Source: Heptranchias perlo
Taxonomy: Eukaryota
NCBI RefSeq assembly: GCF_035084215.1
Contig: NC_090328.1
Coordinates: 93,930,001-93,994,000, forward strand
Reading direction: 5' to 3'
Length of the DNA stretch: 64,000 nucleotides
Position 1 is the first letter of the stretch, and each line of letters begins with the position of its first letter. Below are positions 1-64,000 of the stretch, piece by piece. The position numbers were made by a program, and so were the translations under genes. Below the pieces are notes generated by a model. The model ran no database searches. It was not told where the DNA came from and saw nothing but the letters and a program-made list of their open reading frames with translations.

Positions 1-1732
1 ATAAGTACAAGATGATGTTTATCAAATTGCTTTGTTTTCACCCACTGCCAATACATTACCAGGAATTGCTAGGCAGCTAATCTATCGCTAAACCTTCCCC
101 AGTACAGCTCATATCTCACACTCGGACTTGTGTAGCAGCAGGGTGGGGATGTACCTGGCCTCTGCTTCCCAACCTGTAAGGCAATACAGTTGTGAACGGC
201 AACTTAGTAGTGGGATGGACTGAACCTGCATGCTCCGCTTTGCCATGATCCAACATGTTGGTGCTCCAATAACTTGTTTGAGTTAATTCCAGTATACAAT
301 TGCTCTATTACTTTTGGGATTTTTATTTTGATTAATTTTGTGCTCACTAAAGTGCCCTTGGGGAGTGCAACTCTTTCTATTTTGGGCACTCTCAGAACAG
401 GTATATCACATTTAGTTGCTTCCTCTACTTTGCCCCAACAATTTCTCTCAACCCAACCTCAACAGAGCACCCCCGCCCCCCCCACCACCATTGCACATGT
501 AACATTTTTCCATTAGTTATTTGTGAACAATAAGTTGTGGAACACAAACAAATGTATTTACATCAAATAGGAAAATATAATTTCAAATACACCTAAATAA
601 AATCATTCAAGGTCAAAATTATATTTCCATGGTATTAATTTTGTCATTAATTTTTAAATGGATGAATATCAGCTCATTGCTGCTTAAGACATATCTGTTC
701 TGTTCAGCAGAGATCCAAAGTATTAAGCATACTGCAAACTGGTAAATGTGATAAGAGTCTATTCCGTAATCATACATTCTCTGTCCTCTCCCCGCCCATA
801 ATCTTGCAAGGTGTTACCAGCTGTCTCTCGGTTGGTGGTTTATAGCTTTCTTGGTTTCATGCTGACTCATTAGTCACTTTTCATCAGTTTGTTCCAGCAC
901 CCCCCCCCCCACCACCCAGCTCATGATCTCATGACATCTCTATGGTTGTTCCATCAAAAGTGCCCTCTCTTTGTACCTCATAAATCATAATTTTCAGTCT
1001 TTAATTTTATTGCTTATTCCTTATGTTCTCTTACTGCTCATATTCTACACTCTTTTATTTATTTATTTCTTAAATTTAGTTTGTGTTGAATCTCTTCCAG
1101 TGCTGCACATTTCAGTCACTGGGAATTTATTGCATTATTGTATCTCATCGATCTTTGCAAGAATATCCTGTATTTCATAAATGTTTTGTGTAGATACTTA
1201 TCTCCTGAATATTTTTGCTACAGTTGCTTACCTTTTAAATCAGTCCTTGTTTCTTTGACATCAGTTGCTTTGTCAGACATTAATACGTGATCATTGTTTT
1301 ATTTTGAACGATAGATTTTCTGAGCACTCACCCATGCCAAGGTACCTGGCCTGCCATATGCACAGATCAGAAAATCAGAGTTGGGGTTGATTTGGAGTGG
1401 AGAGGGCACACAGCCCACCTTGCTGGAACTCCACCCTGAGGAGGAGAATCTCGGCTTCTATGTCCCATTGCAAAGTGACCTCCAAACATCCTCTCTGATA
1501 TGCATAGTACTTACATATTGTTAATTAAATACTAGGTAGCCCCCTCATTGGAGTAAGCACATTGTAGCAATTACACTCCAAGATCTCTCTTGTATTGCTT
1601 TTGTTATTCTTGTATAGAATATTCCAGAGGGTCAAGAAATAAAAGCAGCTAGTTATTACAACATCAGAACATGACATTCTCAAACACAAAAAGCAAAGAA
1701 CAGACTAACTTCAGAATACTGCATTTATATAT

Positions 1733-2706
1733 TTTATTAATTCATGGGATGTGGGCGTCGCTGGCGAGGCCAACATTTATTGCCCATCCCTAATTGCCCT
1801 TGAGAAGGTGGTGGTGAGCCGCCTTCTTGAACCGCTGCAGTCCGTGTGGTGACGGTTCTCCCACAGTGCTGTTAGGAAGGAAGTTCCAGGATTTTGACCC
1901 AGCGACGATGAAGGAACGGTGATATATTTCCAAGTCGGGATGGTGTGTGACTTGGAGGGGAATGTGCAAGTGGTGGTGTTCCCATGTGCCTGCTACCCTT
2001 GTCCTTCTAGGTGGTAGAGGTCGCGGGTTTGGGAGGTGCTGTCGAAGAAACATTGGTGAGTTGCTGCAGTGCATCCTGTGGATGGTACACACTGCAGCCA
2101 CAGTGTGCCGGTGGTGAAGGGACTGAATGTTTAGGGTGGTGGATGGGGTGCCAATCAAACGGGCTGCTTTGTCCTGGATGGTGTCGAGCTTCTTGAGTGT
2201 TGTTGGAGCTGCACTTGTCCAGGCAAGTGGAGAGTATTCCATCACACTCCTGACTTGTGCCTTGTAGATGGTGGAAAGGCTTTGGGGCGTCAGGAGGTGA
2301 GTCACTCGCTGCAGAATACCCAGCCTCTGGCCTGTTCTTGTAGCCACAGTATTTATATGGCTGGTCCAGTTAAGTTTCTGGTCAATGGTGACCCCCAGGA
2401 TGTTGATGGTGGGGGATTCGTCGATGGTAATGCTGTTGAATGTCAAGGGGAAGTGGTTAGACTCTCTCTTGTTGGAGCTGGTCATTGCCTGGCACTTGTC
2501 TGGCGTGAATGTTACTTGCCACTTATCAGCCCAAGCCTGGATGTTGTCCAGGTCCTACTGCATGCGGGCACGGACTACTTCATTATCTGAGGGGTTGCAA
2601 GTGGAACTGAACACTGTGCAATCATCGGTGAACATCCCCATTTCTGACCTTCTGATGGAGGGAAGGTCATTGATGAAGCAGCTGAAGATGCTTGGGCCTA
2701 GGACAC
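1733..2706 (-). mobile_element. 5'-truncated non-LTR retrotransposon (CR1/Jockey-group LINE, 'family B'), RT C-terminus plus 3' UTR
   Basis: ORF 1790..2485 reads ILGVTIDQKLNWTSHIN...IYKAQVRSVMEYSPLAW...LDTIQDKAARLI, a typical LINE ORF2 C-terminus. Near-identical copies lie at 3880-4220 and 12794-13635. Confidence 0.9.
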
Positions 2707-2799
2707 ATATCATAAATGATGTTACTGTGCACATAAATATTTATAGCAAATGCTTGTGATTAACACTTTGACTACCCCTGGTGCCTCTCTATGCTGTTC

Positions 2800-3590
2800 T
2801 TAAACCTACCCTAGGGTTGCACCTTGGTTCTACCTGAGGGCCAGGAATACCAGTGGTGCTATGATATGCTGTGGTATCTGGAGCCTCTTAGGACTAAGGT
2901 GGACCTTGTCTTTGGGCTTCTGAGACCCAGGCTGTGTTACCACTGCAGGTATGTGGGCAGCCTGGTCCTGTATCCTGACTCCAACATGAGGCTAGGAAGT
3001 TCACCTGAGCTCTCAGTAGCATGACATCATGAAGGCGGACTCTAGCCACCCCAGTTGTGCTGGGTGCTGGCTCTGAGCACCCACTGATCAGGAGGGCAGA
3101 TCTGATTGTGTCAATTAGATCCCGCAGACCCTGAGAGATGTTAACCTGAAGCTCTTGGAAGGTGCTTTCTATTATTCTGTTCAAAACAGTTCCCCAAGAC
3201 ATGGCTAGTGGTCAAAGCATCCACTTTGGTTGCACTGACTAGTCTGGAGACATCTCTGACTGGGGATGGATTGCAATGGTATTGTAAGAGTATTGAATGA
3301 AGGAGTGTCACACATATAAAGAGATTGCCAGGAAGGATAAGGTTGGAGCATGTAGCTTACCTTGGCTGCTTTGGAGGTTGCTAAACTTCTTCCTACACTG
3401 CAAAGGAGTCCTGCGATTCAAGAAAGTGGCCTTCACCTCCACAAAGCATGTATTACATTCTTGCTGGGTCTCCAGCCCAAATATCAAACAGATCATTTAA
3501 CTTGATATCTCCATTAGGAGGACATGTGAATCTGACTCCCTGAAGTTCGCCCCTTGTTTCTTCAATCTAGCTGCTATCCAGTGCTGCTAT
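2800..3590 (-). pseudogene. Old Harbinger-type Myb/SANT gene relic
   Basis: Minus strand reads ...EVKATFLNRRTPLQCRKKFSNLQ then a CAAG|GTAAGC donor at 3361/3360. This matches the motif (QCRKRFNDL) and exon-1 boundary of the younger Harbinger Myb genes in this window. Confidence 0.6.
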
Positions 3591-3879
3591 TTCCACTTTA
3601 ATGAGCGTTAGGTTTTATATCATGCTGCTGCAGCAGGACTCTGCCTGACCGCCAGGTATTTTTCAACCCACATCACCTCTCGCCCCTCTCTCCAACACAT
3701 TTCCCCTCCCATTTCTCCCTCCAGGTACTTTCCAGAACACCCCCTTCTATCCATTCAAGACCCATTTAGGGCCTACCTCCCACCCCTGTACTATTCTACC
3801 TCCATTCCTCGCCGGCACTTCTGAGGTGTTGCAGGCTATTTTACAGTCTAAATGCCTGTGCCTATTTAAATTTTTGTTT

Positions 3880-4220
3880 TTAATTCGTTCATGGGATGTG
3901 GGTGTCGCTGGCAAGGCCAGCATTTATTGCCCATCCCTAATTGCCCTTGAGAAGGTGGTGGTGAGCCGCCACCTTGAACTGCAGTCCGTGTGGTGAAGGT
4001 TCTCCCACAGTGCTGTTAGGTAGGTTCCGGGATTTTGACCCAGCGACGATGAAGGAACGGCGATATATTTCCAAGTCGGGATGGTGCGTGACTTGGAGGG
4101 GAACGTGCAGGTGGTGTTCTCATGTGCCTGCTGCCCTGGTCCTTGTAGATGGCAGAGGTCGCGGGTTTGGGAGGTGCTATCGAAGAAGCCTTTGGCGAGT
4201 TGCTGCAGTGCATCCTGTCG
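3880..4220 (-). mobile_element. Family B LINE 3' fragment
   Basis: Closely matches 1733-2085 along its length. Confidence 0.9.
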
Positions 4221-5162
4221 ATTGTAATTATACTTTGACAGGATCAGCACCGTAACCTGAAGATGAGTCTGCCCAACCTCAGTTCTGAAGATGCAGCAGC
4301 CCCATCAGAATTTCAGGCCCAAAGTCTAACCCCTATTCACTTAAACATGTTGCTGAAAATGCTTTTTGACATGGGTTTCCAAATCCCTTTTCGTACACGT
4401 TTGTTTGAAGGCCAGAGATTCTCAAAGTAAACTGGATTGCAAATCCTTTTGATTAGTTGGTGTAATGTTCATCACTCTTGTATTGGGAGATTTCACTGCT
4501 GGTTTGTTTCATTCCAAATCAGAATATCTGGCTATCTAGTTTTGTTCACTTTTTAAAAAATATTTTTCTCCTCTTATACTTATAAGACAAATTGCCACTG
4601 AAGTGTCAGCTTGAGTCGGGTGGCAATACAAATCTTAATGGTATAAAATGCAAGATTCTGCCATTTGTACATGATATCATTGCAGTGAAAATGACATGCA
4701 GACCTTAACCCTCCTCAAACAACAAAGGGTTTGCTAAAGATTTTTTTAATAAAGGCACTTCCCCATTTTATTGTACTGATCAAAATATTCTCTGAATATT
4801 CTAATGCTATTGTTTTGTTTATGCATTTATACATGATATATTTACCATGGTACATTATTTGTGTAACAGTGAGTAAACAGTTTTGGAGAATCAGTGGAAA
4901 AACATTTATAAGTTAGTGACTGTTGAATTGTGAAACATAAATAGGTAAGCCTGAGCACATGTTCTTTAAGAACACGTCATGAAATAATCCTAAATATATC
5001 AGTTTAGTTTTGCCATCTGAGCCTTGCTCTGAAAATCAAGATGAAGTCCCAATAATAACAATGTAATTACATTGTAATAACACCATAATTACATAAGGTG
5101 ACAGTAATATTTAGGCGTTTATTACACAGTATTTCACTAGTTCTATATAGCTTAAACTATAT

Positions 5163-5895
5163 TGGCCAGATTTTGCTGTGAGCGGCGAACAAACAGCGTT
5201 AGCCGTTCGTTAGACTTGCACTTGGCCATAGACTTTCGATGGGGTTTTGCATGGTAAGTTGCTGTCAGCTAAACAACACAGCGCCCTCTACAGGGCATCT
5301 GGGACCTCTGTGAACAGGGCAAGCACCTGTGTATCTACTTAACCAATCACATTGAAGCATTGTTAATGAACAGCGCTGAGTCTGAACCAGGAAGTGTAAG
5401 TTCAAATCGGGTACAGAAAACAAAATAAAGAGAGGGAAAGAAAGATTTGATTAAAAGAGAGATAAGAGACAAAGAAAACGTTTTTAAAAAATTGTATTTA
5501 CATTAAAAAAAAATCTCCAACAATAATTAAAAGCGGAAGGAATGAGACTCCACTCGTGTAAAAGTTAATTTTCAGTGCCAGAGAGGTTGTTTGGCAGTAA
5601 TTAAAACTTACCACGCTGTTAAAAGAGTACTGAGACTGGAATGGACAAGCACAAACTTTTTGTGGCGAGTGTAGTCCGTATCTACGATGTCAGTACAGGA
5701 ACTTCACTCTGTTCAATACATTTGAATGTGGAGCCAGACGGCGAGATGCCGTTTTCGTTGAACTAACAGAGGTGCAGCGCATCTCGGACACCAACTTCCG
5801 GATTTTCGCGTTTAACTGTGCAAGTGCGCTCGTCTGAAATTGTTGCCCGATTGCGCTGTTGGCCTCACCGTTATTTTCACAGCACAATGCGGCCC
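5163..5895. mobile_element. Non-autonomous TIR element (MITE, Harbinger-like ends)
   Basis: Left end tggccagattttgctgtga matches the reverse complement of the right end, gggccgcattgtgctgtga. Interior is CpG-rich and non-coding; TSD is ambiguous. Confidence 0.7.
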
Positions 5896-6629
5896 ATTGC
5901 GTGGAGACTAGTGACGTTGCAAGGCTGTAATAAAGATCAATGTAACTGTGTAACTTCATTATTTTTGTTGGCCTCCAAAAATATGCTTCATCTCCTGTAG
6001 TTGAAAATCAGAAATGGTTGATATACCTATTTTGATAGCTGTAACGAACATTCAGGATGTACTGAGTTGAGAGGTTATCTAATAACCAAAGATGCAGTTA
6101 TAAGCTGTGCTATCCATAATACAAATATCTTGGGCACAATTTTAAAAGGAATCTTTGGGACGAGGGGGCAAAGGAAATCGTGTTTTTGAGGAGCGGGCAG
6201 AAATCCTGTAACATGCCTGAGAATGCGCTGGACCCAGAGCCATCTGGGTGCGTGTGCCGTTCCCGAACCTGGAAGTCCTGCTGGCAATTAAGTTAATTGA
6301 AGTATTTGAAATGTGCATAAATCTAATTAACAGCGAAGGCAAGCAATTTCAACGCTGCCTCAGCATGTTTCCCATGCTGTGAAACACACCATGGTGAAGG
6401 AGTCGGGTTTCAGCCGACAGCCATTTGGACATTTAAATGCCTGTTTGACACATGAGGATAAAAGGTGAGTTATTGCAGCAGGGCACTCAGTTCTCTCAAA
6501 CAAACTTTTGGCTGGGAGATCTTTGTTTTTAGACTGAAAATTCTTGGTTTCCACTCAAATGGTCTGTTTGCACATATTTACCAACTTTTCAGACCCCCTC
6601 AAATTGACACCATCAGACTGGGGGGTGCG

Positions 6630-7812
6630 ATGGCTGCATTCACCGGTACATCCGAGGACGAGCAACATCACCATGCTTGCCAAGCACGGCATGCAGTTCC
6701 GCCACTTGGAGTTCCACAACACAATGCTGCGCCACAGGGACCTGCACAAGAGCACAGAGCCGAACAAAAGAGGGAGCGACGTCGCAGGAGGCACTACCCT
6801 CGTCAGAGGTTATACAGACCGAGGCTGAGCTTCCTGGACCTCTCTGAGGAGCAGTGCCTAGGGAGGCTGAGAGTGAGTCGCCAGTGGTCACAGACATCTG
6901 CAGTCTCCTTTATGCCAAGTTGCTCCCGGCTGGGCCTGGCGGCATCTCATTACTCGTCGCAGTTAAAGTGACCACTGCTCTCAACTTCTTCACCTCCAGA
7001 TCATTCCAGGGTGCCACCGGGGACATCACCGGGGTGTCTCAGTCGTCTGCACTCAAGTGCATAAGGTAGGTCACTGACGGCTTGTTTCGCAGAGCCTCGC
7101 AATATGTCAACTTCCCCATGGACGACCTCAGCCAGACAGAGAGGGCAGTGGGATTCCACGCTGTGGCTGGCTTCCCACTTGTACAAGGCGGAATAGATTG
7201 CACGCATCTAGCAATCCGAGCACCTCCACACGAGCCAGGACTGTTCATGAACAGAAAGGGTATCACTCCACTGCTCAGCTCGTTTGTGACCACCGCAAGA
7301 GATTTCTTCACGTGTGCCCCAGATTCCTTGGCAACTGCCATGATTCGTTCTTTTGAGGGAATCCAACATCCTGCCCCTCATACACGTTCTAAATACCTTT
7401 AAGGGCTGGCTCCTCGGGGACAGGGGATACCTCCTGCACACATGACTGATGACACCTCTGAGGGACCCCATCAGCGAGCAATAGCGTCGATACAACGACA
7501 GTCACATCGCCACCAGGTCTATAATTGAACATGCGGTAGGGCTGCTGAAGATGCCTTGATCGTTCTGGGGGAGCGCTTCAATACGGACCAGCGAGAGTGG
7601 GTCGTATTATAGTAGTGTGTTGTGTCCTGCACAACATGGTGCAACAGAGAGGGGTACTGGATGATGAGGTCCCATGCCCTCAACCACTATCCACATTTGC
7701 CATCCGCGTTGAGGAAGAGCAGGAGGAGGAGGACAAACCCATGGGCAGAGCAGCGGCTCACCTGGTTGCTTGTGAGACTAGGGAGTCACTCATATCTGAA
7801 CAGTTCTCGTGA
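6630..7812 (+). pseudogene. Harbinger DDE transposase (DDE_Tnp_4 family), frameshifted with stops
   Basis: Motifs across frames: SFLDLSEEQC, VAVKVTTALNFF, GGIDCTH (D), WLLGDRGY (D), IEHAVGLLK (E), IIVVCCVLHN and an acidic tail. Frameshift near 6890 and stop at 7067-7069. Confidence 0.9.
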
Positions 7813-8101
7813 GTTCAGAAAGTGAGAAAAGTCCAGTCCTCACACCACCTGGAAAGACCAGCGCCCCCCCCAAACCCCTGCACAAAACAGTCCTGCAACT
7901 ACACAGTCACCCACTCAGTGGCATCAAGTGTCACCGTTCATGATGAAGCCCATGAAAGGGCGCTATCACAAAAGCCAGTCAAGAATGGGCAAGATGTGGC
8001 AGTAGTGATGAGAATGATAACATTTAATGTGACTTTAACAAAAAAAATATAAATGAAAAACAGGACAGTCTGTCAGACACCCTTGTGCATACCCTTCGTG
8101 A

Positions 8102-10018
8102 TCACACATCCCTAGCTTTTCTCTTCCTACCGCTTCTACGTGGTGCATCCCCTGTGGCTGCAGCAGAGGTAGTGGCAGGTTGCTCATGTTCATGGCTGGA
8201 CTGCTAAGATGTTTTAGGCCTATGCCCTCTGGGTTTTGGAGCCCGTGAGGGTCTCTCCTAAGACTGCACCTGCACCTGTGCAGGGGCAGACTCGTCCACC
8301 TGGAGAGGAGGCAGCATTGCAGGTACTGGTTGAGAGGGGGGCAACGGGTGAGATGTGAGAGCATTTTCAGTGACGTTGCCATTTCCACGTCCCCTTTCGC
8401 CATCATCCCGCTCCTGGACCAGGCCCACGTCACTCCTACCACCCTGCTGGAGAACAGTTTGTAGGATATGTGATGCTTTGGAAGCCCAGTTGTAAAGTTT
8501 CTGTCTGCCTGTTGAAGGCAGCAGAATGTTGTTCACCGTGAGTCTGCACGGCCGTTGTCAGGGCCTGAATGCTCTCATTTGTGAGCTGTGCTTGAAGCTC
8601 AACGGAAGCTAGCCTTCTATCCATCACAGACATTTCCGCAGTAACCTGCAACATTACCTCAGACAGTTCTTCACGTCTCTGTGACACTATCAGAGATTCC
8701 CTCCAGTACCTGTGACGCTATTTCACTAATGCAGGAGTTGGACTCCTCCATCCTCTGCGCTATTGTGGAGAGTGTTCATGGCACCTGTTCCAGTACCTCA
8801 CAAATGTGCTGCTGTCCCTCGATCATTCTCCTTTTAAAGAATGGTCCCCGGGGATCAGCATCTGCATCCAGCTGAGCAGAGCCTGGAGAGGAGTGCGCGT
8901 GCCGACATGGACTCGCCACAAACTGCTGCTACCACCAGTGTCTGCTCGTGCTCACTTGTGTGTAGTGACTCACCAGGTGCTAACCCAATTAACTGACTAC
9001 TAGGACCCACTGAGGTGTGAATATCTGCGCTGGTAGATGGCTCGTTATGATGTGACAGTGCACCCTCAGAGGCTGGGAGCTCCTCTGAGGAATCGCCCGC
9101 TGCCGTCACTGCGGTCGTTGAAGGGCCTGTAAGAGAACAGAAGGCAATATTAAGCATATTTCAGTAGCTGAAGCGAGACATGATACGATGAGAATATTGA
9201 GGTGTTCAACATGCCAAGCATTGTTAACATCAATTCATGTTGTGTGTGATGAATGTTAAAGTTGTGTTACCAGACCTTTGTGGGGTGCCAGTCTCGGCGT
9301 TCCCAACGGACAGGCACTCGAGGGTGTGGCTGATCTGCAGGGCCCCCTCCTCCACGTCTGTGAGGACCACTATTTGTTGTGGCCCCCCCTCCAGTCCTCG
9401 CGCTCTCGTGTGCATTTTGCGCTCTCTTTTAGAAGGGGAGAAAAAATTCAGACGTGTGAGTGAGTGATGGTGAAGTGGCCAAGCGATGAATCCTTTGCTT
9501 TGGGTGAGGCTGACCGTGAAAGAGATGCATCAGAGGGTGAGTATGAGACAGAGTCATCATATTGGATCAGGATTGGGGTGAATGGTAGTGGTGGGGTCAC
9601 AAATGGGGAGGTCAGGAAGTGCAGGTAAGTTGAGAATGAGCCTTAAGTGGGTGTGAGGAATGATGTGATGGAGTAGTCTTGGCAGTGCAGAATGAGTTGG
9701 GGGGTGGGGATGGTGATGTGCACCACAGAATGCAGGAGAATCATTAAATGTACTCGCTTTTACTGACCTAGTTAGGTCATTGAAATGCTTCCTGCACTGG
9801 ACCCAAGTGCAGGATATGTTGCTGCTGCTGGTGACCTCCTCTGCCACCTCGAACCAGACCTTCTTAGTGGCAGAGGCAGGGCACTTCCTCCTATCGGCCG
9901 GGTAAAATAGTTTCCTCCTCCTCCTCACCCTGGCCAATAGCAGCTGAAGTGAGGCATTGTTGAATCTTGGAGCAGCCAAGACCCAAGGTCTTCTTGCTCT
10001 TTGCTGCAGCAAATCCAC
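8102..10018 (-). pseudogene. Harbinger Myb/SANT DNA-binding protein gene, three exons, decayed
   Basis: ORF 9557..10018 reads APRFNNASLQLLL...KKVWFEVAEEVT...TWVQCRKHFNDL. Later exons read GGPQQIVVLTDVEEGAL and GPSTTAVTA..., collinear with copy 2. Confidence 0.88.
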
Positions 10019-10779
10019 TGGAGTAATGGCCCTTTAAATCCAGACGCTCCAGCTGACAGCCTGTCATGCGAGTGCTCAGTCCACCCACTGCGCAGCTTTC
10101 GGACGGCAAACTTGGAAACAAGGCTAAGGGCCACCAATTGAGTCGTGGGGAATGGTAAGGTTTTATTAGTCGGGTTTGCCATGAACCCATTGACCCCCCG
10201 CCCCGCTGCCATCCTGCCGCCCTTTTAAAATCAAGCCCATTGTGTATTGTAGCTGGTGCTCTGTTCTTTGGTAAAGATTGAGATTACAATGACTGCCCGG
10301 TTAAAAATATCTACTTTTGTCAATTCTCTCTCCTCAATTATTGCATTGTTTTCTGAATAATGAAAAGCAACCCAATACATACAGTGCATAATATGCAAAG
10401 GATGTGCTTTGAATAAAGGATGCACCATTTATTTGTCTTCTAAAAAGGTATTCAACATATAATAGCACTTAAAATTTTTCATCAAACAGCTTGTTAAATA
10501 TGCATGTTTGAAGAGCATTTTTCCAAGTTGAAATCCTCTTTGATGCTTTTGTGGCTTACACCCTGTGACCTTATGTTATGAACTATTAAAGTGATTTGGA
10601 AATTAAATGTTTTCATGAATATTACAATAGAATTGTAAATAGACGTCCTCATTCAAATTATTTTTTTGTGTGCATTTATGCTGATCAATACTGTTTCTTT
10701 AAAGCTGATACATCATTTCCAACAAAACCTGGTCTGTGTAACAGTTGACATTAAATAAAGGGTATGTTGTAATTAAGAC

Positions 10780-11640
10780 TTAGAATCATAGAAAATTTAC
10801 GGCACAGAAGGAGGCCATTTAGCCCATCGTGTCCGCGCCGGCTGAGAAACGAGCCACTCAGCCTAATCCCACTTTCCATAGCCCTGCAGGTCACGGCTCT
10901 TCAGGTGCACATCCAGGTATTTTTTAAATGAGTTGAGGGTTTGTGCCTCTACCACCCTCTCAGGCATTGAGTTCCAGATCCTCACCACCCTCTGGGTGAA
11001 AACATTTTTCCTCATTGCCACTCTAATCCTTCTACCAATCACTTTATGTCCATGTTCCCTGGTTACCGACCCCTCCACTAAGGGAAATAGGTCCTTCCTA
11101 TCCACTCTATCTAGGCCCCTCATAATTTTGTACACCTCAATCAAATCATCCTTCAGCCTCCTCTGTTCCAAGGAAAACAACCCCAGCCTATCCCATCTTT
11201 CCTCATAGCTAAAATTCTCCAGTCCTGGTAACATCCTTGTAAATCTCCTCTGCACCCTCTCCAGTGCAATTACATCCTTCCTGTAATGTGGTGACCAGAG
11301 CCATGCGCAGTACTCAAGCTGTGGCCTAACTAGTGTTTTATACAGTTCCAGCATAACATCCCTGCTTTTATATTTTATGCCTCGGCTAATAAAGGAAAGC
11401 ATTCCATATGCTGCCTTAACCACCTTATCTAACTGTCCTGCTACCTTCAGGGATCTGTGGACGTGCACTCCAAGGTCCCTCACTTCCTGTACACCTCCCC
11501 GTGTCCTCCCATTTATTGTGTACTCCCTTGCCTTGTTTGCTCTCCCCAAATGCATTACCTCACACTTCTCCGGATTGAACTCCATTTGCCACTTTTCTGC
11601 CCATCTGACCAGTCCATTGATAACTTCCTGCAGTCTACGG
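10780..11640 (-). mobile_element. CR1 LINE 3' fragment (ORF2 C-terminus, 3' UTR, ATTCTATG-type tail)
   Basis: ORF 10863..11585 reads FNPEKCEVMHLGR...RDLGVHV...LYKTLVRPQLEYC...ERVQRRFTR. Tail tagaatcatag at 10781. Confidence 0.93.
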
Positions 11641-12793
11641 CTTTTCTGTTAGCTCAGCTCAGCTTAGCTTATGTTACAGTTGTACTACTGTTGACCTGCC
11701 AAAATAATCTGTTTTTAAAAAAATTTATTCCCTACATTTAAAAAAAAATAAAATCAAGAAATATCTTTGTTACTGATCCACCACTGTCATTTCTGATAGC
11801 AGTTGGCTGAAGAAACTGGAGATGTACATTCTCGTATGCACCTGATCCCCTCTCCCCCCACCTGAATTTCCATGCAGTGCATCATGCAGAGAAAGTTTAA
11901 CTACCACATCTGTGACCACATGTAACCCTTAGAGTACAGAACCTCACAGGTCTGAAAGTCCACGAATTGCATCCCTGATCTCATCATTTATAAGTGATAG
12001 ACTTCAACTATTACAACAGCTTACATTTCTATAGTGCTCCTCGTATCAAAAGATACAGGTCAGAGTGCAATGTAGAGTTGGTGGATATCTCCACCTTGTT
12101 AAATGGATGAGATGGCCACCAATATAAAATGGCACCTCAACATGCCCAGAATCAACATAACGCTGAATGAAATCAAACCAAGAATCTCTGACCAACTGAC
12201 TGGAAAAAAGACAGTTGTAACAAAGTTCAGTTGATACATATCAACTTTAGGATCTTGAAAATCACTTGTACAATAATAATTTGAAGCTGCTGAAACTCCC
12301 AGAGTGGAGGGTATGCCCCTTTTTGGAGCTTTCTTCCATAGGTGTTGAAATTAACACTGAGCAATATTCCTTTTTGCATCATTTTCTGGACTTTTCTAGA
12401 ATTGATCTAGAACAAATACCAATTCCAAAACCATTATTTCACCATCTTGAACTAAGTTACTCCCTTCTCAGTAACACAAAAAAGTAAGATATTGGAATTC
12501 ACTGAGGTGAGATGAATCAGAGCTCAGCAAACTTGAAAGGGTCAGGAAAAAACCAGAAGGAATGTTGGTTGTTGTACATGAAGTCCCTTGCTTATCTCCA
12601 GTGACCATGAGGGATGAAAGTAGTGCACCTTCATTCCAGCCAAGCACTGAGGTTCTGTATTTTTTTAGAAGACTGAGTTTCAAATAAGCTGATTATAAAA
12701 ATATATATATATACACTTATGCAAATTCAGCTCCTTATTTAAGAAACTGCTACTGAAGTGGTTCATTTGATAGCAGACTCACCTTTGAAGTTC

Positions 12794-13635
12794 CAGATAA
12801 TGAAGCAGTCCGTGCCCGCATATAGCAAGACCTGGACAACATCCAGGCTTGGGCTGATAAGTGGCATGTAACATTCGTGCCAGGCAATGACTATCTCCAA
12901 CAAGAGAGTGTCTAAACACCTCCCCTTGACATTCAACGGCATTACCATCGCCGAATCCCCCACCATCAACATCCTGGGGGTCACCATTGACCAGAAACTT
13001 AACTGGATCAGCCATATAAATACTGTGGCTACAAGAGCAGGTCAGAGGCTGGGTATTCTGTGGCGAGTGACTCACCTCCTGACTCCCTAGAGCCTTTCCA
13101 CCATCTACAAGGCACAAGTCAGGAGTGTGATGGAATACTCTCCACTTGCCTGGATGAGTGCAGCTCCAACAACACTCAAGAAGCTCGACACCATCCAGGA
13201 CAAAGCAGCCCGCTTGATTGGCACCCCATCCACCACCCTAAACATTCACCACCGGCGCACCGTGGCTGCTGTGTGTACCATCCACAGGATGCACTGCAGC
13301 AACTCGCCAAGGCTTCTTCGACAGCACCTCCCAAACCCGCGACCTCAACCACCTAGAAGGACAAGAGCAGCAGGTATATGGGAACACCACCACCTGCACG
13401 TTCCCCTCCAAGTCACACACCATCCCGACTTGGAAATATATCGCCGTTCCTTCATTGTCGCCGGGTCAAAATCCTGGAACTCCCTTCCTAACAGCACTGT
13501 GGGAGAACCTTCACCACACGGACTGCAGCGGTTCAAGAAGGCGGCTCACCACCACCTTCTCAAGGGCAATTAGGGATGGGCAATAAATGCCGACCTCGCC
13601 AGCGACACCCACATCCCATGAACGAATAAAAAAAA
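12794..13635 (+). mobile_element. Family B LINE 3' fragment
   Basis: ORFs 12887..13090 and 13127..13573 match 1790..2485; ends atgaacgaataaaaaaaa. Confidence 0.9.
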
Positions 13636-13637
13636 GT

Positions 13638-13700
13638 ACAGGACTCGAATATAAAATCCAGATTGACACTTCAGTGCAGTACTGAGGGAGATGCAAATCA
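13638..13700 (+). mobile_element. Deu-domain SINE fragment (SacSINE1/AmnSINE1-like)
   Basis: tgacacttcagtgcagtactgagggag resembles the DeuSINE core as recalled from memory; not aligned to a database. Confidence 0.5.
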
Positions 13701-14332
13701 TGAGCACAATGCACAAATTCTGTGCTATCTGACCTGGGAATTACTGATGCTGATATAACTGGGTAGATTGTCTAAGTCTTCACCCGCCGCTGGCCAAAGT
13801 TATTGCCTGTGATTTTTCCGATACACAAGGGCTCTGAAAGTCCATCCTAAGGTGCAAAAAGTGGACAGTGTTCCTTTGGCTAGATTCACTCCCCTCCCTC
13901 AAGGCCAAACAGAATTCAAAATTCTTATGTGGTCTGGCAAGTTAATAGTCTGGGAAAAATATCTTTCACATGTTCTGGCATCACTTCTGAATTTCCTTGT
14001 TACTTTCTCAAATGTTGACACAACATGTGTAGGATAATTTAATTAGAACAATGAAGGCACAGTCCCTACCCTTATAAGAAGTCCACGTTTAAAACGGGCA
14101 GTCGCTTATATTGGCCAAAAGCGATAACCATTAACCATTTGCATTAACGTCTTAAGTGCTCTGTTTATTTTGGGCAGAAACAACTGTGTTTACTCACTAG
14201 TTTGCACCTCATTAAGGTACTGAATGTAATGAAAGAGCCTTATTGAGGCAGAATTCACTTCCATTTCTTCTACAATTTAAAATGCAGGTTTAGTATCCCT
14301 GAATAGTGCCTTCAGATTTTTCACTCATATTT

Positions 14333-14620
14333 TAACTGTCCTCTCTCTAGCAGTCTTTAAAACTGTAAAATATAAAATTCCGCTCAGCAGCCACTCAAGT
14401 CCAACTAACTGGAATTAAAATGATTTTTAATTTTATTAACACTGGCAATGAATTGTATCTTAACAGCACTGATACAATAAAAACCTGCTGCATTTTTTTT
14501 AAGAAAAGTCATTTCTGTCTTATGTTGCTCCAGGTAACTGACCTCTCTCCGGCTGTATTTAAAGCTGTAAAATACAAATTCTGCTCAACAGCCATTCGAA
14601 GCCAACTAACTGAATTAATA
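14333..14620. repeat. Diverged direct repeat, about 85 bp, period about 202 bp
   Basis: taactgtcctctctct...ccaactaactggaatta at 14333 matches taactgacctctctcc...ccaactaactgaatta at 14535. Confidence 0.8.
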
Positions 14621-14740
14621 AAATTAAAAATAATTGAACACGTTATCCCAACCGTTGTGTACAGCGGGCAAATCACGTTTGCACGAATGTGCCTGCTATA
14701 AGCAGTGGGACGTACTGCATTTAAAGGTGAGCAATTACTC

Positions 14741-14852
14741 ATGGAGTTAGATGAAGGTATATGGAGTTAGATCACAGATCAGCCATGATCTTATCAAATG
14801 GCGGAGCAGGCACGAGGGGCTGAATGGCCTACTCCTGTTCCTATGTTCCTAC
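14741..14852 (+). mobile_element. CR1 3' terminal fragment
   Basis: atcagccatgatctt...aatggcggagcaggcacgaggggctgaatggcctactcctgttcctatg matches the CR1 end at 33860-33937. Confidence 0.85.
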
Positions 14853-14940
14853 TCATTTTTTGAGCTTGGTAACAATGGTACCAGATTTACTGGAAGAACT
14901 CTAAAAGACATTGGGAGAATGCTCTTAACCAGGGATCACT

Positions 14941-15458
14941 GGAGTCGATTTTGACTTTTGGGCAACCAACTGACCAAGGCTGCCGGCTGGTCACCCGTAC
15001 CAGTGGCGAAGAGGCGGCCACGATTTTGTGTCCCCTGTCTCATATACATGAGGCCGTGACGTGCAGGGCACCAAACAGGCAGCCCGATGCTGGCCAGTAT
15101 CCTGTGGGAGATTGTGGGTGGGGGGTGGGTATCCTGGGGTGGCAGCAGCCCAAATTATTTTTGTGGGGCAAAAATAATTTCAAACTCTCCTTTACTGGGC
15201 CTTTTCGGCTCTGTCGCCTGTGCACGCTCCAACCAGTTCCAACCTAAAATGGCTACCGAGTTCCTAGGACCCTGATTTGCATATTAAAAAGGGTCTACCA
15301 CCTGAAACAGGCGGGAGCTTTGGGTGCCCAACAGTAAACTTCTTTCAAAATGTCGCCGGCTGCATCGTCTGAGTTAATGGGACGGTAAGGCTACAGACGC
15401 CATTTTGAGGTTGTTACTGCCCCATCAGCGCCAGGCGAAATGAGTTAAAATCGACCCC
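14941..15458. mobile_element. Harbinger-type MITE
   Basis: TIRs ggagtcgattttgact and agttaaaatcgacccc resemble the autonomous-element TIR (ggg..cgatttt). Confidence 0.75.
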
Positions 15459-18400
15459 ATTGGTTTTCCTTTTAGAATCTTGTTGCTTTTAAATGATGCT
15501 GTGGTGTAGCGTGCATTAGCTTTTCACTGCAAACATGAGTAACTGCAGTCAATACAAACTGACTGCAGTTCCCTAGGTTCCCTCGTACGCATCTTAAAAT
15601 GGTGCAGGAAGCACAATTTTCCTCCAACTCAAAACAAAATGTTTTCCCTTACGTCTATAACCCCAACTGCATAGACCTGCCCAAGAGTTAACACTAAGAT
15701 CAAGTCTGATTTCTCTTTACAATAGTTCTACCGGGCATTTTTCCAATTAATTTGCTGCTGCAAACATTAACAATCACTTTTCCTACTGTTATGCAAATCT
15801 GTATTAAGATCACATACATATGTGTTGATAGGTGATAGGGACAAATGTTTTCCTGCACACTCTTGTGATTATCAGCTGTGCTGCTTGTTCTATTGCTGTT
15901 ATTGTTCTGAGGGATGCTTTTCAAGTTGACTTGTCAATGTGATTGCACCACGTTACTGAAATCTGCTGGCCTTTGATCAAAGCCTTGTCTTTATGTTACA
16001 GAAAACCACTTGCGTAAACTGGAATGTGCCTATTTGTAACAGTGGTGCATTGTAGTTGGAGTTTGTGTAATTTTCTCCATTTTAATTTGGTTGTACTCAT
16101 GGAAGATCTGCATATAACACTACATTCTCGCAGCCCACTTGTAACAGTTGGGACTGTGTAGGGAAAAAACAGTGCTCTTGATGTGATAGTCTACTACCCT
16201 CCAGCATATTGTTACTGAATGTGCAAAAGGAAAAAATCAAACCGGGTAAATGCTCTTGCTCCAACCAGCAAATAGGAAACAGCTGACAAGTCATAATGAC
16301 GGCAGCATTACTCATTTATTTTTAATAAGCATCACCATGGCAAACGTTCTCCAGAGGGAGGGGGTGGGGTTGTCACTATCGAGCTCAAGTTATTTTGCAT
16401 TCATGCTGGCTATGAAGAGTAGTGCCAAACAGATGCAAAGAATGGTTGGTTTCTAGCACCAATACTGATACACAAGCTTCAACTTCAGTAAATTCTACAT
16501 GACAAATTGCTGAGGAATTGATCCAAAGTATCAGAATAAATAACTGAACTTGCCATTGAATAATCCTGGCATCAGTACTAATAAAGGGAAAGCTATGATT
16601 GTGATGGTGTCATTTTGTGGCTAAGTCCAGAGAAAACATATTCTTCAAGCGACTTCTCGGGCTGTTGAAAATTATTATATTACATCTGAAGTATTATCAC
16701 ACTTGTCAACATTATAAAACTTTCAAAAGTTTTTTTGAAAAGGGAATATTTTTATTCATAAAAACTTAAGGATAACGTCATTGTAAGGTTTTATAATACT
16801 AACATTTCCTGTGACATTGTTCACTGTGAAGCAGAGGATGCAGCCTGGGATCGTTCTCTGTGATCCTACCTAAAATCAGACAGGATCGTGGTGGAGAATG
16901 AAGGAAAAGATGGGCGGTGAGGTTTACTGCTGCTTCACTGCCCAACCTGTATCTCCCTTCCCCATCTGCTAAATGATGGAGGAGGTATCTGGGTGGGTGG
17001 AGGGGGGGTGCAGAGCGCAGGGGTATTCCCTCCTATTCCCCTGCTCCTGACACTTCCCGGGACTGCCATGGGGAAGGTAGCAGTAGGCCCCAGGAAATGG
17101 CTGTAATGGTCTTGAAATCCACCCAAGGAGGGAGAGGGCCTTGTATTAGCCTCCTCCCTCTCCAGTCTGGCCTCCAGTTGCCTTCTAGTGTAGGCTTTGG
17201 TCTCTCCCAATCTTCCAGTCTTTGGGATGCTTCTGCCCCTTTAACTGCCCACTCGCCTCTTATGGTTCTCGAGGAAACCGGATCGGGGTTCCAATGGGGG
17301 CCAGAGGAATGGAAAGAAGACCCACCCCATCAGAATGCTGCTGGGAGGATAATACCTGGCCATAATGTTTTATAACCTTGGGTTATGAACAAAATGAGAT
17401 GGGGAAAGTATGAAAGTCTATCATGGGAGAGTGTATCATATTACAGGAAGTAAGTGTGACAATTATAGGCAACGTATGCTATGTATGCACTTTTAATATA
17501 TTAAGTAGAAGATAAGACATGTTAATGTGTGGCTGGAGATATGGTGCAAGAGGGAGGGCTTCAGATTCCTGAGGCATTGGGACCAGTTCGGGGGTAGGAG
17601 GGATCTGTTTAAGATGTACGGGTTGCATCTCAACATAGCTGGGACCAGTGTCCTCGCAGGGAGGTTAACTAGTGCTGTGGGGGAGGGTTTAAAATAATTT
17701 GGCAGGGTGATGGGCTCCTGGATGAAACATTAGAGAGGTGAAACAAGGTGCACACAGGGCTGTGAAAGGCAAATAGCACGAGTAAAGAATAGTTCAGAAA
17801 TGGGAGGGATTAGACTGGGGGCAAATGCGAGGCAGTCTATAGTCACCACTTTGCACTGTGATATAGTAGCAATGACACAGACCTGGCTCAAAGAAGGGGA
17901 GGATTGAGAACCTAATATTCCTGGCTACAAGGTATTCAGGAAAGATAGGGAAGAAAAGAAGGTGGAGGGGGTTGGCAGTATTGATCAGAAAAACTATTAT
18001 GGCACTGGAAAGGGATGATGTAGTTGAAGTGTTAAAGACAGAATCTATTTGGTTAGAATTAAGGAGCAGTAGAGGAGCTATTATGTTATTGGGTGCATAC
18101 AATAGGCTACCAAATAATAGGAAGGAGATGGAGGAGCAGATTTGCAGGTAAATTATAGAAAGATGCAATAACTATAGAGTAGTGATAGTGGGGGACATCA
18201 ATTATCCCAATATAGACCGGGATGGTAACAGTGTAAAGGGCAAAGATGGGGAGAAATTCCCGCAATGTATACAAGAGAACTTTCTTGATCAGTGTGTTTC
18301 CAGCCCAATGAGGAAGGAAGCAGTGCTGGATCTAATTCTGGGGAATGAAGTACAGTATATTTCAGTGGGGGGGCATTTGGGGAACAGTGATCATAATATC

Positions 18401-20225
18401 ATCAGGTTTAAAATAGTTATGGAAAAAGACAAGGAACAATTAAGCATAAAAATACTTAACTGGAGGAGGGCTCACTTCAGAGAGTTAAAAAGGGATCTTG
18501 CCCAGGCGGATTGGAATCAGAAATTGTTAGGCAAAACAGTAATTGAACAATGGGAGGCCTTCAAGGAGGAGATGGTTTGGGTACAGAGTTGACACATTCT
18601 CACGAGGGGGAAAGGAAGAGCATCCAAAGCTAGAGCTATCTGGAGGACTAAAGATAGAGATTAAAATGAAACAGAAAAAGGAGACTTATGATAAATTCGA
18701 GTTCATAATATGGTAGAGAACCAAGCTGAATACAGAAAGTACAGAGGAGATCTAAAAAAGGAAATGAGGGCAAAGAGAGAATAGATTGTATGAGAATAGA
18801 TAAAAGGGAACCCAAAAGTCTTTTATAACCATATGAAGAGTAAAATGATGGTCAAAGGAAGGGTGGGGCAGATTAGGGACAAAAAAAGTCATCTTGTGGA
18901 GGCGGCGGATATGGCTGAGGTAATAAATGAATGCTTTGCATCGGTCTTCACTTGAGAAGTACAATGTAACAGTAAAGGAGGAGGTAGCAGTGATACTGGA
19001 TAGGATAAAAATAAAGAGGAAGTACTTAAAAGGTTGACAGTACTCAAAGTAGAAAAGTCACCTGGTCCAGATGGGATACATCCTAGGTTACTGAGGGAAG
19101 TAAGGGTGGGAAATTGTGGAGGCTCTGGGCAGAATCTTCCAATCCTCCTTAAATATGGGAGTGGTGCCAGAGGACTGGAAGATTGCAAATGTTACACCCC
19201 TATTCAAAAAAGAGGAGAGGGATAAACCCATGAATTACAGGCCAGTCAGCCTAACGTCGGTGGTGAGGAAACCTTTAGAGACAATAATCCAGGACAAAAT
19301 TAATTGGCACTTGGAAAAGTATGGGCTAATAAATGAAAGTCGGCACGGATTTGTTAAAGGCAAATCGTGTTTGACTAACTTGATTGAGTTCTTTGACGAA
19401 GTAACGGAGAGGGTTGATGAGGGCCATGCGGTCGATGTGTATATGGACTTTCAAAAGACATTTGATAAAGTACTATATAATAGACTGGTTAGCAAAATTA
19501 AAGCCTATGGGATTAAAAGGACAGTGGTAGCATGGATACAAAATTGAATAAGGGACGGAAAGCAGAGAGTAGTGATGAACGGTTGTTTTTCATGATTGGA
19601 AGGAAGTATACAGTGGTGTTCCCCAGGGATTGGTATTTTTGATATATATTAATGACCTGGACTTGGGTATACAGGGTATAATTTCAAAGTTTGCAGATGA
19701 TACGAAACTCGGAAATGTAGTAAACAATGTAGAGGATAGTAACAGACTTCAGGAGGACATGAACAGACTGGTGAAATGGACAGACACATGGCAGATGATA
19801 TTTAATGTAGAGAAGTGTGAAGTGATACATTTTGGTAGGAAGAACGAGGAGAGGCAATATAAACTAAATGGTACAATTTTAAAGGGACTGCAGGAACGGA
19901 GAGACCTGGGGTTGTATGGACACAAATCTTTGAAGGTGGCAGGACAAGTTGAGAAAGCTGTTTAAAAAAAAGTATATGGGATCCTTGGCTTTATAAATAG
20001 AAGCATAGAGTACAAAAAGAAAGGAAGTTATGTTAAACCTTTATAAAACACTGGTTAGGCCTCAGCTGGAGTATTGTGTTCAATTCTGGGCACCACACTT
20101 CAGGAAAGATGTCAAGGCCTTAGAGATGGTGCAGAAGAGATTTACTAGAATAGTGCCAGGGATGAGGGACTTCAGTTATGTGGAGAGACTGGAGAAGCTG
20201 GGGTTGCTCTCCTTGGAGCAGAGAA

Positions 20226-20522
20226 TTGTAAACAATTTACAACACCAAGTTATAGTCCAGCAATTTTATTTTAAATTCACAAGCTTTCGGAGGCTTCCTC
20301 CTTCCTCAGGTAAATGTTCAGGAGCTCCTTTTTTTTAATACTTTTTTTTAAACAGCTTTCTCAACTTGTCCTGCCACCTTCAAAGATTTGTGTACATTTA
20401 CCTGAGGAAGGAGGAAGCCTCCGAAAGCTTGTGAATTTAAAATAAAATTGCTGGACTATAACTTGGTGTTGTAAAATTGTTTACAATTGTCAACCCCAGT
20501 CCATCACCGGCATCTCCACATC
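20226..20522. mobile_element. Penelope-like element terminus in inverted-arm configuration
   Basis: Arm 20224-20317 is the reverse complement of 20394-20488. 12-bp TSD tggagcagagaa at 20214-20225 and 20523-20534. The same terminus recurs at 63965-64000. Confidence 0.75.
20402..20430 (+). ncRNA. Minimal hammerhead-ribozyme-like motif of Penelope-like repeats (mirror copy at 20281-20309, minus strand)
   Basis: CTGAGGA-A-[GGAGG aag CCTCC]-GAAA-GCTT gives the CUGANGA core, stem II, GAAA and a palindromic short stem III. The cleavage triplet is non-canonical. Confidence 0.5.
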
Positions 20523-21904
20523 TGGAGCAGAGAAGGTTAAGAGGAGGTTTGGTGGAGGTGTTCAAAATCATGAATTGTTTTGTTAGAGTAAATAAGGAAA
20601 ATCTGTTTCCAGTGGACACAGATTTAAAGTGATTGGCCAAAGAACAAGAGGCGACATGAGGAAAAACATTTTTTGACACAGAGAGTTGTTCTGATCTGGA
20701 ATGCTGTGCCTGAAAGGGTGGTGGAAACAGATTAACAGATTCAGTAGTAACTTTCAAAAGGGAATTGGATAAATACTTGAAGGGAAAGAATTTACAGGGC
20801 TGTGGGGAAAGAGCAGGGGAGTGGAACTAATTGGATAGCTGTTTCAAAGAGCCAGCACAGGCACGATGGGCCAAATGGCCTCCTGCTGTGCTGTACCTAC
20901 TATGATAACTCAGGTAGCGTTGCTCATTTTGGAGTCAGAAGATATGCTGTTTGATGCGTGCGTTATGAACAAAGTGTAATAAGGAAGGTGTGTCAGGGAA
21001 ATCGCAATCCACCGTGTCTGCTATACACAAGTTTTTAAATATATTGTAGGGGATCTCTGTAGCGCTGCACATGGAAAGCTGTAGCAAACTGTCTTTTTCT
21101 TGTCTTGCCTGTCGTCTTTATGTTGCCTTTTGTGTCTCCCTCTTCTCGTTGCCTCCCACCTTTCATCTTCATTTGTGCTTTTCTCTTTATTTTTCTTCTT
21201 TATTACATTTTTTTTGTTTCTCATTCTTCTTTCCTTTTCAGGTAGAGCTGGTAGGTCATGTGACCTGACCTGACACACAGTGGATTTGGGGTCAGGGGTG
21301 GAAGGAGGGATCTAAGCTGGGTTGGAGGCAGGTTGAGGTTCACAAGGTAAGGGAGGGGTGAAAGAATGTCATCTTTCCCCTGCACCTGTGATACTTCACT
21401 CTTAATGCTCTGATATTCCCATCACCTTTCCTACCCCTTCCAGTTGCAACTTCCCTCCATCCTTCCCAAGATAGCTTTTTCCATCAATGAGCGGTGTTCC
21501 ATTCTCAGCTTGTAGCACTACAAACAAAACTGTATTTTAAAGAATAAATTGCCACTTTCACTGGCAAAGAGGGAGCAGGAGAGCATGAACAGGGTGAAGT
21601 CTACAAGCTGGCGAAGAAAGAAGTGGGGGCTACAGGGAGGGAGAGCGGGAGCTGGAGTGCAATGGCCCGAGGTTTGGCAAAAGCAAGGAGCTCAAGATAT
21701 GGTGAATCCTGCTCACTGGCTGTCGCACCCTCAGTCCCTTATTTCTGCCCCTCTGTCTGTCTAAATCCCCTGGTTTGACTCCCAGAGCTCTTAATTTAAA
21801 GCGCTATGTTCTATTTATAGCATATAGTACTGTAAGTGGAGTATTGGACTTTGAACAAGAAACTTTTTTTATATGTAGTTTTCTCAACCCAAAGACTGGT
21901 AAAA

Positions 21905-21961
21905 GATGGGGAGTGGGATAACCTGAGGCCATGGGGATGGGGAGTGGGATAGCCTGAGACC
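21905..21961. repeat. 26-bp direct repeat x2 (period 31)
   Basis: gatggggagtgggataacctgaggcc and gatggggagtgggatagcctgagacc. Confidence 0.85.
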
Positions 21962-21969
21962 GGTATGTC

Positions 21970-22200
21970 CTGGGTGTCTTAGAAGGATCCAGTAGCATGA
22001 AGGCTGTGGTAAACTTCATTCCTATAAGAGTTGTACCATATCCAGATATTATATGCAGTCATTGTGCAGTTGATGATACAACTCTGCAAAGTAGAGGCAG
22101 CAAAGTACATGTCTCCTCTGACATATCCAGCTACAGGTCCCAGGGAAATGATGGGTGTGACCAGAATTCTTTAGGCATTGTTGCAGCTGATTTGTTGGAC
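21970..22200 (-). pseudogene. Ancient Harbinger transposase N-terminal relic
   Basis: Minus strand reads LDMSEETC...KFTTA...TGSF, paralleling FLDLSEEQC...KVTTAL...SGSFQ. A TIR-like end agaaaatcgggcc lies at about 22633-22645. Confidence 0.55.
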
Positions 22201-22778
22201 CCTCGAACTCCTTTTCCTCGTGTCAATTTGGCAGCATATTTAGAAATCTTAAAAGGAATATTCAGCATCATCCCTTTCATAGTGCATGTTGAATGCCGGC
22301 AGCAACTAAGAATAGTGAAGAAAAGTATTGTCGGGGAAAAAAACTTTAAAATGTTAAAATGGAAGATTACCCAACCAAACCCAGCTAATGCATGAAGCAA
22401 AATACAATAAAGAAGCAAAAAAAGGACCCAATCTGCAACAAACATCTGCATTTTGGCTTTAAGAGGCCTTCTTGAGCAGACTAGGTCCTGAGACTCCCCT
22501 GCACCTACTTTTACGGGCTAGGTTCACCCTGTAAAATTTGGTGAGGGACCTCAGTTTCTTCATTTAAATATTGATAGGAGGCTCCTGCATTCTGGCTGTA
22601 CAGCCTCAGTATTGCGTCCAAAAATGCCAGCTAGAAAATCGGGCCTCTAGTGACTTCTATGTGTGAAGCCCTGCTGACGATGTGGAACCTCACAAAATGG
22701 GGACTAATGTGTATTTTATAAAAGCTCTTGACATGTTCAAACCTTACTGTTCCACACAAAGCTCCGTCAAACTTAATC

Positions 22779-22912
22779 CAATTCCTTGGGGATTCTCCTG
22801 ATCAACCACCATAACTTTGGTGGAAGATCATTTACCCAGTGTATCCTGGGTTTTCGCTGATCTTCCACTGAAGTTATGGTGGCTGATCAGGAAAACCTCC
22901 ATCTAAATTGCC
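22779..22912. mobile_element. Short palindromic (fold-back) MITE, family P
   Basis: ttctcctgatcaaccaccataactttggtggaagatca pairs with tgatcttccactgaagttatggtggctgatcaggaaaa. Confidence 0.75.
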
Positions 22913-23633
22913 ACTGAATAAATATAACCATCCATCCATCTTTCTATCTATCCAGTTTTTTGTGCCCAATAAATCTGCAATATCATTTTCCTGGGTGCTA
23001 ATTGGTTTACACTTGACCATTAACACTTTTCAAAACAGAATCATATTTTGTTGATGGTGCTGTCAACGATTGAGCAATAGACCAAGATCCTTAGTTTCAA
23101 TACAGTGACTGCTTTCCATCCCAGCCTCAACTCCACACTTCTGGTCTTGACCTCAGGCTTCTTTAAGCCTCTCTGTTCTAGGGCTTAGATCCACTAGCAC
23201 CTCAATTCCTGCCCACACTGCGTCTTTCCCACTCCTGCCAGGTCTTCACAGACCCCATTAATTGCTGTTCCCAATTTGCCAGGTAACAGGAAACTAATCT
23301 CACTCCATCTCTGCTTACATTCGTGCCTCACGTTATTCCACCTTCCAGTTCTTGACTGTTCCACTGCACTACCCTTTGCTCCCTTCTCTGTTCAATCTCT
23401 CTGCTCCCCAACTCATGCCTCAGACTACCTTTGAGCAATGGGAGATCTACATTGTAATAATTTGTTTTGTTCATCTACACCATATCCCAGATATTCGGTG
23501 TGGGAGGGGAGGAATTATTTCAGTTTTTAAAATTTAAATAAGGCACATTCACAGTAGCAATTGTATTCTATTTATATGGAAGTGTTGATTTTTTTTAGCA
23601 ATAAGTGTAATAAACATCTTTAAGTACTGTTTC

Positions 23634-23800
23634 ACATAGAATTTACTGCACAGAAACAGGCCATTTGGCTCAACTAGTCTATGCCAGTGTTTGTGCTCCA
23701 CACAAGCCTTCTCCCACCCTACTTCATCTAACCCTATCAGCATATCGTTCTATTCCTTTCGCCCTCGTACTTATCTAGCTTTCCCCTTAAATGCATTTAA
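23634..23800 (-). mobile_element. CR1 3' terminal fragment
   Basis: catagaattt...cacagaaacaggccatttgg, shared with 30935-31155. Confidence 0.8.
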
Positions 23801-25347
23801 AACATAGGTTTGATGCTGAGCTGCTGCTGATACAAGGCAATTTTTCATCTTCAGAAAGCCTTTTTTATTTCCCTTTTTGCTGTGGAGAACAGAAGCCAAT
23901 AATAAACAGACTAATCATTATCTTGGCAGCTCATGGACATTGAATGAGAATAGCTGATTGGGGAAGGAAAAATAAATTGGTTCTGTACTAGTCACTTGTC
24001 ACTGCTGTGCTAACACTTTGTAATTTTCTAATTTTTTTAAGCTCACAACTGCCATGTCTGACTCTGTAGCTGAGAACATATTTCTCATTAATGACCCTAA
24101 CGAGCAAAGTTGGGTTTCTTTTCTTCACTTTTTTGCTAATGTTCATTAAATCCACTTTTGGCAGGGTGGAATTCTCACAACAGTGCTAAATAGATGAATA
24201 GTCCATCTACCTACATTAAGGTGCTGTTATACTAACATGTTTGTGTTGTTGCAAAGCAGTTTCTACTTTGCAGCAATACAAAAGGATCAGATCCAACTGT
24301 GTAACTCCAGGGTGGTGCCAAATTCAGTTTTAAAAGTGCTCACTGGACCTTTTGGCTGTGTGCAGAGAGTTCTGAGTGTTCAGGAGTGTCCTGATCACGA
24401 GTTGGATTTGTAGCCTGGCAGTATTAGTCAAGTACAGCCTGTTTTCCTCCCCCCTCAGCTTTGAAAGTTCCACTCTGTATTTTCGACATCTTAATTAAAA
24501 CTAGAAGCAGAAAAAGAGATGAGTCAAGGCTAAAATTAAAATTATTTCGATGTGTCACATTTTGAGATTGCCTTTATGGCCGAGAAGGGATTTTTGGGTT
24601 AATTTATGTTATATTGCTATGGTATTAAATTTGGGCCACAAGGGGCTAACTCCAAATGTGGTCTCTCTCACTTACCCTGTGACCTCTGGCAGGGTCAGTT
24701 CTGGAGGGCACTGCCTCGTGCAATCCTGATGTAACTACCAGGAACACAGAACATGCATTTTTGGGGTCATTCTTTATTTCACTGGGAGGCTGTTTTCTGT
24801 TTGTTCATGTATTTTGTGTAAAAGTTTATTGGTTTACAACTGACCTTATCTCAGTGGAGTGCTTATTAGACCATCTTCCAAAAGATAGGGGAAACACATG
24901 TTGGATGAAGCACAAGATCACAGTATGTAGTTCACACAATGAGGGGTCTTGTTGTTACATCGCTACCGCTATCCCCCCCCCCCCAGGTCATGCTATCGTA
25001 TAACTAGATATTGGGCAGCAAATGCTCCTATTGCAAGAGACGCAGGGTCTGCTTATGGGAGTAGTTTACCCTAAACTATTGGAACAGATCTTGAAAACAG
25101 ATGAATGAAGCCTCTGATGTTCAATCACCATCTTATTATTTCTCCACATTTTTTGTACTCTTGGGATAACAATATTTTTTCAAACATAAATTTATAAGAA
25201 TATTCCTGAAACGACTATAATGAAAATATGGAAAGCAAAAATTAAACTGACAATTTTATTCCCCCCGAGACTAATATTAAAATATGACTAAAATTTTGGA
25301 ACAAAAGACTGGAGTAAAATTAGAACTAAATTTTTTCCAAAGACTAT

Positions 25348-25465
25348 GGGGGTGAATTTCCATGGCAGTTCTCCTGCTCGGCTGCCGTAACTTCGGTGGA
25401 AGAGCTGTGGATACCGTGAGAAATTCTGAAGTTACAGTGCATGATTGGGAGAACCTCCTATGAAT
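25348..25465. mobile_element. Palindromic MITE family P, internally deleted
   Basis: aatttccatgg..gttctcc....gtaacttcggtggaag...gaagttac....gggagaac, sharing arms with 22779 and 26560. Confidence 0.65.
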
Positions 25466-26559
25466 AAAATGAGACCAAACTCTAGGTCTAGAGATAAGAT
25501 TAAAATTAAAATTATTTTTAGGACTGGAACATATCTACTTTTATTACTGAAACTTACCAAAGGGAGGAAAAGATGAGCTATGGTGCATACTGTGCTGCAC
25601 GATGTAATGCAACGTGGCACCAGCTAGCATAGCAGAGCCAATCTTTCATCTGCTGCATTAACCTGTCATAAGACTGTTTTCCTTGACCTTGATAGCAACA
25701 GTAGCAGATTTATGAAAAAAAACCTCAGTTATGGATCAAGGTTGCCTCTCTTCCTTTCAAAATGATGTATTTGGATGTTTGTGTGGAATGCAGTAGTGTT
25801 TTACTGGAAATATTAAAAAAGTGGATTGTTAGAAACAGACAGAAAGCAAATGAGTATTATGAGCACCATTCCAGTATATAATGATCAAAGCACTCAGTAC
25901 TGTAATAGTATATCTACACTGCATTGTAGGTACTCAAGATATTTACCATTGAAATGAAATGCTATGAGCCAGTTCTCCTACCCTTCTCTGGTCATTAAGC
26001 AATGATTTATATAGAACACAGGAATTTTTTTGATGTGCTTTATCGATTATGATTTCAATTAAGTCAGTTATTAATTATAAATGTGCACTCCTTTAAAAGG
26101 GTCAATATTGTTGCCACTGGAAAACGCATTTTCTCTTTTACTGTAACAACTGCTTCATGGTTTGAATGAAGTGCAAACAAAATTCTCTGAGCTCCTCGTG
26201 TCACGTGAGTACTGCAGCATTAAGGTAGCAGCTTATGTGATGTCATTGCACCAAACACTGTTCATTTTAGAATTCAGAAACTGGGCTATATTTTTTCTCT
26301 CTCCATTAATTTTAGTAAAAAGTAGACATGAGAATAAAGCAAGGAACACTGCTTTCTACTCGCATCTACTTTTTCATTAAATTTATCATACACAGACAAT
26401 TATAACCCTAGAAGCTTTCAATCTTTCAGAAATTCTGTAGTGGATTCAAAGCAGAGCAACAGTTGGTGCATTAGTGATCTGTACCTAGATGTCTTTAGCA
26501 TGTTAAATAAATTATATAGCATGGAGGGGAATAATTGCTGTGACAACATAAACTCATTC

Positions 26560-26715
26560 GCCATTAATTTCCACGGGGGTTCTCCCAATTGTCTACTCTA
26601 ACTAAGGTGGAAGATCCACGGATACCCCGGAGACACCGTTTCTCTGGGGTTTCCACGGATATTCCATCTTAGTTACTGTGGACGATCGGGAGAATCCCAG
26701 CGGAAATTTAAGCCC
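26560..26715. mobile_element. Palindromic MITE family P
   Basis: taactaaggtggaagatccacggataccccggaga pairs with tctctggggtttccacggatattccatcttagtta; outer aatttcc pairs with ggaaatt. Confidence 0.75.
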
Positions 26716-27022
26716 ATTCTTTTCAAATCCACTTGTGGTGTCACTACACACAGGGACCAGAGCGATCCTTCATCCATTGTACTTCATAAATATGCTAGAG
26801 AGGAAAAATTGCTCTCTGAGCTAACACATGCTAAGTATTGATTACTGTATATTAATTTGTACATTAGCACTAATGGAGCATTAGCCCATACTCCTGAAAT
26901 TTCTCTGGGGAGTTATCAGAATTCATGCACAGCCCTAGTACTAAATATTTTAGGATTGTTAAGCACCAGCTAAAGGTGATTGTGAAAAATTGTTCATGCT
27001 TTCCTGCGGTCCTAAATTTCAT

Positions 27023-27620
27023 GTGGCGATTTTCAAGCAGCATCAAAAATGGGCATGAAATCAGTAGAGCAGTAGCTCTGCCTGTCCATTTACGCAGCCC
27101 GAGCCAGTGGGAAATCGGCCAGCTCCCATGCTGAGCTTGACAGCAGGAAGGCGTGAGGGGGGAGGCGATTCAGGAGGGGCCTTGAATTGGCCAGCAGCGT
27201 GCCAGAGTTTTCTTGGGGCCCAAAATGAGCACTCCTGCTCCTCCTGGGCCCACAAAAAGAAATAATTAAACGCTTCCTTGGCTATTTTCTGAGCAGTCTC
27301 CAGCAGTACTTTTAAGAAAGCTGGTAATGCCGCCTCTGCCTGGTACAAATGGGCAGAGCATTCGCTGCGCACGCTCTGCCTATTTGCACCGGAAAATGGA
27401 AATTGATGTCCTACAGCCAGCATGTGACCTTGATTTGCATATTTAAGCCGCCTCCCATCTGTTTCAGGCAGATGGGGTGCTTGCCATTTACAGGCCTACC
27501 TGAAAACTACATCAGGTGGGCCTTAGGTATTAATGAGACAGCCAAAGAGCCCCTCCCCACCAATTCTCAATTGCTGTTTCTCAGGAGAGAAATGGGCAGC
27601 CGGTAGATGAAAATTGCCCC
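27023..27620. mobile_element. Harbinger-type MITE (related to 14941-15458)
   Basis: Ends gtggcgattttca and tgaaaattgcccc. Shares internal tgatttgcatatt and the cctgaaacag motif (reverse-complemented here) with 14941-15458. Confidence 0.55.
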
Positions 27621-27625
27621 TTATG

Positions 27626-28325
27626 GGGTAGAAATTGGACATCGATGCGCCCGTTTTTCAGGCATGACATTGGCCAAACGGGGTCTAAAGTCGGATCATG
27701 ATCTCCCACACACGATGGACCCCAGAAGTCCACCTCACGCAAAATTGAAACTGGCGACTTTTAGTCACCCATTGTGCCTGCCTGAAACAGGTAGCAGGCT
27801 AATTTGGACATTCAAATTGGGGTCCTAAGCTGGTTTTAGGACCCTGTGCAATTGGACAGCTACTAGACAGAGTTTGTGCCATGTAAGCTTCAACAAGTTC
27901 TTCTGGGTGTAGAGCACCTTGGTATGTTTTCCTATGTTAAAGGCGCTATGTAAATTCAAGTTGTTGTTGTTGTTGTTGTGCAGCTTAACCAGCGGTCCTT
28001 AAAGGGACCGCTGAAGAAAGGCACAAAAACGTTTACAATGTTTATATTTGTGCTCATCCTGGCTTCACAAAATAACCATAAATCACTGCTGGCCTGGGCT
28101 CGTCACCTCTTCACTCCACTTCCCCCCACCCCCCTCGCAGGAACCATCTGATGTCTGCAGGCATCACAGCTGGCCCACATTGCTGCTGTTGGTACAGCTT
28201 GGCACTCTCAGCTCTCCAATTAAATGCAGATGAGGCCTGATGCCAAATTTGGCACAGGACAGGCGCACAGAGCGATCGCTCTGCTGACTTGCCGCCTGTT
28301 TCAGGCGCATGTCTAATTTCTACCC
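27626..28325. mobile_element. Harbinger-type MITE containing an L2-type 3' tail (about 27880-27978)
   Basis: TIRs gggtagaaattggacat and atgtctaatttctaccc. The nested tail reads tatgttaaaggcgctatgtaaattcaag(ttg)n. Confidence 0.75.
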
Positions 28326-28569
28326 ACATGAGTCTACACTAGATATTCTCTTGGGTTCGGTATTACTGGTCATTCCTGTAAGAGGACCTCATGTCCTCTA
28401 CGATCTGGAGAATAGTAAAAGTCTACACCATCCAATCCACATCAACTCAATGACTTATAATAAGATGGTATTTAGTCAGTGGAGAGAATTAACAGAGGCC
28501 CAATATGGAGCAGAACTGAAGACGCTCAACTCTTTCAGTCCACACAACAGTACAGTTGCATCAACAAGT

Positions 28570-28725
28570 CTTCCTATGTTGGAAAAGGAGAAGAGAAGAG
28601 AAAGGCCAGGGAGGTCTAAGGCTGTTGGAGGAGCTACTAAGACCTGCTACTACCTAAGGCAGTATATCTACTGGAAATGAAAGCTTCCTTGACCTCACCG
28701 AGGAGCAATCTGTGAGAGGGTACCT
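28570..28725 (+). pseudogene. Harbinger transposase N-terminal fragment
   Basis: Reads YYLRQYIYW...SFLDLTEEQSVR, compared with HYPRQRLYRPRLSFLDLSEEQC in copy 1. Confidence 0.6.
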
Positions 28726-28726
28726 A

Positions 28727-29030
28727 ACAACAGCATGTACTTAGATAGTACTTTTTATGTGGCACGCAATAAATGCCTTACAGAAAAGAGAAAACCAAGC
28801 AGTGAGAAAAGAGGGAGAGAAATGTGGTTAGAGAGAGGGTGTAAAAGCAAAGTCAAACAGGCTTGAAGGTGGAAGACAATGGCAAGGTGGGGAGAATTCC
28901 AGCAGGTAGGGGCATAGTGTTGGAAGGAATGGCTGTTAATTGTGGAGCAGAGCTGGAGTTGTAGACCAGTCGGGGTAGCAGAAGGTGCGTGCAAGGATGT
29001 ACAGCTGGAGATCACAGAGGAAGCCGTTGA
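28727..29030 (-). mobile_element. Old L2 LINE 3' fragment
   Basis: aacaacagcatgtacttagatagtactttt tail and a purine-rich body similar to 60701-61000. Confidence 0.5.
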
Positions 29031-30079
29031 TGAATTAGGCCATTTCCTGGAACCAAACCTGAAACCATGAAACAACAGCAACACTATACTGACAGTATCA
29101 GTAAAAGTGATAATATTCAACTTTTTTCCACAGGCTCCTTTCAGGCAACAGCAGGAGTTGGTAAGCATCAGCCAGCTGGCACTGCACTGCTGCATAACCA
29201 AGGTCACAGATGTTCTATTTCGATGAGCTGCTGACTACATTAAATTCAGCACTGGGGTGCAGTAATAGCAAGAAGGGCACAGAGGGTTTCTTCTTGAAAA
29301 CATAACTTTTGATAGAGAACAATAATTACAAGGTTTTTGGTGATTTGATGTGTCTTTTTGTCTAATGAAAATGTTCTGTGTTTAACACGAAGTGCTGCTG
29401 CACTTCCCTTTTTTTTGTTACCTGTACAAATGTGTTCTTTTCTGTTCTCCTATTCCTCTTGTGATGTGCTACTGGAAGGAGTAGGTCCCCTGGGTTCCTG
29501 AGAGGTCTGCTGATGACTTACTTCTAATTCAGCTGGTTGCCTGCCTTGAAGTGTTGCAGAAGTTACGGGAGACAGGGGTGAAGGTGTGCGTGCATATGGG
29601 GTGTTTCTTAATAACCTAAACAGTGGGATCCAAACCAGGTCTTTGACTTTACTAATGTCTGAATTTTTGAACACTGACATCTACCTAATTGATAAAATAG
29701 CTTTATATAGAAATATGTTTTTAAGTTTTTATAATGAGAAAAGTGAAGCTCTTGATTCTAGGTCCTAGACATTCGATTAGGATAAACAGGCGCTGAAGGG
29801 TCCAATATGGTATGCGGTGTGGACGCACACTGTCCGCACCAGAAGTGCCATATTGGTTAGGGCGCCTGTAGTCATCCAGGATGCCCACCTGAAACCGGTT
29901 AGACCCATTGCCAATGCTCAATGAGGGCCTAACGCCTGCTTCAGACCCCTTTGCCAAATTCGATCATGACTGACCGCAGTTTTCTCGGACGCACAGCAGT
30001 CAAGCCAACGGTCCGTAAAAAGACTGCTGAAGGCTGCCACCAAAAAGGTAATATGGGTTATCGGCCTTGAAATTACTCT

Positions 30080-30120
30080 ATGCAAATATTAGCATGCAAA
30101 TATTAGCATACAAATGTTTA
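30080..30120 (+). repeat. 14-bp tandem repeat x2.9 containing two octamer (ATGCAAAT) motifs
   Basis: atgcaaatattagc atgcaaatattagc atacaaatgttta. Confidence 0.8.
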
Positions 30121-30934
30121 ACGCATGGGTCTCAGATTTCTTTGTCTGCTATTTTAATAGAGGCACTAGCCTGTTTAAAATAAACAAGTAAACACCTCTG
30201 TTAAATAACTAGTTACCCAGTACTTATGAATACATTAAGCTTTTGTGTGCTAATAATTTATAACATTTTTGGAATATAATCTTTAGTCTGCGTTTTATGT
30301 TGGTACTTTGAAGTTTAGAGACATCAAACTAATCCCTTTCCTCATCCCACTTCCCAACAAGACAGACCATTTTCCGCTGCATACTTTAACAAAGCTGTGC
30401 AGTATATTAATTATTGGATAATACACGGGATGGAGTATTTTACAGGCAGCAACATATCAAAAGGGTTCTGTTAACATTATAAACCATGAGCAAAGCTGAA
30501 GATGATTAACAATATCATCTGAATCCTGGGATGTATGTGTTACTCTTACAAATTCAGGTCCACTACAAGTACCTTCTTGGGTTCACTGGTATCAACCTTT
30601 TCTATGAGCAGTCTAATTGTCTTACCTTTTTGGGATGCCTCACATTGCTCTATATTTACTTACACGATAACCTGGGCGTGTGTAACAATATTATACGCTT
30701 GTCGCCTGGACTGATATTTCTGTCTCTTGCATGTGTATTACTTCAACCTCTCCAAAGGCGGGCTGAGCACTTGGCGATACGAGACTTGATACAAATTGTT
30801 AAGCTGCTTTATTTCACAGCAAGTGAACATAAAGAGCAACAGCTATGATCAGATGTTCAACCGGCTCAACTTATCCTGTTGTACTAATACAAACATAACA
30901 AATATTCTACATTTCCCAACATCAATGTCATCTT

Positions 30935-31155
30935 ACATAGAATTACATAGAATTTTACAGCACAGAAACAGGCCATTTGGCCCAACAGGTCTATGCCAGT
31001 GTTTATGCTCCACACGAGCCTCTTCCCACCGTACTTCGTCTCACACTATCAGTGTATCTTTCTATTCCTTCCTCCCTCATATACTTACCTAGCTTCCTCT
31101 TAAATGCATCTATGCTAATCGCCTTAACCACTCCATGTTGTAGCGAGTTCCACAT
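30935..31155 (-). mobile_element. CR1 3' terminal fragment
   Basis: Tail (acatagaatt)x2 followed by a CR1 3' UTR. Confidence 0.85.
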
Positions 31156-31959
31156 TAGTGACACCCCTGTACAATGGATGTAAGTTGTTTATCAATCACC
31201 AAGACAGCTAATGAAATGCTCATTATTTACAATCTGAGGAAACATCAAAGGCATCTTAACTACCTATCATCTCGCACCCAATTTTTAGCCTGTATGAATA
31301 CACAATGCTTTGAAACACAAGATTTAACTCAAAATCCTTTCTGTGGAAAAACTAGTCAAAGTATCCCAAAACGTGACTGTCACATTCTTGAAACACATTT
31401 CCACCTGTGTTGTTCCATAAAATATATAAATGGGAAGGTCAATTCCATTTTCTGCGATCTGTTTTTTTGTTTGTTTTTGCTGCTAGCAGGTGTCATTGTG
31501 GACAGTAACGGTCATCTGGCTGTCATAGCTGAGCTGTGATTTGAACTGAATTGCTTTTGTACGTGTGTGTTATACTTTCATAATTGAATTGCTACAAGGG
31601 ATTAGCATGTCCTATCCTATACCAATCAATTTTGCCCAAAAATGGCTTTAAATTGGGTGAAACCAACTGAAGATACTTCTTCACACAATTTCCTGGCATT
31701 CCCACTAAATGCCACTATTTCATCAACCTGCTCACATAAAATGGGCATCCAGGTTGCTAGGGCCTGACAGACGTGCTTTTAAAGATCTCTGCCTGAAAAC
31801 TGTAAGGACAGTTGGTGCCCCATTTTGTTTTATCTTGTTGTCACTTATCTGTTCAGGTACCTTAGTGGCAACTGTTGGGCAATGCCATTTTTGCCCAACC
31901 TTGTTAATAGTACTACAATGAATCCCCTATACTTGGTGTGTTTTGGAGGAAAAAGACGA

Positions 31960-33030
31960 TGGCCATCAGAAGTTTGCAAGACAGGTCAAAATGCACCAGA
32001 ACTCTGCACCCATCTATCAGCATGCTTGCACCTGCATTTACAGACTGAGAAGCACAAACCTCCAAATGTCAGAAGAGTAATGCATGTGCAGGTTGCAATT
32101 CACAAGGAAGACTGTGACTGAGTTGTCCCACATGCTACAAAGTTACCTGCAGCCAAATGCATCCACCAGCATAACACTGCCAGTGGCTCTGAAGTTCATA
32201 ATAGCCCTTAACTTTGGATCGACCCAAGTTACCTCTGCAGACATCGCCCACATTAATTAATCCTCAGTATATGGATGTGCAAAGCAAATGACTGATTCCT
32301 TGTTTGCACAAGCAAGCAATTTCACTATCTTCCCCATTGACAACGCAGCAGCAGCACAAGAGAGGTGTACAATTTTATGGAATGGTAAGATTCCTAAAAG
32401 TTCAGAGGATTATAGATTACACCCATGTGTGTCCCTATGTGCTCCATTACATAATGCATTACCTACATGTAACAGAAAGATTCCACTCTTTGAAAGTTCC
32501 ACACATTTGCAGTCATCAGCACTGAATTATGCAAGTCAATACTTGTTTTCCAAGCAGCTGTTATGCTTTCATTCTAAGGCCATTTATGGTCCTACCAATA
32601 TTTGATTTACAAAGGCAAGTCTCAAGGTGGTGTCTGGGTGATCAAGGCTACCCTCTGAAGCCATGGCTTATGACACCACTGTAGTGCTCCAGGATACCAA
32701 TTGAACAAAGGTATAATGAGGTGCTCGCATCCACCTGAGTAATCATCAAGCACACCATTGGAATATCGAAGCAGTGCTTCAGGTGCCTGGAAAGACCTGG
32801 TAGCATCCTGCAATACAGCCCGGCTAATGTTTCAAGGATTGTGGTGCTGTACTATATGCTGCACAACTTCACTCTACACCAATAAGGCTCTGGAGGAGAT
32901 AGGCACCCAGGTACAGCAAGGGCATCACCAAGAGACACAGAAGAAGCTCGAAGAGTCTGGAGAAGAAAACCTGATGCCAGCTGTAAGTGCTTTTTGGCAG
33001 GCTCCCATACAGGAGATCTTATCTTAACTT
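31960..33030 (+). pseudogene. Older Harbinger transposase, heavily decayed
   Basis: LPVALKFIIALNF at 32177, WCLGDQGYPLKPWLMTP at about 32628-32678, EQRYNEV...IIKHTIGI.KQCFRCLE, CTICCT/LHNF and an acidic tail. Confidence 0.8.
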
Positions 33031-33133
33031 GGAAATGTGCCCACTTCAGCAACAGTCCTACCTACATCTTTCTCATGCCCTCCACCAATACACTTCCATT
33101 GACAATGCCTTAAATCTTCTACACAACTCTAAT

Positions 33134-33937
33134 GTGGGGAAATGTGAGGTTATTCACTTTGGTAGGAAGAATAGAAAAACAAAATATTTTTTAAATGGTG
33201 AGAAACTATTAAATGTTGATGTTGAGAGAGATTTGGGTGTCCTTGTACACAAATCACAGAAAGTTAACATGCAGGTACAGCAAGCAATTAGGAAGGCAAA
33301 TGGTATATTAGCCTTGCAAGGGGGTTGGAGTACAAGAGTAAGGACGTCTTGCTACAACTGTACAGGGCTTTAGTGAGACCACACCTGGAGTACTGTGTAC
33401 AGTTTTGATCTCCTTACCAAAGCAATGATATATTTGCCTTAGAGGCAGTCCAACGAAGGTTCACTAGATTGATTCCTGGGATGAGAGGGTTATCCTAATG
33501 AGGAGAGATTGAGTAGAATGGGCTATATTCTCTAGAGTTTAGAAGAATGAGAGGTGATCTCATTGAAAAGTATAAAATTCTTAGAGGGCTTGACAGGGTA
33601 GATGCTGAGAGGTTGTTTCCCCTGGTTGGAGAGCCTTGAACTAGGGGGCATAGTCTCAGGATAAGGGTTCGGCCATTTAGGACTGAGATAAGGAGGAATT
33701 TCTTCACTCAGAGGGTGGTGATTCTTTGGAATTCTCTACCCCAGAGGGCTGTGGATGCTCAGTCATTGAGTATATTCAAGGCTGAGATCAATAGATTTTT
33801 GGACTCCAGGGGAATCAAGGGATTATGGGGATCGGGCAGGAAAGTGGAGTTGAGGTCGAAGATCAACCATGATCTTTTGAATGGCGGAGCAGGCTCGAGG
33901 GGGCCTTATGGCCTACTCCTGCTCCTATTTCTTATGT
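33134..33937 (+). mobile_element. CR1 LINE 3' fragment inserted in the old Harbinger
   Basis: Reads KCEVIHFGRKN...RDLGVLV. Apparent TSD aactctaat (33125-33133) and aactccaat (33938-33946). Confidence 0.92.
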
Positions 33938-34096
33938 AACTCCAATCTCCCATTCTTGCCACCTGATGAAACATGCTTACAAGCCTTTGCACAAAACAAC
34001 TTCAATACAATCAGGTTTTTAATAACCACAAGTATCATGTTAGGGTGCCGTGTTTTCTTCCACAGTGCTTGCCTTGGTGACGGTGTGTGATGTTCA

Positions 34097-34919
34097 TGCT
34101 CTTAAGAAGACTAGCCTTGTGCTCTGTTGTTACAAATTCGAGTCTACCTTGTCGAGCTCAGTGGAGTCAGTCATTCTCGTAAGCGATCGGAGCCTCTTAC
34201 AATTTTTATGGAGTTGATTTACACTGTCCTATAATCTACTAGTGCAATAGCACGACCCAGGGATGTAACAATACTCCGCTTTGACCTGAACCGTATATTT
34301 GTGTATTTTATACATGTACTTTCTTCAATCTCTTCAAAGGTGGACCAAGCAAACACTTGGTGATGTGAACCTTGATATGGATTGGTAAGCTACTTTATTT
34401 CATAGTGATAGAACGTACGTAGCAACAGTCCTGATCAAATTTACTTAATTCAATCGGTACAACTTATCTTCGCATAATGATACAAAATAAAGAACACAAC
34501 ACACTATTGCATATCAATGGGTCATCTTGCTTGAGGTAAACAGGACATCTTCTAGCTATCCTCCAGCATTTCTAATCTCTTTGGCTCCGAAAAGGCCTTC
34601 TCAGTTTCGCTTCAGGAAACCTGACTGCCCTCGGAGCCATCTTGTTTCAAAAGCTTTCCTCTTCGCAGACAGACAGAGATCAATTGGCTGTTCAACACAA
34701 TGTGTGTGAGGTGTTTTCTGATTACCTAGACAAGCTAGCCAATTGCTTATTGTTTAGACTCTGAGGAAAACAACTTCCATTTAGCACATTAACCAGCTTT
34801 TGTCTAGAAGCCTTTTTAAACTTGGATTACACTTTGCTTAAAAAAAACACCATTTAAAAGTAACCCTTATTTTCAAACGTTTTCTGTGGAAAACTGCTCA
34901 AAAATCCTGAAATGCAACA
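34097..34919 (-). mobile_element. Solo LTR (823 bp)
   Basis: TG...CA termini with an exact 4-bp TSD TTCA (34093-34096 and 34920-34923). An AATAAA on the minus strand near 34394 gives a tentative orientation. Confidence 0.75.
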
Positions 34920-37900
34920 TTCATCTATATGCTACCTCCGTGGCAGGATTAACGCGAGTTAGCCGCCTGCTGTGTTTGAATAAGAACCTTTTGGGATTGA
35001 AGTGGCCCTCACGCCCTGCAGCTAAGTCCTGAGATGGACAGCTGCAGAATCCAGTACTTCCATAACTGCATAGGCAGCCTGGCCCTGCACACACACTGCC
35101 ACATCAGAGGAGCCTGGCAGGAGAGTCGAGATGTGTTGCCATCTTGAGAGACAGGACCATCATTTGTATCCATTTCAGCCATGCCTCTGCTGCTGGGTAC
35201 AGCCTCACAATGATCAGCCACCGATCAGTAAGACAGCAGAACTAATGGCACGAATGTGCTGGTCAGGCTGGTGTGCAATCAGAAAATCTAGATGCCTTTG
35301 TATATAATGTAGAGGATATTGCACTGATAACAGTATAATACAAAATCTATTTCACAAGTGCAAAAGACCCACAATTCACAAATACCATAGTAGTGATGTT
35401 AGTATGAGGTTTTTCTCACAACTTTGATGAGCACAGTAATATACTGGTGCAACATTCAATTTATTACATATCCTTTTGTAATTTTAATTAAGCCTGACAA
35501 CACTTTAAAATGTTTTGAGTATTAGCTCTTAAATGTAATAATAATGTCAGATTCCCATTGTGGGTTCAGATCTTTCCCGTTTGTGCACCTTTGCTAATTT
35601 GTGGAATCATTGTGTGGAAGGATGCTCAGATTTATGCATATCTTCAATAGTTGTGGAGAGTCGGCGTACAACAGGGGCTGTGACTATTATTTTCACACCT
35701 GTGTGCTATCACTCAAGTTTCCACTGGTGCAGAAGAACCATCATGTGGATTTTTAAAATAACCCTAATGGGTGTGTAATAAATAGACCTAAGGAATGCAG
35801 CACTGACTGGTTTGCAGGTTAAAAGTTTTCTGTGGCATACATTGTGTAGCATGTTCTCTAGTGGAAGGCAGCAGTGGAGACATGCTCTTGCACGATCTAT
35901 GTACATTAAATCTCAGTTAACATAAATCTACAGCTTTGAATCTAGTTTCACAGTCTTGGCCCTGAGATAGTATGGGTTGAAATTACGGTATATAATTACC
36001 CAGTCTATTGGTAATGTTTTAAAAATGCTCTGGGATCTTTACATCATGTCTAATTGTTACATAGGTAATCTACATACTTTGCCTAAATACAAAGTTTGAG
36101 AAAACACATTAAAAGCAGTTGTTCATGGCGGAGAGTAAAAGATCCACCTTGCAGCATCTGTGTTCCTTTATTAATGTATCTATAAAAGAAGCACCATATG
36201 CAGAGACATCACATTTATGAAGAAAGCACATGTCAGCTTGTGAAGTGGGCAGATTTATTTGCTGCAGAGACTATACTGATGGGCAATGTGCCACCAAATT
36301 TCAGTACAATATACAAAGCCTAATATGACACTTTTGTTGTCATTATCTTGCCATATCTTTTTATTTCCATTCTGTCTTGAGTTTTTATGGCATTCATACA
36401 AGACGTTTGCACCATAAACCATGTTGAAAAAAATTTCTCAACTTGTCAAAGAAGGTTCATACTGCTGCTTTCTCTGCAGGTTATCTAGCCTAGGGTTATA
36501 CTCTTGGAGAGCGTAAATGTGAATAGCAATCCATGGAGCTCTTGTGAATAAAGCGTTCAGTCGCATTGATTAAGAAATTAACTTGTTTCTTTTATGTTAA
36601 CAAATACCGGAAAAGTTCCCATTCTGACTATCAACATAAAGAACCATTCTGATGACATCTGAATTAAGTCATGAAGGAAAAGTGGAAAGAAAGATATCCA
36701 GAGAATATAAAAAAAAAGAGAAGTGTTTGACTAAATAATGGATTGTCATTTAACATAAGGAAACCCCGAACTGGGCCTGATATAAAAATAAAATATTGAT
36801 CCCTATAAGTGACCCCCGTTTATGCAGCCTCTAAAAGTTGAGGCTTTTATTGAAAAACTCAAAGGAGCAAAACCCAGAGTACAAGACATTGCCAAAGTTG
36901 AAAAGAGCAATACAGAAGAGATAAATTGTGAAGTAATGGTTAGGTGATTCCTGTAGATGGTGGGAGGATCAGAAAATCTAGGAAGATGAAGATTTCCAAC
37001 AGTTTTGATATCCTGGTTTTAATTTTGATATTTTTTGAGGTTTTTTCTAGCAGCTGGAGAATGTGGTGTGTCTACTGTATAAACCCATATCATGCTCTTG
37101 ACAGCATGGTACACTTTAGCTCATTTTAGGATTTACTAATTCGTTTCCTGTAGGTATTAAGGCAAATTCAATGAGGTTGGACTCCAGGAGCGCAAAGGAG
37201 ATGTGGGCTATAATGTTATGGCCCAAGCTCCAACTTGCTCTTTGTCTACTGAAGCTTTGCTCTGAGAGTGGAGTCTCACTTAATTTGCCCTATAAATTCA
37301 TAGGTTATGGTCAATGAGTACACAACCAAAGGTTTCCCAGGACATCATAAACTACAATAGCAAAGTGTGAACTGATTATAAAGTTCTATAAATGTGATTT
37401 ATGGAAGTACCTTGTACCACTCACTCCTGTTTGTTATTTTGCATTTATATTCTATATCTTCCTGTATTGACTGTACCAGTAAAAGTCAGGCATTACTATA
37501 GTAGCAATCACATGGTGTTATACTCTCACCTACATCATTCTGATCAACTTCCGCATAGCAATTGAACAGCATTAATATGTAACTTTTAAATCCAAAACTG
37601 TTCTAAACAGTTAGAAATGTAAAATTGTGCACGTTCTAAATGATAAGCCATCTGACGTAAGGTACAAGGCAGTAATTGAATCTCAAAGGTTCTGGCAATC
37701 TTATGAACTGCCACTGCAAAGCTTGAGATGTTTATATCATCTGAACACTTTGCATTGCTGCCCTTTAACCCAATACAAGTCATTATCAAGCATACATTAG
37801 TGAAAATTATTTTTACATTTTGTTGTAATCATTGTGATATAAACATGAAATTTTATTTTTAACATTTATTAATCATGCATGTTAGTGGGTTAAAGTCATT

Positions 37901-40900
37901 AAAAGACTGCATCTTCAGATGATAATTTTTATATATAAATTATAATGTTCTTTGAAAAGAATTGTAGGTTCAGAGATGATAAATACACTCTGGAAATGTC
38001 TTGCCAGAGATTCTGACTAATGTCTGGAAACGCAATTAATGTTGTGGAAGAAATGTTTTCCCATTATTCCCCACACGACTTGGCATGCTGATGGGTAAAG
38101 AAATTGCCTCATTTCATCAGACTTCGCGATACCATCTCCAACATTCATCTCTTATGACTTAAACATTCACCTAGAATTGCTTCCAACCAACGTAATTGTT
38201 GATCTGTTGACAACTTTCATTGTATAAATTGCAGGGTTTTGTGAATGATTGGTTTTAACCCTAAACACTAATATGTTATTACCCTGTATTCGGTGATATG
38301 ATTTAACCTGTTTTTTTGACAAGCTGGCATTTTGATTGAAGCTAGTTTCTTTCTCCATGGCAACAGCTATTATTGTGATTATTATCATTATATTTTGTCT
38401 CACTAACTGGTTCATGCTTACTAAGGTTCAGTTTATAACTAATGGTTATCTGATTAATTGTGAAGATTTTGTTCATAATTATTCATTATATTTATATATA
38501 TGTATTCCCAATAAAGATTTAATAGGTCTCATCCAAGCTTATAATTTTTTTCATTAATATAGGCTATAAATTCCACTAATTGCTTCTGTAAATATTTTTA
38601 AGTTCTTTTCTTGAAGTTTATTTTTTTAAAAGCTGCATGGACCTTATTTCATTGAAGTTACTTTATAAGAAACTAAACCTAGCTAGGTGGAAAGAAGTTC
38701 TCCTAATACCAAATGCACTATTCCGATTCAGTGATGAATAAACCTCGTCCCAGGTGTTGATATCTCAAGATTGTCTGTATGGGATTAATATGGTTTTCCT
38801 TTTCTGCTACTAGATAGGGATAATTACCCAGGCTGACTCTCTAGAGAATAATGATTCCCTTTCAGCTGTTTTCAATTTGTTCCATTTTTTTCCTATCCTT
38901 TCACATCGTAATCCTGTCCGTAATCTCTGCCAATATCGTTCAGTAGTAACCTGGTAAAAGGTAGTGCTGAAGTAAAATACTTGCAGATTTTGCTCCCTTC
39001 CCATCAGTTATACACAATTGTCGCTGTTCAATGCTGGGTCTGATGACTCACCAGACATTGGCAATCATTACTGATTGGAAGCATGAATGCAAATGTTAGG
39101 TGATGCTGGGATTACAACCTTTGTTTCCCAGTCTGTCCTGTCTGCTCTTTCTTTTTTGTGTTAAGTGACATAATGATATGTGGTCAGGGACAACAATAAC
39201 AAGGAACTAGGACAGATGTCTCTAAGATCTGACAGTATAGGTTATTAGGGCCATGCAGAGAGTTGGAGAAATTGCACTAGGGTACTAACAGACCATAAAT
39301 TTTCTATAGCTAGATGAATACTTCAGTAACACTGATTCAGCAAGTGTTAGTTAATTCTGTATCTGAATTTCTGAATACAGGGGGCAGAATTCTAGGCTAC
39401 AACACTACCTGGGGGAAAGTTCAACAAACAGGGGAAGCAGTCAGACCTCACTGCTCACGTTCTGTGCAGACTTTCTGGGTTAACACAGGATGCTGAGGTG
39501 CAGTTACTACAGCTTTTGTGTTTCTGGCATAAACATGGAATCTGGGTTAAATGTTGACAGTTCTTGTGATGCTAATCTTGTAGACAACATACTGGCACAA
39601 TCTGTCTAATGTTGTACAGGAAGGACTCACTAATTTACGGTCCATTTATACTGCAGCTACCAGTCTAAGACTGGTAGTAGATGCAGGATCCATTCCAGCC
39701 AGGTAGCACCTGTTTATACTGCTTGGTGCTCACTGCACAGGACACATGCTTACATGCAAATGCTGAGATTCTCTTCCAGTAGTTAAAATTGAAATGTTTA
39801 GAGTGCAGACACTCGCGCCTGCACTCTCTAAATATTTAAACAAATCTGGGTAAATTTAAAAAGTGCTCAGGAAGTTCAAGGAACTCCCTGAACACTGTTT
39901 GTTTAAACCAGGTTTGATGCTCCATGTGGTGTCAAACATATTGCGTTATGGGAAAATGATTTGTACTTCCCAACAATAAATGTGACATTTAGAAAAGTAG
40001 AATTTCATAATTTTGGGACCTATGATTCCAATCCTACTCTATTTAAATTATGCAAGAAGGAGATCTTAGACACAGAAACATGTATTGTGACTGAAGAATA
40101 ATCTTGTTTAGTTAAGCAGATCTTGGACAGGATCAGCTGTAATGATCCCTGCTATAACTCGCAATGTCACGCTGGCACAACATGACTAATGCCTGTGTCA
40201 GACAAAGCACACTTCAACTTTTTATTTAAAAATGTATTTGCCAGGGTCGGCCTATGTGTGGTAATGTTACTGGATACTGACCACATATCGCAGTTGCACA
40301 TCACACATATTACCATTGGCAGCAATGCAATAATTACTACAACTCTGCCTTTGATTTGGAGATGCTAATGATATGTTATGTAAGTCTATTTGAGGTAAGA
40401 TTTAGTGCCTCCCTCTTATGCTATTACTTTCAAACAAGTACCTCATAATTGTTCTGCTAAACCTCAGTCGTGCAACTATAGGACTTGACTTTCCTTCACA
40501 AAGATGCAGCATCTGATGCATTTTAGGGAATTTATGCAAGATCAGATATTTATAAACTATGGTCTTCAAATTTCACTGTGCGAATATTAGACACTGCGAA
40601 TATTAACATCTGAACACCCAATACTTTTGTATGAAATTGCTCATTTCCATAGTTTCAGAGAGGTTAACCCATTTAAATAAAGTTAATAAATAGAATATAT
40701 AATGATTACATGGTAAAAGAGTAAGAAATGAGTTAACTTCACTAATTTAAATTCGCTACCCATTTAAATAAATGGTTTGGTGGCTCCATTAAAATAGCAA
40801 TCCACAAAATTTTGTATGAATGTTAATCCTTGCTCAGCATAATTTCAGTGTATTTGACAACTAACATTAGATCTTATTTGCTGAACAGAAAATTAATGTT

Positions 40901-41806
40901 TTAGTATAACTTAAAATTGCACGGTACACATAAACTTTTAACTAATTGGTATAAAGGAAACTAATGTCTACTTGTTTATCTTAAAGAAATCAGGACTGAG
41001 ACGATAAGCAAATACCACATGTGGCAGGACACGCAGAAGTTAAAGAGCTGGACGTAATCTTTTTTTTAAAAAAAACATGTAATTTGAATAATCACTGGTT
41101 GTCCTGCATGAAGAAAAAGGAGTTGGGCTTAGAAGTGATGAAAAATACTTTCCCATCTGTGGTGGGGTAACATGGGGCGATGAGGGTACCTGGGGAGAAC
41201 AGGCCCCATCCAGGACAGGGAAGAGCATCTTTCTTTGTCTCCCCACACTCCCCTCCCCATTCACCAATTTTTTAGGAAAGAGATCAAAGGGGTATAATTG
41301 GAATTACACTGAAATATTTGCACAATGCTTTGTGACAGTGGTATTATACATGTTGGACTGGATATCAGCCTGTGTTTAAAACTGTTTTGTTTCTTGTAGT
41401 TTGAATTTAATCTGGAAAAATATCAAGAGCGTTTCTCAAAAGAAAATATTCAAAGAAATAGAATGAATGATTTTTACACAGCAAAAAAGCAGTAAATGAG
41501 TTAACGTCACTAATTTACAGATATCACTAATATTCTAGATTGCCTGATAGAGGTATAACTTGATGAATTAGATTCATTCACTGGAACCTCCACAAGGTCA
41601 GTCTCCGAATGAAATGACTCTGGAAGCTGGTGTCTGGTTGCAAAGCAGTGCAGTCAGCAGATTACCGACAGAGCCAACCAGCTCGGCTAACTATTCCCAC
41701 TCTACTTTCATACTTTGATGCAAGGATGTAGTGTCGTAGTACAGTGGCATCTGTAACACCTGCTGTGCACTGATTCCTCAAAGCAATTCCTATCTCTTGT
41801 AGGCTT

Positions 41807-41844
41807 TGTGTGTGTGTGTGTCTGTGTGTGTGTGTGTGTGTGTG
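41807..41844. repeat. (TG)n microsatellite
   Basis: Seen directly; one TC interruption. Confidence 0.95.
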
Positions 41845-44439
41845 GCGGGCAGAGTGGGGAGGTGTTGAAGAGAGAATCCCTGATGCCTGTGGCTGATTTC
41901 TCCGTTTATTGTAGATAGCTCCTTGGACGACATCAGCCTTATGTAATCTGGTCCTGTGGAGGAAAGTGAAATTATACAGTTCACTGCCCTCTGAGAAGGA
42001 TATCTTTTTATAGACATTTACATATGAGGTTGCCTCAAAAATGTTCAGGAAATAGAGGATAGTGACCATTCTACATGTAACAACATATAAAGTGTTATTG
42101 GCATTGATAGCAAGTCAGTATACATTCCATGTGATTTATATGTGGTAAAGAACTTAATCTAATGTCTAAAGAAAACCTTACCAGAATCTGAGTACTACAC
42201 GGATTTGATCTTCATCTCTCTCATATGTGTTAAAATTTCATGCTAATCTGTTCAACTGCTTTGTTCATGGGTGCATTCTTAGCCTTATGGACTATTTTTA
42301 GCCTTACTGAGTTGGATTAATAAAATTAAACATTTTTCTTATTTTGGACTGCATTAATTGAACCATTTTGATGCATAGAAATTGCCGCATTTTGTGATAG
42401 TGTCTAAAATTATCATCACACCTGGCCAGATTTTACTACTTGTGTTCTATTGGCCATACTCGTTAACGAAGATCAAATGGTTTATGGTTATTAGATTGGT
42501 AAATTTGTATCATTTCACCCATTTTACCATTAAATGATTAACTTGCCATTGGCAGTAAATTATCATACAGGAATGCAGAAAATATAGATCTTAGGGCTCA
42601 TCGATAAAACATGCTTATCTTGTGCACATTTATCACTAAAATGCCTTACAATGCACAGGACAATTCTCCCCAGTCTGTGTCAATTTTGCTTACTTTTGTT
42701 GGGTTGCATTGTATGATGTAATCAAACACACAAACTAAGCTGCTCTTCATAAATTCACTATTAAGGGGCAATTGAAAGAAAAGGCTCGAGTTGTGTTCTT
42801 GTTTGTAGCAGATTTGTTGAACATTGTGAATGAGGACACTGAAGAATATGTTGGCTCATTGGGCCCGGTTTCTAGAATACTTGCACCACCAAATTGTTAT
42901 TAAAGAGCAGTTTGCACCAGCATCAAATTGTTCTGACAATTCTACAAAGTGTATTAGAGAAAGTATTCTGATGTCAATTTATTTGCTTTATAGCGGATGA
43001 GGGCTCTTTCTTGGTCCGGTTTTTCTTGTATATCTTGGGCAAGAAATCATTAGGGAGATGAAGAATTGTTTAAGAAGTGAGAAAATTGAATTTTAACTGA
43101 AGAAAATGTTGCAGATTCTACAATAATTATGTAAGAATTCTGAGGAACATTACAAGTTTTATTGATAGTCATGTTACTTGACCAGTGCTGTTTGAGGGCA
43201 AGGTTCACCATTGTTTTCTATAATTGGTGGAACATGGACACTTGATAACAGTCCATTGTTAATTCAATACTAAGAGTTCCCCTTTGGGATGGTTTGATTC
43301 TTGCCAAATTATATATCTTACCTTGATATTGTGTTGAATGTGTTCTCTTGATGCAGCCAAGTATTGCACAAGGGACATTGGTCAGGTGCTAAATTATGCC
43401 GTTGTAAAAACTGCTCGTAAACACAGAAACCAGTTGTGTAACAATTGCACAAACAAACGGGAAGCCTGTGTGCGCTTGCGTACTTTTCTCGTAGGATGCC
43501 AGCTGTTTCAAAGATTGGCCTCAGTATGCCATGTACTCTGATTTGTTCCGTGCAAACAAGGAGTATTTATTTTGTGGTAAACACTACCATACAGCACCTG
43601 CTAGCACTGATGACCTAAAACACACTTGCAGCAAGAGAGTGTAATCCTTGCTAATCATTTCTTTATTCTGTAGATTAAACCTAAGGAAAGCATTTCAGCT
43701 TTCAGTCAGCTAATTTTGCTGTCACCAATGAATAAGATGTAAAGAGATAGATTGACTTGAAACTTGAATCAATCAGATGTGCCAGGCCATTCCATGTAGA
43801 AGGGTACTTGTCACAAATAAGACCAGTGAAAGCAACATTGATTAATGAATTTCTGTCAACAATTATTTTAGGTCCATTCAAATATGTAATAGGGATTTTC
43901 AATCAGGATTTCAAAATGTACTGTATGTATATAATGTTTGATGCTTTGTCTAAAATTGTGCAGGGAGAAACAGATCTTTCATTTAATAGTCAATCAAGAA
44001 GCTGTTCCATTACACAAAAACATGGAAAGAATGGCATCATTCAGAGAAAGGGGTTTAGAATAAATAGTTCCATTGTGAAGCTAATAACAGGCAGGACTTT
44101 CTCCCATGTTAAACATTTATGATTTTAAGTCTTTCCAAAATAGTTTTTTAAAATCTAAAGTATGCAATATTTTAATCACTTTTTTGTCATAGTCAGCAAA
44201 GCATTTGTACCTTTCCCCATTTCCCCACCCCCCCCAATTTATTTTTCAAATCAGACTACAAACAAATAATAAGCAGCTTTGTGGTGCAACACCAGAGACC
44301 TTGCTAATCAACAGCAGCTCACAGCTCATGTTTTTTTTGCAACATGGCTTGCAAATTATTGCATATTTCATAATGATCACAAAACAACTTTTGCAGAATC
44401 CTGGGATTACATTGTCTTTTGAATGAGCTACGTAAAATG

Positions 44440-44680
44440 CGTAAGTAGACGGATCAGTGGCGGAGGAAATTTAATATGGACCAGTGTAAAGTATTACACA
44501 TAGGAAGAAAAACAGGCAACATATGTACTCAATGAATTATATCAATTTAGCTAAGAATGAAGTTGAAAGAGATCTAGGTTCCATAGTAGACTTGGCACTT
44601 AACACATCCAGTCAGTGTGAAGCAGCAAACAATAAATGAAATAAAATGCTGATCTATACAACCAAAACAGCAACTTGTAA
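44440..44680 (+). mobile_element. Ancient CR1 ORF2 fragment
   Basis: Reads DQWRRKFNMDQCKVLHIGRK...ERDLGSIVD. Confidence 0.65.
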
Positions 44681-44739
44681 AGGAAAGTAACTAGATTATG
44701 AAAACTCCTGTTATTATCTTAAAGTTGCATAGCCATTTA

Positions 44740-45010
44740 CAGTCCTCTGGTACCTTACCTAAGTGGCCATTCTTCACATGTGAGTCCAGACAGCAAGTGT
44801 TGGCAACAGTTTGGCATAGGAGGCAATATAACTGACCTCACGTGACATCCACACACACATTCCAACGAGAACAGGGGTGGCCACTGGACAATGATCAGAA
44901 GCAGCAACTCTTCCTGGCCCAGGAACACTGTCGCATCCCTACCACAGCCCTAGGTAACATCAGCCAACTATAGACTATCCGTGGTTTGTATTGCTCAGTG
45001 CTACTGAATC
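44740..45010 (-). mobile_element. Old SINE, related to 56960-57250
   Basis: Shares the body aagtggc..ttc..tgtga..cagac/ta...g(t/a)ttggca...cactgga with 56960-57250. Confidence 0.5.
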
Positions 45011-46761
45011 AGCAGAATTAAACCATGTTTCTTGCCTTTTTCTTATTTATCACTATGTTTAAAAGTACAACACAGAAATCTTTTAATGGAAGTTTAATTC
45101 TCTTACTGTATTCTCATATATTTGCTCTTGAGTAGTAGCAAAACAATACAAAAACAACCAAGAATATATGTATTTTTCAGCTGTAGAATTGCTATGGGGT
45201 ATAATATTTGGAGGAATTCCATTTCCATTAAAACCACAGTTTGCAGAAATTAAACTAATATGCGGTTAACATAGACATAGACTGTTGTTGCAGGCTTTGA
45301 AAAGGTATTGATGGAATAACCATAAAGGGTGCATATGGACACTGGTACTCCTACCTCAATCCTATTACATTCTGTAATCAGTATTCTAGTACACAGAGTA
45401 ATATCAAGAGCTGGTGAGGTTTTGGGAAAATAGAGATTAGATTTCCATAAGATCAATATCTATTATCCTCAGCTTGTTATTTATAGACTAATTCAGTTAG
45501 AAGTGACTTGTTGTACAACAGTATATGTTTTTAGATGAGCTGGATGAAGCTGCTTTTTAAGTTTAAATTCAATAAAGGTATGGTATAGAATTGGTGTTTA
45601 TGCATTTGTGTAACATTAAAGGTGAGATGAAGGGGACCTGAATTGTACGAAGATATTGGCTTGGAAGTATAATAAGATTATGTAGATTCACCACATCATT
45701 TCTAGGAGCACCTGATGAGATTTTTTTAATATAAATTGCTGCTTATGGACAGAGGCAGTAGTGCAGTCAGATGGTTGGCAAGAAGGCAGCAGTGAGTGAA
45801 AACCCCAGGTCTAGCTGTGATGTGACCTGTCAGTCAAGATATGCAGCACAGGATGGTGCATAAACCATCTGCCGTTGAGTGAACTGAAGGATGCAGAGGA
45901 AGAAAGTACAGCATTATGCCACTAGCACCAGCTCTTTTTTCAGCTTTTAATAAAGAAATATCAGTAAATAAATAAGTGATAACTCACCAGTAACAGTGAA
46001 TTGTGGCAGTTCCTATGAGTGTGAAATATTTATAACTCATTAGCGTCTCAGGTGCAAGTGAAATATAATTGTCTTTTGCATGAGAGGAGATGTTTCAAAG
46101 GCATCATCACTGGTGAGAAATTTTTGTCTATTCAGTGCATGTGTGGCACTTGGTAAGAACACCGAGCACTGCCCTCTTCCTCTAATTCTGAAAGATTTTT
46201 TTTTCTTCACTGGTGCTCCCTAGTCATAAACTATTACATTTACTGAGAGTGTGGGTAGACTACCTATTCCCAGGACTCTGCTATTGCTACTCGGTATCTA
46301 GCAGCTAGAATGTATTCAGAGGTAATATAGGGTGACTCCAACTCCAGATTTCTCTCCTCCTTCCATCTGGGGAGATGCCCTCCTCTGCTCAGGAGCTGCT
46401 TCAAACCATCCTGCTGAAACAGGGCAACTAGGGAAGGCAACAAATGTTGCCTTGCCAGTGTCGCTAACATCCCATAAAACAATTTTTTTTAAATTAGGAC
46501 CTCTGTGTGAGGAATTTCAGGATGAACCCACAGCTCTTTGGTGCAACATGTTAGTGCACTAACCACTACTGGACCATCCTATAGAAACATTCTCAATTGA
46601 CGTTTGCACACTGTGCGGTCGTGCCAGCAATGAGTAATATTTCGCAAGCACGACTTACCATCTTTAATTCTTGCACATGTGCAATTCTGAATCTATTGGC
46701 AGTTGAATTACCAAACACAATTACAGAATAATGCCATTTATAAAAATGTAAGAACAAGAAG

Positions 46762-46872
46762 TCATCCAGCCCATCTGAGAAGCTTTCTCATCCAGCCCAT
46801 CTGAGAAGCTGTCTCATCCAGCCCATCTGAGAAGCTTTCTCATCCAGCCCATCTGAGAAGCTTTCTCATCCA
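46762..46872. repeat. 26-bp minisatellite x4.3 within an old CR1-like 3' end
   Basis: Unit tcatccagcccatctgagaagctttc; one substitution in unit 2. Confidence 0.95.
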
Positions 46873-49516
46873 AGTCCTGTTTCAAGATCCAATCTAATCT
46901 TTATTTCTGTAAAAATGTACTGAATCGGTAATTGATCCAGTTCACTTTAGAATGTTTTAATGGAATCAATATTAACTACACTAGATAGAAGGCTATTACA
47001 TAAGTATAGTCTGCTGTATGAGTAAAGAAGGCTAAGCATGAAATAATTATTCCTTATGCTAAATTTAGCTCATGACTTTCTCGGTTTACAATCCTGTCCT
47101 CTGGTTCTTCTATCATGATTTTGCACAAAGTACTTCTCTAAATCTGTCTTATTGATTCCCTTCATTATTTAAAGATATTGGGGGCAGGGTGGGTTAAACA
47201 CGGGCCTTTCAAATCTAGGATGAAAGCTTCCTCTATCTGCTGGATGTAAGTGATCATATATGAAATGAGTTGGTGCAAACTCGGCCCAGTTACTAATAAG
47301 AGTACGGCACCAAATTATCAAACTCACTCAGAGAGGCCACGATGGCTAGTGAGTAAAATGGGAAAATGTCATTTGTGGGCAGTAAGGGCTGTTCTTCTGA
47401 GGTTAGGATTGAGGCATAGTTTTATTCTGCATCTAATTATGCTATAGCTAACCTGAGAGTGGTTACTGCTGATGGTGGGTCCCCAAAATTGCAAGTGCTA
47501 CATTTCCTAGCATTAACATTCTGCACCTTAATAAGCACACACATTCATACAAAATGTCATTGAAAAGAATAGAATCATATCCCCTTTAATCTTGTAATGA
47601 GAATGTCATTATATAATGAAAGCAATGATTAGGCTGTATGAATACCACACACTGCATAACACATTTCCATGAACTATTTTTAACCAGCCCCATTATTTAA
47701 ATGAGCTTGAGGTTACTCTTCCCCACTATCTGTTTCATCCACTACATTCTTCTGCGTTGCTATCTCAATCTTTCAGTTGTAATAGATTTCTCCTTTTTCC
47801 CTCTTCCTCATCTCCATTTCTCTGATTTGGCTCCAAAATTCTTTGACTTGGAAGGGCACTGGTGGAGCTTAAGCAAAGTGGGGTGGGGGTGGGGGTGGGG
47901 TGGACATCAGAATATAATGATGCATTGAGCATGTGTGAAACTATTAGTGCACTTGTACTTTTGGGTCAGATTTCAGTCTCTGTGAAAGCATCCAGCCAAA
48001 CGTGATTTTTTTTCCCCCTGTTCTTGGCTATGCATCCTACAAAAGCTGTAATTTTGCCACTTAAAAGGGTCATACCGATTAATTCAACCATACTCTATGG
48101 ATATCAATCGAAATCTACTAATGTTGACTGTTTGGCCCCTCCACAAGCTGTACAGTTGATTGTGTGGCCCAATAACAAAATGGATTCAGGCAAAGGAAAT
48201 ATGACATTTTAACCTCAAATGAGTGCAAATATCTGAAAGACAACTTGCCCAGGGATAGATGCAGTTTTACTGCCTTCTCACACTCTGCATGTAAAATCAA
48301 GGAAAGGGCACAAAGAGATGTATTATGAACGATAATTCAGTCCTGGTGAGATCTGGATTAATGCTTCCACTGGAGTGAAATTGCTGCAGCTCTTTGCTTT
48401 AGCTGTGGAAGATGAGAAAAGTAAATGAGAAACGAAAGAACTGAATAAAGAGAGGGAAATTAGAGATGACAGCAGTATCTCATGAAATGAAAGGACTGTC
48501 ACAGCATGCAGGTAAAAAAATGAATGATAGTATTGTTAAGAAAAGTGAATTTACAATGAAACTAATATAGAAAGGCTAGTTTAACTTCCAGTACAATTGA
48601 AATTCTGCTTGTATTTAACATCGTCTTGTTTCACAATGTAATACAGTCTATTTGATTCAAATTCAAATATTATGTTTTGATTACTAATCACAGAGGTTCC
48701 ACTCATAATGCAGCTGGTAAAAGGAACTAATTGGTATGTTTGGACCACTAACTGCAGTAAATATAAAATAATGGACATTTGGAGTGAGTTATGAAACTGA
48801 AACCTGATTGAAAGATTCCTAAGACATGCATATAGTTTGCAAAGTCACTGGAACTCTGAGATTTGATTCATTCTTAACTTACTCATTTTACCTTTACGTA
48901 TTCGGACAAGTTTCACGCCTTTGTGCTGTGGTGCAGAGCTACATTCGTTGGATGAGCACAGAGGTCAGCAAACCATGCCAGGATTTTATGCCCTTTCATT
49001 TTAATGGATGTAAAATCCTGCAGTGCCAACTGACCTACTCAGATCTGAGTCTGAACTGAATTCTCAAAAAGCACTGCCAGCACATGAAGCTCTGTACCTG
49101 GATGGAAGGTCCTGTTGTGTGCGGTGACCTTCGGGCTCGAATTTGTAAGTTCTACCATAAGGTATCCACTTTTTTTGTATTTTCTTTCTCACCTGCTCCT
49201 TACGTCTCCGAAACCTAACAAGCAATTCCCTGACTAAGAGGGTAACAAGGTACCCTGCTGCCCGCAGATATCTGGGGCTCAATTTTAAAAGGGCGGTGGG
49301 ATGACAGCGGGGGAGTCAATGTGCATGCGACAAACCCGACTAATAAAAACTTACCATTCCCCACGCAATCGAGACTTAATTGGTGGCCATTAATTTGGTT
49401 TCCATGTTTGCCGACCGAAAGCTGTGCAGTGGGTGGACTGAGCACTCGCGTGACAGGCTGTCAGCTGGAGCGTCTGCTCCAATGGATTTTGCTGGAGCAA
49501 AGACCAAGAAGACCCA

Positions 49517-51455
49517 ATGGGGCACAGGGGCAAGGCTGCTCCAAGATTCAGCGATGCCTCACTTCAGCTGCTTCTGGCCAGGGTGAGGAGGAGGAGGAGG
49601 GAACTATTTTACCCGGCCGACAGGCGGAAGTGCCCTGCCTCCGCCACCAAGAAGGCCTGGCTTGAGGTGGCAGAGGAGGTCACCAGCAGCAGCAACATAT
49701 CCTGCACTTGGGTCCAGTGCAGGAAGCGTTTCAATGACCTAACTGGGTCAGCAAAAGTAAGTACACTGACTGATTCTCCTGCATCCCGTGGTGCATATCA
49801 ACCTTCCCCCTCCCCCTCACATTCTGCACTGCCAAGCCTACTCCATCACATCACTCTTCACACCCATTTAAGGCTCATCCTCAACTTACCTTCATTTCCT
49901 GAGCACTACCTCACCTCCCCATTTGTGACCCCACCACTACCACTCACCCCAGTCCTGATCCAATGTGATGACTCTGTTTCATACTCACCCTCTGATGCAC
50001 CTCTTTCACGGTCAGCCTCACCCAAAGCAATGCATTCATCGGTTGGCCACTTCGCCATCACTCACTCACACGTCTGTACTTTCTCCCCTTCTCGGAGAAG
50101 AGAGCACAAAATGCACTTGAGAGGGTGAGGACTGGAGGGGGGGCCACAACAAATAATGGTCCTCACAAATGCAGAGGAGGAGGCCCTGGAGATCAGCCGC
50201 ACCCTCGAGTGCCTGTCCATCGGGGATGCCGAGACTGGCACCCCACAAACGTCTGGTGACACAACATTAACATTCACCACGCACAACATGAATTGATGTT
50301 AACAATGATTGGCATGTTGAACACCTCAGTATGCTCATCGCAACGTGACACATCTGTGATGATGCTTAATATTGCCCTCTGTTCTTTTACAGGCCCTTCA
50401 ACAACCGCAGTGACGGCAGAGGGCGATTCCTCAGAGGAGCTCCCGGCCTCTGAGGGCGCACCGTCACATCTTAGCGAGCCATCCACCAGCGCAGATACTC
50501 ACACCTCGGTGGGTCCTAATAGTGAGTCAGTTGGGTTGGCACCTGGTGAGTCACCAAACACAAGTTAGCACAAGCAGATGCTGCTGGCACGGACAGCTGT
50601 GGAGAGTCTGCATCGGTGGGCACACTGTTCTCCGGACTCTGCTTAGCTGGACGCAGATGCTGAACCCCTGGGGCCATCCTTTAAAAGGAGAATGATCGAG
50701 GGAAGCAGCACATTTGCAAGGAACTGGAACAGATGCCACGCACACTCTCCACAATAGCGGAGAGGATGGAGGAGTCCAACTCCTGCATTAGTGGAATGAT
50801 GGCACAGGTACAGGAGGAAATCTCTGAGATAGTGTTGCACGTAACTGCTGAAATGTCTGAGAAGATGTCGCAGGTAACTGTGGAAATGTCTGAGATAGTG
50901 TCGCAAGTAAGTGCGCGAATGTCTGCGATGGAGAGAAAGCTAGCCTTCGTTGAGCTTCAAGCACGGCTCACAAATGAGTCCATTCAGGCCTGGAAAACGA
51001 CCATTCGGACTCACGGTGAACAACATTCTGCCGCCTTAAACAGGCAGACAGAAGCTTTACAACTGGGCTTCCAAGGCATCACACATGTCCTCCAAACTGT
51101 TGTCCAGCAGGGTGGTAGGAGTGATGTGGGCCTCGTCCAGGAGAGGGATGATGGCAAAAGGGAACATGGAAGTGCTGATGTCACTCAAAGCGCTCCCATG
51201 TCTCACCCGTTGCCCCCCTCTCAACCAGTACCCGCAATGCTGCCTCCTCTCCAGGTGGCCGAGTCTGTCCCTGCACAAGTGGAGGTGGAGCAGTGTTTGG
51301 CAGGGCCCTCATGGGCTCCGTAACCCAGAGGGCCTAGGCCAAAAGCATCTAAGCAGTCCGGCCATGGACATGAGCAACCTGCCACTACCTCTGCTGCAGC
51401 CACAGGGGATGCACCACATAGAAGTGGTAGGAAGACAACAGCTAAGGATTTGTGA
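49517..51455 (+). pseudogene. Harbinger Myb/SANT protein gene, exons about 49517-49756, 50095-50255 and 50393-51455
   Basis: Reads MGHRGKAAPRFSDASLQLLL...KKAWLEVAEEV...QCRKRFNDL then |GTAAGT; exon 3 acceptor ttcttttacag|. In-frame stops at 50566, 50644 and 51321. Confidence 0.9.
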
Positions 51456-51739
51456 TCACGAAGGGTATGCACAAGGGTGTCTGACAGACTGTCCTGTTTT
51501 TCATTTATATTTGGTTTCTGTTAAAGTCACATTAAATGTTATCATTCTTACCACTACTGCCACATCTTGCCCATTCTTGACTGGCTTTTGTACTGATGCC
51601 CTTTCATGTGCTTCACCATGAACGTTGACACTTGATGCCACCCAGTGGGTCACTTTACAATGGGTGTATGTGTAGTTGCAGGACTGTTTGGTGTTTCTCC
51701 TGATCCTGCTCCTCCTCAATGTGGATGTCAGATGTGGAT

Positions 51740-53949
51740 CATAGAATCATAGAATGATAGAAAATTTATGGCCATCGTGTCTGCGCGGCCGAAAATAAGC
51801 CAACCAGCCCAATCCCACATTCCAGCACTTGGTCCGTAGCCATGTATTTCATCCAGATACTTTTTAATTGAGCCTACAGCTTTCCTCCTCGCTATCAACC
51901 ACACGGTCAATTTTTGTATCATCTGCAAACTTCTTCATCATGCCCCCTACATTTAAATCCAAATCATTATTATATACCACAAAAAGCAAGGGACCTAGTA
52001 CTGAGTCCTGTGGAACCCCACTGGAAACATCCTTCCAGTCACAAAAACACCCGTCGACCATTACCCTTTGTTTTCTGCCACTGAGCCAATTTCGGACCCA
52101 ACTAGCCACTTTCCCTTGGATCCCATGGGCTTGTACTTTTTTGACCAGTCTGCCATGTGGCACCTTGTTAAAAGCCTTGCTAAAATCCATGTAGATTACA
52201 TCAAATGCACTACCCTCATCTACCCTCCTTGTTACCTCCTCAAAAAATTCAATCAAGTTAGTCAGACACAATCTTCCCTTAACAAATCCATGCTGACTGT
52301 CCTTGATTACTCCGTGCCTTTCTAAATGACTGTTTATCCTGTCCCTCAGAATTGATTCCAATAATTTGCCCACCACTGATGTTATACTGACTGGCCTGTA
52401 ATTACTCGGTCTATCCCTCGCTCCCTTTTTAAACAATGGTTCAACGTTAGCAGTCCTCCAATCCTCCAGCACCACGCCTGTATCCAGTGAGGATTGGAAA
52501 ATGATGGTCAGAGCCTCCACTATTTCCACCCTTGCTTCTTTTAACAACCTGGGATACATTTCATCCAGCCCTGTTGATTTATCTACTTTCAAAGATGCTA
52601 ATCCTCATAATACTTCCTCTCTCACTATGTTGATCCCATCCAATATTTCACACTCCTCCTCCTTAACTATAATCTCTGCATCGTTCTCCTCTTTTGTGAA
52701 GACAGTCGCAAAGTATTCATTAAAAACCATACCAACATCTTCCACCTCTACACATAGGTTATCTTTTTGGTCTGTAATAGGCCCTACTCTTTCCTTAGTT
52801 ATCCTCTTGTTCTTAATGTTTTTATAAAACATCTTTGGATTTTCCTTGATTTTACTTGCCAATATTCTTTCATGCCCTCTCTTTGTTTTCCTATTTTCCT
52901 TTTTAATTTCACCCCTGCACTTTCTATACTCCTCTAGGCTTTCTGCAGTATTGAGTTCTAGGTGTCTGACATAAGCTTCCCTTTTTTTTGCCTTATGCTC
53001 CTTGACATCCAGGGGTTTCTAGAAGTCCCACCTTTTTCTTTGTGGGAACATGTTTACTCTGAACCCCTAGAATCTCCCCCTTGAATGCCTCCCACTGCTC
53101 TGACACTGATTTACCTTCAAGTAGCTATTTCCAATCCATTTTTGCTAAATCATTTCTTAGCTTAGTAAAATTGGCCTTTCCCTAATTAAGAACTTTAACT
53201 CCTATTCTATCTTTGTCCTTTTCCATAACTATGCTAAAACTAACTGAATTATGATCACTACCACCAAATTGTTCCCCCACTGCTACTTCTTCCACCTGCC
53301 CAGCTTCTTTTCCTGAAACTAAATCCAGAAGTGCCCCCTCTCTCATTGGGCTTGCTACGTACTGGCTAAAAAAGTTCTCCTGAATGCAATTTAAGAATTT
53401 TGTGCCCTCTATACCCTTCACACTGTTTGTGTCCCAGTTAATATTAGGGTAGTTGAAATCCCTACTATTACTGCCCTATTGTTTTCGCATTTCTCAGAAA
53501 TTTGCCTACATATTTGCTATTCTATCTCCCTCTGACTGTTCGAGGGTCGATAGTACACTCCCAGTAATGTGACTGCCCCTTTTTTGTTCTTTAGCTCAAC
53601 CCTTAAGGCCTCATTTGATAACAACAATGTAATTGTTTCTTTAACCAAAATTGCCACCCCCTCCTTTTTTATCCCCCTCTCTATCTCGTCTGAAATCCCC
53701 GTAACCAGGAATGTTGAACTGCCATTCCTGCCCCTCTTTAAGCCATTTTTCTGTAATAGCTAAGATATAATACTGCCATGTGTCTATCTGTGCCCTCAGC
53801 TCATCTGCCTTATTCACTAGACTTCTTGCATTGATGTATATACCTTTAAGCACTGCCAAACTCTTTTGTTGTTTATTTTCTAGCCTTTGTTTCCCCTGCC
53901 TTCCAAACTCACTTACTAATTTTCTGCCTTCCATCTCCAGTTATGATTC
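51740..53949 (-). mobile_element. CR1 LINE (endonuclease plus RT, internally deleted) inserted into the transposase C-terminus
   Basis: YINARSLVNK, ITEKWL, SDHNSV, NYRPVSITS, KKFADDTK. Tail catagaatcatagaat at 51740. Apparent TSD tggat at 51735-51739 and 53950-53954. Confidence 0.93.
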
Positions 53950-54993
53950 TGGATGGTGGATAGGACATGGCGCCTCTTCAACCGGTAATCCTCTCTGTTG
54001 CGCCATATTGTGCAGGACACAACACACTACTATAATGCGACCCACTCTCGCTGGTGCGTATTGAAGCGCTCCCCCAGAACGATCGAGGCACCGAAATTGC
54101 ATCTTAAACAGCCCTATTGCATGTTCAATTAAAGACCTGGTGGCGCTGTGACTGCCGTTGTATCAACGCTGTTGCTTGCTGATGGGGTTCCTCAGAGGTG
54201 TCATGAGCCATGTGTGCGGAGAGTATCCCTTGTCCCCGAGGAGCCAGCCCGTAAGGGTGTTCGGCGCGTGGAAGTGGCCCGGGTTGTTAGATTCCCTCAG
54301 AATGAATGAATTGTGGCAGCTGCCAGGGAATCTGGCGCAGAGGTGAAGAAATCTTTTTCGGTGGTCCAAACGAGCTGAGCATTGATGAAGTGATATCCTT
54401 TCTGTTGATGAACAGTCCTGGCTCATGTGGAGGTGCTTGGATTGCTATATGCGTGCAATCGATTGCACCCTGTACATGTGAGAAGCCAACCACAGAGTGG
54501 AATCCCACTGCCCTCTCCATCTTGCTGAGGTCGTCCATGGGGAAGTTGACGTATTGCCAGGCCTTGCGAAACAAGCCATTGTTGACCTGCCTTATGCACT
54601 TGTGTGCAGATGACTGACAGAACCTGGAATGATCCGGAGACGAAGAAGTGGAGGGCAGTGGTCACTTTAACTGCGACGGGTAATGAAATGCCGTCAGGCC
54701 CAACCAGGAGCAGCTTGACATGAAGGAGGCTGCAGGTGTCTGCGACCACCTGGCGACTCACTCTCAGCCTCCGTGTGCGCTGCTCATCAGAGAGGTCCAG
54801 GAAGCTGAGCCTCGGTCTGTCGAGGGTACTGTCTCCTGCGACGTCGCTCCCTCTGTTGTTCCCCTCTGTGCCCTTGTGCAGGTGCCTATGGTGCAGCACT
54901 GTGTTGTGGAGCTGCAAGTGGTGGAAGTGCACGCCATGCCTGGTGACGATGGTGATGTTGCTCGTCCTCGGATGTACTAGTGAATGCAGCCAT
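53950..54993 (-). pseudogene. Harbinger DDE transposase, copy 2 (C-terminal tail displaced to about 51690-51739)
   Basis: SFLDLSDEQ, LPVAVKVTTAL, GAIDCTH, ARFPGSCHNSFIL, GDKGY, IEHAIGLFK, CCVLHN; several frameshifts. Confidence 0.9.
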
Positions 54994-56289
54994 CGCGTTC
55001 CCCCCCATCCTGCTGGTGTCTGTTTAAGGGTCCGAAAATTTGGTAAATATGTGTCAACAGAACAAGTCTGAGTGGAAACCAAGAATTTTCAGTCTAAACA
55101 CAAAGATCTCTGAAAAAAGTTTGTCTGAGAGAACTGAATGCCCTGCTGCAATAACTCACCTTTTATCCCCATCTGTCAAACAGGGATTTAAATGTCCAAA
55201 TGGCTGCCGGCTGAAACCCAACTACTTTCCAGTGATGCATTTCACACAGCACGGCAAACATGCTGAGGCAGCGTTGAAATCGCTTGCCTTCACTCTTAAT
55301 TAGATTTATGTACATTTCAAGTACTTGAATTGCTTGCTTAAATATCGTCCCACCGACTTTAATTGCTGGCGGGACTTCCAGGTTTGGAAACAGCGCGCAC
55401 ACCTAGACTCTGGGTTGTGCACGTTTTTAAGTGTGCTGGAGTCGGGATTTCTGCCCGGTCCTGGAAATTGAAGTTTTCTTCACCCCCGCCCCCTACGCAC
55501 CCGCAGTTCCATTTTAAAATCGAGCCCCTGATGCTGCTGCTCATTTATGAGCCACTAGGAGGTATGTGAGAACAGCCTTGGATTAACTAGCTCCCGCATC
55601 GCCTGTCGAGAAAAAGTTTGGCCTTCAATTTATGCCTCTCTCCAGCACATTGAGATATTATTTTACACCCTAACTTCTCCACTAGAACTTTTTTTATACT
55701 AAGGAGACGAGAGGTGCACTTTGAAGCTCTTGTTTCTTCAGCCTCATTGTTCAAACAAAACAATTTTTAAGTTACAATTACTGGAGTGATTGAGACAGAA
55801 GCCAAGGATAATAGTTGGTTCAGAGCGTGCTAGAAGGCTGTGACATGATTGAGAGGTTAGATGATGCAGAAACTACAAGAGTAAAGCTTCTGAATGTCAT
55901 CTGAACCTAAAGATTATGCTACTGCCTTCAGCCCATTCCAGTTCAGCCTTAAACTTTAATTCACATATTTATATTGGATTCAGTTACTTTGCATTGTGTT
56001 CACGTGTTACTTGATAGTGATATTTTATAGATGAGTATTAAATGTGTTAGCAAGGGTATGGCAGCTTGGGCAGCAATGTGCAAGAGGAATTGTAATGGAA
56101 TGTGAGTTGTGACTTTGTGGGACAGGCAAGCAGGTTAATGAGTAGGCTTCCTGAATCAGGAGAGGATGCTTACGGTATAATAAAGTTTGTCATGGTTATG
56201 GACTGTTGCATTGTCCACAAACATTCAGCGTGGCAGTAGTGCAACACAATAGCTGTGACTCAATCCTCAGGCTTGTTGTGAAGGGTGAC

Positions 56290-56625
56290 AAAAATGGCCA
56301 GTGGCCATGGACCCAATGGCTACCCAGTTGAGTTCTACCAGGCCCTGTTCCCTGGAACTGACACCTCTGATACTGAAATCCTTTTACCGTCTTGAGGAGA
56401 CAAGCACCCTCCTAGGCACTTTCAAGACTGTTTCAATCACACCAATATAAAAAAAGGCAAAGATCCTAGCCTATGTTCTTCCTACGAGCCCATATCCTTA
56501 CAAAATGTTGACCAAGATCCTGGACGCAATTGCCCTTGGCCTAGTCCATGCTGACCAAACCGACTTCATATGGGATCATCGTTCAGGAAACAGTACTAGA
56601 TGTCCGTTGAACATTGTGCACCACC
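56290..56625 (+). mobile_element. Ancient L1/Tx1-clade RT fragment
   Basis: Reads GPNGYPVEFY...KKGKDP..CSSYEPISLQNVD.KIL...VHADQTDFI. Confidence 0.75.
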
Positions 56626-56959
56626 GCAAGAGCACCAGCAGCCCTACCTTAATACATTTGACAGAGAGAAGTGCAAACTTCATGTTGTACTCTGTAGTGC
56701 TTTCCAGAAGTGAATTAAAATCCTGTATTTAACCTCACATCTACTCTATGCATCAATGTCTTTTGCTCCCCAATTATGGTTAGAGGCCATAAATAAACAT
56801 CAATATGCCTAAAATGGCACTAAAGATTAAATGATTCCCCCTCCTCCCCGCCCCCCCCAAGAGAAGTAGATAAGCAGAACAGGCTCTAGCAAGGGCAAGT
56901 GATGCAATGCCAATTAGCTTATTTAAAGAGAAGACTTATGCTGTGGTACAGCTGCATGT

Positions 56960-57250
56960 TGTCTAAGTGGCTACTCCTCTTGTGTGATTACAGATAATGA
57001 GTATTGGCAGGCTCAACTCTGAGGGTGCATCACAGCCGAGCCCAAACCTCTCCTCACGCAAACTCCACGTGTATGAATGTACCACCTGGGGGTTACTGGA
57101 TGGCAATTAGGAATGGGAAACTTGGCTGATTTTCTCCTCCATAACCCATTGTGGCTGAGTAGCTCAGCCCAGGCCAGCAATCACCCCTTGATCTTTGGTG
57201 AGCTGTATCACTTAGTACCACAGCTATGGGAGCACTAACCCACTGAGCCA
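56960..57250 (-). mobile_element. tRNA-headed SINE, old
   Basis: Minus strand begins tggctcagtgggttagtg (A-box-like); body shared with 44740-45010. Confidence 0.55.
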
Positions 57251-60200
57251 AATAACATGTTATTAATGTAAGATTGATATCCTGGAGATTTGTTAGACTT
57301 GGGGAGTCAGAGAAATTTCAGTCCTATCTTCTCCAAAGTCTTTATTTAAATTAAATAACAATAGTAATTGGGAGAGTCTATATCAGTGGAAATTGACATT
57401 GCCTTTTAGAGACAAAGGGCTCAATAGGCCAAATGGCTTTCTCATTCCTAAAGTTATGTTCTCTGAGCTCTTCAGCACAATCTTATTCAGCGTCATCTGT
57501 ATTATAATTTTTTGTGGATATAGAGATGCCATTTTTAAAAAAATCTCTCTCACCCTCTCCCTCACCCTCTTTCATTTCTCATTAGGTCTTGCCCACAAAT
57601 GGCATTGTGTTTACAGTAACTATTCTTCCTCCAGTCTTGATGACTTTCTAATTCATGGACAGTTCATTTATTGCTAGTTTGTTTAAAATCGGTTTTTAAA
57701 TATTGAGTGAAAATTAAGCAGCTGGTCTATTTTCTTTCAGAATCCCAGGATTAGATTTCAGCACTCTCAGTGAAGCTTCTTATTGATTTTGTTGGTCATG
57801 GATATATACTTGACCTTGATTCAAAGTATTTTGCTGGGGACAAGTGCTGTATTTAACCTGCCTCAGTGAGCATTTAAGGTTGTAGATCTACATTTTTAAA
57901 GTGTCTTTGTATAGCTCAATAGGTAACATCAAGCTTAGTGATGGCTGGTGTGCACTATTTGCCAAACAAACAATGCAGTATCTACTGATAAAATAGTGAG
58001 AAATGCAAGAGTTGCTTACTGTGTGCAGATGTGCAGCTTTTATATGGGCAAGGATCAAGCAGTTTTCGAGGCCCCTGAGTTCCTGTTGCACTGATCCTAT
58101 TTACCTGTGTGTACATCAGTTTCTCTGTTTGAGTAAGTGAGAAATAATGGTGAATCCAAAGTTAGTATTCACTCAGCATTGTCTACTACTTGGAGATGCA
58201 GAATTTTTTTTAAAAAATCCAAAGGACTAGTTCTCATAGATAAACCAGAAAATCACAGGTGCAGGTACAACTCACACATGTGATGCTATTTCTTTCTAAA
58301 TGGGAAGGGGAGAGGGAGACAAGGAAGATAAGAGGGAGGAAAGAAGGGGAGAGAAATTATACATAGTCAAGCCTGACTAGGACTTGGCTCTTGTCCAGCT
58401 TTTTTAAATTGTAGATGACCCTGTACACCTGATATTTCTGCACAAGAAAGATATCAGACTGGTGTCGCAATGTGCCAGGCGAGGTCGTCTTCACCTCTGT
58501 AATAACAGCACTTTGTAAAATTATAATAGGAAGAAGGTCTAGAAGGTCAGTAGGTGTGTGATCCTGGCAGTTTTGCCGGGATATTGCTTGCTGCAGAATT
58601 CCGGCGCAGGCTTTGTTGAAGTTTGCAGTGTCAGTGGGGGTTGGCCTTCCAGTAATGGGCCTTGGGTAGTTTGAAGGCGCATCTGCTGTGCCCCCACCAA
58701 ACATGCTGGAAATACCAGTGAAAACAGGCTGGCCTTGAAATGGGGGGGCGATGGGTTGGCAGGTGCCAGGTCTATCCACCCCTGCCCTGGAAAGGTGATG
58801 AAGCTGCCCTCTGTCAGGGGGCCACTTTAATTTTTGTTTAATGTGCTGCTCCCTGATCTTTGTGGTGGGGGGGCAGGCCCAAACCCAAACCCAAACCCCA
58901 GCCTGGGTGCTCAGGTAAGCCCCAGTTCGGTATAAACAAGGTACATGCGCCGATGTTACGGCAAGCGTAGGGACTCCCAAATTAGGGATTCCTGGCCCTA
59001 CCCTCTTACATTGACAGCCTTGTCAGGGCAGGCAAAGGCTCTCACCCCATATGGCCATTCCAGAAACTGCGGCTGAGTTTCCAGCCATTCCAGTGGACTC
59101 CCTTCAAACCTATGGTGGGAAGCCACTGGAACGGAGACTCATTTTAGGGGCCAGGGTCTTGTAAGTGACTGACTTTAGTTGGAATTTGATATGCCACACT
59201 GTGGAATCAGCATGTTGTTTCCTCCAAAGTAACATATCTAGGTAGTTGACTATAACCTTCAGGAGCATCATGACCTTTCTCTTTTTTTGCCAATGATAGC
59301 CCATTAAAATAATTAGTGTTGCATTCATAGATTTAGTTGGCATATAATAAACCTATCCATCATCTCTGACTGGTTTTATTGTCACTAAATTGAAAACGTA
59401 TTTCAGTATTCAAAATCACCGGGGAACACACATGCTCAGGTTTCCCAGGTGGGAACCAAAACCTACAACCATCTGGCCTGGAGTTGTTTATTTCTGTAGC
59501 CAGAAGCAAATCAACAATTTTCAGGATGGAGATTTTCCCTCCACTGTTACAGTAGTTTTCCAGTCTACATCATGAGGAATATTCAGATCTTGCCTGCTTA
59601 TTACATGATCTGTTCTGTTTAATATTTGCAATTATAGACAGCAATAAGAAACACTTCAATGTGTTCGAAAGCCTGGCAGTCTCTCTTGCAGTGAAGATGA
59701 AAGAACTATTGTCATTTATCACAACACAGTTACTGAAAGTACATTGAAGGTCAATTGTGACTCTCATTTCTGATAAGGGCCTTTGCAGAATAAATCTTTT
59801 TCTTTCATGTTAGAAGGACAATGCACAACAGCAAAAAAATCAATTAGTGGAATGATTTTCAGAATGGAGAGTTGCTGAAGTGCGTATAAACATGCAGTCT
59901 GCTTTGACCTTCCCAAAAATGACACAAGCTGTAATTTAGCAAAAGAAAAACATTTTGAATCAACCCAAAGATGCTTTATTGTCTGATAATGATTATGAAA
60001 TTGATTAATATGATAAGTAATCAGGCCACTCACTGGTGACATCAGAAGCCTGCATTCAGATCTTGCATATAATCTACAATGTCGTACATGTATACTACAA
60101 AATTGTGCATCCATGGCAGCTGACATTGGTTCTGTTTGGGCAATTATTCAATTAAAAACAAGCAGCGCTAACAGCAGTAGATACACAGTCATTAACCCAC

Positions 60201-60700
60201 GGTGCTTCGGAGACTGTATAATTTCAACTGGGGATGTCAGTTCGGCTCATGTCCGATGTCAGGCTCAGTAATACCTCCTGTTAGTGATGTCACAGCATTC
60301 ACTGTTTAAGCAAAGATATTCAAAATATAAATAAAAATAATTGAGAAGTAATAGTAAAGATATTTAAAGTTAATCCTAAAACTTTATAAGGGTTGAATGT
60401 GAAGGTATGACTGTCTGGTGGATTCTTCAGATGCAGAGGTGGTGGGGGGGGGGAATTCCCTTGCCATTTTCAGCATATTAGTAGTGAATAAACAATACAG
60501 GAATTTTTTTAGGCAAGAAAATAGTATGGAAGTCATTTTCAGCAGTTTTGTGTCATTAAAATGCTTCTCCTGAGTTCTCTCATCTTTTTGAGCCTTCCTG
60601 AGATCCAGCCGCTGAATCCCCACTGACCTCATCTGCTTTTGTCAGAGTGAGGGCTGGTGATGTAGCAGCTGTGTGTCTCTCGGGTTTGCACTGCTAATGC

Positions 60701-61915
60701 AACAACAAACAACCACTACTTACATTTACATAGTGCCTTTAACACAGAAAAATGTCCCAAAAAACTTCACAGAAGCGTAGTAAGACAAAAATTGACTCTG
60801 AGCCAAAGAAGGAGATATTAGGAAGGGTGACTAAAAGCTTGGTCAGAAGGCGTAGATTGTTGGGAGGGTCTTGAAGGAAGAGAGAGAGAGAAGTGGAGAG
60901 GTTTACGGAGGGAATTGCAGTGTTTAGGGCCTAGATGACTAAAGGCACGCCCGCCAATGGTGTGTGAAGGGAGTGGGGGATGCACAAGGGTGCGGAGATG
61001 GAGTAATGCAGAGTTCTCGGAGGGTTGTAGGACTAAAGGAGGTTACAGAGATGGGAAGGGGGAGAGGCCATGGATTGATTTGAATAAGAGGATAAGAAAT
61101 TTAAATTTGAGGTATTGGGAGGACCAAGAGCCAATGTAGGTTAGCGAGTGCAGGGGTGATGACTGAGCAGGACTTGGTGTGGGTTCGGATACAGGTAGCA
61201 GAATTTTGGATGAGCTGAAGTCGATGGAGGGTGGAGGATAGGAGGTTAGCCAGGAGAGCATTGGAATAGTCGAGACTGTAGGTGATAAAGGCATGGGTGA
61301 GGTTTTGGGAGCAGACAAGCTGAGGCAAGGGCAGAAATGGGTGATATTACAGAGATGGAAGTGGATGATGGTTCTCGACGGATAGCCAGGTGGTGAAGGA
61401 TAGAATACTGGAGCCGAGTCTTCAGTTGTTTCCAAGCCTTTATTCAGAGAGCTCCACATTACACCCACACCACACCCGAGCTCAGCTCTCATAAATGGAT
61501 ACAAGAGAGTTCCCAATTTATATGTATCACCTGAATACAATTGACACTAATTGATATAAATCTCATGGATACAATTAACAACGGTCTTTGTGATGGAGAG
61601 GATATGGAGGGCGGGAGCTCAGCTTCAGATCAAATAGGATGCTGAGGTTGCGAACAGTCTGGTTTAGCCTGAGACAGTGGCCAGGGAGAGGGATGGAATC
61701 AGTGACAAGGGAATGGCATTTGTGGTGGGAGCTAAAGACGATGGCTTACATCTTCCCAATGTTTAATTGGAGGAAATTTTGACTCATCCAGGACTGGATA
61801 TTGGAGAAGCAGTCTGACAACACCGAGGCAGTGGGGTTTGTTGAGAGGTGTGGTGGTGAGATAGAGCTGGGTGTCATCAGCATACATAAGGAACCAGACA
61901 TTGTATTTTCGGATG
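60701..61915 (-). mobile_element. L2 LINE 3' portion
   Basis: MYADDTQLYL, IQSWMSQNFLQLNIGK, HAFITYSLDYSNALL, LQLIQNSA, ITPALANLHWL; (ttg)n-type tail at 60701. Confidence 0.92.
61369..61580 (-). mobile_element. Short solo LTR (about 212 bp, Gypsy-like) inserted in the L2
   Basis: Interrupts the L2. Minus strand reads TGTTAATT...AGAACCA with CATATAAA then AATAAA. TSD is only degenerate (atga/acgg). Confidence 0.6.
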
Positions 61916-61919
61916 ATGT

Positions 61920-63024
61920 CGCCCCAGCTTCCGAGCTGATGCACAGGAGTGAAGCAACAAGTGGTGCAGGAGGCCAGTTAGAGAAAGTTGGGGCAGAAGA
62001 ACATGGGGGAGATCTCTGCAGGAACTCAAGGGTGGACTTCAATCTGATTTCAACTCTCTGTCGTCCTCCTTGTCTTTATTATCATCATAGTTCACAAGAA
62101 TGTAGTTATGTCTCTGTTCTTCCGCCTCCTCCTCATAATCATCATTATCACATTTTCCTCCTTCTGTGCTTCCTATTGCTTTGGCAGATCTGAAGGAGAG
62201 GAGGTCAAAGCTAAGACTGTGTGAGCATTACCTCCTTGGGATTAAGGAGACAGAGAAGGGGGTGGAAACTTGTGACTGTGTGTTCCTTCACGGGGATGCC
62301 AGGGCGACAGTGAAGGTGCTCAGTCAGTAACTTGGTGCCTGCAAGATGTCGCAGACCTCACCATCTCCTACAGAAAGAGTTGAGTGAAATCTCACGAGCT
62401 CCATGGCCTTCTCCTCGAAGGGAGAGAGGGATGGGGATAGTCACTCTGTCGGCCTATCTTTGGTGGGCATTGTACGCCAATTTGTCCTGCAAGAAAATAG
62501 TGAATGAGTGTAAGGCTGGCAGTTGAGTGTGTGGCAAGAGACAAAAGAGAGCTGAAATGTGGGGGCATGAGCCTGCTAAGGTGGAGGAAGGAATTTTAGG
62601 GTTGTGCATCTAATTAATTGGTGTTAGCAGAGCTGTGTAATCATTGTATAGGATACTGAATTAGAGCTGCCCTTAACCAGAGAGCAATGTGAAGGGTTAG
62701 TTGTGCAAGTATTGCTTTAAGAGGGTGAAGAGTGTACTGGTGCCCAGGATGAGCAAGGAAGAAAAGGAGGGAGTGTCCAGTGTATTACCTTGCCAGCACT
62801 TGTGAGTTCGTTGAACATTTTGCAGAACTGGCCTGCAGTTTTAGAGATGAGGGAGTTGGCACTCAGTGTCAGTGACACCTCCCTCCAGGTGGCACAAGCT
62901 ATATTCCTGACCGCTTGGTAGTACCCACACCCAAGAGGCTGTGCCTCCAGCCTTCAATTTCCTGCAGGAGGCCTTGGTGGTCTGCATCTGAAAAGTTATT
63001 TCTCCTTCTCCTGAATGGGGCCAT
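61920..63024 (-). pseudogene. Older, divergent Harbinger-type Myb/SANT gene relic with three-exon structure
   Basis: Exon 1 (63024-62789) MAPFRRRRNNFSDADHQGLLQEIE...WREVS...KTAGQFCKMFNELTSAGK|gtaata. Exon 2 from cttgcag|62486 DKLAYNAHQR...LSPFEEKAMELV. Exon 3 from ccttcag|62189 is acidic. Confidence 0.75.
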
Positions 63025-63437
63025 GCTCTGTTGCCCTCTGGTCCATATGGTTCTTGAATGTTTAAATATAGAAATATCATTAAAAATATTGATAAGACAT
63101 CCAGCGAAGTTATTTGAGAGTGCATCATGAGAACCAAGCAATGTTCTTATTTACCTGTTTATCTGCTAGTCTGCTGCTGAAGCGCATAGGCTGAAATGTG
63201 TTTTTAGGAATTGCCATGCAGTTCAGTTGGTTACATCAGTTTTGCACAGATTTTATGGTTATCCAAATGAGCTGACTCAGGAAACTCGTGTACCTCCCCC
63301 TACAGGCTACGGGTTGGTGTAACAGTGGCGCAACTCACTTTGTCAGCAATGAGAGGAGGGACAGGGCATGGGCCACATAGAATTAGTTTGGGGGGCGGGG
63401 AGGGAGGATCTGATGCTTAGCAACACTGGATCTGAGA

Positions 63438-63535
63438 TTGATGAAGGGTAGATGCACGAAATGTAATAACCAGCCTTTTCTCTTTACAGAAGCTGACTTA
63501 CCTGCTGTGCGTTTTTAGCATTTTCTGTTTTTTCT
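63438..63535 (+). mobile_element. Degenerate Penelope-like terminal repeat (second family)
   Basis: tgatgaaggg...cgaaatgt (decayed hammerhead core) followed by acctgctg...agcattttctgtttt. Confidence 0.5.
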
Positions 63536-63740
63536 GTAAACATTGATCTTGGTGTTTTGTGATGGGTTCCTGAATGTCTTTCTTTGCCTGCATTCTCTCT
63601 CTTATTCACGCACATAGCTCTAAAAAAATATATAAACATTCCAACTTCCAACTCTGAACAAATCATAGGCAGTAATTAGAGCTTTCAAAATTTAACTCGT
63701 TTTTAATTTGAAAGGAAAATTAAATGAGAAAAGACCCTAT

Positions 63741-63907
63741 GGGATACATTTTCATCTTCACCGCATGGATAATAACCTGGCAGAGCGGATTGTCCAGCAG
63801 TTATAGAACCCACCCAATTTTCATTCCATTCGGACAGCTTCTATAACAGTTGAGCGATCCACTCCGCTAGTTGATCAGCCATGCAGTGAAGATAAAAATT
63901 TACCCCC
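63741..63907. mobile_element. Palindromic MITE with Harbinger-like ends
   Basis: attttcatcttcaccgcatgg pairs with ccatgcagtgaagataaaaat; gagcggattg pairs with cgatccactc; gttatagaa pairs with ttctataac. Confidence 0.75.
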
Positions 63908-63964
63908 ATCTGTCTCTGTTTTTTCTCTCTTTCGCTCTTTTTTTCTCTCTCTATTTCTCTACCT

Positions 63965-64000
63965 TGATGTGGAGATGCCAGTGATGGACTGGGGTGCACA
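63965..64000 (-). mobile_element. Penelope-like terminus, cut by the window edge
   Basis: Reverse complement of 20488-20522 (ccccagtccatcac(c/t)ggcatctccacatc). Confidence 0.75.

Follow-up and report, generated by a model that had tools for sequence, protein, structure and literature searches.

A probable Penelope-like inverted insertion in a dead LINE, with copies of flanking DNA at its palindromic centre

The insertion and its host LINE

The DNA analysed here, which we call the window, is a 64-kb stretch (64,000 nucleotides) of the Heptranchias perlo genome. It contains a dead LINE that is interrupted by an insertion and resumes collinearly behind it (Table 1). In the LINE, the Pfam family Exo_endo_phos_2 matches 18152-18589, and RVT_1 matches above cut-off over 19104-19544 and below cut-off over 19579-19962. 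Its closest named relatives are RT proteins of Callorhinchus, Leucoraja and Hypanus, with 5 named cartilaginous-fish matches among the best 19 of 120 listed, the remaining 14 of these being unnamed. The LINE is probably of CR1 type, a clade with an APE endonuclease and an RT in ORF2 whose members are placed by RT phylogeny; the EN and RT pieces here are those identified by Pfam. The host reading frame can be followed across the interruption, as LLSLEQR before the insertion and EQRRL after the right target site duplication (TSD).

The two TSD copies are identical at 12/12 positions, as the initial annotation of this DNA had reported, and they enclose 297 nt. That annotation also described two inverted arms of about 95 bp. 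These are indeed present: 20224-20317 and 20394-20488 align with 94 identities, no mismatches and a single 1-nt gap in an A-run, and the end of the TSD doubles as the first 2 nt of the left arm (20224-20225). Between the arms lies a spacer whose description as a perfect inverted copy of 19920-19975 was likewise accurate. Positions 20338-20393 are its exact reverse complement (56/56), and the match reaches 60 nt if one mismatch is allowed (19916-19975 against 20338-20397; BLAST E 3e-24). The source belongs to the RT-to-C-terminal part of the host LINE, ending 238 nt and starting 294 nt upstream of the TSD. The 64-kb window holds only two exact inverted repeats of at least 20 nt that are at most 1 kb apart, and both are part of this structure, so that a chance origin is excluded. 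The insertion is real. It has no coding function and is a single non-functional scar inside a dead LINE.

Table 1. Features of the insertion and of the surrounding LINE (window positions)
Feature	Position	Strand	Remarks
Host LINE, 5' part up to the insertion	18121-20225	+	dead (stop codons, frameshifts); approximate start
Template of the long copy	19920-19975	+	3-nt insertion with in-frame stop at 19963-19965
Template of the short copy	19962-19972	+	A-run within the long template
Left TSD	20214-20225	+	12 bp, exact repeat
Left arm: inverted, tail-less Penelope-like pLTR fragment	20226-20317	-	microhomology of 2 nt to the end of the TSD
Minimal type I hammerhead motif, left arm	20275-20315	-	minus-strand descriptor match; positions obtained by mirroring the right-arm motif
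Arm extension, with a perfect 10-bp palindrome at its end	20318-20329		palindrome 20320-20329, centre between 20324 and 20325
Templated copy 1 (T-run)	20328-20338	-	reverse complement of 19962-19972, 11/11; first 2 nt common to the palindrome
Templated copy 2	20338-20393	-	reverse complement of 19920-19975; 1 nt common to copy 1
Right arm: sense Penelope-like pLTR fragment	20394-20488	+	first 4 nt against the continuing template: 3/4
Minimal type I hammerhead motif, right arm	20396-20436	+	descriptor scan; centroid fold gives helices I and II
Right-arm hammerhead, helix I	20396-20401/20431-20436		core 20402-20408; extra base 20409
Right-arm hammerhead, helix II	20410-20422		core 20423-20426; 2-nt helix III loop
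Tail, 34 nt, right arm only	20489-20522	+	between right arm and right TSD
Right TSD	20523-20534	+	12 bp, exact repeat
Host LINE, collinear resumption to the 3' end	20535-20905	+	end approximate

A probable Penelope-like origin

A custom hammerhead descriptor matched two sites in the window, one in each arm, and none in 20 shuffled windows. At both sites helix I pairs at 6/6 positions, the CUGANGA core and GAAA are present, helix II has 5 bp, opens with a G-C pair and is preceded by an extra base, and there is a palindromic helix III region with a UH site. In the right arm the cut is predicted after 20430. The minimal hammerheads of Penelope elements are described by the core, an extra base before helix II, G10.1-C11.1 and a palindromic 15.2-16.2, and pairs of them occur on opposite strands, about 100-700 bp apart (PMC4209133). 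All four of these traits are present in the two putative ribozymes of the arms. A search of Rfam gave no hammerhead among 15 matches (E up to 5), all of sub-gathering score. Its miRNA matches were also sub-threshold and reflect the long hairpin only, and we rejected a miRNA or sRNA reading. The folding z-scores for one arm were -1.81, -0.26 and -1.06. Folding energy alone gives the candidate ribozyme no support; the anatomy of the motif argues for it.

Penelope elements carry a tail of 30-40 nt at one end only (PMC8557442, PMC3846280), and the one-ended 34-nt tail of the insertion falls within that range. The sole other trace of the family in the window is a second tail of 35 nt, clipped by the window end (63966-64000, minus strand), which matches the first at 32/35 positions and ends on the same base. 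The insertion further agrees with Penelope copies in being inverted, 5'-truncated and head-to-head, with a short TSD and without poly(A). The Penelope protein of Anolis cleaves and extends both strands and has two RT start sites, a tail apart, at 111-118 nt after stem II begins (PMC11167929); here, stem II begins 113 nt before the 3' end.

We found no ORF with a telomerase-like RT or a GIY-YIG endonuclease in the 297-nt insertion and no full copy of the element in the 64-kb window. Bacterial and archaeal genomes, scanned twice for carried-over host DNA, gave 0 matches to the family. Non-LTR retrozymes, which consist of tandem head-to-tail units with a hammerhead in each (10.64898/2026.07.22.740005), were considered and rejected, as the 5 TRF rows include no tandem hammerhead array. 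The locus very probably holds, judging by its sequence, a doubly truncated head-to-head Penelope-like copy that works like one. The Penelope-like identity first proposed for it thus gains support from the hammerhead, the one-sided tail and the head-to-head arms.

A local template, probably copied twice

The source of the spacer carries an extra stop codon that is absent in 5/5 relatives aligned there (four named proteins and one window copy, with a sixth sequence lacking coverage at this place) and is reproduced in the spacer. Because the spacer carries this lesion, its template was most likely this very copy of the dead LINE. The proposal of a local genomic template, already made in the initial annotation, is supported by the shared stop and by a source less than 300 nt away. 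The spacer agrees with two further LINE copies of the window at only 41/56 and 38/56 positions. The aligned relatives are distant ones, and near-identical LINE copies elsewhere in the genome are a less likely template.

The T-run noted earlier next to the spacer is present, and it is itself an exact copy of 19962-19972, so that the flank would have been copied twice. We regard the run as likely, rather than certainly, a separate templated copy, because the 11-mer is of low complexity and recurs once by chance, at an unrelated position of the window (41059). We disfavour reading the T-run as what is left of a poly(A), or as untemplated, since the C and the AA beside the source run are part of the match (11/11). 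Most simply, a short round of copying would have been followed by a slip of about 13 nt and then by a long round. Also rejected was a cDNA that primed itself on its own complement upstream, which would regenerate arm rather than flank; arm sequence is not seen there.

At the far end of the spacer the junction is hybrid, with base 20394 agreeing with the arm and not with the present source base. The source codon at this exit encodes glycine, whereas 4/5 aligned relatives have valine, so the exit microhomology is 3/4 or 4/4.

A possible interrupted palindrome

The 10-bp palindrome that ends the arm extension, described as 11 nt long, is in register with the axis of the arms, given 2 missing nt. 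When the left half is mirrored at its centre, it predicts 20325-20329 exactly and then the right arm from 20394, with 2 nt absent. Swapping the 64-nt insert for 2 nt yields a perfect 198-bp palindrome. Read in this way, the insertion would equal a perfect 198-bp palindrome in which 2 nt have been replaced by 64 nt of templated DNA. Palindromes of at least 10 bp end within 1 nt of 277/63800 window positions (0.43%) and those of at least 8 bp within 1 nt of 1.4%, frequencies that were computed after the palindrome had been spotted and do not amount to a pre-set test.

Palindromes are reported to be common at the inverted junctions of Penelope elements (PMC3846280), and the 10-bp junction palindrome found here may be encoded by the element or be left over from the other arm. 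The centres of perfect palindromes rearrange at high rates, and spacers of 35-52 bp stabilise such palindromes (PMC8701086). As a DNA hairpin, the mirror form has a computed energy of -117.5 kcal/mol, and the longer observed form one of -107.7.

Age

The spacer and its source differ at 0/56 positions, which bounds their pairwise divergence at 5.2% or less (95% bound), and the pooled sites (0/162) lower this bound to 1.8% or less (95% bound). At the mutation rate of the epaulette shark, a species other than the host (7e-10 per generation; PMC10587355), these bounds correspond to about 37 million (0/56) and 13 million (0/162) generations. The perfect match had been taken to imply a very recent event, an implication that does not hold with divergences of up to 5.2% and 1.8% allowed. 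Set against the host LINE the event is young, but these identities give upper bounds rather than an absolute date.

Proposed order of events and alternatives

We favour, at about an even chance, a sequence of events in which a perfect palindrome formed first, a break or stall occurred near its centre and a host polymerase then filled the lesion by snap-back synthesis. To begin, a Penelope-like enzyme would nick both strands of the dead LINE 12 nt apart. Each 3' end would be extended into cDNA, from the distal start (which includes the tail) on one strand and from the proximal start (no tail) on the other; alternatively, a single cDNA may have folded back on itself. The anatomy of this step is visible at the locus, and its chemistry is probably that described for the Anolis protein (PMC11167929). 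The arms would then be closed at the short palindrome 20320-20329 into a larger one of about 2 x 99 bp with zero spacer, and a hairpin or cruciform would lead to a break or a polymerase stall 5-7 nt to the right of the centre. In a last step, the top-strand 3' end would prime by 2 nt on the top strand about 350 nt upstream, copy 9 nt, slip back by about 13 nt and copy about 55-60 nt more, before an imperfect match of 4-7 nt let it anneal to the right arm, with a loss of about 2 nt. The template and the two copied segments stand in the DNA; from them we infer the order of copying and the kind of enzyme. This would be a host polymerase, engaged either in polymerase-theta-type end joining or in a template switch at a stalled fork, and the two are equally possible. 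The spacer would now break the symmetry and thereby stabilise the insertion.

Features of the junction argue for this order. The palindrome remnant, being in register, favours a repair that acted on a perfect palindrome already in place, and the same reading is supported by the mirror image of the left half, which extends exactly into the junction by 5 nt and picks up again at 20394 with only 2 nt absent. In addition, the two overlapping copies from one A-run, with overlaps of 1-2 nt, match iterative, minimally primed synthesis. Insertions made by polymerase theta are iterative, minimally primed and generally shorter than 25 bp (PMC12426944), and snap-back synthesis has been described with priming within about 30 bp of the break (PMC5728401). 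The exit junction agrees with the mirrored right end at 5/7 positions, a level reached at 17/708 upstream positions. Polymerase-theta-like repair had been suggested from the outset, and the second copying round speaks for it, although the size of the insert and its distance from the source are atypical.

Several points count against the favoured order. A copy of 56 nt taken from about 350 nt away exceeds the usual range of polymerase theta. Short-range switches at forks have a median of 12 nt and were sought only within 100 nt (PMC7954356), and among 118 centre rearrangements of a mouse palindrome, 93% were deletions (PMC8701086). The same product would also arise if the palindrome is encoded by the element and two cDNA ends stopped near it. 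Finally, the reading is built on one locus only.

The main alternative, which we consider a serious possibility though less likely than not, is that the filling took place at integration. With two cDNAs, one per nick, that could not be directly joined, the top cDNA end would have primed on the upstream target DNA and been extended in two rounds, by the RT of the element or a host polymerase, before annealing to a shorter bottom cDNA, and the insertion would never have been a perfect palindrome. The Anolis protein cleaves and extends both strands and has two start sites (PMC11167929), only one arm of the insertion is tailed, and stem II begins 113 nt before the 3' end, compared with 111-118. 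Locally templated DNA is known from 22 cases of L1 insertion (10.1101/2024.08.27.596794) and 3 further ones (PMC11702581), and the TSD is intact. There are also 0 substitutions between the arms, between the TSD copies and between spacer and source; with none anywhere, the sequence gives integration and repair no separation in time. However, both cDNA ends would have to stop within 2 nt of the mirror register, or else a self-complementary end of 8-10 bp would have been bypassed for a 1-2 nt primer 350 nt away. The templates of L1 insertions, moreover, typically lie within 15 bp (10.1101/2024.08.27.596794) as against 238-294 nt here.

The initial annotation had placed the copying during integration. 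This is one of the two timings, but the in-register palindrome remnant favours a later repair. Its further idea, that a nascent strand switched from element RNA to genomic DNA and back to RNA, is unsupported: because the arms point opposite ways on opposite strands, no single strand returns to RNA, and the copy bridges two ends.

There is a slim chance that the template or the direction of copying was another. The bottom strand could have invaded the left flank or the sister chromatid at 19916-19919, with copying running rightwards from there, or the RT could have jumped to a nascent transcript. The longest microhomology, at 20394-20397, could be a priming site rather than an exit (3/4, or 4/4 if source base 19919 changed later, valine being found in 4/5 relatives), and the overlaps at the junctions fit both directions equally. 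Invasion, however, requires the strand that resection would remove, the opposite end would then be closed by merely 1-2 nt of homology, and an RNA template finds no apparent sign here of transcription of the dead LINE.

An assembly or library artefact, in the form of a fold-back chimera at the hairpin, is very improbable. Long palindromes are hard for PCR and nanopore sequencing (PMC8701086), but the host LINE is collinear beyond an exact TSD, the insert consists of two copies, offset from each other, with a hybrid junction at the exit, and two orientation switches within 65 nt would be needed, dominating the consensus. We give practically no credence to the spacer being cargo of the source element, that is, of a master copy with a captured LINE, and to its nearby match being a coincidence: Penelope elements can hold host DNA between their pLTRs (PMC3846280) and the aligned LINE relatives are distant and not of the same subfamily, yet the 56/56 identity includes the in-frame stop insertion absent in 5/5 relatives, the other LINE copies in the window match at only 41/56 and 38/56, and the source is less than 300 nt away.

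Significance

Host repair of a preformed Penelope palindrome, the order of events that we favour, combines ingredients that are each known, namely templated insertions and repair at palindrome centres; the literature searched, of partial coverage, did not show the two combined in Penelope elements. Nor did it show a Penelope palindrome whose centre had been filled from a local template in two rounds, and closer precedents may exist. The building and closing of inverted Penelope structures are still described as undefined (PMC8557442, PMC11167929). The insertion is a one-off repair scar, useful mainly as a clue to how Penelope elements finish inserting, and it keeps all of its junctions at base resolution: the TSD, two RT start points, the palindromic centre and the two-round fill.

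We also offer a conjecture that we think unlikely to hold in full. Head-to-head Penelope insertions of cartilaginous fishes may routinely be closed through a palindrome upstream of the hammerhead, be fragile and be defused by the host through snap-back synthesis. If this is true, such insertions would be born as perfect 200-bp palindromes and be defused by long-range, iterative copying of the flank. Many of their centres would then preserve, like fossils, the way in which Penelope integration is finished, and small inverted duplications would recurrently arise from them.

Comparison with known systems

The closest structures for comparison are Penelope-like elements with inverted pLTRs, represented by Pen2a_Av (PMC3846280), the scheme in PMC8557442 and the Poseidon element PAc (PMC11167929). 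Like these, the insertion has head-to-head 5'-truncated arms, a pLTR that contains a hammerhead, an inverted junction with a palindrome and a 30-40 nt tail on one end only, and its TSD is short as well (12 bp here and 8-10 bp in the rotifer). It differs in having no ORF and no second, direct pLTR, and in a junction that is split by 64 nt of local DNA. Neither AT-rich sequence nor the ATT motif that PAc prefers is present at its nick sites.

The templated insertions of L1 (10.1101/2024.08.27.596794, PMC11702581) are similar in that nearby genomic DNA has been copied into an insertion flanked by TSDs. Shared as well are a template under 250 bp and an inverted arm primed by microhomology at the second nick. 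The present insertion belongs to another class of element, holds its insert at the junction between the arms and has its template 238-294 nt away rather than within 15 bp. In L1 twin priming, a single RNA with poly(A) gives rise to two cDNAs, from neighbouring parts that hardly overlap (10.1101/2024.08.27.596794), with a median overlap of 22 bp, whereas the arms here repeat about 95 nt of the same RNA region. Twin priming of the L1 type was rejected for this insertion, given arms that overlap over 95 nt and no poly(A).

With polymerase theta and snap-back SD-MMEJ (PMC12426944, PMC5728401) the locus shares an inverted copy of the flank, priming by 1-2 nt, repeated rounds and a closing join by short microhomology. 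It departs from typical polymerase theta products in the length of the copy (56 nt as against less than 25) and in its distance from the template (about 350 nt as against about 30). The spacer appears to work like a polymerase theta templated insertion, yet its size and distance keep us from classing it as one.

Stabilisation of palindromes by breakage at the centre (PMC8701086) likewise involves an asymmetric change a few nt off the centre that leaves a spacer behind. Whereas the products of such breaks are mostly small deletions in mouse transgenes, the change seen here is an insertion, templated and almost without loss, into a palindrome of about 200 bp that belongs to a natural retroelement. 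Four-point template switching (PMC7954356), finally, also makes a reverse-complement copy of nearby DNA and then returns; its copies have a median of 12 nt within a 100-nt search, while this locus combines two switches with a longer range.

Source base at the exit junction

The spacer of the Penelope-like insertion carries a reverse-complement copy of nearby sequence from the host LINE, a dead CR1-type element. At the exit junction of this copy, host LINE positions 19916-19919 encode a glycine, while valine is found in four of the five aligned relatives. The junction base in the insertion matches the likely ancestral state, so it may be the source that mutated, after being copied.

Within the 3' part of the host LINE, an 8-nt unit is tandemly duplicated at 20725-20740, and the first of the two units belongs to a 12-nt stretch whose exact inverted counterpart lies at 20600-20611. 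The LINE also has, at 20599-20625 and close to a frameshift, an inverted repeat whose 13-bp arms are separated by a 1-nt loop.

Possible alternative fold of the hammerhead RNA

The extension that follows the left arm can pair, through 20320-20324, with the helix II sequence at 20298-20302. This pairing gives the RNA a second predicted fold, in which the hammerhead would be disrupted; the first computed fold differs.

Other repeats in the window

The tail of a second Penelope-like copy (32/35 identical) occupies 63966-64000 on the minus strand, where it is cut off by the window end.

Further mobile elements and repeats in the window
Feature	Positions	Description
~4-kb repeat, two copies	6295-10238 vs 49275-55331	opposite orientation; ~84% identical; Myb/SANT-like ORFs
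LINE 3' end other than the host LINE's, three copies	1723-2589, 3870-4226, 12794-13633	89-92% identical
Additional LINE pieces bearing RT	10863-11648, 33130-33640, 51864-53532	
Direct repeat, two copies	14333-14418 and 14535-14618	83%; spacing ~200
Exact inverted match, near the direct repeat	14423-14439 and 14615-14631	17 nt
Tandem array, young	46762-46872	26-nt unit; 4.3 copies; matches 97%

The ~4-kb repeat is probably Harbinger-like, and its second copy is split by a LINE at ~51700-53950.
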